DNA of 63,273 nucleotides, the filler included. It is 4 parts of 4 records of this genome, joined end to end, with 100 filler letters (N's around TTAATTAATTAA, not from the genome) between each part and the next. Parts side by side here need not be neighbours in the genome. Positions count along the whole stretch, not along the records: positions 18,810 to 28,217 come from SRR31156797_2022; 3 more parts are not named here. One strand, written 5' to 3'. The translations under genes and the position numbers were made by a program. The notes below the pieces were generated by a model. That model saw only the letters and a list, made by a program, of their open reading frames with translations. It searched no databases and had not been told where the DNA came from. Shown in pieces: positions 1-63,273 of the stretch (the first letter of the stretch is position 1; each line of letters begins with the position of its first letter).

Positions 1-129
1 TCAAGGTTAACCTCATGACGTTTTAGTCAGTGCCTGACATTCATCGTCTGGCCTGACATAAACAACGTATAAACAAAAGTTTAAGTTGTTTATCGTCATT
101 ATTCATCAGAAAATGATGAATAATTCGGG

Positions 130-471
130 TTAATTCACTATCGCAGTATCTTCAATCATGAAATTAGCAGTATCTATCGGTTGAACATATCTGGTGGAAT
201 CAACCAGTTGTATGCTACTGCTTTTTGGTGTAAAATGCTGGTATCCCATGAAAGAAATGAGCAATATGGCGGCAAAACTCACTTTCCAGACAAGGATCTT
301 TGCCGTTAGAAGGCCACCCAGCGAAGGCAAAAACTGATTTTTTCGAACAGTTGATCCTGTAGATTTCAGCTGCATGTGGTACATCAACCGATCATGAATG
401 TTTTCATTGGGTGAAAATTGGAGGCCATCGTTTTGAAGTGCCTTGCTAATATGTTGTTCAAATTTATCCAT
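130..471 (-). CDS. Putative single-pass membrane anti-sigma factor
   Basis: Directly downstream of an ECF sigma gene; N-terminal helical region, one hydrophobic span (ILVWKVSFAAILLISFMGY) and a short C-terminal tail. Confidence 0.55.
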   Translation of the reverse strand: MDKFEQHISKALQNDGLQFSPNENIHDRLMYHMQLKSTGSTVRKNQFLPSLGGLLTAKILVWKVSFAAILLISFMGYQHFTPKSSSIQLVDSTRYVQPIDTANFMIEDTAIVN

Positions 472-529
472 CTTGATCTTTTATTTGGCTTAATTATGCA
501 TGATGTTTTTTGGAATGATAAAAACCTTT

Positions 530-1120
530 TCACGGAAACTGTTCATCATATTGGGTAGTCTTATGCTTTAGTTTTTTCCTGATTTTTTCCCGGGTATAAA
601 ACAATCTAGACTTTACTGTGCCCAGCGGCAGATTGAGCACTGTGCTAATTTCTTTAATGCTGAGGCCTTCGCGATATTTTAGCAAAAAGGCTGTGCGGTG
701 GGTGTCGTCAAATTCATTCAGACAATCAAATACATCCTCAATTGACATGTCAGTCCTGGGTTGCTCCAACTCATCCTGCGGAAAACGATCAGGGTCATCT
801 ACCTTCTCGATCACATTTCGCACATTTCTGCTGCGGTATTCGTTTTTACATTGGTTGTAGGCTAAACTAAACACCCATGTAGAGAATTTCCTGTCCGGAT
901 CAAATAAATAGGGTTTGTCGATGATCTTGAAAAAAAGGTCTTGCAAAAAGTCTTCAGCCAGCTCTTTGTCATTTCCCAGCATGCGGTAGAAAAAATAAAA
1001 CATCCGGTCACTGTAGCGCACGTATAGTTCGTTAAAAGCTTTCGAATCGCCATTACCAATTGCAACAACCAGTTTTTCGTCGGTATGCTTTTTGTAATTT
1101 GGGGGTTTAAACTTAAACAT
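530..1120 (-). CDS. ECF-family RNA polymerase sigma-70 factor
   Basis: Region 2 (AFNELYVRY, AEDFLQDLF, FSTWVFSLAYNQCKN) and region 4 (LSIKEISTVLNLPLGTVKSRLFYTR). Confidence 0.95.
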   Translation of the reverse strand: MFKFKPPNYKKHTDEKLVVAIGNGDSKAFNELYVRYSDRMFYFFYRMLGNDKELAEDFLQDLFFKIIDKPYLFDPDRKFSTWVFSLAYNQCKNEYRSRNVRNVIEKVDDPDRFPQDELEQPRTDMSIEDVFDCLNEFDDTHRTAFLLKYREGLSIKEISTVLNLPLGTVKSRLFYTREKIRKKLKHKTTQYDEQFP

Positions 1121-1307
1121 CTCTACCCTTTTTGTGGTTTACCACTGAGAAGGCAATCAACCCAAAAGCGGATAAAATTAGGATAGGTGCAAAAGTAATT
1201 TTCAAATGACTGTATGTGTCTGTTCCAATGGTCATCAAAATGAAGCCTGATTGCAACAACGCAAGTCCAACCCAGAGTATTTTCCAGGATATTTTAATGT
1301 TTTCCAT
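1113..1307 (-). CDS. Small two-TM membrane protein (DUF3098-like)
   Basis: 64 aa, two hydrophobic helices, ITFAPILILSAF motif; overlaps the sigma start. Confidence 0.5.
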   Translation of the reverse strand: MENIKISWKILWVGLALLQSGFILMTIGTDTYSHLKITFAPILILSAFGLIAFSVVNHKKGRDV

Positions 1308-1327
1308 AATATTAATCTAAAGCCCTC

Positions 1328-1353
1328 TATACACGCTAAAAATCAAAGGTTCA
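1328..1353 (-). promoter_or_regulatory. Possible ECF-type promoter for the small protein-sigma-anti-sigma operon
   Basis: Minus strand reads TGAACC-tttgatttttag-CGTGTATA about 20 nt upstream of the 1307 start; GAAC -35 is typical of ECF sigmas, but the spacing is not verified. Confidence 0.3.
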
Positions 1354-1503
1354 TCACAACTAAAATTTTTTTTTGCATCACTACTATATCGGTGGGTTCA
1401 GACGCTTCGCATCTGCACAAAGCTAATTACAGGTATTATGCTGGTTAATTCATAAACTGATTAATTTCTATTACCACTCCCTTCCGATCGTGGCAATAAT
1501 CAA

Positions 1504-2187
1504 TTAAGATTGCTTCCTTAGCTTTCGTCTAAAATTCCTGTGGAACTCGTTTATTAGTCGTTTATGAAAATAGGGATAAAGTATTTTATCTCTGAGTTTT
1601 GAGGGGCTTTTAAAATAACTGCTGTGGACGATCTTTGTATATCCCTCCACGGTTGTGTTAAATTTAAGCCGTTGAATGCCCTGGGTTTTGTTCCCTTCCA
1701 GGTAGCTAAATTCAATGATTCCGTTTTCAGGGTCTTCTTTAATTATTTCGAAGGCCATGGCAAGATGATAAAAACCTCCCAGTAGTTCCAGATCGAGAAT
1801 AATTATTTGACCTGTGTCGATGCCTGGAATTTCATCTCCTGAATAGTAAATGTTATTTGTTTTTTTTGAAATAAGTAAACCAAACGAAACAAGTTTTCCA
1901 TCCCATGATTGTGCAGGATTTGCATTTGTGTAGTTCATCCAGACCACAGGCAGGCATGCTTTTATCACATAATCTTTTTCCTGATGTTCGTAATCGGAAA
2001 AATCCGATACAGCGGAGCATGAAGGGGCAAAGTCTTGTATGGCTTCAACACCATCTGCTTTTTGCTGGTTTATGTATTTTTTAACCTGTCGGTATTGAAT
2101 TAAATCATAATCGATTTCATTAACCGAAGATTGTGAAAACGCCTGGCAAAAAATTATAATGGCAATAAAGAGCCCAAAATATTTCAT
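1504..2187 (-). CDS. Hypothetical exported protein
   Basis: 227-aa ORF with signal peptide MKYFGLFIAIIIFCQAFSQ; no family recognised with confidence. Confidence 0.7.
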   Translation of the reverse strand: MKYFGLFIAIIIFCQAFSQSSVNEIDYDLIQYRQVKKYINQQKADGVEAIQDFAPSCSAVSDFSDYEHQEKDYVIKACLPVVWMNYTNANPAQSWDGKLVSFGLLISKKTNNIYYSGDEIPGIDTGQIIILDLELLGGFYHLAMAFEIIKEDPENGIIEFSYLEGNKTQGIQRLKFNTTVEGYTKIVHSSYFKSPSKLRDKILYPYFHKRLINEFHRNFRRKLRKQS

Positions 2188-2227
2188 ATTGTTAGTTCTG
2201 TGGCACCTGAGTTTAACACCCTCAGGA

Positions 2228-3397
2228 TTAAAAACTTATAAACTCCCGCAAATCTGAATGCAATAAATACTCTAATTCCCCAAAATTTTCCGGCCGGGTT
2301 TCGGCATACACAAATCCAAAAATGTGAAACTTTGCAGCATCCACCTTGCGCAACTCCAAAACATTTTCCAGTTTGCCGGTGAGATTTTCATAGTCGAATG
2401 ATTTCACGTCACGGGCATCGATGCCTGAATTGTTGTTGAGGATGATGATGCTGAACCGGTTACCGGAATGGCTTTTCAGGATATGATCCCAATCCGGTTG
2501 CGTGCCCTCCATCACATATTCATAAGGATTAAAACCGAAAGCATAATGCGTGAGTTCCGCCGAGGTGCACCAACCGCCGTAGCGCAGCGGGTTGCCTTCG
2601 ATGGGCATGATGCGGCCGTTGCTGTCCACGCGCACTTCGAGGTGGAGCGGAAAGTTTTTCAGCCCGGTAAGTTTGCCGAGCTGTTTAAGGAAATTGCGAA
2701 ACGGCTCAAGATTTTCGCGGACAATCTGTGGGGAAGTCGTGTAAAGCCGGTCGCTGGTATCCTGTTCGCCGGCAAAAATGTGGTGCATCATGCCCAGAAT
2801 AAAAGGCTGGCCGTTTGCATCATAAAAAGCATCAACTGTAAATTCTTCGCCTTCAATGTTTTCTTCGATGATAAATTCTGCTATGTCGAGCACCTCTTCT
2901 GGATAGGTATTTTTGATCAGATCAGCTTCCTGTCTGATTTTTTGCTTTACTACCTCCCAACCTGATTTGGAGGCTACTTTGTGCACGCCGAGGCTGAAAA
3001 AACCAACATTGGGCTTGATGATAAACGGATGACGCAGGTCATCATATTTGATGTCATCAAGTTGAAGGGGATTTACAATTTGATAATAAAAATCCGGGTA
3101 TAAACCAGACACCAGTTCCCTGAACCGGGCCTTGTTTTTGAATGCATCCACCTTATCGGGGAGTTCCAAAAAGGATAAATTTTTGGCAATCCAGCCAATA
3201 GAATTTTCGGAAGAGGTGTAGATGGTAGAAATTTCACCTGAAAAGATCTTATCAACAGCCGTTTTTTCATCGATGAAATGTACGGCTTCTCCTTTCAAAA
3301 GCTCAGCAGCATCATGAGTTTTTAAAACAGGGTACTGGTTATTGACCACTGTGGCACGAAGCAGGCCGGAAACATATGGTTTATCTATGATTATCAT
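2228..3397 (-). CDS. ATP-grasp domain protein
   Basis: FKNKARFR, PFIIKPNVGFFSLGVHKV, FIIEENIEGEEFTVD, PIEGNPLRYGG motifs. Confidence 0.85.
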   Translation of the reverse strand: MIIIDKPYVSGLLRATVVNNQYPVLKTHDAAELLKGEAVHFIDEKTAVDKIFSGEISTIYTSSENSIGWIAKNLSFLELPDKVDAFKNKARFRELVSGLYPDFYYQIVNPLQLDDIKYDDLRHPFIIKPNVGFFSLGVHKVASKSGWEVVKQKIRQEADLIKNTYPEEVLDIAEFIIEENIEGEEFTVDAFYDANGQPFILGMMHHIFAGEQDTSDRLYTTSPQIVRENLEPFRNFLKQLGKLTGLKNFPLHLEVRVDSNGRIMPIEGNPLRYGGWCTSAELTHYAFGFNPYEYVMEGTQPDWDHILKSHSGNRFSIIILNNNSGIDARDVKSFDYENLTGKLENVLELRKVDAAKFHIFGFVYAETRPENFGELEYLLHSDLREFISF

Positions 3398-3415
3398 AAC
3401 ATCTGAATTTGGGCT

Positions 3416-3483
3416 GCAAAATTAGGAAAGCCTAAAACTTATTAACCAACAGCCAAAAGTATTTTTTCTAATCCTAATTTTGC
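3416..3483. promoter_or_regulatory. Divergent Bacteroidota sigma-A promoters (-7 element TAATTTTG on each strand)
   Basis: TAATTTTG at 3475-3482 (+) and 3417-3424 (-), each about 20 nt before a start codon. Confidence 0.7.
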
Positions 3484-3504
3484 CGGTTCACTCAATAACC
3501 CGGT

Positions 3505-4635
3505 ATGATCGAACAAATATTAAATAACCCCATCATTTTCTGGCTGTTAATGGCTTTCACCCTTTCGTTGATTATTCAGTTAATCTACTTCTGGGGCTAT
3601 TTTGCAAGGCTGGCTTTTTACAAAGTTCCTGCACTCAAAGGCAACTCCCCTGCTGTTTCGGTTGTTTTAACGGCGAGCAATCAATACAACGATTTAAAAA
3701 CCAACCTTCAGCATTTCCTTAATCAGGAATATCCCGATTTTGAAGTTTTGGTTGTGATTGATAATTCTGATGATGATACGGATGAACTGTTAACGGAGTT
3801 CTCTAAACATTCTGAAAAACTCCATGTTGTTGAGCTCAAACAAAAACTGAACTGGTTTTCAGGGCGCAAGTTTGCGTTATCTTTGGGGATAAAATCAGCA
3901 AAGCATTCAACCATTTTACTTTCCGACCCAACCTGCCGTCCTGAAACAAAATACTGGATCAGGGAAATGGTTTCCGGTTTTCGTTATGAAAAAGAAGTAA
4001 TAATCGGCTATTCAACATACAAAACGGGTATGAAACTCAACAGGTTGCTGCGTTTTACAGCATTTTATGATGCTTTGTTTTACCTGTCAAAAGCGCTGAG
4101 CGGAAAGCCTTTTAAGGGAATTGGTAAAAATCTGGGGTATTCGCGTGACCTGTTTTACCGGCACAAAGGGTTTAGTTCGCATTATGCCATCAATGTTGGG
4201 GATGATGAATTATTTGTGAACCGCGCTGCATCCGGGAAAAACACTGTTGTTTGCATAAATCCTGAAGCCCGGATTCAACAAATTAAACCGGTGAATTTTA
4301 TGCATTGGCTCAGAAATGAAAGCACACGGTTGCGAATCAGGCAAATGTTTCGGTTTAAGGACAAATTTTCTATCCGGTTGTTTTCGACCACCTCATTTTT
4401 ATTTTATGCTTCGCTGGTTGCTCTATTGATTTGTGATGCTCCGCTAATTCCCGTGATGGCCATTTTATTGCTACGGCTTGTAAGCCAAATGGTCGTTTTT
4501 AGCCTCGCAATGCGTAAATTATCCGAGCAAAAATTAGTACTGCTTTCACCTTTATTCGAAATCCTGTTGATCATTGTAGATTTTATTATCTGGATTTATA
4601 TACTGATTGGCCCCAGGCCAAAATGGACGAATTAG
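3505..4635 (+). CDS. GT2-family membrane glycosyltransferase-like protein
   Basis: N-terminal TM, PAVSVVL, QEYPDFEVLVVIDNSDDDT, GRKFALSLGI, GDDELFVN, C-terminal TMs. Confidence 0.85.
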   Translation: MIEQILNNPIIFWLLMAFTLSLIIQLIYFWGYFARLAFYKVPALKGNSPAVSVVLTASNQYNDLKTNLQHFLNQEYPDFEVLVVIDNSDDDTDELLTEFSKHSEKLHVVELKQKLNWFSGRKFALSLGIKSAKHSTILLSDPTCRPETKYWIREMVSGFRYEKEVIIGYSTYKTGMKLNRLLRFTAFYDALFYLSKALSGKPFKGIGKNLGYSRDLFYRHKGFSSHYAINVGDDELFVNRAASGKNTVVCINPEARIQQIKPVNFMHWLRNESTRLRIRQMFRFKDKFSIRLFSTTSFLFYASLVALLICDAPLIPVMAILLLRLVSQMVVFSLAMRKLSEQKLVLLSPLFEILLIIVDFIIWIYILIGPRPKWTN

Positions 4636-4682
4636 TTTTTAACCTTCGGGCTACGTATCTTCGGCCCAAATAATCTTGCATT

Positions 4683-5861
4683 ATGAAGAAGTACAATTTT
4701 GATGAAATTATCCCGCGCGAAAACACCGATTGTGTAAAATATGATATCCGTAAAATGTTTTTTGGTACCGATGATGTGTTGCCCATGTGGGTGGCCGACA
4801 TGGATTTCCGCACACCGGATTTTATCATCGGAGCTATTAAAAACCGGCTGGAACACGAAATCCTGGGTTATACTTTTCGGGGGAAATCTTTCACTAAATC
4901 GATAATAAAATGGAATAAAAAGCGCCATGGATGGGAGCTTAAAGCGGGATGGATAAGCTATAGCCCGGGAGTGGTTCCTGCTGTGAACATGCTGGTGCTT
5001 GCACTTTCCGGACCAGGCGACAAAATCATTGTGCAGCCACCGGTATATTTCCCCTTTTTCAGTGCAGTTAAAAACAATGACCGCACCCTTGTTGAGAACC
5101 CGTTGAAACTTGAAAAAGGCAGATTAAACATGGATTTTGATGATCTGGCCAAAAAAGCCAAAGATGCCAAAATGTTGATCATCAGCCACCCGCACAACCC
5201 GGGGGGAAGCGTCTGGACAAAAGGCGAACTCACCAAAATGGCTGAAATTTGCCTTGAAAATGATGTGATCATGGTTTCGGACGAGATACACTCCGACCTG
5301 ATTTTCCCGCAGTATAAGCACATCCCGCTGGCGTCCCTCAGCGAAGAAATCGCGCAACAAACGATTACCTGCAACGCGCCTTCAAAAACCTTTAATCTGG
5401 CCGGGCTGGCAACTTCATACCTGGTAATTTCAAACAACGATTACTTAGAGAAATACAACGCCATGCTCAACGACAAGATCCATGTAAATATGGGGAATCT
5501 ATTTGGTCCGGTTGCTTTGCAGGCTGCTTACGAGCATGGTGAAGACTGGCTGAACCAGTTGCTGGATTATGTTTGGAAAAATGTAGAATATGTGACTGAT
5601 TTTTGCGAACGGAAAATCCCGCAAATCAAAGTGATCAAACCCGAATCTACCTACATGATCTGGCTCGATTGCCGGGAGCTCAATCTAAAAGGTGATACAC
5701 TGAAGGATTTCTTCATAAAAAAAGCCGGGCTGGGATTTAACGATGGGCAGGTATTTGGTACAGGGGGCGAAGGTTTCATGCGAATGAATGTGGCATGTCC
5801 GCGATCTACTGTTGAAACGGCAATGAAGAAACTCAAAAACGCAATTCAGGGGTTGGTCTGA
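4683..5861 (+). CDS. PLP-dependent C-S lyase, MalY/PatB family
   Basis: LPMWVADMDF, HPHNPGG, SDEIHSDL, APSKTFNLAGL. Confidence 0.92.
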   Translation: MKKYNFDEIIPRENTDCVKYDIRKMFFGTDDVLPMWVADMDFRTPDFIIGAIKNRLEHEILGYTFRGKSFTKSIIKWNKKRHGWELKAGWISYSPGVVPAVNMLVLALSGPGDKIIVQPPVYFPFFSAVKNNDRTLVENPLKLEKGRLNMDFDDLAKKAKDAKMLIISHPHNPGGSVWTKGELTKMAEICLENDVIMVSDEIHSDLIFPQYKHIPLASLSEEIAQQTITCNAPSKTFNLAGLATSYLVISNNDYLEKYNAMLNDKIHVNMGNLFGPVALQAAYEHGEDWLNQLLDYVWKNVEYVTDFCERKIPQIKVIKPESTYMIWLDCRELNLKGDTLKDFFIKKAGLGFNDGQVFGTGGEGFMRMNVACPRSTVETAMKKLKNAIQGLV

Positions 5862-5935
5862 AATTTAGATGGGATTTAAAATTACACATTTATATATGCG
5901 CTTCGGGATTAAACATTTTGTTTTAAACATAATGT

Positions 5936-6457
5936 TTAATCCGTTTTTAAAAATTCATCAACCCTTTCAAAAGCTATGCGGAACCAAACGGTGTAATTTT
6001 CAGGGTGGGATTTCATGTCGGCAGCAATATCCTCCATTTTCATCCATTTCCAGCTTGCTACCTCTCCGGGGTTGATTTCGGGAACATCATTGTAACGTCC
6101 ATACAGCACATGGTCGAACTCATGCTCGGTAAGGCCTTTATCCAATTTGGCTTTATAGATGAAATCAAAGATTTTCTCAATTTCACAGTCAAAACCCATT
6201 TCTTCAACCAGGCGGCGATGGCCGGCTTCAAGCACGGTTTCTCCGGAACGTGGGTGACTGCAACAGGTGTTTGTCCATAATCCGGGGGAGTGGTATTTTG
6301 TCAGCGCACGCTGCTGAAGCATCAACTCATCCCGATCGTTAAATACAAAAACAGAAAATGCGCGATGCAAAACAGCCTTTTCATGGGCTTCCATCTTTTC
6401 CATTTCGCCAATGGCGTTATCCTGTCGGTCAACCAATACCACGTTTTCGATGTTCAT
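5936..6457 (-). CDS. idi: Isopentenyl-diphosphate delta-isomerase type 1
   Basis: LHRAFSVFVFN, WTNTCCSHP, EHEFDHV. Confidence 0.97.
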   Translation of the reverse strand: MNIENVVLVDRQDNAIGEMEKMEAHEKAVLHRAFSVFVFNDRDELMLQQRALTKYHSPGLWTNTCCSHPRSGETVLEAGHRRLVEEMGFDCEIEKIFDFIYKAKLDKGLTEHEFDHVLYGRYNDVPEINPGEVASWKWMKMEDIAADMKSHPENYTVWFRIAFERVDEFLKTD

Positions 6458-6461
6458 ATTT

Positions 6462-6872
6462 TTAAGTAATTTCGTTTAAAAACGCTTTCCAGCTAACTAT
6501 TTTTGTTTGTTTTATTTGAATCAAATCCAAAAGGTCCATGTCCCCGGAAATTAAATAATCAGCGTTACTATCCTCAGCTAAATTTAATAAGAAATTATCC
6601 TTCTCATCCCTACAGATTTTATTATTTGAATTTACATAGACAATTTCAGATTTTTTCTGAATCAGTTTGAGCACTTCAAAAATATCGGATTGAGAAAAAT
6701 ATTTTTTGAACTTTGGCCTGTTTGCAACCGAAATAAACTCTTCCACCAACTCATTAGAAAAAACCAGGCTTACTGTGTTGTTGGCCAGCAGATTATCTAA
6801 TTCTGAAAAATCTTTGGTAATCAGAAAGCTTATCCAAATATTAGTATCGAGTATTACTCTTTTACTTTTCAT
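6462..6872 (-). CDS. PIN-domain putative toxin
   Basis: VILDTNIWIS, CRDEKDNFLLNLA, ADYLISGDMDLL. Confidence 0.9.
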   Translation of the reverse strand: MKSKRVILDTNIWISFLITKDFSELDNLLANNTVSLVFSNELVEEFISVANRPKFKKYFSQSDIFEVLKLIQKKSEIVYVNSNNKICRDEKDNFLLNLAEDSNADYLISGDMDLLDLIQIKQTKIVSWKAFLNEIT

Positions 6873-7071
6873 AGCGGGAGCTTCTTTCTTCCTCTACCTC
6901 TTTTGTTATTTCTTCGAGGCTTATTCCCTTTTTGCCACGTAGTCTGGTTAATAATTTTTCAAATTCTGCTGATGTTTCTTCTTTTTTGATTGTTATTAAA
7001 TTTAAATCAGCCAGATTTTGAAGTATTTGAAAAGCCTTTGGGTTGATGATGTCAATTTTAACGGATTCCAT
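6862..7071 (-). CDS. Putative antitoxin paired with the PIN toxin
   Basis: 69 aa, overlaps toxin start by 11 nt; C-terminal ISLEEITKEVEEERSSRY is typical of Bacteroidota PIN-partner proteins. Confidence 0.7.
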   Translation of the reverse strand: MESVKIDIINPKAFQILQNLADLNLITIKKEETSAEFEKLLTRLRGKKGISLEEITKEVEEERSSRYEK

Positions 7072-7087
7072 TATTGAAAATTTTTAT

Positions 7088-7095
7088 CAAAGATA
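7088..7095 (-). promoter_or_regulatory. Bacteroidota -7 promoter element for the toxin-antitoxin pair
   Basis: TATCTTTG on the minus strand 16 nt upstream of the antitoxin ATG. Confidence 0.6.
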
Positions 7096-7138
7096 GTCTG
7101 GTTTTTTTAACAAAAATCAAACGAGGGAATTACAATGA

Positions 7139-7654
7139 TTAATATTGTAGAATTGTTGAAGTTTCAGCTTTTTCCTTCTTCGATAATTTCCCCGATTCAA
7201 TCATAGCCCGAGCGGCTTTTACCCAAAACGGGTTGTCATTTTTAAGAAGCCCGGGCAGTTTATCAAGCATGAAATCAATGTCATCACTGTTGTTATCGTA
7301 TTCCAGAAAGTTTGGGGCATTCACCTGGGTGGCAAACCGCAAAAATCTTATTTCAGGATTTTCAGCGTCCTTTTCAATTGCTGCTTCCAGGTTTTTCTTG
7401 CCACGGCTGAAGTATTCCAGTTTGGTAAAAGCCCCTTTCACACATTGTGCCGATGCTGCTTCAGTGGCTCCGGCATAAGCCTGCAATAAAGCAGAACTGT
7501 AGGCATCTGATTTTATCGATTCGAAGATATCAATCGCAGAACACGAATCCTGTTCCATCCTGAAAATTGAAACACGGAGATCTTCGATGGAAGGCTGAGC
7601 AAATGTGGCTAATGATACCAACAGGAACAGAAATACAATCAGCCTTTTCATCAA
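7139..7654 (-). CDS. Exported hypothetical protein associated with the crt genes
   Basis: Signal peptide; LEAAIEKDAENPEIRFLRF helical (TPR-like) motif; overlaps the crtB stop. Confidence 0.7.
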   Translation of the reverse strand: MMKRLIVFLFLLVSLATFAQPSIEDLRVSIFRMEQDSCSAIDIFESIKSDAYSSALLQAYAGATEAASAQCVKGAFTKLEYFSRGKKNLEAAIEKDAENPEIRFLRFATQVNAPNFLEYDNNSDDIDFMLDKLPGLLKNDNPFWVKAARAMIESGKLSKKEKAETSTILQY

Positions 7655-8487
7655 ATCAAATTGAATTTTTCTTTCATATAAGACGAAACCAGCAAGGCAT
7701 ATTTCTCGGGATCGGGAACCCGGACACGTTCATGGAGCAGGCGATCGGCCCTTGATTTTCTGATTTTTTTGAATAAAGTATAAAAATAGATATAGGCCAC
7801 GTAAACGCCAAAACGCGCTCCGTCCGGGAGTTTTTTAATACCCTCAAGCCCGGCTTTGAAATCCTCATCAATTTCTTTTTCAATTTTTACTTTCGTGGGC
7901 TCATCAAACTCCTTGATATCCACACCAGGAAAATACGACCTGCCCAATCCATGAAAATCATGGCTCAGGTCGCGCAGGAAATTGATTTTCTGAAAAGCAG
8001 CTCCCAACCGCATAGCCGATGGTTTTAAATCCTGATATTGATTTTCATCTCCCTCGCAAAATACCCGCAGACACATCAGGCCCACAACTTCTGCTGAGCC
8101 TAAAACGTATTCTTCGTATCCTTCACGATCATAATCATCTTTGTGCAAATCCATCTCCATGCTGCGCAGGAAAGTGTCGATGAGTTCTTTTTCGATGAGG
8201 TATTTATTTACTGCCCACTGGAAATTATTCAGGATGGGATTCAAACTGATTTTTTCATCGATGGCAGCATAGGTATCGCGCTTAAAATCATTGAGCAATT
8301 TAGGTTTGTTGTATTCATGAAATGTGTCGACGATCTCATCGGCAAAACGCACAAAGCCATAAATGGCGTAAATAGGATCGTGAAACCGCTTACTGAAAAA
8401 GCGAATGCCCATAGAAAAAGACGTGCTGTAAGTGACTGTTGTCAACTTACTCGACTTTTTTGATATCATGTCGAATAACTCTTTCAT
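7651..8487 (-). CDS. crtB: Phytoene synthase
   Basis: YSTSFS, YGFVRFADEIVD, SAEVVGLMCL, FQKINFLRD. Confidence 0.95.
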   Translation of the reverse strand: MKELFDMISKKSSKLTTVTYSTSFSMGIRFFSKRFHDPIYAIYGFVRFADEIVDTFHEYNKPKLLNDFKRDTYAAIDEKISLNPILNNFQWAVNKYLIEKELIDTFLRSMEMDLHKDDYDREGYEEYVLGSAEVVGLMCLRVFCEGDENQYQDLKPSAMRLGAAFQKINFLRDLSHDFHGLGRSYFPGVDIKEFDEPTKVKIEKEIDEDFKAGLEGIKKLPDGARFGVYVAYIYFYTLFKKIRKSRADRLLHERVRVPDPEKYALLVSSYMKEKFNLI

Positions 8488-8493
8488 AGTCTT

Positions 8494-9966
8494 TTAACTT
8501 TCTTGCTCAGCAATGAGTTTAGATACGATTTGCCCCGAAATAATCGAGGGCGGCACACCAGGCCCCGGTACTGTAAGTTGGCCGGCATAATATAGATTCC
8601 GAAGTTTCGGATTCTTGATCGAAGGCTTTAAAAAAGCAGTTTGCATCAAAGTATTGGCCAAACCATAAGCGTTTCCTTTGTAGGCGTTGTAATCATTTAT
8701 AAAATCAGAATGTGCGTAACTACGCTTATAGTCGATGTGATCTTTGATGGATTCGCCGGTCATCTTTTCCAAACGCTCAATTACGATATTGAGGTATTTT
8801 TGTCTGATTTCCTCTGTGTCTTTTAATCCGGGTGCAACAGGGATTAAAAGAAAAAGATTTTCATGCCCCTCAGGAGCAACAGCATCATCATACTTTGAAG
8901 TCATACAAACATATGCCGAAGGCTTTTCCGGCCATTTTGGGTCTTCGTAAATGGCCCTGGCGTGGGGTTCAAACTCTTCATCAAAAAGCAAATTGTGATG
9001 CTCCAGTTTATCCAACTTTTTATTTACCCCTACATACCACAGTAACGACGATGGCGACATCACCCTGGAATCCCAGTATTTTTCGGAATATTTGCGATAC
9101 TCCGGCGGCAGGATATCTTGCTCTATATGATGGTAATCAGCAGCACCAACAAAATAATTGGCTTCGTAGGATGTGCCGTTGTTTTGAGCAGCTTTGATTT
9201 TATTAGCCCCAAACTCAAACTTCTCAACCGGGGCATTGTAGATAAACTTCACACCTTTATTTTCGGCGAGTTTCACCATACCCTCAATAATTTTGTGCAT
9301 GCCTCCTTTTGGGTACCAGGTACCAAGTTTTATGTCTCCGTAATTCATGAGACTGTAAAGAGCCGGGGTTTTTTTGCCGGTTCCGCCAAGGAATAAAATG
9401 GGGAACTCAAGCATTTGCAGCAATCGGGGGTTTTTGAAATACTTCCGGGTGTATTTGTGAAACGATTGGAACATATGCAGCTTCGTGGCAGCCTTCAATA
9501 GCCTGAACTCAGCATATTCCAGGAAAGATAGGCTGGGTTTGTACACAAATTCCTTCATGCCCACATCGTATTTATATTCGGCTTCTTCAAGGAATTCCCT
9601 GAGTTTATCTCCAGCTCCGGGCTCGATAGAGTCGTACAATTTGTACATCTCATCAATATCAGCGGGCATATCCACAATATCATCCTTCCCATAGAAAATG
9701 CGATACGAAGGGTCCAGACGCATCAGGTTATAATATTTGGATACCTGTTGGCCAAAATCTTCAAAATAGGATTCGAAAATGTCGGGCATCCAATACCAGC
9801 TTGGACCCATGTCGAAAGTGTAACCATTAACTTCAAACTTGCGTGAACGGCCACCGGGGGAGGAATTTTTTTCGAGTACGGTAACATCAAAGCCTTTTTC
9901 AGCAAGCCCTGTAGCTGCTGAAATTCCGGCGAAACCCGCACCTATTACAATCACTTTTTTTTTCAT
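8494..9966 (-). CDS. crtI: Phytoene desaturase
   Basis: GAGFAG FAD motif, FDMGPSWYWMPD, GQLTVPGPGVPPSIISG. Confidence 0.93.
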   Translation of the reverse strand: MKKKVIVIGAGFAGISAATGLAEKGFDVTVLEKNSSPGGRSRKFEVNGYTFDMGPSWYWMPDIFESYFEDFGQQVSKYYNLMRLDPSYRIFYGKDDIVDMPADIDEMYKLYDSIEPGAGDKLREFLEEAEYKYDVGMKEFVYKPSLSFLEYAEFRLLKAATKLHMFQSFHKYTRKYFKNPRLLQMLEFPILFLGGTGKKTPALYSLMNYGDIKLGTWYPKGGMHKIIEGMVKLAENKGVKFIYNAPVEKFEFGANKIKAAQNNGTSYEANYFVGAADYHHIEQDILPPEYRKYSEKYWDSRVMSPSSLLWYVGVNKKLDKLEHHNLLFDEEFEPHARAIYEDPKWPEKPSAYVCMTSKYDDAVAPEGHENLFLLIPVAPGLKDTEEIRQKYLNIVIERLEKMTGESIKDHIDYKRSYAHSDFINDYNAYKGNAYGLANTLMQTAFLKPSIKNPKLRNLYYAGQLTVPGPGVPPSIISGQIVSKLIAEQES

Positions 9967-9977
9967 TTCACAAACGA

Positions 9978-10256
9978 TTATCCTAAGAAAAGATACAACA
10001 CGAACAGCGTGGAATAAATAAACAAATATACCCTGTAAAAGTTCCTCATTTTGAGATATTCAGCATTTTCGGGATACAGGTTCCCAAATAAAGCACGGGT
10101 TTCTTTTACGAAAACCGGTTTAATATTGATGATCCAACTATCGGTTTCGTAAACGATTTTCCTGAATTTGCTCCTGTAAAAAGTCAGGGGCACTCCCCAA
10201 ATCACGAAGAGTAAGAGCCAAATACTGATTTCAATATTGAATAGTGTAATCGACAT
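9978..10256 (-). CDS. Small membrane hypothetical protein at the head of the crt operon
   Basis: 92 aa with two hydrophobic segments, ends 11 nt before crtI. Confidence 0.65.
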   Translation of the reverse strand: MSITLFNIEISIWLLLFVIWGVPLTFYRSKFRKIVYETDSWIINIKPVFVKETRALFGNLYPENAEYLKMRNFYRVYLFIYSTLFVLYLFLG

Positions 10257-10367
10257 TTAAATAATTGTTACATGTGAAAAACAGGCATTTGCGCCATTTT
10301 GTTTAACTTTTGGCAAACATTAACAAACAGTGTTCAGATCATTTTCTGTGTTAACGAAAAAGAAAAA

Positions 10368-10400
10368 TTTGTTTTTTAAATTAAAATGATGTTAGATTTG
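10368..10400 (+). promoter_or_regulatory. Bacteroidota sigma-A promoter of the trp operon
   Basis: TTTG (10368-10371), 21-nt spacer, TAGATTTG (10393-10400): matches TTTG-N19-21-TAnnTTTG. Confidence 0.85.
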
Positions 10401-10418
10401 CGGCTTCAATATTTAACA

Positions 10419-10475
10419 ATGACAAGATCAAATAAAAATACATGGTGGTGGCTCATGAAATTCACAGGTAAGTGA
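10419..10475 (+). CDS. trpL: trp leader peptide 1 (MTRSNKNTWWWLMKFTGK)
   Basis: 18-codon ORF with TGG TGG TGG at 10443-10451, just after the promoter and upstream of trpE. Confidence 0.9.
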   Translation: MTRSNKNTWWWLMKFTGK

Positions 10476-10502
10476 GACAAAAGGCATGCACAAAATATCA
10501 GG

Positions 10503-10529
10503 AAGCTCATCTCACGATGGGCTTTTTTT
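10503..10529 (+). terminator. Attenuator terminator 1
   Basis: AAGCTCATC-tcac-GATGGGCTT hairpin (one G-U) followed by a T tract; GTGAGA (10472-10477) can pair with TCTCAC (10510-10515) as antiterminator. Confidence 0.85.
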
Positions 10530-10546
10530 ATGATCAAAATTTTAAA

Positions 10547-10597
10547 ATGAATAACTCAGGAAACAATACATGGTGGTGGCAAATGCTTTTACGATAA
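10547..10597 (+). CDS. trpL: trp leader peptide 2 (MNNSGNNTWWWQMLLR)
   Basis: 16-codon ORF with TGG TGG TGG at 10571-10579. Confidence 0.9.
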   Translation: MNNSGNNTWWWQMLLR

Positions 10598-10631
10598 GTC
10601 GTGAGAAGGATTTGCTGTGCCAAAACTGAAG

Positions 10632-10661
10632 AAGCCCGTCCCATCACGACGGGCTTTTTTT
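10632..10661 (+). terminator. Attenuator terminator 2
   Basis: Perfect AAGCCCGTC-ccatcac-GACGGGCTT hairpin plus T tract; GTCGTGA (10598-10604) can pair with TCACGAC (10644-10650) as antiterminator. Confidence 0.9.
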
Positions 10662-10697
10662 GTAAATGAATAATCAGGAAAATTTAAATCAATAAAC

Positions 10698-12089
10698 ATG
10701 AAAAAAGTAAAATCATCCCACAAAGTGCTGCTCGCTGATCAGTTAACGCCGGTGAGCACATACCTGCAACTGCGCGACAAGTATCCCAATGCGCTGCTGC
10801 TCGAAAGTACCGATTATCACCACCTGGATAATTGCTACTCATTTATCTGTCTCGATCCGATTGCAGAGGTTAAGCTTGAGGGCAAAAAGCTCAAAACCAT
10901 CCTTCACAACCGGGAAGTTGAATCGGTTGACATAGGTGATAAGGTGATTCCTGATCTCAGGAAATTTTTCCAGGATTTCGATTTTGAGCAAAAAAAGAAA
11001 CCATACAATTTTAATGGGTTTTTTGGATACATGAATTATGATTCCATCGAATTTATGGAAGATCTGGAGCTTGCAAAAAACCCGGAGCAAATACCCACCA
11101 TGCGCTACAGCCTCTTCAGGTATGTGTTACAGTTTCATCACTTAGATGACTCATTGACGATTATCGAAAACCGTTTTGAAGATATGGAAGAAGGCCTGGA
11201 TGACACGATTGCCAACATAAACACGAGCATCATTTCAGATTTCCAGTTTAATGCTAATGGCGATGAAACCTCCGATATGAGTGATGAGCAGTACCGGTCG
11301 ATTGTTACAAAAGCCAAAAAGCATATTCAGCGCGGGGATGTTTTCCAGATTGTGCTTTCACGCGAATTTAAACGCCCTTTCCTGGGAGATGAGTTCAATG
11401 TTTATCGCCACCTGCGCCATGTAAACCCATCACCATACCTGTTTTATTTTGATTACAGCGATTACAAGCTGATGGGGTCATCACCTGAAATCCAGATTAA
11501 GGTACAGGGTAACAAGGCCACTGTAAATCCCATTGCAGGAACATTTGCCCGTACCGGCAACGACGACCAGGACCGCGATTCAGCACGAAGGTTACTGAAT
11601 GATCCCAAGGAGAATGCTGAACACACCATGCTGGTTGACCTTGCACGTAACGACCTGAGCCGTTGTGCCACAAACGTAAAAGTGGATGATTTTAAAGAGA
11701 TCCAGTTTTATTCACATGTGATTCACATTGTTTCAAAGGTCTCTGGTTTTTTGATGGAAGGATTTGATGGGCTGGATGTGCTGGCTTCAACTTTCCCTGC
11801 CGGCACACTTAGTGGCGCACCGAAAGTCAGGGCCATGCAGCTTATCGATGAAATGGAAGCAACACCACGCGGCTTTTATGGTGGTGGCATCGGATTGATT
11901 ACGGCAAGTGGAGATATCAACCATGCCATCATGATCCGTACGATAAAGAGTCATAAGCAAAATCTGGTTTACCGCGCCGGAGCCGGAATTGTGATCGCAT
12001 CAGAAGAAGAGAAGGAACTCCAGGAAGTGAACCACAAAATCGGGGCACTTCGAAAATCAATCGAATTGGCAAACACAAACAATCAGTAA
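10698..12089 (+). CDS. trpE: Anthranilate synthase component I
   Basis: LLES, GDVFQIVLSR, NPSPY, KENAEHTMLVDLARND, FPAGTLSGAPKVRAM. Confidence 0.96.
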   Translation: MKKVKSSHKVLLADQLTPVSTYLQLRDKYPNALLLESTDYHHLDNCYSFICLDPIAEVKLEGKKLKTILHNREVESVDIGDKVIPDLRKFFQDFDFEQKKKPYNFNGFFGYMNYDSIEFMEDLELAKNPEQIPTMRYSLFRYVLQFHHLDDSLTIIENRFEDMEEGLDDTIANINTSIISDFQFNANGDETSDMSDEQYRSIVTKAKKHIQRGDVFQIVLSREFKRPFLGDEFNVYRHLRHVNPSPYLFYFDYSDYKLMGSSPEIQIKVQGNKATVNPIAGTFARTGNDDQDRDSARRLLNDPKENAEHTMLVDLARNDLSRCATNVKVDDFKEIQFYSHVIHIVSKVSGFLMEGFDGLDVLASTFPAGTLSGAPKVRAMQLIDEMEATPRGFYGGGIGLITASGDINHAIMIRTIKSHKQNLVYRAGAGIVIASEEEKELQEVNHKIGALRKSIELANTNNQ

Positions 12090-12091
12090 TC

Positions 12092-12739
12092 ATGAAAATA
12101 TTTGTTTTGGATAATTATGATTCTTTCACCTACAACCTGGTGGAAGCCATTCGCATCATCACCGGCCATCACATCACGGTGAGGCGTAATGATAAATTCG
12201 ACATCAAAGAAATTGAAGAATTTGATAAAGTGATTTTATCGCCTGGCCCCGGAATTCCTGATGAAGCCGGCAAGCTCAAAGAAGTCATCGAAACCTATAA
12301 AACTACAAAAAGTATTCTTGGAATTTGTTTGGGGATGCAGGCCATTGGTGAAGTATGTGGCGCAAAATTGATGAACTTGCCCCATGTTTTTCACGGTGTA
12401 AGCTCAGCTATAAAAATTACTGATCCTGATGAGGTGATTTTTAAAGGTATGGGCGAAGTTATTGATGGCGGGCGATACCATTCATGGGCCATCGAACCCA
12501 AAAGTATTCCTGACGAATTACAAGTTACTGCTGTGGATTACGAAGGTATTCCCATGGCGGTGAAGCACAAGGTTTATGATTTGAAAGGCCTGCAGTTTCA
12601 TCCCGAATCCATCATGACCAAAGAGGGCAATACCATACTAACCAATTGGTTGCGCGATCATAAAAATCTACACCTTCCCACACAGGACGATTTTAAGTTT
12701 AACCATGGTTCCATCAACGAATCAAAACTGTTCTTTTAA
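12092..12739 (+). CDS. trpG: Anthranilate synthase component II (glutamine amidotransferase)
   Basis: DNYDSFTYNL, SPGPG, GICLG, QFHPES. Confidence 0.96.
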   Translation: MKIFVLDNYDSFTYNLVEAIRIITGHHITVRRNDKFDIKEIEEFDKVILSPGPGIPDEAGKLKEVIETYKTTKSILGICLGMQAIGEVCGAKLMNLPHVFHGVSSAIKITDPDEVIFKGMGEVIDGGRYHSWAIEPKSIPDELQVTAVDYEGIPMAVKHKVYDLKGLQFHPESIMTKEGNTILTNWLRDHKNLHLPTQDDFKFNHGSINESKLFF

Positions 12740-12741
12740 TC

Positions 12742-13734
12742 ATGAAGAAAATTCTGGATAAATTATTTCAGTTTAAAAGGCTTACCAGAGAAGAGGCCCG
12801 GAAAATGCTGCTGAGTCTGGCGCAGGGCGAGCACAATGTTTCGCAGGTAGCAGCATTTCTCTCAACATATCGCATGCGCACCATTTCGCTTGATGAACTG
12901 ATGGGATTCCGCGAAGCCATGCTGGAGTTGTGTGTTCCGCTCGATCTGAACGGATTCAACACCATCGATTTGTGCGGCACAGGGGGTGATGGCAAAAACA
13001 CGTTCAACATTTCTACACTGGCTTCTTTTGTTGTGGCCGGAGCCGGTGACAAGGTGGTGAAACACGGTAATTATGGTGTTTCCTCAGTCTGCGGATCAAG
13101 CAACATTTTGGAACATTTTGGATATCAGTTTAAAAATGATGTCGATGCTCTGAAGCAGGAATTGGATAAAGCAGGCATCTGCTTTTTACATGCACCGAAA
13201 TTTCACCCGGCCATGAAAAATGTGGCACCAATCCGGCGTGATCTGGGCGTGAAAACCTTCTTCAACATCCTCGGACCGATGGTAAACCCTTCTCAACCCA
13301 AAAACCAGCTCATCGGGGTTTACAATCTGGAGCTGGCCAGGACGTATCACTATCTGTATCAAAGGTTGGATAAACGTTATGCCATCGTTCACAGTCTTGA
13401 TGGATATGATGAAATCTCCCTGACTTCACCGGCGAAGGTGTTTACCACCGAAGGAGAGAGAATGATCTCACCGGCCCAGTTCGGACAGGAAATCATTAAT
13501 CCTGATCAGATTTTTGGTGGTGATGATATTCCAACCTCAGCAAAAATGTTCATGCATATACTGGAAGGAAACGGGACAAAGGCGCAAACTTCAGCGGTCA
13601 TTTCCAATGCGGGCCTTGCCATGCACATCTTATATCCTGAACAAATCCTTGAAAATTGTGTAGAAACAGCACGAAAATCTCTGCTGGGCGGCAAAGCCCT
13701 GGAGGCCTTTAAACAATTGATTAAACTGCAATAA
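12742..13734 (+). CDS. trpD: Anthranilate phosphoribosyltransferase
   Basis: DLCGTGGDGKNTFNIST, KHGN, GYDE. Confidence 0.97.
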   Translation: MKKILDKLFQFKRLTREEARKMLLSLAQGEHNVSQVAAFLSTYRMRTISLDELMGFREAMLELCVPLDLNGFNTIDLCGTGGDGKNTFNISTLASFVVAGAGDKVVKHGNYGVSSVCGSSNILEHFGYQFKNDVDALKQELDKAGICFLHAPKFHPAMKNVAPIRRDLGVKTFFNILGPMVNPSQPKNQLIGVYNLELARTYHYLYQRLDKRYAIVHSLDGYDEISLTSPAKVFTTEGERMISPAQFGQEIINPDQIFGGDDIPTSAKMFMHILEGNGTKAQTSAVISNAGLAMHILYPEQILENCVETARKSLLGGKALEAFKQLIKLQ

Positions 13735-13735
13735 C

Positions 13736-14554
13736 ATGAACCAGTTTCTCGAAAAGATAATATTGAATAAAAAGCGGGAAATCACCGAACGGAAGTCGTT
13801 GTACCCTGTAAAACTGCTCGAAAAAAGTGTGTATTTCCCGACCTCGCCGGTTTCGATGAAATCATATCTTACCCGTAAGGATAAACTTGGCGTGATTGCT
13901 GAGTTTAAGCGAAAATCGCCGTCAAAAGGGTGGATCAATCAGTTTGCCAAACCCGGCGAAATCACCCTGGGTTACATGCAATCCGGGGCTTCGGCTTTGT
14001 CGGTGCTTACGGACAAATTTTTTTTTGATGGTAATTTTTCTGATCTTACTGCTGCCCGGGCAGAGAATTACTGCCCCATTTTACAAAAGGATTTTATTCT
14101 GGATGAGTACCAGATTATAGAAGCGAAATCCATTGGCGCTGATTGCATATTGCTGATTGCGGCGGTTCTATCGAAAGATGAAATTAAGCATCTTGCAGAG
14201 TTTGCTCACAGTTTAAAACTGGAAGTGCTGGTAGAAATTCACCAGGAAGCGGAGCTGGAAAAAATTCCTGATGAAGTACAAATTGTGGGCATTAACAATC
14301 GTAATCTGGAAACCTTTGAGGTGGATCTGGAAAATTCGGTGAGATTATTAAAACAACTTCCGGCAGAAAAAGTGAAAGTTGCCGAGAGTGGTATCCACAG
14401 CGCCGAGGTGGCTTCTGATTTAATGGGTTTGGGTTTCGACGGATTATTGATCGGAGAGCAATTTATGAACACCATCGATCCGGTGGCTGCCTGTCAGAGG
14501 TTTATCCGAAGTCTTGAAAAAATAGAGGCAAAGCGCGATGCGCGTAGAGCTTAG
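13736..14554 (+). CDS. trpC: Indole-3-glycerol phosphate synthase
   Basis: IAEFKRKSPSKG, LSVLTD, GINNRNL, VAESGI. Confidence 0.97.
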   Translation: MNQFLEKIILNKKREITERKSLYPVKLLEKSVYFPTSPVSMKSYLTRKDKLGVIAEFKRKSPSKGWINQFAKPGEITLGYMQSGASALSVLTDKFFFDGNFSDLTAARAENYCPILQKDFILDEYQIIEAKSIGADCILLIAAVLSKDEIKHLAEFAHSLKLEVLVEIHQEAELEKIPDEVQIVGINNRNLETFEVDLENSVRLLKQLPAEKVKVAESGIHSAEVASDLMGLGFDGLLIGEQFMNTIDPVAACQRFIRSLEKIEAKRDARRA

Positions 14555-14632
14555 CGCATAGCGAAAAATAAATTATTCGTCCTGCGATTTTCATTCAAAT
14601 AACCCAATAACGAATAACTATTAACGAATAAC
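14528..14632 (+). repeat. Short heptamer-type repeats at the trpC end and in the trpC-trpF spacer
   Basis: AGCGCGATGCGCGTAGAGCTTAGCGCATAGCG and AATAACG-AATAACT-ATTAACG-AATAACT (7-nt period). Confidence 0.55.
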
Positions 14633-14641
14633 TTTCCACCA

Positions 14642-15265
14642 ATGAAACTAAAAGTCTGCGGGATGCGGGATTCTGAAAATCTCAGGGAATTGGTTGACCA
14701 GGTCAATCCGGATTTTGTGGGATTCATTTTTCATCCGGGCTCTCCCAGATATTTTCTGGACGGGCCGGAAGATATCCCCATTGTTCTTTCTCCTGAAAAA
14801 CGAACCGGTGTTTTTGTCGACAGCAATGTTGATGAAGTGATCGGACTGGCAGAGATGTTCAACATCAAAAACATCCAACTGCATGGCATTGAATCACCGG
14901 AGTTTTGCCAAATGATCAGGGATAAAGGGTTTACCGTCATCAAAGCTTTTGGGATCAAATCTGAAGATGATTTTCAAAAACTTGAGGAATATAAAGAGGT
15001 TTGTGATTTCTATTTGTTTGATACAAAAACCGCCAAGCACGGAGGTAGCGGAAAGAAATTCAACTGGCAAATGCTGGACAAAGTTGCAGTTTCAAAATCT
15101 TATTTTCTCAGCGGCGGGATAGATGTGGATGATGTAGATGACATCCGCAAGTTGAAACATCAGCCCTTTGCCATTGATATCAACAGCCGTTTTGAAATTG
15201 AGCCTGCTTTAAAAGACATCGAAATAATCAAAAACTTTAAAAAACGACTATTCAACCATGCATAA
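14642..15265 (+). CDS. trpF: Phosphoribosylanthranilate isomerase
   Basis: [31 protein letters not shown]. Confidence 0.96.
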
Positions 15266-16448
15266 AACACTCACAACCACGGATGAACGTGGCTACTATG
15301 GAAACTATGGAGGGGCTTTCATTCCCGAACTGCTCTACCCCAACATCGAGGAACTTCGGGATAACTATTTAAAAATAATGGCCTCCGACGCATTTAAATC
15401 TGAATTTGATCAACTCCTAAAGGATTATGTGGGACGGCCAAGTCCGCTGTATTTTGCAAAGCGGCTTTCCGAAAAATACCACACCAAAATTTACCTCAAG
15501 CGCGAAGACCTGAACCATACCGGCGCACACAAGATCAACAATACCGTTGGCCAGGTGCTGATGGCTGAAAAGCTGGGTAAAAAGCGCATCATCGCCGAAA
15601 CGGGCGCCGGACAGCACGGTGTGGCCACAGCCACGGTTTGCGCATTGCGGAACCTGGAATGCATCGTTTATATGGGGGCTCTGGATGTGGCTCGCCAGGC
15701 ACCGAATGTTTCTCGCATGAAAATGCTGGGTGCTAAAGTGGTGCCGGTTCATTCAGGTAATAAAACCCTGAAAGATGCCACCAACGAGGCTATTCGTGAC
15801 TGGATTGCCCATCCTGATGACACCTTTTATATTTTAGGATCTGTTGTTGGGCCCCACCCGTACCCGGATATGGTCACACGGTTTCAATCGGTTATCAGTG
15901 ACGAAATTAAAGATCAGCTCAACCAGCAAATCGGCAGGGAAAACCCGGATTACGTGATTGCCTGCGTAGGTGGAGGCAGTAATGCTGCAGGAGCATTTTA
16001 TCATTTTCTCGATAATCCCAATGTAAAACTAATTGCAACTGAAGCTGCCGGTCTGGGTGTGGATTCCGGTGAAACCGCCGCAACAATTGCCATTGGCACA
16101 CCCGGCATTTTGCATGGCAGTAAAACACTGTTGATGCAAACACAGGATGGACAGATCACGGAGCCATACTCCATTTCGGCAGGTCTTGATTATCCGGGGA
16201 TTGGGCCGATGTACGCACACCTGAAAGAGATTGGCAGAGCACAATTCCTGAGTGTTTCCGATGATCAGGCTTTGGCAGCAACACTCATATTAACCCGAAC
16301 CGAAGGTATAATCCCGGCTTTGGAAACCGCCCATGCTTTGGCAGTTTTCGACATAAAGAAATTTGAAAAAGATGACGTGGTTGTGATTAATCTTTCAGGC
16401 CGCGGAGATAAGGATATGTCAACGTTTACGGAGGCTTTTAAACTGTAA
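15258..16448 (+). CDS. trpB: Tryptophan synthase beta chain
   Basis: [46 protein letters not shown]. Confidence 0.98.
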
Positions 16449-16469
16449 GGATCAAAAACTTGAATTCAT

Positions 16470-16573
16470 GTAAAGACGCACGGCTGTGCATCTCAATCTG
16501 GTGAAGACACAGAAAAGACGCAATGTAAAGACGCACGGCCCCCGAAAGTTCGGGGCAGGCTGTGCGTCTCAAC
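16470..16573 (+). repeat. Two REP-like palindromes (GTAAAGACGCACGGC/TGTGCRTCTCAA); the second carries a 21-nt hairpin insert
   Basis: Copies at 16470-16496 and 16525-16573; insert CCCCGAAAGTTCGGGGCAGGC at 16540-16560. Confidence 0.8.
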
Positions 16574-16593
16574 GAGATATAAAAATAACTTAA

Positions 16594-17355
16594 ATGAATA
16601 AACTCACCGAAATATTTCAAATCAAAAAAGACCTTTTGGCACTATACTTCACAGCGGGATTTCCGGAGATTGAAGATTTTCCAAAAGTCATTGCCGGTTT
16701 TGAGGCCAGCAACGCAGATATCCTGGAACTCGGCATCCCGTTTTCTGATCCCATGGCTGATGGGCCCGTCATCCAGAGAAGTGGCCAGCGGGCATTGGAG
16801 AATGGCATCACCGTGGAAAAGCTTTTCGAATTACTTGAAAAAATTCCACCAGGTAAGCCTAAAGTTATCATGACCTACATAAATCCTGTTTTTAAATTTG
16901 GGATTGAAAAATTTTGTGAAAAAGCAGCAAAATCCAGTATCGATGGAATGATTATTCCCGATCTGCCTTTTGAAGAATTTGAAGCGGAATACGCTGAAAC
17001 ATTCAGGAAAAATAAATTACATTACATCCCCCTCATCACCGACAAAACCAATGATGAACGGTTGAAAATGGCCACCCGAATAGGATCAGGATTTATTTAC
17101 CTGGCGTCGGCACATATTATTACCGGCAGCAAAACAGGGCTGGATTTCTCCCCAGGTTTCAAAAACAAAATCACAGAACTACAAAAAAGCCTTCCGGTGA
17201 TGATTGGCTTTGGCATCCGGAATCATGACCAATACCAGGCTGCCTCAAACATCAGCAATGGCGCCATAATAGGAACGGCGTTTATCCAGGCATTGGAAAA
17301 AACAGATGACGTTTACCAGGAAACCATCGATTTTGTGAAGGAGATTAAACGATAA
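16594..17355 (+). CDS. trpA: Tryptophan synthase alpha chain
   Basis: ELGIPFSDPMADGPVIQ, IIPDLP, IGFGI. Confidence 0.97.
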   Translation: MNKLTEIFQIKKDLLALYFTAGFPEIEDFPKVIAGFEASNADILELGIPFSDPMADGPVIQRSGQRALENGITVEKLFELLEKIPPGKPKVIMTYINPVFKFGIEKFCEKAAKSSIDGMIIPDLPFEEFEAEYAETFRKNKLHYIPLITDKTNDERLKMATRIGSGFIYLASAHIITGSKTGLDFSPGFKNKITELQKSLPVMIGFGIRNHDQYQAASNISNGAIIGTAFIQALEKTDDVYQETIDFVKEIKR

Positions 17356-17365
17356 ATGGTGTTGT

Positions 17366-17450
17366 GTAGTTGATACGCACGGCCGTGCGTATCAACTGCG
17401 GTGCGTATCAACGGCGGTGCGTATCAGTGGCGGTGCGTATCAGCGGCCGC
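17366..17450 (+). repeat. REP-like palindrome followed by three tandem 16-nt half-site copies
   Basis: Perfect palindrome GTTGATACGCACGG-CCGTGCGTATCAAC (17369-17396), then GCGGTGCGTATCA repeated three times at 16-nt period. Confidence 0.8.
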
Positions 17451-17499
17451 TTCAAGGCCGCGCGCCACAACGAAATAAAAAACAATTAAGAATCAAATC

Positions 17500-18522
17500 A
17501 TGATAATTCAACTTGAACAAAGCATAAATCAAAATCAAAAATCGGATATTACAGGAAAAATTGCTGATTTTGGATTTACCTTGAAAAACATCAAAACCCA
17601 AAACGCCGACTACCTTATTGCGATTGGGAAACCTGAATTCGACATCCGAACCATTGGAAATATGGCTGGCGTGGCAGATGTGTTTGCTGTGAACGACACA
17701 CATGAACTGGTTTCGAATAAATGGAAGATTTCCCCAACCATTATTGACCTGGGTGATGGCGAAAGCATTGGCGGCAGCGACTTGTGCGTGATGGCCGGGC
17801 CCTGCTCCATCGAAAATGAAGCGCAGGTAAAAGATATGGCCGAATTCCTTTCGAAACACAAAATTGGCGTGATGCGCGGGGGGGTGTTCAAACCGCGTAG
17901 TTCTCCGTATGCCTTCCGCGGTGTGGGTATTGAAGGACTGAAATATTTTTCAGCGATTTGCAAAGAAAATGGTCTTAAAATCATTTCCGAGGTGATGCAC
18001 GACAACCAGATTGAGCCCATGTGTGAGTATGTGGACATTTTTCAGGTAGGGGCGCGAAATTCACAAAACTTTAACCTACTTGATGCCCTTGGAAAAGTGG
18101 GCAAACCAGTCATGCTCAAACGGGGTATCTCCGGCACACTGGATGAGTTGCTGTATTCGGCGGAGTACATATTTTCGGGTGGAAATGAAAAGATCATCCT
18201 TTGCGAACGTGGCATCCGAACTTTCGAAAAAGAATATCGCAACACACTTGATTTGAATGCAGTCCCTACGTTAAAAGCGAAAACCCATTTGCCGGTTATC
18301 GTGGATCCATCGCACGGAACAGGAAAACGTCATTTGGTAGAAACCATGGCACTTGCCGGCATTATGAGCGGTGCGGACGGCATTATGGTGGAGATTCACA
18401 AAACTCCGGATAAAGCAATGTCTGATGGAGCACAGAGCCTCACCCTGCAGCAATCTGAAACCCTGTTTGATAAAATGAAAGCTACCTGGGATTTCAGAAG
18501 GAAATTGAATAATGGTATTTAG
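17500..18522 (+). CDS. aroF: DAHP synthase type I-beta with N-terminal regulatory domain
   Basis: AGPCSIE, RGGVFKPRSSPY, QVGARNSQNF, ILCERGIRTFE, VDPSHGTG. Confidence 0.9.
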   Translation: MIIQLEQSINQNQKSDITGKIADFGFTLKNIKTQNADYLIAIGKPEFDIRTIGNMAGVADVFAVNDTHELVSNKWKISPTIIDLGDGESIGGSDLCVMAGPCSIENEAQVKDMAEFLSKHKIGVMRGGVFKPRSSPYAFRGVGIEGLKYFSAICKENGLKIISEVMHDNQIEPMCEYVDIFQVGARNSQNFNLLDALGKVGKPVMLKRGISGTLDELLYSAEYIFSGGNEKIILCERGIRTFEKEYRNTLDLNAVPTLKAKTHLPVIVDPSHGTGKRHLVETMALAGIMSGADGIMVEIHKTPDKAMSDGAQSLTLQQSETLFDKMKATWDFRRKLNNGI

Positions 18523-18611
18523 CGTTGTGAGTGAAAAGTTGTGGGTGGTGAGTTATGATATGTAAATTGGGAATGTAAAAGCTATTAACTTAGCCTGGAC
18601 AAGTCAGAAAA

Positions 18612-18695
18612 GTTTCACGCAAAGGGCGCAAAAATTATTCCTCTCATCCGCTTTGTGTGCTTTGCGAAACATTGTTCTTCGAACTTTGCGTGAAA
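18612..18695. repeat. Inverted-repeat element TTTCACGCAAAG...CTTTGCGTGAAA downstream of aroF
   Basis: Arms read directly from sequence, with internal GCAAA/TTTGC sub-repeats. Confidence 0.55.
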
Positions 18696-18709
18696 TATTT
18701 TGCCAATAA

Positions 18710-18809
18710 NNNNNNNNNNNNNNNNNNNNNNNNNNNNNNNNNNNNNNNNNNNNTTAATTAATTAANNNNNNNNNNNNNNNNNNNNNNNNNNNNNNNNNNN
18801 NNNNNNNNN
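18710..18809. other. Artificial contig spacer
   Basis: N44-TTAATTAATTAA-N44 (stops in all frames); composition changes across it. Confidence 0.98.
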
Positions 18810-18817
18810 AAAGGGAT

Positions 18818-18856
18818 ATCCCCGGATTGATTTTTTTCAATCCGGGGATTTTTTTT
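18818..18856 (+). terminator. Intrinsic terminator upstream of the TonB receptor
   Basis: 13-bp stem ATCCCCGGATTGA/TCAATCCGGGGAT followed by a T tract. Confidence 0.8.
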
Positions 18857-18961
18857 GGCGGGCCGTATCATACTCCAACGGGTCGGGAAGGGAATGAAAC
18901 CAACTCTCATTACCCTCACCCGGCGGCAATTCAAAAGGTGAAAGGGGAGGAAAGGCGGACA

Positions 18962-20872
18962 ATGAAAAACGGCATGCTAAAGGGAAGTTTGTTCAGGATT
19001 GTTTTGGGATTGGTGCTGACACTGGTTTGGAGCACCTCAAACGCTGAAGAAAAGAAAACCACGGAAAACACGACCCTCGATACGGTCACGGTTACGGCGG
19101 AAGCCTTTCCCGTGGAAGAAAAGGATAGCACGCGATTCGTAACGGTGGTCACTTCCGAAGAGTTGAAAGACACGGGAGGCAACAACCTGATGGATGCCCT
19201 CAGGCGCATCGGCGGCTTGGGTTACAAGGCCACTGCGCCTTTGGGAATGAGCAACGGCGGGATGAACAGCCAGCTCATTATCAGAGGTATTCGTGGAGGA
19301 GAATTGGTGATGGTCAACGGTTTGCCCATACAGGGGGCCGGCGGCCGCGGATATGATCTCAGCAACATCCCAATCGATCAAATCGAGCGTGTGGAGATTC
19401 TTAAGGGCGCCGCATCCACTCTTTACGGCTCGGACGCCATGACCGGCGTAATCAACATCATCACCAAAAAGCCTACCGACGAAACCCAAGTCAAGGCATC
19501 CGTGGAATTCGGCAATAGATCCTATATGAACCACGGCATTTCCGCGTCTCTTCCAAAAGTGATCTTAGGGGTGAACTATAATCATTTGGGGGCCCTTGAC
19601 CGGATATCCGAAAGCTTTAACAAAAATTATCGTTGGGATTTGGGGTCCACCAATGAATTCGCCATGAATTTGAATGCCAACCCTTTCGAGAATTTCTATA
19701 TCGACTATCTGGGCTCCTTTTACGAGACGAAATTCAAAAAAGTGTACGACTCCGCAAAGCCCTACCAGGGCACGGACCAGAAGAAATATTGCAATTTCCT
19801 CGATCTGCGCTACGATACACGGGATTTCAAGATCAAGACATTCGGTACTTTTGAAGAAGTGGTGAGAGATGAGTATACCTCTTCTGATCCGAAAAGCAAA
19901 GATCAAAACTACAACTTCGGACTGGATGGAAGTTACCGTTTTAACCTGCCCATATTTGAATTGAGCGTCGGTGGGGAATGGGTCTATCGGGGCGCCGATT
20001 ACAGTAAAAAATGGGGAGAACATCATCGCAACGACTATGCCCTTTTCGCCCAATTGAAGAAAGATTTCTTCGACCGGCTGATCATCACGGTGGGCGCCCG
20101 GGAGCAGCTCATCGACGCCGAATCGGGATCCGAAAACCACAACAAGTTCCTTCCCAGCTTCGGGGCCAACTACAAGGCCACCGACTATCTGAATCTCTTT
20201 GCCAATGCCAGCAAGGCATTTCGGATGCCCACCTTTAACGATCTCTATTATGAAAGCAGGACTATAACCCCCAACCCGAACCTGGATCCGGAAGAGGGGT
20301 GGACCTACGGTGCCGGCGTTAAGCTGGATACCACGCTGGTTTCCCTCAGACTTGCCGGGTTTTACATGACCTACAAAGACAAAATCGAAATCGACCGTTC
20401 CCAAGGATATCCCCTCAAGCGTTTCAATGCCGGCGATTTCAATACCAAGGGGGTTGAATGGAACCTGGGCCTTTATCCCTTTGCCAATCAGGCCGGGTTT
20501 GTGAATAACATCGCGTTTCAGGCCGCCGGGTACTGGGCTGATCCCGAGGGAAAGGACCCGAACGGGGAGGAATACCAGCCCGGCCCGAAATTTCAAACCA
20601 GTCTGGCGGTCACCTACCTGACCCAACCCCTGACCCTGGACCTGAACTGCCAGGTTCTCGCGGACAGGGAAAGAAACTTGGACAGCTATGCGGTGCTCAA
20701 CTTCTACAGCAAGTACAGGTTGTGGAAAGGGTATCTGACCTTTGGAGTGGACAATATCTTCAATCAGCAGGACATCCAGATTTACGGCAATATGGAACCG
20801 GATGCCGGCAACCAATATGTCTATTACGAGGTCGGCCGGATGGTTAAGATCGGCTATGAGATTGTGTTCTAG
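18962..20872 (+). CDS. TonB-dependent receptor (BtuB/HmuR-like)
   Basis: Start after GGGGAGGA; signal peptide; TonB box LDTVTVTA; plug motif IERVEILKGAASTLYGSDAMTGVINIIT; C-terminal F. Confidence 0.92.
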   Translation: MKNGMLKGSLFRIVLGLVLTLVWSTSNAEEKKTTENTTLDTVTVTAEAFPVEEKDSTRFVTVVTSEELKDTGGNNLMDALRRIGGLGYKATAPLGMSNGGMNSQLIIRGIRGGELVMVNGLPIQGAGGRGYDLSNIPIDQIERVEILKGAASTLYGSDAMTGVINIITKKPTDETQVKASVEFGNRSYMNHGISASLPKVILGVNYNHLGALDRISESFNKNYRWDLGSTNEFAMNLNANPFENFYIDYLGSFYETKFKKVYDSAKPYQGTDQKKYCNFLDLRYDTRDFKIKTFGTFEEVVRDEYTSSDPKSKDQNYNFGLDGSYRFNLPIFELSVGGEWVYRGADYSKKWGEHHRNDYALFAQLKKDFFDRLIITVGAREQLIDAESGSENHNKFLPSFGANYKATDYLNLFANASKAFRMPTFNDLYYESRTITPNPNLDPEEGWTYGAGVKLDTTLVSLRLAGFYMTYKDKIEIDRSQGYPLKRFNAGDFNTKGVEWNLGLYPFANQAGFVNNIAFQAAGYWADPEGKDPNGEEYQPGPKFQTSLAVTYLTQPLTLDLNCQVLADRERNLDSYAVLNFYSKYRLWKGYLTFGVDNIFNQQDIQIYGNMEPDAGNQYVYYEVGRMVKIGYEIVF

Positions 20873-20879
20873 AGGCGAG

Positions 20880-20903
20880 CCGGGTCCCGATTCAGGGACC
20901 CGG
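20880..20903 (+). other. GC-rich stem-loop after the receptor gene (no U tract)
   Basis: CCGGGTCCC-gattca-GGGACCCGG. Confidence 0.5.
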
Positions 20904-21060
20904 TCTCATGGCATTCTCCCATGGGAATCTAAAATGAAAGTCAAAAAGCGCAATGGGGAGAAAGGTGGAAGGATGAGGGATTTAACCTGGGGTCGGCCCG
21001 TCAGCTCAAGGATGGATGCGTCATATCCATACCCCTTACAAAGTCCAAAGGGGATACCTA

Positions 21061-24000
21061 ATGAGATCAAGTAGCTTACTGTTAGCCTGTTTTATCTGTG
21101 TCCTGTTTCCCTCTATGGCGTCCGCCGGCCCCGACAGGAAAAAGGTCGTCATGATCGTCAGTGCAAGGGACAGCCTGACGGTGGCCCGAGCATTTAGAGA
21201 CCTGAAAAAGGATCCCGGAATCTCAAAACGGTATCTGTTTGAATTCTTTACCGATCGGGAAATAAGAAACAACCGGGTTAAAAGGGACCATATCAGCGAC
21301 GCCCATATCATCCTGGCCGATTTTATGAAAAGGGACTTTGACGGTTTTCTTGCGGAGAACCTGACGGACGGCCCGGGAGGCCATAAACCGAAGGTGTACA
21401 GTCTTCGTTGCGTCTATCTGGCTGAAAACCTGAAAAAGATCGGTTTTAATCCTGATGTGAAAACGGAAAAGTACTATTCCCCCGCAACCGTCGACAACAT
21501 AAAAAATCTGATTTTTTTAACCCTGTCCGAGGACGGGGAAAGGGTGAAATATGCCCCTCCCTTTGTCCTGCCCCAATCGGGGATATTTCATCCCGATTCT
21601 TCCAAGATCTTCCCTACTTTTGACGCGTACCTTGCCTGGTACCAAAAAAAGGGAAAACTCAAGAAAGACGGGTTCTGGGTGGGCTTGCACACCTTCCACA
21701 GTTCCGCCTTGAAGGAAACCGGCAAAATAGAAGCGTATATGATTGAGGCTTTGGAGCGTGAAGGGATCAACGTTCTCCCCGCCTTCGGCAGGCCCCCTTA
21801 TTATAAGTCCTTGGAGACGTTTTTTCTGGATGAAAAGGGAAGCCCCCGCGTTCAAGCGATGATCGCCTTTTCTTTTCGGTTCCTGCGGGGGTTCCCCGAA
21901 AAAACCGAAGAAATCCTTCATCGGATCAATGCCCCGGTGTTCATGCCCCTTACGGCCCACGCCGTCACCATCAACCAGTGGCGGAAGTCGGACGAGGGGA
22001 TTTCACCCATGCGCGTGGCGTGGCAGGTGTGCATCCCGGAGCAAAACGGCGCCATTGAACCCTCCATGGTGGGCGGAAAAACCGCCGCCAGGCTCAAGGG
22101 GATGACGGACGTGGTTTACGATACCGTTCCCATGCCCGAAAATATCGATTTTCTGATTCGGAGAATAAAGGGGTGGCATAAGCTTCAGGCAATGGCGAAC
22201 GGGGAGAAGAAAGTCGCGATCCTCTACTGGAACCACCCTCCGGGGAAACAGAACATCGGCGGCAGTTATATGAATTGCTTCCGGTCCATCTCCGAAATCC
22301 TGTCGGGGCTCAAGCAAAACGGCTACAAAATGGACGGCTCGTTGCCCACGGAAGAGGACGTTAAGGAAAGAATTCTCTTGACCGGCAGAAATGTGGGCTC
22401 CTGGGCCCCCGGAGAACTGGAGAAACTCATATCCCAAGGGGGCGTGATCCGCATACCCGTATCCAGGTATAAGGAATGGTTTAGGGAGCTGAATTCCGAT
22501 TTTCAACAGGCGGTGCTCAGCCAGTGGGGGAGGCCCGAGGATTCGGACATCATGACGAAAAACGGCGAGATGATTATCCCCGCGGTTCCCCTGGGCAACA
22601 TCATACTCCTCCCCCAACCGAGTCGGGGATTCGGTGAAGACCCGGAAAAGCTGTACCATGATCCGAAACTCTATCCCCATCACCAGTATATTGCCTTCTA
22701 TCTCTGGCTCAAGAAAGAATTCCGGGTCGATGCCATCATCAGCCTGGGCAAGCACGGCACCCATGAATGGCTGCCGGGAAATCAGATCGGTCTTTCCCTT
22801 TCGGATCCCCCCGAGGTATTGATCCAGGATATTCCCAACATCTACCCCTATATCGTCGATAACGTGGGTGAAGGCACCCAGGCAAAACGGAGGGGCAGAG
22901 GCGTCATCATCGACCATCTGATCCCGCCTTTGAAAAAAGGGGGATCCTACATGGAATATCGGAAGTTGACCGCCTTGATCGATGAATACCATGACGCCCA
23001 GAAGAAGGAGGCGGGGCTGGCGGAAGAAAAGCTGAAAAGGGTTCGGAAGCTCATTTACGAGCTCGGCCTGGATCAGGACCTGGAGCTGAAGGAACTGGAT
23101 GACCATGCCGTGGAGGAGGTCGAACATTACATCCTTGAGCTGCAGGAAAGCCTGATTCCATACGGGCTCCACACCTTCGGCATTTCCCCCCAGGGCGACG
23201 CCCTCCATGATCTGACCGAAGCGATCTGTGCGGCCAGCCCGGAGATCAGGAAGGAAGAGATGAAATCGGGGATCGAGGCGTGCGGCAAGCAGGAGATGGC
23301 AAGCCTGTTGAAGGCCCTTGACGGCGGGTTCATCCCGGCCGGTGAGGGAAACGATCCCCTTCGAAATCCGGCGGCGGTGCCCACGGGGAGAAACTTCTAT
23401 GCTTTCAATGTGGACAAGGTTCCCTCAAAAGAGGCATGGACCCTCGGAAAAAAACTGGCGGATGATATGATTAATGAATACCGGAAAAAGCATAATGATT
23501 TCCCTGAAAAGATGGGAATTATTGTCTGGAGCACGGAACTGCAGAGAAATGAAGGTGCCAGTATCGGTGCAGTCCTGAGCCTTCTGGGCATAACACCGGT
23601 ATGGGACAAAAAAGATCATGTGGTGGGTCTTGAACCGATACCCGGAACCATCCTCAAAAGGCCCCGGATCGACGTACTGGTTCAGTCGTCCGGGCTTTTC
23701 AGGGACGGATACGCGAAGATCATGAAGCTCATGGACAGGGCCGTACGGATGGCCGGTCCGTTGCGGGATGTGGAAAATTTCGTGGCGGTGCATAACAAGA
23801 AGATCGCCAAGGCCCTCGTGGAAAAGGGATATTCCGAGGAAGATGCCCAGGACCTGGGCCAGGCCAGAATCTTCGGACCCATGCCCGGAGCATACTCCCA
23901 TGCGCTCCAGGAACTGATACCCAACAGCGGCGTATGGGAGGATGATCGGGAGATCGCCGATGTGTTTATCCACCACTACTCTTTCGCCTACGGGGAGAGG

Positions 24001-24969
24001 GTCTGGGGAAAACCGATGAAGAGCGCCTACAAAAACAACCTGAAAGGTGTCAACGTCACCATGCATACCCGTTCGTCAAACGTGTATAACATGCTGGACA
24101 ATGACGATATGTTCGCATTTTTGGGCGGATTGTCCCTGGCGGTTAAAAGTCAGAGCGGGGAATATCCGGATGTGCTGGTGGCCGATTTAAAAGATGGGAA
24201 AAACGTCAACCTGGAAGATCTTCCCAAGGCCATCGGAAAGGCATTGAGGACCCGATATCTGAACCCCAAATGGATTGAGGGGATGAAGAAGGAGGGGTTT
24301 TCAGGGGCCAAGGCCATGGACGAATTCGTGGAAAACTTGTGGGGTTTTCAAGTCACCAACCCCTATGCGGTGGATGGGACCCAGTGGGAACAGATCCATG
24401 AGGTTTACGTGGAAGACAAATACGGCCTGGATATCAAAGAATTCTTTGACAAGAACAACCCCTGGGCCCAGCAGTCCATGGCGGCACGCATGCTGGAGGT
24501 GGACCGCAAGAAATACTGGAAGGCCCCTGAAGAGATAAAGAAAAAACTGGCCAAAACCTATGCCGTAAATGTCATTGAAAAGGGTGTTGCCTGTTGCGAA
24601 CATACCTGCAATAACCCCATGCTCCAGCAGTTCGTGACCAACATCATTTCATTGCACGGCCTGCTCACCCCCCGGCAGCTGGACCAGTTCAAAATGGTCA
24701 TCGCCAAAGCAACCGGCGGGACCCAGGCGGAAAATGAGGCAAAGAGCGAAAAGGCCAGGGAGAGTTTGAAAAAGACCATCGAAGAGATTCAAAAGGAAGA
24801 GACTGTAAAGGCTAAAACGGAAGGGAAGAAGATTGAGGGTTTTGAGATGGTGGATGAAAAACCGGAGGATACGAAGGTAACCGCTTCCGGCTCCGAATGG
24901 ATGGTAATGGTCATTGCGTTAGGACTTTTAGCCTTGTTGTTTGCGGGGTGGAGGCGCAAGAAGGTCTGA
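21061..24969 (+). CDS. CobN/Mg-chelatase H family protein with signal peptide and C-terminal membrane anchor (HmuS/BtuS-like)
   Basis: HHQYIAFYLWL, LGKHGTHEWLPG, PNIYPYIVDNVGEGTQAKRRG, PTGRNFY, RPRIDV, RTRYLNPKWIEGM; signal MRSSSLLLACFICVLFPSMASA; CCEHTC motif; TM plus WRRKKV tail. Confidence 0.93.
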   Translation: MRSSSLLLACFICVLFPSMASAGPDRKKVVMIVSARDSLTVARAFRDLKKDPGISKRYLFEFFTDREIRNNRVKRDHISDAHIILADFMKRDFDGFLAENLTDGPGGHKPKVYSLRCVYLAENLKKIGFNPDVKTEKYYSPATVDNIKNLIFLTLSEDGERVKYAPPFVLPQSGIFHPDSSKIFPTFDAYLAWYQKKGKLKKDGFWVGLHTFHSSALKETGKIEAYMIEALEREGINVLPAFGRPPYYKSLETFFLDEKGSPRVQAMIAFSFRFLRGFPEKTEEILHRINAPVFMPLTAHAVTINQWRKSDEGISPMRVAWQVCIPEQNGAIEPSMVGGKTAARLKGMTDVVYDTVPMPENIDFLIRRIKGWHKLQAMANGEKKVAILYWNHPPGKQNIGGSYMNCFRSISEILSGLKQNGYKMDGSLPTEEDVKERILLTGRNVGSWAPGELEKLISQGGVIRIPVSRYKEWFRELNSDFQQAVLSQWGRPEDSDIMTKNGEMIIPAVPLGNIILLPQPSRGFGEDPEKLYHDPKLYPHHQYIAFYLWLKKEFRVDAIISLGKHGTHEWLPGNQIGLSLSDPPEVLIQDIPNIYPYIVDNVGEGTQAKRRGRGVIIDHLIPPLKKGGSYMEYRKLTALIDEYHDAQKKEAGLAEEKLKRVRKLIYELGLDQDLELKELDDHAVEEVEHYILELQESLIPYGLHTFGISPQGDALHDLTEAICAASPEIRKEEMKSGIEACGKQEMASLLKALDGGFIPAGEGNDPLRNPAAVPTGRNFYAFNVDKVPSKEAWTLGKKLADDMINEYRKKHNDFPEKMGIIVWSTELQRNEGASIGAVLSLLGITPVWDKKDHVVGLEPIPGTILKRPRIDVLVQSSGLFRDGYAKIMKLMDRAVRMAGPLRDVENFVAVHNKKIAKALVEKGYSEEDAQDLGQARIFGPMPGAYSHALQELIPNSGVWEDDREIADVFIHHYSFAYGERVWGKPMKSAYKNNLKGVNVTMHTRSSNVYNMLDNDDMFAFLGGLSLAVKSQSGEYPDVLVADLKDGKNVNLEDLPKAIGKALRTRYLNPKWIEGMKKEGFSGAKAMDEFVENLWGFQVTNPYAVDGTQWEQIHEVYVEDKYGLDIKEFFDKNNPWAQQSMAARMLEVDRKKYWKAPEEIKKKLAKTYAVNVIEKGVACCEHTCNNPMLQQFVTNIISLHGLLTPRQLDQFKMVIAKATGGTQAENEAKSEKARESLKKTIEEIQKEETVKAKTEGKKIEGFEMVDEKPEDTKVTASGSEWMVMVIALGLLALLFAGWRRKKV

Positions 24970-25105
24970 TGATAGGATCTTTCCATGAAAATTTTCGGAA
25001 TCCTGAAAGAATCATATCATTTGGAGAAGCATCATAAGGTCTCGAATATTATTCAGCCGCCTATTGAGGGCGAAGGCAACAAAACCACAAGGGAGGCGAC
25101 CATCG

Positions 25106-25864
25106 ATGATAAACAGGTTTTGGGCGGCCGGTATCGGCATCGCAGTTTTTCTTTCCTTTCCGTTTATCGGTGAGAGCAGGGATTTCTCCCGGGAAAATTG
25201 TGGAAGTCCTCATGTCAGGCAGGTGGGGATGTATCTCTATCGGTGCAACAAGGTAATGGGATACGATTGTTTTGACGCAGATGGCCGTCTGTCAAAAAAT
25301 GTGGTTATCAAACGGGATGAATCCGGCAATATGATCGAAAGGTCAAAATATAACGGATACAACAAATTGCTTGCACGTTTTGTCTATGAACTGGATGACA
25401 AGGGGTTGATGCACCGGAAAACCCGTTATGGACCGGATGGAACCATAACCTGGTATGCGCGATATGAGTTTAACAAAGAGGGACTGCCGGTAGAACAGAA
25501 AAGATATTCGCCCAAGGGTATGTTCACCAAATCGGCTCGTTACTATTATGATTACGTTAATGAACGGATTCGAAAAGATATGTTTGACGCGACGGGCCGA
25601 TTGACCAAAACATGTATTTACATTTTTGATTCGAATCACCGCAGAATAGGTGATTATGTCCTATCAGCGGACGGGCGGATCAAAAGGCATACGAAGTATG
25701 TTTATAATGCATCCGATAATATCGAGCGTATTGAGAACATGGATGGATCCCTATCCCTGCAGGGAAGGACCGACATCATTTATGACAAAATGGGGAATCG
25801 CATGGAAAAAAAGCGTTTTGACGGAAAAGGCGCTTTGAAATCAATAACGAGATATCAATACTGA
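25106..25864 (+). CDS. Exported YD/RHS-repeat-like protein
   Basis: GGGAGG RBS, signal-like N-terminus, about eight ~24-aa repeats of YxxDGxL..Y.YD..G type. Confidence 0.7.
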   Translation: MINRFWAAGIGIAVFLSFPFIGESRDFSRENCGSPHVRQVGMYLYRCNKVMGYDCFDADGRLSKNVVIKRDESGNMIERSKYNGYNKLLARFVYELDDKGLMHRKTRYGPDGTITWYARYEFNKEGLPVEQKRYSPKGMFTKSARYYYDYVNERIRKDMFDATGRLTKTCIYIFDSNHRRIGDYVLSADGRIKRHTKYVYNASDNIERIENMDGSLSLQGRTDIIYDKMGNRMEKKRFDGKGALKSITRYQY

Positions 25865-25973
25865 TGCCGGCTATGCCCACAACAAAATTGGACAATGATT
25901 TCCTCATAGAAGAAGTAGATCGTGAGGAAATCGAAAAAATAGAACACTATTGTGGAGGAAGGGGTAAATAACG

Positions 25974-26726
25974 ATGCTAAGACAACTCTGGGTAACGGGC
26001 GTCCTGGTGGCTTTTTCCGTTTTTGGGATTAAGGTGGGGTTGGGGCTGGGTGCGCAGATCTACAACAAAGCCGTCTCAATGGGCAAAAGAATCCTCATTA
26101 TGGGCGGGAGCCTTTTTGTTTATCTGATCCTTTTTTTCTGCCTCTTTTACGTGATTACCCATTTTAATCTGTTGAATTATCTGGATCAGTTCGTGAACGT
26201 GCTGCAATACGGTATGCTGCTGCACCTGGCGGTGGCTGCAGGCCTTCTCATATGGGGCGCAAAGCTGATCCTTGAAAAGCCGGGAAAGCAAGAAAGCCTC
26301 CCTTTCCGCAAAAGCCTGCTCCTTATTCTGCCGTGCCCCGTGTGCGCCACGGTAATCCTGCTGAACCTGACCTTGGCCTACTCACTTTTTGACTTGTCAC
26401 CCTTTTTAACCACCTTAACCCTCTTCGGTATTTTCAGCGGCATCATTTTTTTTGCAACGGCTGTCCTTTTTCCCTTCCGCCATAGAATCGGTTCCGGAAA
26501 CTCATTTTTGGGTCAGTCCATGACGCTTGTTGCACTCTATTTTCTGTTTGTCGTGATTATCGCACCCATTTACCCCGAGATAAAGGCCGCCTTTGCCATG
26601 GCCGTTTCCAACAGCCCCGTCAGCCGGATGGATCACACCAATACGGCCATATTGGTGGGGGTTGTATTGATACTCGCATGTACCGGATTCGTAAAAGTCT
26701 ATTTTGCCAAAGGAGGCACCAAGTGA
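25974..26726 (+). CDS. DUF2162-type multi-TM putative transporter (HmuT-like)
   Basis: VFGIKVGLGLG and LILPCPVCATVI motifs, about seven TM helices. Confidence 0.8.
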   Translation: MLRQLWVTGVLVAFSVFGIKVGLGLGAQIYNKAVSMGKRILIMGGSLFVYLILFFCLFYVITHFNLLNYLDQFVNVLQYGMLLHLAVAAGLLIWGAKLILEKPGKQESLPFRKSLLLILPCPVCATVILLNLTLAYSLFDLSPFLTTLTLFGIFSGIIFFATAVLFPFRHRIGSGNSFLGQSMTLVALYFLFVVIIAPIYPEIKAAFAMAVSNSPVSRMDHTNTAILVGVVLILACTGFVKVYFAKGGTK

Positions 26727-27361
26727 ATATCTTTCCCGCATTTCAAACCATCCTGTATACGGTTTCAACGGCCATGCTCTACCCCGTGGTGATACTCCTC
26801 ATCTTTCTCTGTCTCTGGATCATCGTCTATGCGGGAGGCTTTATCGGGGAGGCGGTTAAAAGGAGACGTTTTCGGAGCGATAGGCACCTGGCGGATTTCT
26901 TGGAGGACATTAAAAAAGCGGAGCGGCTGCCCCCTAAGGTGGCTGAAAACTTACCTGTCGGTGTTGCGAATTATGCGAATGAACTTAATGACATTGTCCA
27001 TGGGAGCAAACTGTTCCGTGATGAGAAAGTGGAAGATCTGAATCAACGCAAGGAACATGCCCTTGCCAGGGAGGTGGACAAAATTCGTCTCATTGTGCGG
27101 ATCGGTCCCAGTCTGGGGCTTATGGGAACATTGATTCCCATGGGCACCGGCTTGGCGGGTCTCACCCAGGGGGACATGGCGCAGCTTTCATCCAGCCTCA
27201 TTCTGGCCTTTACCACCACGGTGGTGGGGTTGGCGCTGGGCATCACGGCCCATTTTTTCTCCGTTGCCAAAGAGCGTTGGGTTACGGAAGACATGCGTCA
27301 TGTCAACCTGATCACGGAAGCCATGACGCAGGGCGTTGATGCTTCAGGGGCGGCAGGATGA
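26723..27361 (+). CDS. MotA/TolQ/ExbB proton channel family protein (HmuU-like)
   Basis: RIGPSLGLMGTLIPMG, LILAFTTTVVGL; GTG start overlapping the upstream stop, with AGGAGG RBS. Confidence 0.9.
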   Translation: MNIFPAFQTILYTVSTAMLYPVVILLIFLCLWIIVYAGGFIGEAVKRRRFRSDRHLADFLEDIKKAERLPPKVAENLPVGVANYANELNDIVHGSKLFRDEKVEDLNQRKEHALAREVDKIRLIVRIGPSLGLMGTLIPMGTGLAGLTQGDMAQLSSSLILAFTTTVVGLALGITAHFFSVAKERWVTEDMRHVNLITEAMTQGVDASGAAG

Positions 27362-27729
27362 AATACATAAAAAAAAGCCGGCAGGCGCATCTGGGAAAAG
27401 CAAAAAGGGAAGAGCCCCTAAACGGGGTGGCAAACCTTTTCGACGTGGCACTTGTCTTTATCGTGGCATTGCTCCTTTCCCTTATGTCCACCTATCAGGT
27501 CCTCGATTTCTTTAATCCCGAAAGTGAGATTACCATCATGAAAAAGGTGAAAGATGAATGGCGGATCATCACTAAAAAGGGAAAGGAAGTGAAGGTAAAA
27601 AAGGTAACGGACAGAAAGGTGGGGGGGGATGAAGGCCTTAAACTGGGCACCGCCTATCAGCTGAAAGACGGACGCGTCATATATATCCCCGATGGAATGA
27701 GTGAAAGCGAGCTCAATGAGATCGAGTAG
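27358..27729 (+). CDS. DUF2149 protein (HmuV-like, ExbD analogue)
   Basis: EPLNGVANLFDVALVFIVAL and GTAYQLKDGRVIYIP motifs. Confidence 0.88.
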   Translation: MKYIKKSRQAHLGKAKREEPLNGVANLFDVALVFIVALLLSLMSTYQVLDFFNPESEITIMKKVKDEWRIITKKGKEVKVKKVTDRKVGGDEGLKLGTAYQLKDGRVIYIPDGMSESELNEIE

Positions 27730-27841
27730 ATATTTTGTAACATGTTTGATTCTTTTCTTGCTCCCGTTGGTGGCATTCGCGGAAGAGGATCTGAATAAAG
27801 CGGGAACAAATGACGGCCGACAAATGAGGAATAACCGTTAA
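27716..27841 (+). pseudogene. 41-codon ORF resembling the 5' end of the CobN-like gene
   Basis: MRSSRYFVTCLILFLLPLVAFAEEDLNK aligns with MRSSSLLLACFICVLFPSMASAGPDRKK; both begin ATGAGATCRAGTAG. Confidence 0.5.
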
Positions 27842-27944
27842 AGCCCGGAGGTTGAGGCAGGTCATTGACCACACGGAAAGTACAGCCAACAATGGAAGAT
27901 GGTGTTGGCGCCAATTCAATACTTGGCGGTAAGGGAGGTGAATA

Positions 27945-28217
27945 ATGAGAGCAATCATCATCCTGGGGCACGGCAGCCGGGTACCGGAGGCGGGCAAGGA
28001 TATGCAAAAAGTGGCCACCTTGTTGAAGGAAAACCATGAACTCGAAATGGTGGAGGTTTGTCAGATGTCCCGGCTCGGACCCCATTACCCGGAAACACTT
28101 GACAAGTGTGTGGCAAATGGGGCAACAGAGGTTATTGTTATCCCGTATTTTTTAAACAACGGATTGCACATCCGTCTGGATATTCCCGAAATGATGAAAG
28201 AAGGGGCCGAAAAATAT
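27945..28217 (+). CDS. cbiX: CbiX/SirB-family class II chelatase (truncated by contig end)
   Basis: IILGHGSR and VIPYFLNNGLHIRLDIP; GGAGGTGA RBS. Confidence 0.88.
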
Positions 28218-28317
28218 NNNNNNNNNNNNNNNNNNNNNNNNNNNNNNNNNNNNNNNNNNNNTTAATTAATTAANNNNNNNNNNNNNNNNNNNNNNNNNNN
28301 NNNNNNNNNNNNNNNNN
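28218..28317. other. Artificial contig spacer
   Basis: N44-TTAATTAATTAA-N44. Confidence 0.98.
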
Positions 28318-28318
28318 A

Positions 28319-29113
28319 GCTAAAATTACCTTATACTGGGGAGAAGAGACCAATGTATCTCCTAATACAGGGGATCATGGAGAGTTACGTGTAGCATACC
28401 TTGATGGCAGTAATATATGGCAGGATTTAGGAAATAGTGCATATGCAGGCTCAGCTACAAGCGGCTGGTTAACTTCATCCACAGCAGCATCATTCAGTAC
28501 TGTGGAATTTACCATTGCCTCTTCAACCACAGACAATCCACTTCCTGTTACATTAGTTGATTTTACTGCCAAAGTGGAAAATGAAAACCAGGTGGCGCTA
28601 AGCTGGAAAACAACATCAGAAATAGATAACGATTATTTCATTGTTGAGCGAAGTAGAGATGGGGTTGTTTTCGAAGAGGTTAACCGCGTTAATGGCAACG
28701 GAACCACTACTGAATTGAGTAACTATCAAACTACCGATTATGACCCATACACAGGTATTTCATACTATCGCTTACGTCAGGTGGATTATAATGGCCAGGA
28801 GGAAATATTCCCAATGGTTGTGATTGAAATAAAAAGCATGTTTACTGAAGAACCTCGATTAAATATTCACCCTAACCCATACCGTTCCGGTGATGTGGTT
28901 GTAGACATTGGTGGCTTCAATGAGCAAGAAGAAGCCCTGGTAATGATTTCGGACATCTCAGGTAGCCCAATTTGGCAAGGCCGTATGTATCCAACAAGAG
29001 CTGAGATGTCAAATATTGTAAGTGATCAGCTTGAAGCTGCACAATCGGGATTTTACCTTGTTATTGTAGTAAGCAGCGATAGAAAAATCTCTGCCCGAAT
29101 AATTAAAGAGTAA
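28319..29113 (+). CDS. C-terminal part of a T9SS cargo protein (type A sorting domain), 5'-truncated
   Basis: Open frame from the contig edge; PLPVTLVDF, LSWKTTSEIDNDYFIVERSRDG, YYRLRQVDYNG, IHPNP, GFYLV..IIKE. Confidence 0.88.
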   Translation, partial: AKITLYWGEETNVSPNTGDHGELRVAYLDGSNIWQDLGNSAYAGSATSGWLTSSTAASFSTVEFTIASSTTDNPLPVTLVDFTAKVENENQVALSWKTTSEIDNDYFIVERSRDGVVFEEVNRVNGNGTTTELSNYQTTDYDPYTGISYYRLRQVDYNGQEEIFPMVVIEIKSMFTEEPRLNIHPNPYRSGDVVVDIGGFNEQEEALVMISDISGSPIWQGRMYPTRAEMSNIVSDQLEAAQSGFYLVIVVSSDRKISARIIKE

Positions 29114-29142
29114 GTCAAGATAAAAGAAAAAAGTACAAAGAT

Positions 29143-29178
29143 AAAAAGTTGAGAGGGAGTGTCCTTCTCAACTTTTTT
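29143..29178. terminator. Bidirectional intrinsic terminator
   Basis: AAAAAGTTGAGAGGGA-gtg-TCCTTCTCAACTTTTTT. Confidence 0.8.
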
Positions 29179-29207
29179 GTTTTTACCACTAAAGGTTCAA
29201 TGAAAAC

Positions 29208-29789
29208 GTCATTGCGATCTCGATGCAATCGAGAGAAGCAATCTCTTTCACTCTGGAGCACACCCCTCATCCTGACCTTCTGCTATCGCGCACCCTTTAT
29301 CCCTAAAGGGATCCAACGCACAGAACTGGGCACTTCAAATCCCTGCGCTACCGCACGATTGAATCGTGTGGTTTTGTTTCAATCTTATAGAGTCGCCAAA
29401 AAATGTCCAACACCCTGCCAAACTTCTAGCGCAAGTGTCTCACTTGTGCTTGTTTAACCCTCATCCTAACCTTCTCAATGGAGAAGGAACGCTTCGATAA
29501 GGCTGTATTGCACAAATTGAAGTTTGTAGAAGTAATTTCCTTATTTTTTCCTAAAACGCCGATAGGCGTGACATATCGGTAGCCTGTCGAATAAGCAGCA
29601 CGAAAAACTCCTTAGGAGTGACATTATGGTAGAATAAAGAAACGCAAATAAGAAAAATCGCCGCGATGGAACATAAATTATTGGAGGAAAGCGAAGATCG
29701 GCGAAATTTAAAAAAATCAAACCCTTCAAAGGAAAATTTTGCTGGTTAAAACACAAAAAATCTAACAGGTTTCAAAACCTGTTAGATTT
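29208..29789. repeat. Mosaic of several unrelated short palindromic (REP-like) elements
   Basis: GTCATTGCGA..GAAGCAATCT; CCCTCATCCTRACCTTCT x2; CCCTAAAGGG; AGCGCAAGTG-tct-CACTTGTGCT; two related AAAAC..TAGG.GTGACAT..GGTAG copies; AAATCTAACAGGTTT-ca-AAACCTGTTAGATTT. Confidence 0.7.
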
Positions 29790-29979
29790 ATTCTTAGTAT
29801 TTAATAATAATCGGAAGCCCAATAAGTAGACACAAATAGGCACAGAATTATTTGGAATCACACTCCTTATTTTCCGATATTTTGCTATACTCCTTAAAAC
29901 AAAAAACGCAACAACCACCAAGATTTCCCTCTTAGCGTTCATTGCGCCCCAATTGCCCTGAGTCTTAAAAGAAATATAT

Positions 29980-31110
29980 CTAAACTAATTTACTACAAAT
30001 AAATTCCGCCGCATTTCCATCTCCAAAAATAGCTGGAAATTTATCAACCTTTATATTCTCAAATCTATAAAATGCTTCCAAAATTTTATCTTTATCTGCA
30101 TCTGTAAGTACTGCAAGACCGGTATCCAATATTTCTACCCATTCGGTTTGAGGACGAAGAATAATACACGGTTTTTGGAAAAAATAGGCCTCCTTTTGCA
30201 CACCACCTGAATCGGTGATTATCATTTTAGCATACTGCTCCAACTGGATAATATCAAAAAACGATACCGGAGGAATGATTTTTAAATTATTCTCATTTTT
30301 AACTATTTCATATAGCCTTGAGTTCTCTGAATGCTGCAACATTTTCAAAGTACGTGGATGAACAGGTAAAACAATCTTGTATTTTTCTGCGATTTCCAGA
30401 AATGCTTCAAATATTTGAGCCAGTTTTAAAGGATTATCAGTATTATGATCTCTGTGCACAGTTGCCAAAATAAATTCTTCACCCTTCACACCTGCCTCTG
30501 CAAGCACTGTTGATTTTCGCGCTGAAATCTCCGAGAAATAAAGCGAATTGTCATACATCACATCGCCACAATGAAAAACACCTGGGTTTTCTGGTGTAAA
30601 AGGAGCTTTGTTTTCTGGATTAAACCCTTCACGCACCAAGTTTTCAAAACCCGTTTTAGTTGGCGAAAAAAGTAGCGTTGACAAGTGATCACAAGTAATA
30701 CGATTAATTTCCTCCGGCATGGTGCGATTAAATGACCGCAATCCTGCTTCCACATGCACAATCGGTATGTTTAATTTCGATGCAGCTACAGCACCGGCCA
30801 ATGTTGAATTGGTGTCGCCATATAGGTTTATAAAGTGTGGCTTTTCTTTTAATAAAAGCTCCTCAATACCTTCAATCATTCGAGCTGTTTGTTCTCCATG
30901 TTTTCCAGAACCCACTCCAAGATTAAAGTCTGCTTTTGGAATATTCATTTCCTCAAAAAACACATCAGACATGTTCTGATCATAATGTTGACCTGTATGA
31001 ACGATAATCTCTTTTATCTGATCACTAAATTTATTTTGAACAGCCCGGTTTATAGCTGCCGATTTTATAATTTGTGGGCGAGCGCCAATTATTGTGAGAA
31101 GCTTTATCAT
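29980..31110 (-). CDS. wecB: UDP-N-acetylglucosamine 2-epimerase (non-hydrolysing)
   Basis: GARPQIIK, HTGQHYD, YGDTNSTLAGA, HVEAGLRS, TDSGGVQKEA. Confidence 0.95.
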   Translation of the reverse strand: MIKLLTIIGARPQIIKSAAINRAVQNKFSDQIKEIIVHTGQHYDQNMSDVFFEEMNIPKADFNLGVGSGKHGEQTARMIEGIEELLLKEKPHFINLYGDTNSTLAGAVAASKLNIPIVHVEAGLRSFNRTMPEEINRITCDHLSTLLFSPTKTGFENLVREGFNPENKAPFTPENPGVFHCGDVMYDNSLYFSEISARKSTVLAEAGVKGEEFILATVHRDHNTDNPLKLAQIFEAFLEIAEKYKIVLPVHPRTLKMLQHSENSRLYEIVKNENNLKIIPPVSFFDIIQLEQYAKMIITDSGGVQKEAYFFQKPCIILRPQTEWVEILDTGLAVLTDADKDKILEAFYRFENIKVDKFPAIFGDGNAAEFICSKLV

Positions 31111-31211
31111 AGTTTTTCAATATTAAGACAAAACTAAAAAGAATTTTGCCTTTTTTGATTCTATTTATTGTTTATAAAAACCTATTATACCATTGTGGCA
31201 TTATAAAAACT

Positions 31212-32081
31212 TTAACCCTTAATTGCAATTAACATTCTTTTGACCACATTCTTAACATTCTGCATAACCAACTCTTTCATCCAAGACCCATAAGAAGCAT
31301 GCCATCGTTGCGGATGAAAAGTAAACATAATCTGACTTGGCAATTCACTTCGACTTCGCTCAGTGACCACATTCAATGACCTGCCTTTTTGCAATGCTAT
31401 AATAATATCCTCCGTACTCCGAAACACCAACCCCTGCTTCACCCACTCCTCCTGCTGTGGCACCTTGTCCCGCACACTCACTTTCCAGCCATCCCACCGA
31501 CGACCAGTATCCGTCAAATAAAAAACCTCATCAAAATTTACATCGAAGTAAGGTTCACCTATAATGCCATAATCACGATAATCATACTCCTTCCACAAAT
31601 CCTTACTATCCCATTTACTTTTGGGGCTGCCATGCATACAAATGGTTTTTACCGGGGCTAATTTGCGCAATGCTTCAAGATTCTTTTCGAAATCAGCTAT
31701 TCCTGATTTCATATCACCATTTGTTGTGGTAAGGCATTCATAATGATAACCTATCTCATGACCAAGCTCCGCAATTTTTCGAATTACCTCCTCATCCCAA
31801 CTTTCCGGAACGGCTCTGAAATAATAACTGCCCTTAATGCCCATTTCATGTTGAATCTCTGCAAAGCGGAGTGAGTTATAGGGAAGAAGATCAACGTCGT
31901 GGCGGAGGATGATGGTTTTTTGAGTGCTATTTCCATCGCTCACCCCTCTATCCCCTAAAGGGGAAAACCCCACACGCTGAGCCTGATTGTTTTCTATAGA
32001 CTCACTGAAGGTCTGAAAAGAAAAACCCTGAATTTGCAGGGTTTGTAATAATTGGCGATATATTTTTATTGTGAAGTCCAT
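31212..32081 (-). CDS. Polysaccharide-deacetylase-like protein with two in-frame repeat insertions
   Basis: ILRHDVD, GHEIGYHYE, CMHGSP, YLTDTGRRW, FTFHPQRW. Confidence 0.75.
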   Translation of the reverse strand: MDFTIKIYRQLLQTLQIQGFSFQTFSESIENNQAQRVGFSPLGDRGVSDGNSTQKTIILRHDVDLLPYNSLRFAEIQHEMGIKGSYYFRAVPESWDEEVIRKIAELGHEIGYHYECLTTTNGDMKSGIADFEKNLEALRKLAPVKTICMHGSPKSKWDSKDLWKEYDYRDYGIIGEPYFDVNFDEVFYLTDTGRRWDGWKVSVRDKVPQQEEWVKQGLVFRSTEDIIIALQKGRSLNVVTERSRSELPSQIMFTFHPQRWHASYGSWMKELVMQNVKNVVKRMLIAIKG

Positions 32082-33172
32082 TATTTGAAATTATATTGAT
32101 ATTCCGGGTCCTCTTTAATTATTTTAACACTATCTGGATATTGATCTATAAACCAGAACCAAAAATCAGTAACATTAATATTTTCTTCGATTAAACTATC
32201 TAATCTCTTTGACCACTCTTTATTTAAATTCTCTTTTTGAAGAAGGTCATTCACCTTCGATAAAAAACCTTCAAAATCCTCGGGTAAAAAAGAATAACAC
32301 AAACCATATTTTTGTTCAATTTCATTAGGCACTGAGAGTTTTCCCGCAAAAGAGTTGCATTTAATAGCCGGAGTTCCAATAATGGCTGCTTCAGTAATCA
32401 TAGTTTGACTATCACCAACAAATATTGATGCATATGCCATTAATGAATGAATATTTTCTGGCTCTACTTTCAATTGATATTCTGCCAATTCTGGCTCTAT
32501 TTCACGCTCAGTTGTGATTAATATTTTCCCATACGGTTTAAGCAAGTTAACAATTTCAAGTTTTTGATTCAACGTCAAGCCATGTATTCCAACATCATGA
32601 TGTGCTTTGAATACATTAAAACGCATAATAAAAAATGTATCCTCTTCCTTTAGGCCTGCTTTACCTAAAACTGATGGGTCTGGCTCAAATACAGAAGGAT
32701 GCAGGTAGGCTAGCTCATGATACCCTTTATAAAAAACTGTCCCTTTCTTTTTACGGTTTTGTTTTATTGCTTCTGGGGTTAAAAGTGTATCTACATATGG
32801 ATGAACGTATTTTGTTACAAAGGCTTGAACCTGGTCATCATCATCATCAAACATAATTGATTTAACCTTTGAAAACTTTGAAACATGAGCTATTGATACT
32901 GACGTCCCTATTGCAAGTTCAATTTTTTCCTTTTTACAAATTCGCCAGACTTCATAATTATACTTAAGCTGCTTAATAATTTTTGAAAGTAATGAATCTT
33001 TTTTGGCAGAAAGCACATAGTACTTAAATCCGTAAAAATCCAAGAGGCGCAACGCTACAGGAATATCTTTTACACTCCAAACTACTTTATGCCCCTTCTC
33101 TTGCAGCTTGGCAGCCAAATTCCTAAAGTTGTGTACATGAGCGGGATGTCCTATGTCGATTAAAATATTCAT
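32081..33172 (-). CDS. DUF354 GT-B fold protein
   Basis: ILIDIGHPAHVHNF, YKGYHELAYLHP, GDSQTMITEAAIIGTPAI. Confidence 0.85.
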   Translation of the reverse strand: MNILIDIGHPAHVHNFRNLAAKLQEKGHKVVWSVKDIPVALRLLDFYGFKYYVLSAKKDSLLSKIIKQLKYNYEVWRICKKEKIELAIGTSVSIAHVSKFSKVKSIMFDDDDDQVQAFVTKYVHPYVDTLLTPEAIKQNRKKKGTVFYKGYHELAYLHPSVFEPDPSVLGKAGLKEEDTFFIMRFNVFKAHHDVGIHGLTLNQKLEIVNLLKPYGKILITTEREIEPELAEYQLKVEPENIHSLMAYASIFVGDSQTMITEAAIIGTPAIKCNSFAGKLSVPNEIEQKYGLCYSFLPEDFEGFLSKVNDLLQKENLNKEWSKRLDSLIEENINVTDFWFWFIDQYPDSVKIIKEDPEYQYNFK

Positions 33173-34170
33173 GACAATTTAGATAATATCTTTAACCCAA
33201 TCTTTCCTAACTTATATAATCCGGGACTAAGTATTTTCACATATCTTCCATGCTCAACTAACTCACCTCCAAAGGCTTTTTTGTATGAGCGAACACCATA
33301 CTTTTCATCTTTTAACCCTGCTCCCATAAAATCAAAATGTGGTATCTTTTTTTCTATAGCATATTCCATAGCAGCTAAAACGGCCAAATGTGTTGGGAAA
33401 ATGTTTTTGTGATAATTTCTAACACCACAATAATAAAATGTGTAAATGTTTTTGTTTTCAAGCACGGGACAATAAGAGCCACCAATGATTTTATTTTCAT
33501 GTTTTACTGCAAACACCTTCAGAACACCGGTATCTATTTGCTTCTTAAAAAAATAAAATGGCGGTAATGGAAGCTTTACTCTCTCTTTATAAAGTTCGTC
33601 TAATATTTTATAAACCTCCTTTGCTTCTTCAATTGAACTTGTATGTGAATAAGTCGCATTATTCTCTATTGATTGTTTTATTTCTCTACGCCGGTTATAT
33701 TTAAACTTTTTTCGAAGGTTTTCAGCATTTAGTTCTTTAAGGTCTAATTGAATATTTACATAGGGAATATAATTCCATTTATTAGACTTGTAAATGTAAT
33801 CAACGTTGCTATAATCAAAGTAATTACGCACTTCAATATAGATAACTTTACCCCTAAGTTCATTTTTCAGAAATTTAATAAAGTCATCAATCTCTACATC
33901 CTTGGCATTACAAATTAGTGGCCCACCATATATAATTGCCCTTCTGGAAAAAAAAGATTTGATTCCTCTCTCTTTGTATAAAACAAGTACAGCAAGGATT
34001 TTAATCCGATTATCATCATCGGTTATAGCATATGCATGGGCATTATAACCCTCTATTTGATTAATAGTATCAAAATACTCCGGTGTTTGAAAAGGTGAGG
34101 CATATTCAGTTTTCAAAGCATCTCTCCACTGTTCCCTATTTATGTGATTATTTTGTAAAATATTACTCAT
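33169..34170 (-). CDS. FemAB-like GNAT-fold (aminoacyl)transferase
   Basis: PFQTPEY, IYGGPL, YIEVRN, FDFMGAG...YGVRSYKKAFGGELV. Confidence 0.82.
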   Translation of the reverse strand: MSNILQNNHINREQWRDALKTEYASPFQTPEYFDTINQIEGYNAHAYAITDDDNRIKILAVLVLYKERGIKSFFSRRAIIYGGPLICNAKDVEIDDFIKFLKNELRGKVIYIEVRNYFDYSNVDYIYKSNKWNYIPYVNIQLDLKELNAENLRKKFKYNRRREIKQSIENNATYSHTSSIEEAKEVYKILDELYKERVKLPLPPFYFFKKQIDTGVLKVFAVKHENKIIGGSYCPVLENKNIYTFYYCGVRNYHKNIFPTHLAVLAAMEYAIEKKIPHFDFMGAGLKDEKYGVRSYKKAFGGELVEHGRYVKILSPGLYKLGKIGLKILSKLS

Positions 34171-34231
34171 TAATCAGCATCCTTTTAAGATTTTTTGATT
34201 TGTTTTGCTTTCCCTGGGTTCATATCTGATA

Positions 34232-35164
34232 TTATTTAACACCCTTATAAACAGACATTATCTGTTCTGATATTTCCTTAGAATCAAGGCCGATTTCTGC
34301 TATCCGACTTCTGCCATTTGAATATCCTGTTTTTTTACTATAATCAAGTGCTAGCTTAAGCGTGTCAGCGTATTCGTTTACATCATTTTTACTTAAAAAG
34401 CAACCCGAACAGTTTTTAAACAGCCATTCTACATCTCCTACTTTAGTAGATAAAACTGGTCGGTTACAGGCCATAGCTTCCTTAATCACATTTGGACTAC
34501 CTTCCCATAAACTAGACAGAACAACAACATCTACTGCATTCATCCAATAGGGAACTTCTTTATGAGATGTCTTATCAAAATAAATAAGCTCAGTATTATC
34601 TAATTTTAATCGATCAAAAGCCTTTTTTGCTAAATCAAAATTTTTTTCCGGTCGGTTTGGATTGGCTGCAAAAAGTACATATTTTAAATCCTGCTTTAGT
34701 CCTAACCTAGACCTACATTCATTCATTTGCATTGGTTTAAATAATGACAAATCCACCCCATTAGGAATAATCTGACAACGCTTAACCCCAACTATTTCGG
34801 CAAGTTCTTTTGATTTAGTAATAGTGACATCCCATCTGCGTTTTGCAAATTTTTTTATCAACCATGTTTGCCACCCACCACCTTTCACATCACTACCCAT
34901 TAAAGACACTACTAATGGTCTGGCTCCAGCAAGCGTAGCTACAATTGCCGAAAGTCCATAATGGGCATGATATATATCGTATGATTGTTTATTAATTATT
35001 CTACTAAGTTTAATAATTGCTTTAAAATATCCTTTTATTCCTTTCCCTTTTATTCCAAAAACATCAACATTTAAACCGGCAAAACGTAAAGATTCTATCT
35101 GCTTTTTAATTACTGGTGAAACACCTTGTACTCCTTTTTGACTGCATATGCAAAGTATGTTCAT
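34232..35164 (-). CDS. GT4 glycosyltransferase
   Basis: HAHYGLS, IIPNGVD, SLWEGSPNVIKEAMAC. Confidence 0.92.
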   Translation of the reverse strand: MNILCICSQKGVQGVSPVIKKQIESLRFAGLNVDVFGIKGKGIKGYFKAIIKLSRIINKQSYDIYHAHYGLSAIVATLAGARPLVVSLMGSDVKGGGWQTWLIKKFAKRRWDVTITKSKELAEIVGVKRCQIIPNGVDLSLFKPMQMNECRSRLGLKQDLKYVLFAANPNRPEKNFDLAKKAFDRLKLDNTELIYFDKTSHKEVPYWMNAVDVVVLSSLWEGSPNVIKEAMACNRPVLSTKVGDVEWLFKNCSGCFLSKNDVNEYADTLKLALDYSKKTGYSNGRSRIAEIGLDSKEISEQIMSVYKGVK

Positions 35165-36186
35165 TACTTATTCAAATAGTGTATTATTGAATCCGCGTAA
35201 ACTTTTTCTATCTCTAGTTTTTCCTCAATAAACCTCCATTCTGTTTCCTCTTTTTTAAAATAGCCCTTTGAATATGGAATTCCGGCGGTTCCAAAATACA
35301 AGGCCTGAAATTCAATTAAAAAGAAATCCTTCCCGTCATAAGCAATGTCCATTGAAACATGAGGAATATTAAGCTTACTAAATGCCTTCATGGCATAATC
35401 AAACATACCCTCAGGTGCCTCTGCCTCAAGACCATAAAAATAATTATCATAGCCTCCCCCTGAAGCCTTGATGCCACGACCCTTCAGAATCGGCCTTTTA
35501 AATACATAAAGTCGATTGCCAAAAATATATACTTTCCAGTCATTTATTAAATCAGGAATAAATGGCTGTACAATAAACTTCTTTCTCAATTTTTCTTCTC
35601 TTATATATCCCTTATGTTTATAGGGGCGCAACCATTCTTTTATTCTAACCTTAAGAGGATCCTTAAAATTTATTTTTTTTAACGTGTAACTAAGTTGTTT
35701 TGGAGTTTTAATTAAAAATACGCTTTTCCCAGAAGCGCCTTCTGCAGCTTTTAACACAAAAGGATATTTTATATTCTTATGTTGTTGAATTTCACTGTGT
35801 GTTCCAAAAACAAGGGCTTGTGGCCCAAATTCCGGCAAATAAATACTCCTAAGTATCTCCATAAACACTTTATTATTATTTGCGCGCATATATTTATAAT
35901 CAGGAATCATTTGAATGCCCAACTCCTGTTTACCCAATACCACATCTTCAATAAAAGTTTTGTATAAGTAGTTTATGTCTTCTGATGAGGTATATATTAC
36001 GGGGACATCACAATGTTTGTCTCTTTTATTAATGAATTCAAACAATGAAATAAATTCAATTTCATAATCGTTTTTTGCAAAATATTTTTGAAGCTTTTCT
36101 TTTTTCATTCCACTTCGATAAGGACTATCAAAATGTTTTGATCCAAAACGACCTTTATAATCATGAAGAGCAATAATCTTATTCAT
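35164..36186 (-). CDS. RimK-like ATP-grasp ligase
   Basis: NNKVFME, YPFVLKAAEGASGKSVFL, IVQPFIP, DWKVYIFG, MDIAYDG..FLIEFQ. Confidence 0.8.
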   Translation of the reverse strand: MNKIIALHDYKGRFGSKHFDSPYRSGMKKEKLQKYFAKNDYEIEFISLFEFINKRDKHCDVPVIYTSSEDINYLYKTFIEDVVLGKQELGIQMIPDYKYMRANNNKVFMEILRSIYLPEFGPQALVFGTHSEIQQHKNIKYPFVLKAAEGASGKSVFLIKTPKQLSYTLKKINFKDPLKVRIKEWLRPYKHKGYIREEKLRKKFIVQPFIPDLINDWKVYIFGNRLYVFKRPILKGRGIKASGGGYDNYFYGLEAEAPEGMFDYAMKAFSKLNIPHVSMDIAYDGKDFFLIEFQALYFGTAGIPYSKGYFKKEETEWRFIEEKLEIEKVYADSIIHYLNK

Positions 36187-37315
36187 ACTGAAAATCTATT
36201 AAGAACGTTTTTTTTGCTTTTTTACAATAATTAATTACTTCATCTGTAAATGAGCCAAATAATGGCCCATTGTTCATTTGATAGAAGTTGATTTCATTGT
36301 TTAGGTTATTTACTTCTATTATTTTATTATTGCCATTGCTATCAACAATAAAATCAAACCCTAATAAGCGTGAATAAGGTTCTTTATGTCCTATTTCAAT
36401 GGCCAATTCTTTTAATTCCTTATAATTTGGCACAGGATCAACGTTAGCCAATCTTATTCCACCATACTCCGTAAAAACATCTCCCATTTTATTTACAGCA
36501 AAATCATTTAGTTTACCATCTTTTTTTATATGTACAGATACTCCACCTGAAGCCTGATTGTCTGTAACACTATTAGGTTTTCCTATTCTAAGTAATGACT
36601 GAAGTACATGAACTTTTTCATCTTTTACAGAACGATATGTAAAAATCCTAACGGTATTGACAGAAGATGGATTAAATTGAGCAAAATATGGGTGTTGAAT
36701 TAATTTTTTTTGAATTAAATAATTCGATTTATAAAACTTGTTTATATAATCTATAGTTAGTTCAGCTCCTTTATTATTTAAATATTTTCCATGCTCGTTC
36801 ATCTTAAACAAATCAACCGCTTTTCCTCCACCTGTATCAATAGCTGGTTTTATTATAACCTCATTTTCATTTTTAAGGAGTGATGCAATGTTTTTATCAA
36901 TATTAACTAAATTAAAATTCGTGTCATAAAAAACGCCATCCACATTATGAAATATTACTTCCGGTAAAAGTTTTTTAGAAATATATTGCTGATAAAAATT
37001 TTTATCAGCAAAAGCTTTACTCATTTGTTTATTATTCATTGCTGGCTCAACTACAGTGTAATAAAGATCTTCAGGAATAAAATCAACTGTGTTTTTTCCA
37101 GATATCTTGCTAAAAACCAGATACCAATGAAGCTTAGTGGTTTTTTTTAAAGGCTTCCATTTTGCCTTGTGCTTTTTAAGTATATTCTTGTCTGTTTCCC
37201 TTTGATTTATTTTCAAGTAGGTGAATATCTTTTTTATTTTATTCCTGTATATTCTGGTTTTATTATAATTGTATAAAAAAACCAAAACTCTTTTAAGAAT
37301 CGAATTAATGCTCAT
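36179..37315 (-). CDS. Sugar-transfer-associated ATP-grasp protein
   Basis: DKN, IIKPAIDTGGGK, QHPYFAQFNPSSVNTVRIFT, GFDF..IIEVN. Confidence 0.85.
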   Translation of the reverse strand: MSINSILKRVLVFLYNYNKTRIYRNKIKKIFTYLKINQRETDKNILKKHKAKWKPLKKTTKLHWYLVFSKISGKNTVDFIPEDLYYTVVEPAMNNKQMSKAFADKNFYQQYISKKLLPEVIFHNVDGVFYDTNFNLVNIDKNIASLLKNENEVIIKPAIDTGGGKAVDLFKMNEHGKYLNNKGAELTIDYINKFYKSNYLIQKKLIQHPYFAQFNPSSVNTVRIFTYRSVKDEKVHVLQSLLRIGKPNSVTDNQASGGVSVHIKKDGKLNDFAVNKMGDVFTEYGGIRLANVDPVPNYKELKELAIEIGHKEPYSRLLGFDFIVDSNGNNKIIEVNNLNNEINFYQMNNGPLFGSFTDEVINYCKKAKKTFLIDFQYE

Positions 37316-39044
37316 CTATATGTGAAATTTTATTGCTAAATTGTTCAACTAAGAAACCCAATGCAATTAACTGCCATCCTGTATCTTTGCATTTTTTTAA
37401 TCGATCAACATCCAACGTGCTTAGTATCTCGTTGAGATTTTTGTCAATTTTTTGCATAAAAGGAAAAGTATTTACATAAGAATTGTAGAAATTATCTTTA
37501 CGTGTTTTACGTGCATTATGATAAAACAAGTAAAATTGCTTTTTAGGTAAAACCTCCTTAATAACTCCCATCAATTTAGAATTAATTGGCTCTCCTTTTG
37601 CAAAACTAAATCCATAATCAGATTCTATTGCCGCCAACTCAGGATTTATTTTACGAATCATATTTGCCTGGAAATCGAGTCCGCATCCTAAGGAATTTGT
37701 TGCTTCATAAGCTTTAGTGCTCACCCTGCTTTCAATGAAAGGGCCTGTAAAATAAACTGCTTTGTTTTCTAAATTTAGCCTGACAGCTCTATTGGATTGA
37801 TTATATACTTCATTATGATATCTTTTAACATGAATTCGTTTTACGCACTTACTGTCTCCTAATTCCAAAAGGGTTCTCACTTTTTCTGAGTACCAGTTAT
37901 AAAAGCTACGCTCTGATTTATTTGACATAAAAAGCTGATCGCTATACCTATAAAGCACATCATGTTTTAACCAGGCATCAAACGAATAATAAGGTCTTAT
38001 CATTCGCTCATAATTTCTATATTGCTCTCCTCCAATACCGTGCAATCCCAATGGAGCATTTTGATACACTTCTTTGACATAATCTAATGTATTATAAGCC
38101 TCATGCCAATATAGCTGTGTTCTGATTTGTCCATCGCAATGATAAAAAGCTTTTGTCAAATTATTTTTAGCCTGATCTTCTGTCATTTCTAATGGCGGGA
38201 TTACACTGTGCATTCTCAATTGACGGTTCGTAAAAGTACTTATTTCTTTTGCCACTTCAACTTCTTTTGTGACCGTTTTTCTCCAATGTGTAAAATAATG
38301 AATGTTTGTAAAATGGCGCTCTGCAAATGCCATTAACAATCGGCTATCAAAACCCCCAGTTAACCCTATTGTTACTCCATATTTTTCTACTATGGGTTTT
38401 AATCCATAAAAATATTTATCTAACTCTTCGAGTTGATTATCTATAAGCTCTTTATTCGATTTTCTATTTAAGCTAAATGATGGCCTGTTTAATTGTGTAA
38501 TTATTATTCCATTATATCTTATTTCTCCCTCTATCCTTTGAATCTCTTTGAATAAAGTGTCTGGACCAATTAAGGCTCCCGTTAACATATTTTCTACTAA
38601 AGCTTTCTGATTAATTGTGAGTTTGGGATTTGTTTCACATAAGGCCAGAAATGATGAAGAAAGCACTTCCTGTCTAGTAGCATAGACATTGGTAACTCCA
38701 GTAGCATCTCGTATTACCTCAATTTGATTATTATGAATAAAAACCAATGTAAACTGACCTAAAATTTCGTCTTTTTGTATACCATCATTTATATAATCAT
38801 TCAATAGCAGTTTTAGGCTGGAAACAATATCATTTTGTTTATAAACAACTATACCGTCAAGCAAAATAGCACTATCTCCCTGGCAATAATAATCGTTTTC
38901 TTTTATTAAGATTCTATTATAAAATACAATTTGATGTTTTGAAGTTTGAAACTCAATGGGATTAGAAAATCCCATCTTTTGAAATACTTCTGGATACAAC
39001 TCAGTATAATTTGACTCTTTGTTAATCAGATAAAAAGCACCCAT
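37305..39044 (-). CDS. Asparagine-synthetase-like amide ligase
   Basis: GQFTLV..IRDATG N-domain; PP-loop GLTGGFDSRLL; GIGGEQYR; no Ntn Cys2. Confidence 0.72.
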   Translation of the reverse strand: MGAFYLINKESNYTELYPEVFQKMGFSNPIEFQTSKHQIVFYNRILIKENDYYCQGDSAILLDGIVVYKQNDIVSSLKLLLNDYINDGIQKDEILGQFTLVFIHNNQIEVIRDATGVTNVYATRQEVLSSSFLALCETNPKLTINQKALVENMLTGALIGPDTLFKEIQRIEGEIRYNGIIITQLNRPSFSLNRKSNKELIDNQLEELDKYFYGLKPIVEKYGVTIGLTGGFDSRLLMAFAERHFTNIHYFTHWRKTVTKEVEVAKEISTFTNRQLRMHSVIPPLEMTEDQAKNNLTKAFYHCDGQIRTQLYWHEAYNTLDYVKEVYQNAPLGLHGIGGEQYRNYERMIRPYYSFDAWLKHDVLYRYSDQLFMSNKSERSFYNWYSEKVRTLLELGDSKCVKRIHVKRYHNEVYNQSNRAVRLNLENKAVYFTGPFIESRVSTKAYEATNSLGCGLDFQANMIRKINPELAAIESDYGFSFAKGEPINSKLMGVIKEVLPKKQFYLFYHNARKTRKDNFYNSYVNTFPFMQKIDKNLNEILSTLDVDRLKKCKDTGWQLIALGFLVEQFSNKISHIDEH

Positions 39045-39047
39045 AAA

Positions 39048-40022
39048 CTATTGATTTATAGTTTTAAACTTAATCTCTTGCTTAGGAGGGAAAAAGAATA
39101 AAAATCCAACTGTTGCTCCAATATCAATTAAAAAATACTTTAATATCATTTGCAACAGATTCTTTCGGATGGCTGAACGATACTTCATGTAATTACTTGC
39201 GCCTCTAAGTCCAATAGCTAACAAATAAAATAAAGCAATTAATGGATGAACTAAAATTGACAAAATCAAGGCTGGAATAAATAAGAACACTGTATAATTT
39301 ATTCTGACAATTCGCTTAAAAACGGCTCTGTTAAATAAATGTTTACGTAGAAGTAACCCACGGTACATTAATTTCTTAAAACCCTTTAGTTCAGAGCTTA
39401 TTTTACTATTAAAATTATATTGAATCGTATGGTGCCTCACATAAGTTTCTGCTGTTCTAAAAATATGGAAACCACTTCTCGCTAATCGGTAACATAAATC
39501 TATATCCTGGGATTTATCAAATTCTGTTTTCATTCCCCCACTTCTTCTCCATAGTTCCTTATGTATAACAAATGCACCTCCATTAGTTATATCGGTTCTG
39601 TTTAGTTTAGAGGAACCAAAAAGTGGTTTTTCGATTAAAAATTTCCATGAATTATCATAAAATACATCAATAAGCTGTCCTGTTAGAAACTTCTTCCCCT
39701 CGTTCTTATATTTTATAAAAGACTTATGCCAATCCGGATTAATCTCCATGTCACCATCCAAAAAAAAGTACCATACTCCACTGGCTTGATCTGCCCCAAC
39801 ATTTCTAGCAATGGCGGCATTACAATGCCCTGTTATTTGTAAAACTGTTATTTTACGGTCAAAAGAAAGAACAGATTCTAGGCTGCCATCTGTTGAGTTT
39901 GAGTCTACATAAATTATTTCTGAATCTTCAATGTTGTTTTGGTCAATGTATGTACTAACAGCTTTGAGGGTTTGGTTAATTTTCCATCCCTCATTATAGC
40001 CTATAATAATAAAACTGATCAT
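39048..40022 (-). CDS. GT2 glycosyltransferase
   Basis: ISFIIIGYNE, YVDSNSTDGS, ARNVG, FLDGD; C-terminal TMs. Confidence 0.9.
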   Translation of the reverse strand: MISFIIIGYNEGWKINQTLKAVSTYIDQNNIEDSEIIYVDSNSTDGSLESVLSFDRKITVLQITGHCNAAIARNVGADQASGVWYFFLDGDMEINPDWHKSFIKYKNEGKKFLTGQLIDVFYDNSWKFLIEKPLFGSSKLNRTDITNGGAFVIHKELWRRSGGMKTEFDKSQDIDLCYRLARSGFHIFRTAETYVRHHTIQYNFNSKISSELKGFKKLMYRGLLLRKHLFNRAVFKRIVRINYTVFLFIPALILSILVHPLIALFYLLAIGLRGASNYMKYRSAIRKNLLQMILKYFLIDIGATVGFLFFFPPKQEIKFKTINQ

Positions 40023-40823
40023 TTAATTTCTAATATCTTTAATGAACTCATATGCTGGTTTGATTTGAACATCTTTTTGTTCCTTTAAAAATGATAAAAA
40101 CAATTCAAATCCATCAAAAATTGACTGCTCACTATACAGAACCCAGGGATGAAAACCAATACCTGCAAGCCCTCCTTCCGGAATTTTATCATACATGTTT
40201 CTAAAGTAATAAAAAACATAATCCTTATTCTTTCCATTTTGAAACACCCCCCAATCATCACCTAAAGAATATAAACGAATTGTTTTATTAAGGCCGGGTA
40301 ATACATATTTAAAAGGTTTAAAGGTAAATTCCCTTTTACTTGTAATAACATCATATTCATATTTATACCTTTTCAGCAATCTTAATAATGTAAGAGACCA
40401 CTTACCATTTGGGCTATGAAAGCCTTTGATTTGTGAAGTAAAGGACAATTCCATTTGTTCAAAATCTTTTTTAAGCTTGCTTTGCGATAAACTATATGGT
40501 GAAATATGATTATAAGTGTGTGATCCTATTTCATGTCCTCCAGCTAAAATCTGCTGAATGCTTGATGGGTAGTGTTGGAAAATTCGCCCAACAGTAAACC
40601 ATGTTGTTTTTAAATTATGCTTTTCAAGTAAGTTTAACAACTCATCAATGTGTTCATCCGAAACTTCCGTTTTATGCCCTCCAAACTCTCTTTCATAATC
40701 AAAATAAATGAACAAACTCCTTTTATCTTGCATAGCTGAAGGAATAGCAAATACCTTTTTGGGAAGGAAAGTATTTAAAACACGATAATAAAGCTTCACA
40801 TTAAAATCATTAATCCTTTTCAT
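40023..40823 (-). CDS. Polysaccharide deacetylase (CE4)
   Basis: FDYE, TWFTVG, GHEIGSHTYNH, GFHSP, GFHPW. Confidence 0.85.
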   Translation of the reverse strand: MKRINDFNVKLYYRVLNTFLPKKVFAIPSAMQDKRSLFIYFDYEREFGGHKTEVSDEHIDELLNLLEKHNLKTTWFTVGRIFQHYPSSIQQILAGGHEIGSHTYNHISPYSLSQSKLKKDFEQMELSFTSQIKGFHSPNGKWSLTLLRLLKRYKYEYDVITSKREFTFKPFKYVLPGLNKTIRLYSLGDDWGVFQNGKNKDYVFYYFRNMYDKIPEGGLAGIGFHPWVLYSEQSIFDGFELFLSFLKEQKDVQIKPAYEFIKDIRN

Positions 40824-40825
40824 AA

Positions 40826-41884
40826 CTAATTCCTGTATTTCAAATACTTAAAAAGCCTACCACGTATAGGTTTCAATACCTTTCCATAAATAGGAAGAAA
40901 CTGAACATGATCTCCTCCAAAACCATACTTAAAACGCCAAATTTTATATGAGGGATGATCCTTTTGTGGGATTGGTCCAGGGCAAAATCCCATGTCATAT
41001 ATCATAGCATTTTTCCCTTTCATTGTTTTAATCATTGACCATTGTGCTAACTGGCCTGGGGATGGACAACCTTCTAACTCTTTAAAATTATAATTTATAG
41101 CTCCGTGCAAATAAGAAGCTATACCAAAATTACTTGCAATTGAAAAGTTTACAATGGTATCTTGATAAGTATAAACAAATAAATTCGCATAGCCGGCTTC
41201 CATTAAAGAATGTACTTCGTGTTTAAACTTTTCTTCTGGATACATATGAAAGTTTTTTTCTGTAGCTATAATCTTATAATATTCCCAAAATTTTTGAATG
41301 AGTTTATTATCTGGATCTTGATATACAATCGTTTTTATGTTAGACTTCAATCCTTGTCTTACATCATAACGCGTTTGTCTTTTCATCTTTTTTAACAAAT
41401 AATCTTCACTTTTCCTTAAATCTATCCAATATGTATGTCGCCCTTCTGTAAGTATGTCGTAGTTCTTCATGGCGCTGTAAAACAGCGTCTTAATGTTTGT
41501 ACTCTCTCCTCTAATACTTTGGGGCAACCAAGGATTAACTCTAATAAAAGATGCATTGTTGATCTTGGCAAACTCTTCAAAATGATTTATCAATAATAAT
41601 AGTAAATCTTTGGTGGGTTGGTTTTTAAATATAAATCCTGATTGTATATCTGCTGTAGTAATTAAATTGTATTTTGATTTTTTTATTGCGTAATTTACTC
41701 CAGCAATATCTTCACCATTATAGTTAAAAATAAAACTAGTAACTTTCCTGTTATTATTTTCCTTAGATTTTTCGTATTCTATGCTTTGGCGATAAGATGG
41801 ATATAGAGAATTATACAAAAGCTCATTCCATCTTTTCTTATCTTCAGAATTTACTTCATTGATATTATAATTTAAAGTCATCAT
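40826..41884 (-). CDS. FemAB/FemX-like aminoacyltransferase
   Basis: TYWIDLRKSEDYLLKKMKRQTRYDVR, QWSMI, YDMG, WRFKYGFGG. Confidence 0.82.
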   Translation of the reverse strand: MMTLNYNINEVNSEDKKRWNELLYNSLYPSYRQSIEYEKSKENNNRKVTSFIFNYNGEDIAGVNYAIKKSKYNLITTADIQSGFIFKNQPTKDLLLLLINHFEEFAKINNASFIRVNPWLPQSIRGESTNIKTLFYSAMKNYDILTEGRHTYWIDLRKSEDYLLKKMKRQTRYDVRQGLKSNIKTIVYQDPDNKLIQKFWEYYKIIATEKNFHMYPEEKFKHEVHSLMEAGYANLFVYTYQDTIVNFSIASNFGIASYLHGAINYNFKELEGCPSPGQLAQWSMIKTMKGKNAMIYDMGFCPGPIPQKDHPSYKIWRFKYGFGGDHVQFLPIYGKVLKPIRGRLFKYLKYRN

Positions 41885-41891
41885 TCAATAC

Positions 41892-42548
41892 TTATTTTAC
41901 AACCTTTCTGAATGGATTTTTTAAAAAGCCTTTAAAAGAACGGAAAATCTTAAAAATTGGCCATTGAATAACATAATTTTGACTATAAAGCTTATACCCG
42001 TTACTTAAAACAGAATCTATACCTTTCTTATTTTTATCTTCGATCTGAATAAAAATATGGTTAGCTCCATTCTTTACGCAATAGTTTATGCGTTCTTGTT
42101 CCATGCGAGTATGGAGCCCCTTGTGACGATGTTCAGGCACACAATATCCATCTTTTAATAAAAATTGGTCATCATTTAGATATACTCCAAATTCTTCAAA
42201 ATAGGGAATACTCTTATGAATAATCCATGCGATATAAGCAATATCTCCATTTTGTTCATCAAAAACAGCTAAGCCTTTCCATGCATTACTTTTAAGCCGC
42301 GGAATTACTTTATTTTCGAAAGTGTTTTTTCCTCTTGATTCATGGGCTTTTCTAAGTTTTTCTTTATCATTATTATTTACTTCACGAATACTATACCTAT
42401 CATCTATTTCGCACAAACCCCTAATAATCTGCGGGTTGCCATGAATATATGTGTTTGTTTTTCGAAATTTTGGGATAATTTGCCACAAAAAAAGTCTGAA
42501 TGATTTTGGCAATATAACTCTTAATTTGTTTTTAATAGATTTATTCAT
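41892..42548 (-). CDS. GNAT-family acyltransferase
   Basis: DGYCVPEHRHKGL acetyl-CoA-binding motif. Confidence 0.7.
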   Translation of the reverse strand: MNKSIKNKLRVILPKSFRLFLWQIIPKFRKTNTYIHGNPQIIRGLCEIDDRYSIREVNNNDKEKLRKAHESRGKNTFENKVIPRLKSNAWKGLAVFDEQNGDIAYIAWIIHKSIPYFEEFGVYLNDDQFLLKDGYCVPEHRHKGLHTRMEQERINYCVKNGANHIFIQIEDKNKKGIDSVLSNGYKLYSQNYVIQWPIFKIFRSFKGFLKNPFRKVVK

Positions 42549-43999
42549 TTATGAGTGTTCTGTAAAGATTTTTGTACCTTATTTCGAGAATCGATCCTAG
42601 CATTAATATTGTTAAGAAACAATACCCATAAAATGATAGCGTCAGTAGGAGTATCCCAAAAAGATATCATTATTTCATTGGTAGAATGAATTAACATCAT
42701 GGACATAATAATAATACCAAAAACAAAAATCCCCCTTAATGAAGAATATTTAATTTCTAGCTTAAAGATATAAAAAACCATACCAATTGCGGTAAGCCAT
42801 ATTATTATAAGTCCCAAAATCCCACTCGTAATTAATACAGAATGATTTCCAACATGATGGTCAAAATATTGCGCGGATACTTTACTAAATCCAAACCCGA
42901 AAATTGGGCTCTCATTAAATCGCGTAAGAGCTTTAGGACCTCGCTCAGTGAAACGAGAAACAGTTCCTTGTGCTGTTATATCTCCTTCAGCAACACTTTC
43001 TAAAGTAGAAAATCTTTCAAGCCCATATTTTAAATTCTCTTTATATTTAGATGGTAAAAAGATAATTAAAAAGAAAGTTAAAATAATAGCACTAAAAAGA
43101 ACTTTGGAAGTTAAAAGATTTTTCAAATAAAACAAAATTGAAACTATTATTACAAACCCCAGACCCAACATCCAACCTCTTGTGGCACCATTAATAATTG
43201 ACAAGGATGATAAAAGAATCACAACCCAAAGATAACCTGCTTTAAATTCTTTTTTGCGAATAATCAGATAGTATATAGAAATCGATGCTGAATAATACAT
43301 TAACCTCAGTCCCACACCTATTCTCATCAATCCAGTACTATCAAAAATTAAGTGTGTTCTTGTTGGTCGCCCAAAAACAAGCGTTTGCAAAATTTGGCCT
43401 TTTAAAAGAATCTCTCCTACGGCAACAAAAGACATAATAATTGCCCAAACAAAAATAATCCGATTAAACTGTAAAATTTCCTCGGCATTTAGCATCCTGG
43501 TAAAGACAAAAAATAACAATATTCCTGAAAAGCTAGTTATAAGAAAATAATATGATCTCATATCATTCCCATACGTAAAGCCAATAATTATTAAAAACAA
43601 TAAATAAATCACAAAAATTCTATAAAACGGCGTAAAATAATCCTTTATTAAATACCTTCTGAACCTTATTGAATACAAATACTTTATGAAAAAAGCTATT
43701 GAAAAAGCATAAAAGTAAACCAACCCTACCGTAGAAGAAACTTGAAGAATCCAGTTATAAGGAGGGCTATAAAACATCTTATCAGGATAAAGCATTAAAA
43801 CAAATAATATAACAGTTACTAATACTTTATCTTTACTACGTAACAAAAAAGCTAAGACAATTAAAAAATATGCGGTTCGGGATAATTGGGTGTTGAGACC
43901 ATAAACCATAACCGAACCCAGCAATAATATACCTAATATATAAAATATCGATTTAACAACATGTTTTTTGTTGTAGATTATTAAATTCTGTTTTTTCAT
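42545..43999 (-). CDS. wzy: O-antigen polymerase/ligase family membrane protein
   Basis: About 11 TM segments, ATRGW, ESPIFGFGF, HVGNHSVL; inside a wzx-containing cluster. Confidence 0.75.
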   Translation of the reverse strand: MKKQNLIIYNKKHVVKSIFYILGILLLGSVMVYGLNTQLSRTAYFLIVLAFLLRSKDKVLVTVILFVLMLYPDKMFYSPPYNWILQVSSTVGLVYFYAFSIAFFIKYLYSIRFRRYLIKDYFTPFYRIFVIYLLFLIIIGFTYGNDMRSYYFLITSFSGILLFFVFTRMLNAEEILQFNRIIFVWAIIMSFVAVGEILLKGQILQTLVFGRPTRTHLIFDSTGLMRIGVGLRLMYYSASISIYYLIIRKKEFKAGYLWVVILLSSLSIINGATRGWMLGLGFVIIVSILFYLKNLLTSKVLFSAIILTFFLIIFLPSKYKENLKYGLERFSTLESVAEGDITAQGTVSRFTERGPKALTRFNESPIFGFGFSKVSAQYFDHHVGNHSVLITSGILGLIIIWLTAIGMVFYIFKLEIKYSSLRGIFVFGIIIMSMMLIHSTNEIMISFWDTPTDAIILWVLFLNNINARIDSRNKVQKSLQNTHK

Positions 44000-44025
44000 T
44001 TTTGGGGATGGTTACGTAATAGTAA

Positions 44026-45150
44026 CTAACTCATTATTTCTTTATAAATTTGATTCTGGAAGTCTATTATTTTATATTTTAATACCATATCTTTTAATTT
44101 TTGAAGATTGTTGCTAGCAATCTCAATCGGTAATTGTAGATTATTATTTTGTAAGTCATTTTCAAAATCTTGTATCGTATATACAACCAATCCTTCGTAA
44201 ATTAACCATTTATAAAAAACATTTTTAGTATTTAAATATACTTTTACTCCCTTTTCCAGGGCTGTAAATATGTTATTACCAGCCAATTGCCGATAGCTAT
44301 TAATTACTAATGCACTTACCTGATCATAAAATTCCTTGTATTTCTCCTGACTCAAAAAATCTTCAATAAGTTCATAATAATCCTTATTATTTATTCGATT
44401 TCGTACACATTGTGTATAACGGTTTTCAACACCATAGTTAAAAAACAAGGTGAACCGATATTGATTTTTATTTACAGAGTTATCAATTAGGTCAATAATA
44501 TCTAAATGGTTGTTATAGATGTTTTTGTTATTTCCAACAATAATTATTGGTGTTTTAACCTTGTTTTTTCTAACAAGCGAACCTTTGACAGGCATCCTCG
44601 GAATATGAATGAACTCAGGTAAATTACTCCAGTACAACTTTAAAAAAACATATTCTTCTTCACTAGTTGTTAACATGAAATCTATTCGAGATATTGCGTT
44701 ATAAAACAATTTGTCTGATTTCCCCTTTATGACTGTTGAATAAAAAACCTTTAAATTATTATAAATTTTATATATCGCAGTTTTATCAGCATTGATAGCC
44801 TGAAGTGTCTTTTCACTCAGATACCGATGTTTTGCGCGGCCATATAGCTCATAACCAAAAAAGCGCCAGGCAATTTTAACACTTTTGGGCAATAATTGCA
44901 CAATTCTACTTGTAAAATAGTCTATCCCATAAAAAACCACTAAATCCGCTTGTCTACATAATTCAATTATCTTTCTTATGTCTGATTTTCCTTTTGAAAA
45001 TAACAATGCGTTATTTTTGAATTTTCCATTGTAAGGAGTTTGATTCTGTATGATGATGTTTTTATTCTGAAAAAGCTCCCCATCAAATATTTGGGATGTG
45101 AAAACAAACTTATAGCTAGTGTGAATGTGAATTGCAATGATCTTTTTCAT
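44026..45150 (-). CDS. WecF-like (GT56) 4-amino-6-deoxyhexose transferase
   Basis: WRFFGYELY, IIVGNN...NNHLD, RQLAGNNI..AL..GVKVYL. Confidence 0.65.
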   Translation of the reverse strand: MKKIIAIHIHTSYKFVFTSQIFDGELFQNKNIIIQNQTPYNGKFKNNALLFSKGKSDIRKIIELCRQADLVVFYGIDYFTSRIVQLLPKSVKIAWRFFGYELYGRAKHRYLSEKTLQAINADKTAIYKIYNNLKVFYSTVIKGKSDKLFYNAISRIDFMLTTSEEEYVFLKLYWSNLPEFIHIPRMPVKGSLVRKNKVKTPIIIVGNNKNIYNNHLDIIDLIDNSVNKNQYRFTLFFNYGVENRYTQCVRNRINNKDYYELIEDFLSQEKYKEFYDQVSALVINSYRQLAGNNIFTALEKGVKVYLNTKNVFYKWLIYEGLVVYTIQDFENDLQNNNLQLPIEIASNNLQKLKDMVLKYKIIDFQNQIYKEIMS

Positions 45151-45207
45151 TGACCAATAATTAATTAAACATTGCTAGGGATCTCGTTTTAAAAATAACG
45201 AATTCTA

Positions 45208-46230
45208 TTATATACTATGAAAATAATTATATGCTAACTTTAGCTTATCTACTTCATTTTCAGTTAACATTATCTTATTGGTATTGTTGAATGATGAAAT
45301 CCCTGAATATGATTTTGGTAAAGCATATCCGTGAGCTTTATATTTTTCTCTTATCTCATGATAATATTTCCCCGGATCATTACAGAAACCTTCATATTTA
45401 ATAATGATTTTATTCTTTTCCGGGATAGAACTCAATGCACTTTTTATGGCTTTATTCGTATAATACACCTGGCCTGCAATTTGGTGGTTAACATCAAGTG
45501 ATTTAAGATAATCATATTCTTTGGGCTTGGCTCCAAGCCAAATATCTTTTGTTTTATAGTATTTTTCTCTAGCAAACAATATTGACTGCATATTGAAAAT
45601 AGGATCGCGTTCTGTATGCACAAAAATCATTTTCTTTGAGACCCCCCACAGCTGCTCAATATTGTATTGTATCATAAAGGCTTTCGTGCAAAACGGTTTT
45701 TTAAAAACTGCTTCTATAGAGGCTAACCCAGCAAGCAATCCTTTAACATTTACTTTTTTAAACTCTGCTTCATCTAGAAATTCAGGGTCAAAGTTATCCA
45801 TATAGTTTCGGAAGAAATGTTGGAACTCATTTACTGCAAGTGCTCCTTTACTTTTACCAAGATTGGATTTCAGATTAACTTTTGAGGATATATCATGAAA
45901 ATCCCCATGAAAATCATAATCATCATCAAAAATCATTTTCTGAATTAATGCCCCAATATATGGAGCATAGGCAAATCTGGTTAAAAAATTAGATCCATAT
46001 GAATGGGTTCCAAGGGAGGCAATCCATTGTGTAAATAATGTTGTTCCGCTTCTTGGGGCACCAACAATAAGTAATGGTGGATACTTAAGTTCAGAAATTT
46101 TACCTTCAACTTCTTTTTGAATTGGTTTTAAAAGTTCTATTAGCTCTGAAAGAAGTTCATTCAGCTTTTGATTTTTTTTGAATTCCTCTGATTTATCAGA
46201 TTCATACTCTAAAAAAGTTGATTTTCCCAT
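45208..46230 (-). CDS. PAPS-dependent sulfotransferase
   Basis: IVGAPRSGTTL 5'-PSB motif, RDP..S, IKYEGFC.DP. Confidence 0.85.
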   Translation of the reverse strand: MGKSTFLEYESDKSEEFKKNQKLNELLSELIELLKPIQKEVEGKISELKYPPLLIVGAPRSGTTLFTQWIASLGTHSYGSNFLTRFAYAPYIGALIQKMIFDDDYDFHGDFHDISSKVNLKSNLGKSKGALAVNEFQHFFRNYMDNFDPEFLDEAEFKKVNVKGLLAGLASIEAVFKKPFCTKAFMIQYNIEQLWGVSKKMIFVHTERDPIFNMQSILFAREKYYKTKDIWLGAKPKEYDYLKSLDVNHQIAGQVYYTNKAIKSALSSIPEKNKIIIKYEGFCNDPGKYYHEIREKYKAHGYALPKSYSGISSFNNTNKIMLTENEVDKLKLAYNYFHSI

Positions 46231-46231
46231 T

Positions 46232-46924
46232 TTATTGAAAAGTATATTCTTTAAGAAGATTTTTCACTTCTTGTTTGGTGTTAAACATTAATACATCAAT
46301 CATTGAAAGATTAGATTCAAATCTATTTTTTGAAAATTGCTTATAAGAAATTTCTTTATTAGGCACTAAAAACTTAGAATGAATACTAAAATCACTTTTA
46401 CTATATAATTCAAGGCTACCAGGAGGTAGAATTAATTCATTAGCACCTATAGTATCGCAAAGTGAATTTATTTTGTTTTTTTTATCAAAATTTCGATCAT
46501 ATTCTAAAACAGAACTTGTAGTGAAATTTGCTGAAAGATCTAGATATACAGCAACTGTCTTTATTGATTCTATAGCATAATCAGATATTCTATTACTATC
46601 TATTTTCAACACCTTATCAATTATTTTATTAATTTCTTGAAAATGAGGAGCCCTTTGATAAGTCATTTTAATACTATTTGCAAACTTTTCTTTCCATGCA
46701 GAATCTGCAATTAAAATTTCATTAATATGCGTGTTAACATCGGCTTTTTTAACAGGAATTGTTATCAAAGTCCTTCCTTCTTTTGAAAGTATGTAATTTC
46801 TATTAATCCATCCTCTTTGAATGTATTGAACATCATCATAGAACACAAACTCATCAACAGATTTAACCATCTGAAAATATCCAATATATGGAAAAAAATA
46901 GGGTTGCATTATTGCAAGTTTCAT
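46232..46924 (-). CDS. wbqC: WbqC-family protein (putative glycyl transferase)
   Basis: IMQPYFFPYIGYFQ, FVFYDDVQY..RGWINRN, LSMIDVLMF. Confidence 0.9.
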   Translation of the reverse strand: MKLAIMQPYFFPYIGYFQMVKSVDEFVFYDDVQYIQRGWINRNYILSKEGRTLITIPVKKADVNTHINEILIADSAWKEKFANSIKMTYQRAPHFQEINKIIDKVLKIDSNRISDYAIESIKTVAVYLDLSANFTTSSVLEYDRNFDKKNKINSLCDTIGANELILPPGSLELYSKSDFSIHSKFLVPNKEISYKQFSKNRFESNLSMIDVLMFNTKQEVKNLLKEYTFQ

Positions 46925-47008
46925 AAATCAATCTTTAATTGGTTTTTCAATTTGAGAAATATATTAATTATAGAACTTGAAAGTCCATCTTTCTTATTTG
47001 AACAATTG

Positions 47009-48466
47009 TTACCTTCGAATCTGCTTTAATTTCTCTACCGCCAAATCCTTTATAAAGATATAATCCTTAAATTGAGTAGCTTCGCAAACAGAAAATACAA
47101 AGAGTGCACCCGCAGCTATTTGTAAAACCAGATTCCATACGGGAGCAAAAGGCAGTAAAGTTCCTAAAAAAAACACCCCTCCTGCCATTGAAATAGCCAG
47201 ACCAAACGAAGGAAAAATATCTCTTATCTGCTCTAAAGAAGAATAGTTAATCATTCTTCCACTCCAGTAACTGTTTATAAAAAATGCAATCAGGCTGTTT
47301 AAAATCATTCCAATAATTAAAATCTCAATACCTAAAAACACACCAACTACAATAACCGGAACCGCCAATATCTTTTTAATCACTTCAAGTTTTAAAAATA
47401 AATCGGACCGTCCTTGAACTTTAAGCATATTCAAATTTAAAGCATGTAAAGGATACAACATACCTACAAAGGAAAGCAATTGCAAATAAATTATAGATTG
47501 TTGCCATTTTTCTCCTATTAACGTATTGACTAATGGTTCAGCGACTGCGGCCATTCCTATCATAAGAACAAATGAAATAAGCATGGTTGCCTTTATGAGC
47601 TTCTTATAATTTGCTTTAAGTCTTGGTATGTCATCCTGAATGCTAGACAATACGGGGTAGGTTACCCTTTGTATGATAACCGTAATATTCTCTGATGGTA
47701 GCTTTTTAAACTGATCTGCTCTTGTAAAAAAACCTAAATCAGATGCTGAAAAGAATTTGCCAATTACTAATAGATAAATATTCCTGTAGGTAGTAGCAAT
47801 TAAACCACTTATTAATAATTTGGACCCAAACGAAAACAATTCTTTAAAAGATGCTGTACTAAAAGCCAATAGGGGAAGCCAACAATTCCAAATCCAAAGA
47901 AGCAAAGCATTCATTCCTCGTTGACTGATTTGTTTGGCCACCAGACTCCAAACGCCAAAACCATTATAAGCCATGCTAATACCCACAACACCTCCAAAAA
48001 CATTGGCTATAACCGAAACTTTTGTTTGTAATTTAAAATCAATGTTTTTCGTCAATTTAGTGCGTTGAATAATAGTAAAAGCATCAATGATGAGCACAAC
48101 AGCCATTATCTTTATGATCTTTTGTAGTTGGGGTTCATCAAAAAACCGGCTAATTATTGGAGATATAAAGAACAACAAGATGAAAAGTAAAACAGAAACA
48201 GCGAGGTTGAAATAAAATATGGTAGAGTAATCAACATTTGTACAATCCTTTTTCCTAATTAATGCCTGGCTAAACCCACTGTCAATTAAAGATGTAGATA
48301 TTGCGATAAAAATAGTTATCATCCCTATTAATCCAAACTGCTCCGGTTCGAGTAGCCGAGCCAAAATAATCCCCACTATAAATGTCAAGCCCTGTTTTGA
48401 GAAATTTTCCGCAAAACTCCACAATAAGCCGCTTAAAGTTTTTTGCTTTAGTTTCTTCGCCTCCAT
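47009..48466 (-). CDS. wzx: Polysaccharide flippase
   Basis: ILARLLEPEQFGLIGM, DSGFSQALI, GVWSLV, multi-TM. Confidence 0.93.
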   Translation of the reverse strand: MEAKKLKQKTLSGLLWSFAENFSKQGLTFIVGIILARLLEPEQFGLIGMITIFIAISTSLIDSGFSQALIRKKDCTNVDYSTIFYFNLAVSVLLFILLFFISPIISRFFDEPQLQKIIKIMAVVLIIDAFTIIQRTKLTKNIDFKLQTKVSVIANVFGGVVGISMAYNGFGVWSLVAKQISQRGMNALLLWIWNCWLPLLAFSTASFKELFSFGSKLLISGLIATTYRNIYLLVIGKFFSASDLGFFTRADQFKKLPSENITVIIQRVTYPVLSSIQDDIPRLKANYKKLIKATMLISFVLMIGMAAVAEPLVNTLIGEKWQQSIIYLQLLSFVGMLYPLHALNLNMLKVQGRSDLFLKLEVIKKILAVPVIVVGVFLGIEILIIGMILNSLIAFFINSYWSGRMINYSSLEQIRDIFPSFGLAISMAGGVFFLGTLLPFAPVWNLVLQIAAGALFVFSVCEATQFKDYIFIKDLAVEKLKQIRR

Positions 48467-49597
48467 CTAGGCTGAAAAGTCATTTATTATTTTACTTATT
48501 CTTTTTACGGTTTCCAATTCCAGTTCGGGGTAAATAGGAAGGCAAATGACCCTTTCAGTCATAGACTCGGCTATTGGGAGATTTTCGGCTCTGGCTGTTG
48601 GAAGCCCTCTAAAAGAGGGAAACTGGCTAATCAATGGATAAAAATACCGCCGGCCATTAATACCCTTTTCCTTTAGGTGAAAATAAAGTTCATCACGGGT
48701 TTTTCCGTATTGTTCTTTTTCAACAAAAATGGGGAAATATGCTATGCTGTTATTTTCCAGTTCTTTTGGATGAGATAACAAATTAATTCCTTTAATCCCG
48801 ACTAATTCCCTTTGATAAACTTCGGCAATTTGCTGCCGCTTTGCTATATTGCTTTGATATTCTTTTAATTGCAACAATCCCAAAGCGGCCTGCATTTCAT
48901 TCATTTTGGAGTTAATACCCGGCGCCATTACCTTAGTCTCCCCAGCAAAACCGAAATTCTTTAAATAATCAATTCGCTGCTTGGTTTTCTCATCATGACA
49001 AATTATGGCTCCACCTTCCATGGTATTATATGGCTTAGTGGCGTGAAAACTCAAGGTAGAAAGATCGCCCCAGTTCAAAATACTTTGGCCTTTATACTTA
49101 TTACCAAAAGCATGCGCCGCATCGTAAATGACTTTCAAACCGTAGGTATCTGCTATTTCTTGTATGCGTTCTACCTTGCATGGATTACCATACACATGTA
49201 CTGGCAAAATTGCTGTGGTTTTAGGAGTAATAGCCTCTTCAATGCGCTCCGGGTCCAGGTTGCCATTTTCAGGTTCTACATCTGCAAAAACCGGTTTGAT
49301 ATTATTCCACCAAAGAGAATTTGTTGTTGCCACAAAGCTGTAAGGCGTTGTGATTACTTCACCGGTAATACGTAAAACCTGCAAGGCTGTAAGTAAGGCC
49401 AGTGTACCGTTAGCAAACAATGCCACATGTTTTACCCCCAAAAATTTCGCCATTTCTTTTTCAAGCTGCTGGTGAAATTGTCCATTGTTTGTGAGCCAGC
49501 GGCTTTTCCATATTTCTTCCAGGTAGGGTATAAACTCGTGTAATTCTGGTAAGCTGGGTTGGGTAACATAAATTCTATTGGGTTCTTCTTTTTTCAT
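48467..49597 (-). CDS. DegT/DnrJ sugar aminotransferase (VioA-like)
   Basis: IYVTQP, WLTNNG, YDAAHAFG, LSFHATK, GINSKMNE. Confidence 0.9.
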   Translation of the reverse strand: MKKEEPNRIYVTQPSLPELHEFIPYLEEIWKSRWLTNNGQFHQQLEKEMAKFLGVKHVALFANGTLALLTALQVLRITGEVITTPYSFVATTNSLWWNNIKPVFADVEPENGNLDPERIEEAITPKTTAILPVHVYGNPCKVERIQEIADTYGLKVIYDAAHAFGNKYKGQSILNWGDLSTLSFHATKPYNTMEGGAIICHDEKTKQRIDYLKNFGFAGETKVMAPGINSKMNEMQAALGLLQLKEYQSNIAKRQQIAEVYQRELVGIKGINLLSHPKELENNSIAYFPIFVEKEQYGKTRDELYFHLKEKGINGRRYFYPLISQFPSFRGLPTARAENLPIAESMTERVICLPIYPELELETVKRISKIINDFSA

Positions 49598-50969
49598 TTA
49601 ATTCTATTTTTGAAAGGAATCCTTCAGGTAAAATAATAAATTTAATAAGCAATGATACCATACCAAATATTCCTGTAATAATAAAAATAGCATCAAGGGG
49701 TAATCGATAACGCCAATTAGTATAAGGTATCGTAAGCGCATGCAATAGCACATATATTAAAATTGTACCAAGAAATATGTAGAAAACCTGGCGGTTTCTT
49801 CTGTATAAGAAATAAAAACCCGGAATTGAAAAAACCAACATAAGTCCATAAAAAAGGAATGTTGCGATATTCTGTCTCAAAGACTTTTCATAATAGAAAT
49901 AACCAGTTCTTTCAAATCGCCCTTCAAGCTGAAAAGGTTCCATCAATGTTCTAATTCTAGACCAATAAGCGTTAATTCCTGTTAATGGTGAAGGTCTCTT
50001 GCCATCTTTTAATGCATGAATCCAGGCTTTGGGCAGCTCATATCCTGCATCAGTATGAGTTTTGGTGCCATTAATTAGCGAATCAATTTGATAATCATGA
50101 ATATAATATCTTCCTTTTATACTTGTAAAGTCATCACCAAAATACTCCTCTTTCGGTTCATATCCGAACAACTTATCTGTAAAGGGTTGTGTTCTTGGGG
50201 TTAAAATAACGATTTTGTCATACTTTTGATAATTACGGACTGACCATGGGATCATTAACAAAATTGTAAGAAAAATAAATAAAATAGAATTTTTCACCCT
50301 AAAGTTTTTAAAGCCCAAAGTCTCCTGATAAAGGATAAAAAATAAAATAAAAGGGGCAAACACAACATACCTTTCATCCAGGTGAAAAGAAATAACATAC
50401 ATTAAAATAAATAGAAAGTATTTCTTATAATTGAACTGATTTTTTACGAAAAGCTTAATAAGAAGATAAAGCAGAAATATCATTAAAAAGGACATCCAAA
50501 TATCTTTACCTGGTGACGCTGAAAAATAAAAATAGAAAAAATAAAACAATGACCAGATGCCTATGAATATGGCTTGTTTTTTATTCAAAAAAAGTCGGGC
50601 TGTTTTATATGTATATAAGGTTATCAAAGATGAACCCAAAGCAGTAATTATATATATACCAATATAATTGTTTTGAAAGACAATAATTGTTAGTGCATTT
50701 AACCAAGGGATCACTGGTCCTGCTGCATTCAAATAAGTCGAATTGATATCATAAAAAAGTGTTCCTTGTTCAATAACATACTTAGCTATTGTAATATAAG
50801 CGTTATTTTCATCAAAAGTATGATTATAAAAAATGTACAAAACATATATAAGCCTTAATATAAAAGCAGATATCAACAAAGTAATTGCAACTTGTTTGTC
50901 GGTAGCATCTAAAATCTTTTTTATTATACGTTGTATCACTTTATTGTTTTTAATATGCATCAAAATCAA
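49575..50969 (-). CDS. GT-C fold (ArnT/PMT-like) membrane glycosyltransferase
   Basis: AFILRL..FDENNAY after TM1, many TMs, PWSVRNY, WRYRLPLD. Confidence 0.75.
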   Translation of the reverse strand: MILMHIKNNKVIQRIIKKILDATDKQVAITLLISAFILRLIYVLYIFYNHTFDENNAYITIAKYVIEQGTLFYDINSTYLNAAGPVIPWLNALTIIVFQNNYIGIYIITALGSSLITLYTYKTARLFLNKKQAIFIGIWSLFYFFYFYFSASPGKDIWMSFLMIFLLYLLIKLFVKNQFNYKKYFLFILMYVISFHLDERYVVFAPFILFFILYQETLGFKNFRVKNSILFIFLTILLMIPWSVRNYQKYDKIVILTPRTQPFTDKLFGYEPKEEYFGDDFTSIKGRYYIHDYQIDSLINGTKTHTDAGYELPKAWIHALKDGKRPSPLTGINAYWSRIRTLMEPFQLEGRFERTGYFYYEKSLRQNIATFLFYGLMLVFSIPGFYFLYRRNRQVFYIFLGTILIYVLLHALTIPYTNWRYRLPLDAIFIITGIFGMVSLLIKFIILPEGFLSKIELNEKRRTQ

Positions 50970-51792
50970 TTAACTCGAAAAAAACGTCTTCCTTTTTAAA
51001 ATTTAAATTTTGATTGGTTAGATCTTTAAATATAAAATTTAAGGGTACTGGCCTAAGTTTTTTTGGTAAATTAATAAATATCCCTTTTTCATTCTTTTTT
51101 GGAGCTAATCCAATCCAAAGTTTAAATAATGGTTGTTTCGTTTTCAAATCAATTCGTTTGGTTTTACTGAAGCGCATTTGGGCGTATATAAATGGTTTTC
51201 CTGTTGAAGTAACAATGTGGTTTTTACTATTCTGAAAATAATTTGCTGATGGGTTTGATAGTCTCCAATTCAAGGATTCATGAGTCCACACAGAATGTAA
51301 TTTGCAATCATTTGTTTTATATATATTTATTTTACCCAAACCTATTCTAACATCTAGAGGTGCTATCAGTTTAAATCCTAGTCGATTTATTAACCCATGT
51401 GAACTATTTTGATTTGCTACCCCAACAACAAACTTATAACCTAAGCTGTAAGCATCTTCAAATGTTTTGGTGGCAATTTTTAGAAATAGACCTTTACCTC
51501 TATGCTCTGGGTGTGTTACCAGATTTAATGCTAATAATCCCCTAGTTGTACTTCCGTTTATATTGTATAAAACAGGCAGGGTTGCGAAATGAGAAACAAT
51601 CTGTCCATTATAATATGCATCATAGCCTATAAATTGACCAACAGGATTATCTAAATATTGCCATTGCAAGTATTGCGAGGAACATCTTTGAATATCTAGA
51701 TAATTTAACTTTAAAAAAGGTGAAGATAAAAAATTAGAATACCTGTTTAGATGTTCTATGGTATTTCCTGATCTAACAATAGAATATTCCAT
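50950..51792 (-). CDS. GNAT-family acyltransferase
   Basis: YLQWQYLDNP, VTHPEHRGKGLF, GVANQNS. Confidence 0.8.
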   Translation of the reverse strand: MEYSIVRSGNTIEHLNRYSNFLSSPFLKLNYLDIQRCSSQYLQWQYLDNPVGQFIGYDAYYNGQIVSHFATLPVLYNINGSTTRGLLALNLVTHPEHRGKGLFLKIATKTFEDAYSLGYKFVVGVANQNSSHGLINRLGFKLIAPLDVRIGLGKINIYKTNDCKLHSVWTHESLNWRLSNPSANYFQNSKNHIVTSTGKPFIYAQMRFSKTKRIDLKTKQPLFKLWIGLAPKKNEKGIFINLPKKLRPVPLNFIFKDLTNQNLNFKKEDVFFELIDFDAY

Positions 51793-51797
51793 AACCT

Positions 51798-52643
51798 TTA
51801 GGTTTTTATAATGTCAAAAAATTTTGCATATGGCATGACTTCATAACCCTTTTGAATTAATCGATCTAGCTTAGGTATAACATTATTTCGATTATAATAC
51901 ATGAGCATGTTATAAAACCGATTATTATTTATGCCCCCATGCATGAATTTTTCCTGTTTTGAATCAATATCATAAGGATGAAAAAAACCTACTAGAGGAT
52001 AATTTTTCAACTTTCTTTGATTAAGCATAAAATGGATCATAAATTGGGGAATAACCCTAAAATAAATACCCCCAACCGACGGAACTTTAAGCGGTCCTAG
52101 CTTACCTGTAGTTATCGGTATTTCCAAAATGCCGGAATCAGTAATTCGAGGCTTCTCTCCAAACTCCGGCCATCCATATAGCGGATTTTTTGCTGGTAAA
52201 ACGGAACTTGAGTATGTAAAACCAAGTTCTTTTAATATTTCATAAGTCCACTTTGTTTTTTCTACTAAAGAATAAGTTGGTGCTCTAAATCCTTTTATAT
52301 TTTTCACCCCTGCCTTTTTTAAAATAGAAATGTTATCAACTAAGTCATTATAAAGTTCTTCTTTATTATAATGATCTAAAGGAATGTGTTTCGCCGTATG
52401 ACAAGCTATTTCATGGCCCCTTGAGTGAATTTCAGCAATTAGATCGGGATGTTTTGACCCCACGTCTCCTGTAACAAAAAAAGTACATTTAAAATCGTAT
52501 TTATCTAACCACTTTAAGTAGGTCTTAGTATTATCTATTACGCGGTCTTTATAAATTTCTCCATTTTCCACCCCTTGCCTAACATCCTCAAGATCAACGC
52601 TAAAAAGAAATGTTTTTGAACTATTTTCTATATTAATTACCAT
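51798..52643 (-). CDS. Polysaccharide deacetylase with DUF3473-type C-terminus
   Basis: SVDLED, GHEIACHT, GFRAPTYS, GGIYFR, FFHPYDID. Confidence 0.88.
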   Translation of the reverse strand: MVINIENSSKTFLFSVDLEDVRQGVENGEIYKDRVIDNTKTYLKWLDKYDFKCTFFVTGDVGSKHPDLIAEIHSRGHEIACHTAKHIPLDHYNKEELYNDLVDNISILKKAGVKNIKGFRAPTYSLVEKTKWTYEILKELGFTYSSSVLPAKNPLYGWPEFGEKPRITDSGILEIPITTGKLGPLKVPSVGGIYFRVIPQFMIHFMLNQRKLKNYPLVGFFHPYDIDSKQEKFMHGGINNNRFYNMLMYYNRNNVIPKLDRLIQKGYEVMPYAKFFDIIKT

Positions 52644-52797
52644 TTAAAGTAGTTTTTTTTAATAAAGGCTTTTTGTTAGTTATTATCTGTTACTTATTCT
52701 AAAATTAGATTTATTAAAATATTTGTTTAAACAGCTATATTAGAAACTATTCATCATTTTTTACTTATCAAAACACGGCTATCGCTTCAAATTACTT

Positions 52798-53163
52798 TTA
52801 TGGGTTTCTGGTAACTAAAAAAACACCAAGAAAAATTACTCCAACTCCGATCCATCTTATAGTAGGAACTTGTTCATGAAGAACAAACTTAGCTGCAAAT
52901 AACCCAAAAACATAACTCAAGCTAACTAAAGGGTACAAAATTCCAAAATCAAACTTGCTCATTAACCCCAACCAGATTACAATAGCAACAATAAAAGCAA
53001 CTGTGCTTAATATAAGTTCAATTTTAAAAAACAAACCAACTTTATCAAGACCTAATGGCAAAATGTAACTACTATATTTTTCCAACCATATTTTTAACAA
53101 AACTTGGTTTGTCGTTAAACAAAAAGTTGTAAGCAAAACCAATAAAAAATCAATTAGCTTCAT
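52798..53163 (-). CDS. EamA/SMR small transporter (ArnE/ArnF-like flippase subunit)
   Basis: 121 aa, four TMs, YPLVSLSYV, VLHEQVPTIRWIGVGVI. Confidence 0.8.
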   Translation of the reverse strand: MKLIDFLLVLLTTFCLTTNQVLLKIWLEKYSSYILPLGLDKVGLFFKIELILSTVAFIVAIVIWLGLMSKFDFGILYPLVSLSYVFGLFAAKFVLHEQVPTIRWIGVGVIFLGVFLVTRNP

Positions 53164-53509
53164 CGTTATCCTTTTTTCTAATTTTATTCTCCAATATACT
53201 CGTATGTGAGATTAATTCTTGAACTCTATCACTTAGTTCAGAAATCTTTATTGACAAGTAGAGCACATATATCAACAAAAATGAAACAAGTCCAACAATG
53301 ATGATAAATGAAGCATCCGTGATGCCCATTAATGTTGCTATTTTTTTATAAAACCCTTCAAATAATGTTATGCTTATTACAAAAAGAGTAACTAAGAGCC
53401 ACAGCGCTGAATAAAAAGGCTTTACAAAACGCTTTTTTACTAAAACGATAAAACCAATTAAAAATAGTAAACCAAAGCTGAGCGCAAAAATCTTTAATAT
53501 TAGACTCAT
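53150..53509 (-). CDS. DUF2304 membrane protein
   Basis: SALWLL, three TMs, LSIKISELSDRVQELIS coiled tail; follows a DPM-like GT2. Confidence 0.8.
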   Translation of the reverse strand: MSLILKIFALSFGLLFLIGFIVLVKKRFVKPFYSALWLLVTLFVISITLFEGFYKKIATLMGITDASFIIIVGLVSFLLIYVLYLSIKISELSDRVQELISHTSILENKIRKKDNDEAN

Positions 53510-54219
53510 TATTTACGTTTTTGAATTAATGTCCCAATTAAGCTTATCAATCCGTATAAAGGAAATTTGAAAGCATTCACAATATTTATTTCTGACCTTC
53601 CTGTTTCTCTTGGACGCATTTTTACTGGCACTTCATGCATTTTCAATCCTGCAAAATGAGCCATCAAAAGCATCTGAACAGAGGCTTCCATCTCATGTTT
53701 TACTTTCTTTCCAAAATATTCAATTGCTTTTTTATTATAAGCTCTAAAACCAGAAGTAATATCGGTAAGCCTATTCTTTGTAATTATTGTAAGAATATTT
53801 GAAAACAGTTTTATTCCAAGCCTCCTCATAAAGGTGGACTGAAATCCTTCCTTTTTAATATACCTTGATCCTATGATAAAATCATAACCCTCACCATCAA
53901 TAATTGGTTTTACAAGTTTTGACAATTCAGCTGCAATGTGTTGATTATCACCATCCATGTGACAATAAATGTCGTAACCATGATAGTAGGCGAATGCAAA
54001 TGCTGTTTTAATAACACCAGCACTTCCTCCAGTATTAACAGGATGCACAAGATAATCTACTCCAGTGCTTTTTATAATTTTTACGCTATTATCTGTTGAG
54101 CAGTTATCAATAACTAATAGATCTGATTGAATATCATTGTTTTCAAGAAAATCATTAATTGTTTTTTCAATGGCTTTCTCTTCATTATAGTTGGATATCA
54201 CCGTTAATATTTTCATCAT
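53509..54219 (-). CDS. DPM-synthase-like GT2 (polyprenol-phosphate glycosyltransferase)
   Basis: YNEE, IDNCSTD, MDGDNQH, IIGSRY, TDITSGFRAY, EVPVKMRPRETGRS. Confidence 0.9.
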   Translation of the reverse strand: MMKILTVISNYNEEKAIEKTINDFLENNDIQSDLLVIDNCSTDNSVKIIKSTGVDYLVHPVNTGGSAGVIKTAFAFAYYHGYDIYCHMDGDNQHIAAELSKLVKPIIDGEGYDFIIGSRYIKKEGFQSTFMRRLGIKLFSNILTIITKNRLTDITSGFRAYNKKAIEYFGKKVKHEMEASVQMLLMAHFAGLKMHEVPVKMRPRETGRSEINIVNAFKFPLYGLISLIGTLIQKRK

Positions 54220-54824
54220 TTTAAAAATCTGGCTGGGTTACCAATGTAAGTTCCTGGTTTATCAATGTTTTTTGTTACTATTGCTCCAGCGCCAATAATT
54301 GTATTATCTGCTATTTGCAGATTTGGCAAAATTGTAGCATTTGCTCCAACATAACACTGTTTACCAACTTTAACATTTCCTAATATTACTGCATTGGGCG
54401 CAATTGTTGTAAAATCCCCAATTTCAGAATTATGCATCACATTACAATATGTATTTAGCTTAACATGATCACCAATAATACATTCACATGAAATATTAAC
54501 AGAGCTCTGAATGGTTGTTCCTTTTCCAATTTTAGCAGATTCTGAGACTTTTGCACTTTCAGAAATAATAGTTTCAAAAACATCAACTATTGGCTCATAA
54601 AATTTATATAGTTTGTTCCTCACGTTCGGATCATCAGGGATTATATTGACAGGAAATTTATTTATTGCAAAGTATTCTCTTGCTTCTTCATCTTTACCTA
54701 ACCACTTTACACCCCAATAATCTTCTTTTCTATAATTATCGAAAAACCCAACTATCTCATATTGACTTTGAATTGCCAATTCAAACATCTCATGAAATGA
54801 TCCAATAAAAATTATTTTTTTCAT
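54216..54824 (-). CDS. NeuD/PglD-family hexapeptide acetyltransferase
   Basis: GFFD, hexapeptide repeats, IIGAGAIVTK, GNPAR. Confidence 0.9.
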   Translation of the reverse strand: MKKIIFIGSFHEMFELAIQSQYEIVGFFDNYRKEDYWGVKWLGKDEEAREYFAINKFPVNIIPDDPNVRNKLYKFYEPIVDVFETIISESAKVSESAKIGKGTTIQSSVNISCECIIGDHVKLNTYCNVMHNSEIGDFTTIAPNAVILGNVKVGKQCYVGANATILPNLQIADNTIIGAGAIVTKNIDKPGTYIGNPARFLK

Positions 54825-55951
54825 TATAACACTTTATTGATCGATGTGGCAATATAATCCACATTCTCCTTAGATAATCCGCCATACATAGGTAATGTAA
54901 TTAAATTATCTGCTACATATTCTGTAACGGGCAAGTCTTTGTAAAACTCCTTATAAATAGAAAATCTGTGTACTGCAGGATAATGTATGCTTGTTTGTAT
55001 TCCAGATTCTCCTAATTTTGCTCTTACTTCATCTCGTTTTTCACTATTTGAATTTTTCAAAACTATAGGGAAAATATAATTAGATGAAAACTCAATCCTG
55101 TCTGCAAACGGAATAATTATTTCATCAATCTCATTTAATTGCTTTATATAATATTCTCTAATTTCTGCTCTCTTTTCTAAATCCGGTTTAAGTTTATCAA
55201 GTTGAACTATTCCTATTGAGGCCCTAATGTCATCCATTCTATAATTATATCCAAGCTCTACCACATCATATTGTGTTGAATGCCCTTTTGCTCGTTGATA
55301 TGACATAGAAGTCATCCCATGCGATCTTAACAAATTTGCCCTATCTGAGATTTCTGTATTATTCGTAATTAACATTCCTCCCTCTCCTGTACTTATGTTT
55401 TTGTTGGAGAAAAAACTAAAGCATCCTATATCTCCTATGGTTCCCAATTTCTTCCCTTGATATTCGGATAATGGTCCGTGGCAGGCATCTTCAATTACCT
55501 TTATTTGGTGTTTTTCAGCAATACTCATAATATGCTCCATATTGCAAGCAAATCCACCATAATGCATCACTATTATTGCTTTGGTCTTTTGTGTAATTTT
55601 TGCTTCAATATCAGTAACCGAAATAGTGAGGTCTTCGTAACTTGTTATATCAGCGAAAACCGGAATTGCGTCTACATAACGAATCGCATTAACAGTAGCT
55701 ACAAACGTTAAAGATGGGCAAATAACTTCATCTCCAGCCTCAACTCCTGCAAGTTTCAAGGCCATATGTAACGATACTGTACAATTAGACAGTGCGACAG
55801 CATGTTCAACATTCAGCATTTTAGCAAAACTATTCTCAAATTGTTGCACTTTTGGTCCGGTCGATATCCATTTGGATCTAATTGTTTCCAATACGGCATC
55901 CTCTTCAGCCTGATCAAAATTTAAATCAAATAACGGTATTTTATAATCCAT
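54824..55951 (-). CDS. DegT/DnrJ sugar aminotransferase
   Basis: WISTGP, IEDACH, FSFFSNKNISTGEGG, LGYNYRM. Confidence 0.93.
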   Translation of the reverse strand: MDYKIPLFDLNFDQAEEDAVLETIRSKWISTGPKVQQFENSFAKMLNVEHAVALSNCTVSLHMALKLAGVEAGDEVICPSLTFVATVNAIRYVDAIPVFADITSYEDLTISVTDIEAKITQKTKAIIVMHYGGFACNMEHIMSIAEKHQIKVIEDACHGPLSEYQGKKLGTIGDIGCFSFFSNKNISTGEGGMLITNNTEISDRANLLRSHGMTSMSYQRAKGHSTQYDVVELGYNYRMDDIRASIGIVQLDKLKPDLEKRAEIREYYIKQLNEIDEIIIPFADRIEFSSNYIFPIVLKNSNSEKRDEVRAKLGESGIQTSIHYPAVHRFSIYKEFYKDLPVTEYVADNLITLPMYGGLSKENVDYIATSINKVL

Positions 55952-55956
55952 ATTAT

Positions 55957-56658
55957 TTATTCTTCATTCTCAAAATACTCAGAAAAATCCTGTTGCGCTT
56001 GCTCATAATCATTTAATCGACCAATATCCAACCAATACTCTTTTAGTTCATATTTTGTGATTTTATTATTGTTGTCAATCATCTTTTTTATGAGATGATC
56101 CATGCCAAAGTATTCATCGCTCGGGAAAAAGTTAAAAATTTCCGGCCTCATAAAATATATACCCGCAAGGATATACATTTCAATATCCGGTTTTTCTTGT
56201 ATTTCAGTTACATAATCACCTTCGAAAAGAATATTTCCAAAGGCAAAAGGTGTTATTTCCTTTTTTATTGAAAGTGTCAACAAACTATCTTGTTTTAATG
56301 AGTAATTATAAAACTCATCAAACTTTATCAAACTCAAAATATCGCCATTCATAACTATAAATGGTTCATTTAATTTCTCTTTCAAAAGTAATAATGGGCC
56401 CGCTGTTCCAAGAGGTTTTTCTTCTTTGCTTATTTCAAGATTTACTCCATACCTGCTTCCGTCACCGAAAAAGTTCTCAATGTATTGTGATTTATAATTG
56501 GTCGCTAAAAATATATCCGTCACTCCAAATTTCTTTAATCTTTCAATCTGTATCTCCAATACAGACTTTTCCCCAATTGGAAGTAATGGTTTTGGTATTG
56601 TTTCAGTAAAGGGCTTTAAACGAGACCCCAACCCTCCAGCTAATATTACCGCTTTCAT
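55957..56658 (-). CDS. Sugar-phosphate nucleotidyltransferase
   Basis: ILAGGLGSRLKPFT..PKPLL, PLGTAG, VMNGD, YWLDIG. Confidence 0.92.
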   Translation of the reverse strand: MKAVILAGGLGSRLKPFTETIPKPLLPIGEKSVLEIQIERLKKFGVTDIFLATNYKSQYIENFFGDGSRYGVNLEISKEEKPLGTAGPLLLLKEKLNEPFIVMNGDILSLIKFDEFYNYSLKQDSLLTLSIKKEITPFAFGNILFEGDYVTEIQEKPDIEMYILAGIYFMRPEIFNFFPSDEYFGMDHLIKKMIDNNNKITKYELKEYWLDIGRLNDYEQAQQDFSEYFENEE

Positions 56659-56682
56659 AATTTCTTCAAATTTATTGTTTTA

Positions 56683-57888
56683 TTACATCTTGCTATCAAG
56701 ATATTTGCCTGTTTCTTTATGCATGAAATTAGGAATCATTTCCTGAAACAATTTTACAAGCTCTACTTTTTCCCACTTTCTTTCTTCTTTCATTTTTCCC
56801 AAAGTCTTTGCAAAATTACCCAACTTATTATTGTCAAATGAAAGATCATTTTTTATAATTCCAAGGCTTGTAAATGTTTCCATATCAAGCACTTCTTTAT
56901 CTGTGAAAAATTCTTCGAAATCTTTTTCTCCAGTAGTGTCGCTAGGGGTGAAAAAGCAAGGCCATTCACGGTGATTTGTGACTAGTGATTTGTGACTAGT
57001 GTTGGTAAAAAAGTTTCTGGCTTCTTCTTCAGTATTGCAAATGTATGGTTTATAGCCTTTTTCGTTTAGATATCTTTCAGCTATCTCACTGAAAGTTATA
57101 AGGTGCAAATCTTCGCTTAGTTTTGGAAAGAAAATATCTCGGGTTTTGCCAAAAATTGTGGACATTAAACACAACTCTCCTGATTCCTTTGGCGTTACAA
57201 AATATCGCCTGACATCATTAGGAGCGACAATTGGCTGCTGCTTTTTAATACGCTGGTCAAAACCATGTAAAAGAGATCCATCAGAAAATGCGACATTGGC
57301 AAATCGTGCCATTGAGATATCAATTCTTTCACTTAATCTGTTGGCAAACATTTCCATAATGCGCTTTGATGCTCCCATCATGTTAACAGGATTAGCCGCC
57401 TTGTCCGTAGAAACACAAAAATATTTTTTCGCTCCTTTCTCAATAGATTGTTGAATCGTTTTTTCTGTATTAAAAATATTCACATCTATCATGCGCATGA
57501 GCGTAAAAGAATCTTTTTCACTCCGCACATGTTTAAGTGCTGATAAATTTAACACATAATCATATTGTCCATCGGCTTCTATAAATGCATCATATTCAAG
57601 AGAACCCACATCAAGAGCATAAGTTTTAAAGTCTCCATCAATATAACCAAATGAGCTGCGAATATCGCGAACTAGCTCTACCATATTATTTTCTGAAATA
57701 TCTACAACATGAAGTTTTAAAGGGTTTCTTTTAAATATTTCCTTCGTAACTGCTTGCCCAATTGAACCGGCTCCACCTAAAACCAAAAACCTGGAATTAC
57801 TAATAATTTCTTTTAGTTCCTGCTCGTGTTTTTGAATATCTGCAACAAATAATTCTTTCTCTCTACCTATTAGATTTAATTTATTCAT
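56683..57888 (-). CDS. NDP-N-acetylglucosamine 4,6-dehydratase (CapD/PglF-like SDR)
   Basis: GGAGSIG, SALKHVRSE, VSTDKAANPVNMMGASKRIME, ARFANVAFSDGSL; start placed at MNKLNLIGRE. Confidence 0.9.
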   Translation of the reverse strand: MNKLNLIGREKELFVADIQKHEQELKEIISNSRFLVLGGAGSIGQAVTKEIFKRNPLKLHVVDISENNMVELVRDIRSSFGYIDGDFKTYALDVGSLEYDAFIEADGQYDYVLNLSALKHVRSEKDSFTLMRMIDVNIFNTEKTIQQSIEKGAKKYFCVSTDKAANPVNMMGASKRIMEMFANRLSERIDISMARFANVAFSDGSLLHGFDQRIKKQQPIVAPNDVRRYFVTPKESGELCLMSTIFGKTRDIFFPKLSEDLHLITFSEIAERYLNEKGYKPYICNTEEEARNFFTNTSHKSLVTNHREWPCFFTPSDTTGEKDFEEFFTDKEVLDMETFTSLGIIKNDLSFDNNKLGNFAKTLGKMKEERKWEKVELVKLFQEMIPNFMHKETGKYLDSKM

Positions 57889-57896
57889 TTTTTCGT

Positions 57897-57994
57897 TGGT
57901 GACTGGTTTTTGGTGACTCGGGAATAGTGACTGGTGATTGGTTGTTGGTGACTGGTTTTTCTGTTTACTAGTCACTAGTCACTAATTACTAATC
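57897..57994 (-). repeat. Heptamer repeat tract (GTGACTG/GTGACTA/GTGATTG type)
   Basis: TGGTGACTGG, AGTGACTGGTGATTGG, then inverted CTAGTCACTAGTCACTAATTACTAATC up to the contig end. Confidence 0.7.
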
Positions 57995-58094
57995 NNNNNN
58001 NNNNNNNNNNNNNNNNNNNNNNNNNNNNNNNNNNNNNNTTAATTAATTAANNNNNNNNNNNNNNNNNNNNNNNNNNNNNNNNNNNNNNNNNNNN
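57995..58094. other. Artificial contig spacer
   Basis: N44-TTAATTAATTAA-N44. Confidence 0.98.
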
Positions 58095-58112
58095 CAAACT
58101 GGGGGAATAATA

Positions 58113-59375
58113 ATGACGAATGATTTGAATATAACTCCTCTCCACGCATGGCACGCCGGGCAGGGCGCCAACATGGTCGATTTCGGAGGTTGGGACATGC
58201 CTCTCTGGTACAAAACGGGCGCCGTGAACGAGCATGTGGCCGTGGTCACGGCCGCGGGATTGTTTGATACCAGCCACATGGCCGTTATAACGGTTACAGG
58301 AGCGGATTCCTTGTCATTGCTGCAGGAATGCTTTACCCGCGACCTCGCTTCCCTGAAAAACGGAAGATGCGTTTACGGCATTTTTCTTAATGAAGACGGC
58401 CACGCAATTGACGACGCCATTGTATACGGCCTCGATTCAGAAAAATACATGATCGTGGTCAATTCGGGCATGGGCGGCGACATTGCCGTGCATATTGCAA
58501 ACCACGCCGGCGGCCGCGCCGTCCAGGTAAACGATCTGAGCGGCAAAGTAGGCAAACTGGATGTTCAGGGGCCCCTGGCCGGAAAAATTATTAAAAAGGT
58601 TTTGAAAGACAGTGAAAGCGTGCTTGTCGGCCTGCCTTACTTTTCTTTCAAGGGCTATTTTGACCAGGCTTTCAGGCCTGAAACCGAAGTGGTGTTAAAT
58701 GACGGAACGCCGGTTCTTTTGTCCCGCTCGGGTTATACCGGCGAATTCGGTTTCGAATTGTTCACCGCCCCCGACAAGCTGGTCCATGTCTGGACGATGA
58801 TTCTTGAAGCAGGCGAGGAATACAATCTGACCGCATGCGGATTGGCCTCGCGCGACTCTTTGCGGGCCGGTTCTCTGCTCCCCTTGTCTCACCAGGACAT
58901 CGGGCCCTGGCCTTTTATCAATAACCCATGGTCGTTCGCCTTGCCCTGGAATGAAGACAAGAGCGGTTTCACCAAGAAATTTCTGGGCGACGTTGTTCTG
59001 GAAAAGAAGGAAACGGCTGAGCATACATACGCCTACGTGGGCGCGGATCCGCGCAAGGTGGCGCTCCATTCTCCGGATGGAGAACCGGCTGTCGTATTAA
59101 ATGAAGACGGAGAACGCATCGGCGTGGTTTTAACCTGCGTGGCCGACATGGCCGTGGGCCGCGTGGACGGTAAAATCTATAGCCTTTCCAGTCCCGACAA
59201 GCCTGAAAACTTCAAACCAAGGGGCCTTGCCTGCGGTTTTATTAAAGTCGACCGCGAATTGAGCGTCGGACAGGCTGTCGTTCTCCAGGACAACCGTAGA
59301 AAAATCAAGGCGTCCATAACCGATGACGTCAGGCCGGCCCGGACGGCCCGGAAGAAGTTGAGCGATTTCATATAA
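58113..59375 (+). CDS. gcvT: Glycine cleavage system aminomethyltransferase T
   Basis: TPLHAWH, DFGGWDMPLWY, GLFDTSHM, SRSGYTGEFGFE, CGLASRDSLR. Confidence 0.93.
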   Translation: MTNDLNITPLHAWHAGQGANMVDFGGWDMPLWYKTGAVNEHVAVVTAAGLFDTSHMAVITVTGADSLSLLQECFTRDLASLKNGRCVYGIFLNEDGHAIDDAIVYGLDSEKYMIVVNSGMGGDIAVHIANHAGGRAVQVNDLSGKVGKLDVQGPLAGKIIKKVLKDSESVLVGLPYFSFKGYFDQAFRPETEVVLNDGTPVLLSRSGYTGEFGFELFTAPDKLVHVWTMILEAGEEYNLTACGLASRDSLRAGSLLPLSHQDIGPWPFINNPWSFALPWNEDKSGFTKKFLGDVVLEKKETAEHTYAYVGADPRKVALHSPDGEPAVVLNEDGERIGVVLTCVADMAVGRVDGKIYSLSSPDKPENFKPRGLACGFIKVDRELSVGQAVVLQDNRRKIKASITDDVRPARTARKKLSDFI

Positions 59376-59465
59376 ACTGTTGGATCTGATTTTCGGCAGG
59401 TCGAGGGACCTGTCAGGTTAATTATATTTTTGTTGATAATTCCTAAACAATAGGGAGGATACGCC

Positions 59466-59870
59466 ATGAAGGAAATTAGCGAATTGAACTTGCCGGATGA
59501 TGTCAAATACACTCAGGACCATGAATGGGGCCGCCTGGACGGCGACAAGATTAGAATCGGCATCAGCGACTATGCACAGGATCAACTCGGAGACATAACA
59601 TTTGTCGAAGCGCCCGAAGAAGGAGACTCATTCGACCAGGGCGAGGAATTCGGAACTCTTGAATCCACCAAAGCGGTTTCAGAGATGTACATGCCGATCG
59701 GAGGCGAGATTGTGGGCATTAATTCCGCCCTGGAAGACGACCCGGGTCTTATTAATACCGATCCATACGGCGAGGGCTGGATAGTTGAAATCAAACCGTC
59801 TGATCCGGCTCAGTTTGATGAACTTCTGAACAAGGACGCTTATGTGAAATTGCTTGGGGAGGCAGATTAA
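59466..59870 (+). CDS. gcvH: Glycine cleavage system H protein
   Basis: YTQDHEW, GISDYAQDQLGDI, lipoyl motif LESTKAVSE, DPYGEGW. Confidence 0.97.
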   Translation: MKEISELNLPDDVKYTQDHEWGRLDGDKIRIGISDYAQDQLGDITFVEAPEEGDSFDQGEEFGTLESTKAVSEMYMPIGGEIVGINSALEDDPGLINTDPYGEGWIVEIKPSDPAQFDELLNKDAYVKLLGEAD

Positions 59871-61199
59871 ATGCGCTATCTTCCGCACACGGACGAAGAA
59901 ATATCGTCCATGCTTGAGGTCGTGGGAGTAAAGAATCTTGATTCTTTATTCGATCACATTCCGGCGGACTGCAGGCGTCAGGGGGAACTTGACCTGCCGG
60001 CGCCGCTCACGGAATGGCAACTGGATTCGCACATGGCCGAGCTCGAGGAAATGCAGCCGCGCGCGGCCAAGGTGTTCATGGGCGCGGGCAGTTACGAGCA
60101 TTTCATTCCCTCAACCGTGCCCTATCTTGTCGGGCGGTCCGAATTTACAACCGCGTACACGCCTTACCAGCCGGAAATCAGCCAGGGGACTTTGCAGGCC
60201 ATTTTTGAATACCAGACCCTGACTTCCAGGCTGCTGGGCATGGAAACTGCCAATGCTTCCATGTACGACGGCGCTTCCGCCTTGGCCGAAGCCCTGCTCA
60301 TGGCCATCAGGATCGGCCGGAAAAAGAATACCGTGGCGATTTCAAAAGCCGTGCATCCCAACCACAGGGAAGTTGTGCGCACGTACTTCCGCCCGACAGG
60401 TTACAAAATCGTGGAACTGCCCGTGTTGGAAAACGGCCGCACCGACTGCTCCAAACTGAATGAAATTGACGACCTGGCGGCTGTAGCCGTACAGTCTCCG
60501 AATTTTTTCGGCTGCATTGAAGACCTGGCCGGCTGCGCCGACAGCGTTCATTCAAAAGAAGCCCTGTTAATAGCTTCATTCACCGAGCCCATGGCTTTCG
60601 GCCTGATCAAAAATCCGGGCGGCCAGGGCGCGGATATCGCCTGCGGCGACGGCCAGAGTCTGGGCATACCCAGGACTTTTGGCGGCCCGGGTTTGGGCAT
60701 GTTCGCCTGCAAAATGAAATTCGTCCGCAACATTCCCGGACGACTGGTCGGGCAGACCACGGACCAGGACGGCGAAAGAGGGTTCGTTCTGACCCTGGCC
60801 ACGCGCGAGCAGCACATCCGCCGTGAAAAAGCGCTTTCCAATATTTGCACCAATAACAGCCTCTGCGCCCTGACATCGGCCATGTACATGGCTTCGACCG
60901 GGGCGACCGGACTCGGAAAGCTGGCCCGGCTCAATTTTGACAAATCCGAATACCTGAAGGCCCAACTGGTAAAAGCCGGTTTGAAAGTTCCTTTCGCCAG
61001 CCCGACTTTTAACGAGTTTGTCGTGGAAATGCCGGCCGGATTTGAAGAAAAATATCAGAAACTATTGGACAAGGGCATTGTGGCCGGACTGCCTCTTGAT
61101 GAGTATTATCCGGAACTGTCAGGTTGTTACCTGTTGTGCGTTACCGAAGTTATGACCAAGGGCGATATTGACCGGTTGGTTGAGGAGATTGTATCATGA
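59871..61199 (+). CDS. gcvPA: Glycine dehydrogenase subunit 1
   Basis: MRYLPHT, TAYTPYQPEISQGTLQ, NASMYDG, TREQHIRREKALSNICTN. Confidence 0.97.
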   Translation: MRYLPHTDEEISSMLEVVGVKNLDSLFDHIPADCRRQGELDLPAPLTEWQLDSHMAELEEMQPRAAKVFMGAGSYEHFIPSTVPYLVGRSEFTTAYTPYQPEISQGTLQAIFEYQTLTSRLLGMETANASMYDGASALAEALLMAIRIGRKKNTVAISKAVHPNHREVVRTYFRPTGYKIVELPVLENGRTDCSKLNEIDDLAAVAVQSPNFFGCIEDLAGCADSVHSKEALLIASFTEPMAFGLIKNPGGQGADIACGDGQSLGIPRTFGGPGLGMFACKMKFVRNIPGRLVGQTTDQDGERGFVLTLATREQHIRREKALSNICTNNSLCALTSAMYMASTGATGLGKLARLNFDKSEYLKAQLVKAGLKVPFASPTFNEFVVEMPAGFEEKYQKLLDKGIVAGLPLDEYYPELSGCYLLCVTEVMTKGDIDRLVEEIVS

Positions 61200-62650
61200 G
61201 TAAATTCCCTGGAGCAAAAGGACTGGTTTTTAATGAACCCCTGCTTTGGGAAGAGGGAAAGCAGGGGCGCGAGGGAATGAGCATTCCCGAAAGCGACGTC
61301 CCTTCAGCTTCCTTGCCCGAGGAACTGCAGGGCGAAGTCGTGGACTTCCCTGATTTAAGCGAACTGGATGTGGTCAGGCATTACACCCGCCTGTCCCAGT
61401 GGAACTTTGGCGTGGACTCGGGCATGTACCCGCTCGGTTCCTGCACCATGAAATATAATCCTAAAACAAATGAAAAACAGGCGGCCCGCCCCGGTTTCGC
61501 CGGCGCTCACCCGCTTTTGCCGGAAAAATTGTCCCAGGGCGCTCTTAAGCTGATGTACGACCTGGAAAGATACCTGGCCGAAGTAACCGGCCTGGATGCG
61601 GTCAGCCTGCAGCCTTCAGCAGGCGCCCACGGCGAACTGGCCGGCATGTTTGTTATCCATGCGTATCATGAAAATAACGGCCAGAAGCGGAACAAGATCA
61701 TTATTCCCGACACTGCTCACGGCACTAACCCGGCCAGCGCGGCCTTGTGCGGGTACAAGCCGGTTAATATCGTGTCCAGCGAGGAAGGAGTTCTGACCCC
61801 TGAAGATGTGGCCGCGGTCATGGATGAAGACACGGCCGGCATCATGGTCACCAATCCGAATACCATAGGGCTGTTTGAAGAAAATTTTCGTAAAATAGCG
61901 GAAATAGTCCATTCAAAGGGCGGACTGGTTTATTGTGACGGCGCCAACATGAACGCGGTCATGGGCATCATCAACATGGGCGATATCGGCGTTGACGTAC
62001 AGCACCTCAACCTGCATAAAACCTTTTCCACTCCCCACGGCGGCGGAGGCCCCGGCTGCGGCCCGGTGTGCGTGACCAAAATACTTGAGCCTTTTCTGCC
62101 CGTACCCCGCGTGGTGGAAGAAAACGGCGTTTATAAACTGACCACGGACCGCCCGCTTTCAATCGGCAGAATGCATGCCTTTCACGGCGCTTTCGGCGTT
62201 ATGGTCAAGACGTACAGCTACGTTCTCAGCATGGGGCCGGAACTCAAAAAAGCCAGCCAACTGGCCGTGCTTAACGCTAACTATATCAAGGAACAATTAA
62301 AAGGCCTTTTACACCTGGCCTACGATCGTCCTTGCATGCACGAGTGCGTTTTTTCCGACAAGTTCCAAAAGGCCCAGAAGGTCACCACTTTGGACATGGT
62401 CAAAAGACTCATGGATTACGGTTTTCATCCGCCGACAATCTATTTTCCCCTGGTCGTCAGTGGGGCTATCATGATAGAACCCACTGAAACCGAATCCAAG
62501 GATACTATCGACCAGTTTATTGAAGCCTTCAAGGCTGTGGTCAGGGAAGCCGAACAGGATCCTGAAATCCTGCACAATGCGCCTCAATACAGCAAGGTCA
62601 GGCGGTTGGACGAAACAACAGCCGCGCGGCGGCCCTGCCTGGTCGGTTGA
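61196..62650 (+). CDS. gcvPB: Glycine dehydrogenase subunit 2
   Basis: YPLGSCTMKYNP, HLNLHKTFSTPHGGGGPG, MIEPTETES. Confidence 0.97.
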   Translation: MSKFPGAKGLVFNEPLLWEEGKQGREGMSIPESDVPSASLPEELQGEVVDFPDLSELDVVRHYTRLSQWNFGVDSGMYPLGSCTMKYNPKTNEKQAARPGFAGAHPLLPEKLSQGALKLMYDLERYLAEVTGLDAVSLQPSAGAHGELAGMFVIHAYHENNGQKRNKIIIPDTAHGTNPASAALCGYKPVNIVSSEEGVLTPEDVAAVMDEDTAGIMVTNPNTIGLFEENFRKIAEIVHSKGGLVYCDGANMNAVMGIINMGDIGVDVQHLNLHKTFSTPHGGGGPGCGPVCVTKILEPFLPVPRVVEENGVYKLTTDRPLSIGRMHAFHGAFGVMVKTYSYVLSMGPELKKASQLAVLNANYIKEQLKGLLHLAYDRPCMHECVFSDKFQKAQKVTTLDMVKRLMDYGFHPPTIYFPLVVSGAIMIEPTETESKDTIDQFIEAFKAVVREAEQDPEILHNAPQYSKVRRLDETTAARRPCLVG

Positions 62651-62679
62651 CCGGAAACACATTTATTGGGAGACTGCTC

Positions 62680-63204
62680 ATGAAAAAATTTATGATCCTG
62701 TTTTTGGTCGGTCAGGACAGGCCCGGCATTGTCGACGACGTTTCAACCGTTCTTTACGACCGGGGCGCAAATATCGAAGACAGCCGTATGGCCACCCTGG
62801 GCGGATGCTTTTCGATCATGATCCTCTTTTCCTGCCTCCCGGAAGCCCTGGATGCGGTAAAGGCCGGCATCAAGGAACTGGAAGGGATGAATTTCGAGAC
62901 GTCCCTGCATGAAGCCAACGATCCGGAAGCATTGCCCCGGCAGGCGGAAATGCCCCTTAAACTGGAGATCACGGCCATGGACCATCCCGGACTTGTCAGA
63001 AAGGTCGTGCGTATTCTCCGGCATTACAATGTCAATATCGAATCCCTTAACACCCGCGTGGTCAAAGCGCCTCTGTCCGGCGCCCCGCTTTTCGATCTGG
63101 AATTGACGGCCGGAGTGCCCGCGGACAGTTCCATAGCCGCGGTTAAAAAAGACCTCAACGGACTGGCCGAGGAAATGAACATCGACCTTGTGTTCAGAAG
63201 GTAA
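62680..63204 (+). CDS. gcvR: Double ACT-domain protein, GcvR-like
   Basis: GQDRPGIV..GANIEDSRM and AMDHPGLV..VNIESL. Confidence 0.82.
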   Translation: MKKFMILFLVGQDRPGIVDDVSTVLYDRGANIEDSRMATLGGCFSIMILFSCLPEALDAVKAGIKELEGMNFETSLHEANDPEALPRQAEMPLKLEITAMDHPGLVRKVVRILRHYNVNIESLNTRVVKAPLSGAPLFDLELTAGVPADSSIAAVKKDLNGLAEEMNIDLVFRR

Positions 63205-63239
63205 AAGCTGAAGATCAAAATAAAAAAAAGAACACTAAC

Positions 63240-63272
63240 CGGCCGCGGCGGAAACTTGATTCGCCGCGGCCG
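63240..63272 (+). terminator. Probable terminator hairpin at the window end
   Basis: CGGCCGCGGCG(G)..(T)CGCCGCGGCCG stem; any U tract is cut off. Confidence 0.55.
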
Positions 63273-63273
63273 T

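Follow-up and report, generated by a model that had tools for sequence, protein, structure and literature searches.

An exported CobN-like protein in a probably B12- and cobalt-linked operon on a Desulfobacterota-like contig

The locus described here raises the question of what a CobN-like protein does when it is predicted to be exported, anchored in the membrane and encoded beside a TonB-dependent receptor and a proton-channel protein: does it remove iron from heme, like HmuS of the Bacteroidota, or does it serve another tetrapyrrole or metal? The window, the whole stretch of DNA that was analysed (63,273 nucleotides), consists of four contigs joined by N44-TTAATTAATTAA-N44 linkers, and the whole locus is one contig of 9,408 bases (18810-28217; GC 0.505). 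It carries seven genes, all on the + strand: TonB-dependent receptor, CobN-like protein, exported repeat protein, DUF2162, MotA/ExbB, DUF2149 and cbiX. A preliminary description had reported this gene set and common orientation without the repeat protein, and the Pfam domains, all on the + strand, bear it out.

The CobN-like protein is encoded by an ORF at 21016-24969 with a likely start at 21061, from which it has 1302 amino acids, and its CobN/Mg-chelatase body reaches 1062 bits with PF02514. The N-terminus (MRSSS, a hydrophobic core and ASA/G) was read by eye as a Sec-type signal according to the -3/-1 rule, and the hydropathy of the C-terminus indicates a transmembrane helix, followed by RRKK. 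These last elements belong to a clade-specific C-terminal extension that is lacking in canonical CobN and BchH and consists of CCxHxC, a charged linker, the tail motif IEGFEMV...SGSxW, the helix and RRKK; tail motif and helix are conserved in the alignment. In phylogenetic trees (157-row FastTree, 44-row IQ-TREE), cytoplasmic CobN and BchH fall outside a clade of 143 rows (36 in the IQ-TREE; support 99), nearly all with hydrophobic N- and C-terminal ends; the trees thus place the protein in an exported, anchored branch and not with cytoplasmic CobN/ChlH, as had been proposed. The PF02514 body and the catalytic histidine are common to CobNST and ChlHID, and CobN also has the aspartate at the position of HmuS His-1209; however, these enzymes are cytoplasmic and driven by ATP through AAA+ partners encoded nearby (Azotobacter; Desulfobacter paralogues); the window protein, by contrast, is exported and membrane-anchored. 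Canonical CobN is rejected: the topology is that of an exported protein, AAA+ genes are absent both from the contig and from 53 flanking ORFs of relatives, and all nine NCBIfam CobN/BchH models stay under their cut-offs (best score 920 bits versus 1619).

The close relatives of the CobN-like protein (63-84% identity for the best) are all Desulfobacterota, consistent with the earlier assignment of the contig to a probable Desulfobacterota, not Bacteroidota, genome. Among the 120 relatives listed, 33 have a source name, which includes an organism in 12 cases: nine of these are Desulfobacterota, for example Desulfobulbaceae and Desulfosarcina ovata, and the other three are Ca. Anammoxibacter, Ca. 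Moduliflexus and a 'Proteobacteria bacterium'. At the level of related genome loci, 13 of 18 have Desulfobacterota or Deltaproteobacteria labels and two are from Bacteroidota. The Bacteroidota loci are just 31-33% identical, and a Bacteroidota contig with a standard hmu operon is not supported.

The nearest characterised system is HmuS with hmuYRSTUV, from B. thetaiotaomicron (PDB 9d26/9p4s, PMC12583661) and P. gingivalis (PMC13227078). HmuS is also an exported, membrane-anchored protein of the CobN/ChlH superfamily without AAA+ partner, belongs to the same exported superclade and has His-538, and its gene adjoins genes for a TonB-dependent receptor, a MotA/ExbB protein and DUF2149; the layout is indeed hmuRSTUV-like, as first noticed. 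Topology, layout and the best PDB sequence match (508 bits for HmuS 9d26 versus 478 and 470 bits for CobN structures) would all fit a true hmu-type system, with a receptor that imports heme and a CobN-like protein that strips its iron. We regard this as very unlikely. HmuS of Porphyromonas macacae falls in a different clade in the trees; the window protein lies in a Desulfobacterota clade, and this clade groups with Trichlorobacter lovleyi. PMC12583661 defines HmuS by a Met-rich insertion of ~120 residues, by His-254 and Met-79 as ligands of the site-1 heme and by a de-chelation site with His-538 (essential) and His-1209. Between the columns that anchor the insertion, the window protein has 86 residues with 2 Met, versus 260 residues (19 Met) in P. 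macacae HmuS and 140-411 residues (4-16 Met) across nine further rows of the HmuS clade; the HMMER alignment to 9d26 passes over chain residues 689-923. His-254 (HGR), a histidine in 9 of 11 HmuS-clade rows, is replaced (S-F-R) in the window protein and its clade. Asp takes the place of His-1209, and the same residue is found in three named canonical CobN rows and one cytoplasmic Desulfobacter paralogue; a paralogous subclade (L009a, L011, L013b) has Gly there. His-538 (HmuS numbering, by alignment) is kept within GKHGTHEW, and the Met-79 column has Met throughout the window clade, in a head domain that is poorly aligned and that HMMER leaves unaligned in 9d26. In addition, the window protein has a cleavable-looking signal peptide and HmuS an N-terminal anchor. 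An HmuS orthologue is thus rejected by clade, by the absence of both the Met-rich insertion and His-254, and by Asp for His-1209.

The permease also differs: the preliminary description had given the Bacteroidota hmu operon the same layout, permease included, but the hmu permease is not DUF2162. HmuT of P. macacae has no Pfam match, and DUF2162 was found neither in the Bacteroidota genomes searched nor in the B. thetaiotaomicron control, which further argues against a heme system.

Regulation points in the same direction. The upstream contig edge lies 152 nt before the receptor ATG; this remnant of the leader has no cobalamin riboswitch, and none was found elsewhere in the window, but it does contain an intrinsic terminator hairpin right at the contig's beginning (18810-18859, + strand; stem 18818-18849, then a T-run). 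The closest related locus, L005, has a similar terminator at 5835-5877, 47 nt beyond its riboswitch, with 13 of 14 flanking bases identical. Read depth over the terminator stretch is 168 compared to 37 elsewhere, indicating a repeat, and in the probable source run the contig breaks off at this base too. Judged by its likeness to L005, the window terminator probably belongs, as expression platform, to a cobalamin riboswitch beyond the contig edge. Of 12 related loci with upstream DNA, 11 have a cobalamin riboswitch (RF00174, 65-113 bits) there on the operon strand (L001, L004, L005, L006, L008, L009, L010, L011, L013/L064, L014 and L044); the twelfth, L012, has none at the Rfam gathering score, and the count leaves out L015 (no upstream DNA), L002, L003 and L007. 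No cobalamin riboswitch was found at the P. macacae hmuS operon. There is no hmuY on the contig, which, as first noted, is cut upstream; the upstream DNA of the relatives has the riboswitch instead, which argues for a B12 regulon and against heme-iron uptake.

The receptor gene (18962-20872, + strand; Pfam Plug 2.2e-24, TonB_dep_Rec_b-barrel 4.9e-40) encodes a signal peptide; its ATG at 18962 is preceded by a GGAGG-like ribosome site, in an ORF open from 18827. The protein scores below every NCBIfam equivalog cut-off; in full-length comparison it shares 51-55% identity with the receptors of L004 and L009, whose genes lie directly 3' of cobalamin riboswitches.

A third type of CobN relative, BtuS, is described as predicted periplasmic and anchored, linked to btu genes and TonB receptors and under cobalamin control (Rodionov et al. 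2003 as summarised by Rocha et al. 2019, PMC6460266), and B. fragilis has hmu-like operons with a riboswitch (Meslé et al. 2023, PMC10100974). Two of these traits recur here: trees and end hydropathy identify a CobN relative apart from CobN/ChlH that is predicted to be periplasmic and anchored, and it clusters with receptor and corrinoid genes (receptor and cbiX on the contig; CbiK/CbiX, BtuFCD, CbiZ and cbi genes in relatives). The function is putative in both. The described BtuS cases are from Bacteroidota, whereas the window is Desulfobacterota-like, and BtuS1 of B. fragilis lies outside our trees. The protein is likely a Desulfobacterota representative of the BtuS-type branch among exported CobN-like proteins, linked to B12 and cobalt, and not HmuS; the operon would then be an envelope module of the B12 regulon. 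Modules of this kind have already been published on the basis of genome comparisons (Rodionov 2003, as cited by later authors; Wagner 2012; Meslé 2023), and the window is a further example from Desulfobacterales.

One of these published loci is the cluster on plasmid pSZ77/pGLOV01 of T. lovleyi SZ (PMC3403914), whose CobN is 39% identical to the window protein and belongs to the same sub-branch of the tree. The cluster has two tandem cobalamin riboswitches upstream and no CobS/CobT; its order is receptor-DUF2162-MotA-DUF2149-CobN-like, while in the window the CobN-like gene precedes the trio. Only T. lovleyi has ExbB-ExbD-TonB, a second receptor and a position between two B12 biosynthesis clusters; only the window has the repeat-protein gene and cbiX. 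An ECF-type metal permease gene closes the T. lovleyi locus, which is thus already provided with a cobalt importer, a point against cobalt supply by the module.

For this cluster (then G. lovleyi), transport of B12 or corrinoid precursors was proposed by Wagner et al. 2012 (PMC3403914). This leads to the alternative that the module serves corrinoid uptake or salvage without any metal chemistry: the receptor would import cobamides or cobinamide, the CobN-like protein would be a periplasmic scaffold for binding, hand-over or remodelling, MotA/DUF2149 an ExbB/ExbD-like energiser of the receptor and DUF2162 an inner-membrane importer. Riboswitch control would suit this reading, as would BtuFCD or BtuF-CbiZ genes, which adjoin the module in L009, L013 and L006. 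Nath et al. 2025 (PMC12583661, Figure 1 legend) model HmuU/HmuV as energiser of HmuR, and the same source likens HmuS's head/neck domains to periplasmic binding proteins. Still, catalytic His-538 is retained in the CobN-like protein, as are the body motifs around it, and T. lovleyi has, besides MotA/DUF2149, a complete ExbB-ExbD-TonB set directly after the module. Together with the distribution of the trio described below, this makes a scaffold without metal chemistry unlikely.

The trio consists of DUF2162 (25974-26726, Pfam 1.1e-38), a MotA/TolQ/ExbB-family proton-channel protein (26678-27361, PF01618, 2.1e-10; 40.8 bits versus a cut-off of 22.9; 86% identical to its L006 counterpart) and DUF2149 (27358-27729, Pfam 5.9e-29), all on the + strand. 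DUF2162 is a polytopic membrane protein of about 9 helices with invariant K20, H84 and PCPxC, the latter in a transmembrane helix (alignments of 19 and 17 sequences); its AF2 model (pLDDT 73) matched no solved fold. According to the alignment, DUF2149 has one transmembrane helix, at its N-terminus, that carries an invariant Asp (GVANLFDVALVFIV), along with a small periplasmic domain. The likeness to ExbD/TolR is confined to this architecture; hhalign against an ExbD gives a probability of 0.1%, and the missing statistical likeness speaks against our preferred explanation. A PDB profile search with DUF2149 returned no matches, and its predicted model has a pLDDT of 55.

Of 15 Desulfobacterota-type loci, 12 have the trio next to the CobN-like gene, and the contigs of the other three begin inside that gene. 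DUF2149 and exported CobN-like proteins are present at ratios of 3:3, 2:2 and 1:1 in three genomes, and L057-L059 have the trio with CobN-like genes and no visible receptor gene. A sister clade of the CobN-like protein comes from Methanosarcinales/ANME-2, and archaeal-type relatives share the trio, in agreement with the similar sets noted earlier for methanogens; Methanosarcina acetivorans, which has no outer membrane, served as a control and has both DUF2149 and DUF2162. A copy number that tracks the CobN-like protein, loci without receptor gene and the trio in an archaeon all argue against a receptor energiser, and co-occurrence is compatible with the suggestion that the proton-channel pair powers the enzyme in place of ATP. 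HmuS, for its part, is reported in PMC12583661 to need NADH alone in vitro and neither ATP nor membrane potential nor a membrane, an observation that goes against the preferred explanation.

The contig has no AAA+ subunits, as previously stated; this is true but weak evidence for 9.4 kb, and it is strengthened by the relatives, since none of 53 flanking ORFs scanned in 12 related loci has a Mg_chelatase or AAA_5 match. The sole VWA_CoxE match among these ORFs lies upstream of the riboswitch in L001. A Desulfobacter genome, one of those examined for exported copies, also has three adjacent cytoplasmic CobN paralogues: one is directly followed by ChlD- and ChlI-like AAA+ genes and the two others follow at 3-7 kb downstream, within the same cluster of co-directional genes.

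The last gene, cbiX (27945-28217, + strand), encodes a small class II sirohydrochlorin chelatase without signal peptide. It is incomplete, cut at 28217 after 91 codons (the listed ORF end, 28265, is inside the linker), and the CbiX domain call (PF01903, 2e-18; 67 bits versus a cut-off of 22) rests on these 91 codons. Between DUF2149 and cbiX lies a gap of 215 nt that contains a promoter-like site (27865-27893); cbiX may have its own promoter and possibly lie outside the module's transcript. The link between module and CbiX recurs in relatives: 7 of 13 loci, the window among them, have CbiK or CbiX within the module or next to it, and in L015, whose CbiX is 75% identical, the module runs on into the B12 operon cbiC-X-D...G-H. 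All nickel and cobalt chelatase NCBIfam models remain under cut-off. The top models are sirohydrochlorin nickelochelatase/CfbA (71 and 66 bits), and this, like the Methanosarcinales/ANME-2 sister clade, would be expected if the module handled another metal or tetrapyrrole, such as nickel or a nickel/iron isobacteriochlorin, with CbiX as nickel chelatase. Yet both cut-offs are 120, the relatives have cobalamin genes as neighbours and their riboswitch is of the cobalamin class, all of which makes this reading extremely improbable.

Taken as a B12-linked, BtuS-type system, the module probably serves vitamin B12 or cobalt supply, and would do so through uptake of a cobalt tetrapyrrole, or of cobalt, and (de)metalation in the periplasm. 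A more specific cobalt-harvest route is tentative. When adenosylcobalamin is scarce, the riboswitch, seen in relatives and presumed for the window, would let the operon through, and the receptor would bring a cobalt-bearing tetrapyrrole, corrinoid or cobalt complex into the periplasm. There the CobN-like protein, tethered by its C-terminal helix, would remove, capture or exchange the metal, in analogy to HmuS, for which the reaction has been demonstrated, with the catalytic His of the superfamily and the CobN-like Asp. DUF2162, with its Lys, His and PCPxC, may carry either the soft metal ion thus set free or reducing power through the inner membrane. MotA/ExbB and DUF2149 would form a proton-driven unit dedicated to the CobN-like enzyme, as the 1:1 co-occurrence suggests, in place of the AAA+ motor (ChlI/ChlD or CobS/CobT) found beside cytoplasmic CobN. 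Finally, cytoplasmic CbiX (CbiK in relatives) would insert cobalt into sirohydrochlorin for cobamide synthesis. No enzyme is known to us that takes cobalt out of a corrin ring, so that the substrate may be non-corrinoid, or the protein may not strip metal. The BtuFCD and BtuF-CbiZ neighbours, too, point to intact corrinoid salvage rather than cobalt harvest.

More speculatively, and with a rather low probability, the exported CobN-like proteins could be class I (de)chelatases in which a stator has replaced the AAA+ motor and cobalt is relayed to CbiX/CbiK. MotA/ExbB-DUF2149 would grip the juxtamembrane tail IEGFEMV...SGSxW-TM, so that membrane potential drives turnover outside the cytoplasm, and freed cobalt would move by thiolate and imidazole ligands from CCxHxC of the enzyme to PCPxC/His/Lys of DUF2162 and across the inner membrane to CbiX/CbiK. 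Sulfate reducers and methanogen relatives would then mine cobalt from environmental metallo-tetrapyrroles. The Asp of DUF2149, PCPxC of DUF2162, the CCxHxC motif and the tail motif are targets for mutation.

The exported CobN-like branch is large: at least 143 clusters (50% identity) score closer to the window protein than HmuS, and the gut Bacteroidota heme enzyme is the only member studied so far. The B12-linked sub-branch is common in sulfate reducers and relatives and may show how anaerobes obtain cobalt or recycle corrinoids in sulfidic, cobalt-poor habitats, and whether reactions of the chelatase type can be driven by a proton-channel pair in a place without ATP. For the window itself, the gain is mainly the correct filing of a module already in print.

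The seventh gene (25064/25106-25864, + strand), absent from the preliminary description, encodes a small exported repeat protein without Pfam or NCBIfam match and, by the absence of tblastn matches in all 18 related loci, is an insert peculiar to the window contig. The protein is weakly YD/RHS-repeat-like, with atlas feature scores of 0.92 (unnamed clusters) and 0.91 (an RHS_repeat cluster), a recognition under the usual mark.

Three linkers, N44-TTAATTAATTAA-N44 (18710-18809, 28218-28317 and 57995-58094), divide the window into four contigs with GC contents of 0.42, 0.505, 0.327 and 0.536, in this order. The locus occupies the entire second contig (18810-28217, 9,408 bases) and consists of seven genes, all on the + strand: a TonB-dependent receptor (18962-20872), a CobN-family protein (open reading frame from 21016, likely start at 21061, to 24969), an exported repeat protein of 252-266 amino acids with no Pfam or NCBIfam match (25064/25106-25864), DUF2162 (25974-26726), MotA/ExbB (26678-27361), DUF2149 (27358-27729) and cbiX (from 27945), which is cut by the contig end after 91 codons. 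All genes named in the preliminary description are present on this contig, but the repeat protein was missing from its list. This protein (25064-25864), encoded between the CobN-like gene and DUF2162, is weakly RHS/YD-repeat-like and absent from all 18 related loci.

Relatives of the CobN-like protein are up to 84% identical. Among the 120 relatives listed, 33 come with a source name, which includes an organism in 12 cases. Nine of these organisms belong to the Desulfobacterota or Deltaproteobacteria (Desulfobulbaceae, Desulfosarcina ovata, Desulfobacula, Desulfovermiculus and others); the remainder are Candidatus Moduliflexus and two MAGs, one of Candidatus Anammoxibacter and one of a 'Proteobacteria bacterium'. 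A genome scan with one genome per species returned 18 related loci. Desulfobacterota or Deltaproteobacteria titles are carried by 13 of them, two are from Bacteroidota (31-33% identity), and the remaining loci include one plain 'bacterium' and one 2.5-kb contig in a tiny 'archaeon' bin. One of the 18 is from a Desulfatiglandales MAG (L006; L numbers denote the genome and metagenome loci used for comparison), and its DUF2162, MotA and DUF2149 proteins are 85-93% identical to those of the window. As both the named relatives and the titles of the 18 loci are mostly Desulfobacterota, the initial guess that the contig belongs to this phylum was right. A Bacteroidota origin, considered on account of a T9SS sorting-domain gene at 28502-29113 (TIGR04183, 27.4 bits with a cut-off of 23), was dropped: the gene is on a different contig, the third (GC 0.33), and is therefore uninformative on the locus. 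The bin behind the window contigs may mix organisms.

Of the CobN-like copies in the Desulfatiglandales MAG, the second (L006:11427-15385) is the nearest to the window gene; it is spread over three frames with an internal TGA, owing either to gene decay or to faulty assembly. A contig of 2,530 bases (L018) in a 0.6-Mb 'uncultured archaeon' bin holds a fragment with 71% identity to the window protein; this contig is probably mis-binned, as none of the 121 genomes searched from the bin's phylum, which has small genomes, has DUF2149.

The CobN-like protein starts with MRSSS, a hydrophobic core and A-S-A|G, and at its end a hydrophobic helix precedes RRKK; the positive-inside and -3/-1 rules predict that most of the protein is periplasmic and tail-anchored. 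A full-library search identified 5,214 relatives, and the best 150 representatives of these all scored above 508 bits, the score of HmuS (PDB 9d26). Phylogenetic trees were constructed with FastTree (157 rows) and IQ-TREE (LG+G4, SH-aLRT; 44 rows), using as anchors proteins from annotated plasmids: the CobN proteins of Azotobacter and Pseudosulfitobacter (both with CobW, Azotobacter also with AAA/VWA partner genes), Thalassococcus BchH and Haloferax CobN. The two trees agree. Cytoplasmic CobN and BchH fall outside a clade of 143 rows (36 in IQ-TREE) with a support of 99, and nearly every protein in this clade has hydrophobic N- and C-termini. The window protein is within this exported clade and has a signal peptide-like N-terminus, in line with the earlier view that it is not a cytoplasmic CobN. 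It belongs to a 13-row Desulfobacterota clade nested in a 41-row FastTree clade that includes the T. lovleyi protein. Methanosarcinales/ANME-2 names occur in a third clade, which is made up of long proteins. HmuS of P. macacae is in a separate, starred clade in both trees, and on this phylogeny the window protein is not an HmuS orthologue.

The residues associated with HmuS function point in the same direction. Nath et al. 2025 (PMC12583661) describe as features of HmuS, the heme de-chelatase of the Bacteroidota hmu operon, a Met-rich insertion, Met-79, His-254, the essential His-538 and His-1209. His-538 is retained in the window protein and its clade, with an additional His (HGTHEW), and across the superfamily. 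At the position of His-254 (HGR), the window protein and its clade have S-F-R, and nine of the 11 HmuS-clade rows have His. His-1209 is Asp in the window protein and its clade, and His in the HmuS clade and BchH; Asp at this position is also found in three named canonical CobN rows and in one cytoplasmic paralogue. No Met-rich insertion was found in the window protein and its clade, which have 86 residues with two Met at that place; the insertion has 260 residues with 19 Met in P. macacae HmuS and 140-411 residues with 4-16 Met in nine other HmuS-clade rows. A Met is aligned at the Met-79 column in the window clade, within a head region that is poorly alignable. Unlike canonical CobN and BchH, the exported clade has a C-terminal extension, with the motif GVACC[E/D]HTCNNP in the window clade and AGCSxFVCxN in the HmuS clade. 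The tail in front of the membrane anchor (IEGFEMV...T.SGSxW) is conserved far more than mere anchoring would demand. Thus, of the original reading as an hmuRSTUV-like locus, the Desulfobacterota origin and the distinction from cytoplasmic CobN hold, but orthology to HmuS is contradicted by both trees and residues.

Riboswitches were called with Rfam at gathering score, on the operon strand and upstream of the first gene. Cobalamin riboswitches are present in 11 of the 12 related loci with upstream DNA, a count that leaves out L015 (without upstream DNA) and the unscanned L002, L003 and L007. They are found upstream in L001, L004, L005, L008, L009 (two in tandem and one more before btuFCD), L010, L011 and L014, and also in the Desulfatiglandales locus L006, in L044 of the T. 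lovleyi plasmid (a tandem pair) and ahead of each of the two operons on the Desulfobacter chromosome; L012 has none at this score. The sole riboswitch of P. macacae is 9 kb beyond hmuS, before another receptor, and the two archaeal-type loci scanned had none. In the window, where 152 nt precede the receptor, no Rfam family reached gathering score, and at permissive settings 18810-19100 matched only fragments of unrelated families that resemble terminators. A strong intrinsic terminator takes up the first 46 bases of the contig, and its flanks match at 13 of 14 bases those of the terminator 47 nt 3' of the riboswitch in L005, the closest relative. The contig of the probable source run breaks off at 18810 as well; there, the leader (18810-18896) has 4-5 times the depth of the remaining contig, and a copy of the leader with nine differences forms the end of another contig, 10,296 bases long. 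The repeated leader therefore explains the assembly break at 18810. Three marine or seawater runs contained only short pieces, about 90% alike to the contig.

Many neighbouring genes are related to cobamides. The first gene after the cobalamin riboswitch in L001 (6405-7304) and L014 (617-1501) encodes a CbiK homologue in which GHGH follows a clear Sec signal peptide, giving the operon two exported chelatase-type proteins. A cytoplasmic CbiK is encoded downstream of the CobN-like gene in L010 and L011, and further on in L004. CbiX is present in the window and in L015, the operon of which continues with cbiC, cbiD, methyltransferases and cbiG. BtuFCD is a neighbour in L009, and BtuF-CbiZ fusions are neighbours of the module in L013 (Desulfobacter chromosome) and L006. 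Carbon-nitrogen hydrolase genes of the nitrilase superfamily recur by the modules and by the cytoplasmic CobN cluster (L006:1907-3166, L063:11811-13388, L061:14266-15915); the encoded enzymes might be amidases acting on corrinoid side chains. Altogether, we consider it likely that the locus is of the BtuS type, linked to B12 or cobalt, and not an HmuS system. Counting against this assignment are the lack of a visible riboswitch in the window and in L012, and the report that HmuS requires only NADH in vitro (PMC12583661).

DUF2162, MotA and DUF2149 directly adjoin the CobN-like gene in 12 of the 15 Desulfobacterota-type loci; the other three contigs begin within the CobN-like gene. Copy numbers agree between the genes: the complete Desulfobacter chromosome has three genes each for exported CobN-like proteins, DUF2149 and DUF2162; D. 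curvatus has two, two and one, respectively, and P. macacae has one DUF2149 and one hmuS, the latter counted from a separate search of that genome. DUF2162 was not found in two Bacteroidota genomes nor in the B. thetaiotaomicron control; it is present in Methanosarcina acetivorans, with a weak match in Methanocaldococcus. All 18 aligned DUF2162 proteins share PCPxC within a membrane helix and a conserved His; in a 17-sequence alignment both are invariant, as is a lysine (K20). The P. macacae 'HmuT' open reading frame has no Pfam match and, in the alignment, none of these three features. A DUF2162 AF2 model (pLDDT 73) had no Foldseek match in the PDB at E <= 0.001, the top match being a ZIP transporter (E 0.16, TM 0.21). 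An Asp in the single helix of DUF2149 is invariant. The likeness of DUF2149 to ExbD appears to be architectural only, as hhalign with an ExbD gave a probability of 0.1%; a PDB profile search returned no matches and the AF2 model (pLDDT 55) was too poor for a fold search.

As the main alternative, the locus could serve corrinoid uptake only, with no chemistry on the metal; MotA/DUF2149 would then simply energise the receptor. Salvage-type neighbours do point to intact corrinoids, but we regard this explanation as unlikely. The T. lovleyi plasmid has a full ExbB-ExbD-TonB set immediately 3' of the module. Three metagenome loci have the DUF2162-MotA-DUF2149 trio with CobN-like genes and no receptor gene was seen in them; these loci, of uncertain taxon, are related (41%) to a Methanosarcinales/ANME cluster. 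The three cytoplasmic CobN paralogues of the Desulfobacter genome are clustered with ChlD- and ChlI-like AAA+ genes, directly 3' of one paralogue. These three observations suggest that the MotA/DUF2149 pair serves the CobN-like enzyme rather than the receptor only, although they are association and not proof.

Cobalt harvest is a possible, if rather doubtful, function of the B12-linked module. The window operon would be switched by a cobalamin riboswitch as in its relatives, and the receptor would bring in a cobalt tetrapyrrole, a corrinoid or a cobalt complex. By analogy with HmuS, which converts heme to PPIX and Fe2+, the CobN-like enzyme might then remove, capture or exchange the metal in the periplasm. 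DUF2162 could pass on a soft metal ion or reducing equivalents, MotA/DUF2149 would provide work from the proton gradient and CbiX/CbiK would use the cobalt. Against cobalt harvest stands a cobalt permease gene close to the T. lovleyi module, and against the proton unit the lack of detectable homology between DUF2149 and ExbD. We know of no precedent for the enzymatic stripping of cobalt from a corrin.

Rocha et al. 2019 (PMC6460266), citing Rodionov 2003, present BtuS as a third kind of CobN relative, regulated by B12, with a predicted role in metalloporphyrin salvage and a topology predicted to be periplasmic and anchored. According to Meslé et al. 2023 (PMC10100974), hmu-like operons with cobalamin riboswitches are probably not for heme. 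Wagner et al. 2012 (PMC3403914) describe, on a plasmid of G. lovleyi, a CobN gene that is flanked by TonB-receptor genes, lacks CobS/CobT and has no known role, and Nath et al. 2025 (PMC12583661) state that many clusters of the superfamily, archaeal ones included, cannot be annotated. The locus therefore belongs to a known, uncharacterised kind, to which the window adds one more truncated example. Literature searches turned up no experiments on the B12-linked branch; sequences of this sort may already have a place in Dataset EV4 and the supplementary trees of PMC12583661 and PMC6460266.

Two further gene clusters were seen. The Desulfobacter cluster (L061-L062, G002:C1:227000-256000) also contains a radical SAM gene, BtuF/FecCD/ABC genes, CbiZ and a nitrogenase-like oxidoreductase, and resembles a tetrapyrrole cluster in its own right, unexplained in an anaerobe. 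On the first contig of the window, trpC, trpF, trpB, trpA and a DAHP synthase gene stand in a row (13736-18522) as an ordinary tryptophan operon that has no connection with the CobN-like locus.
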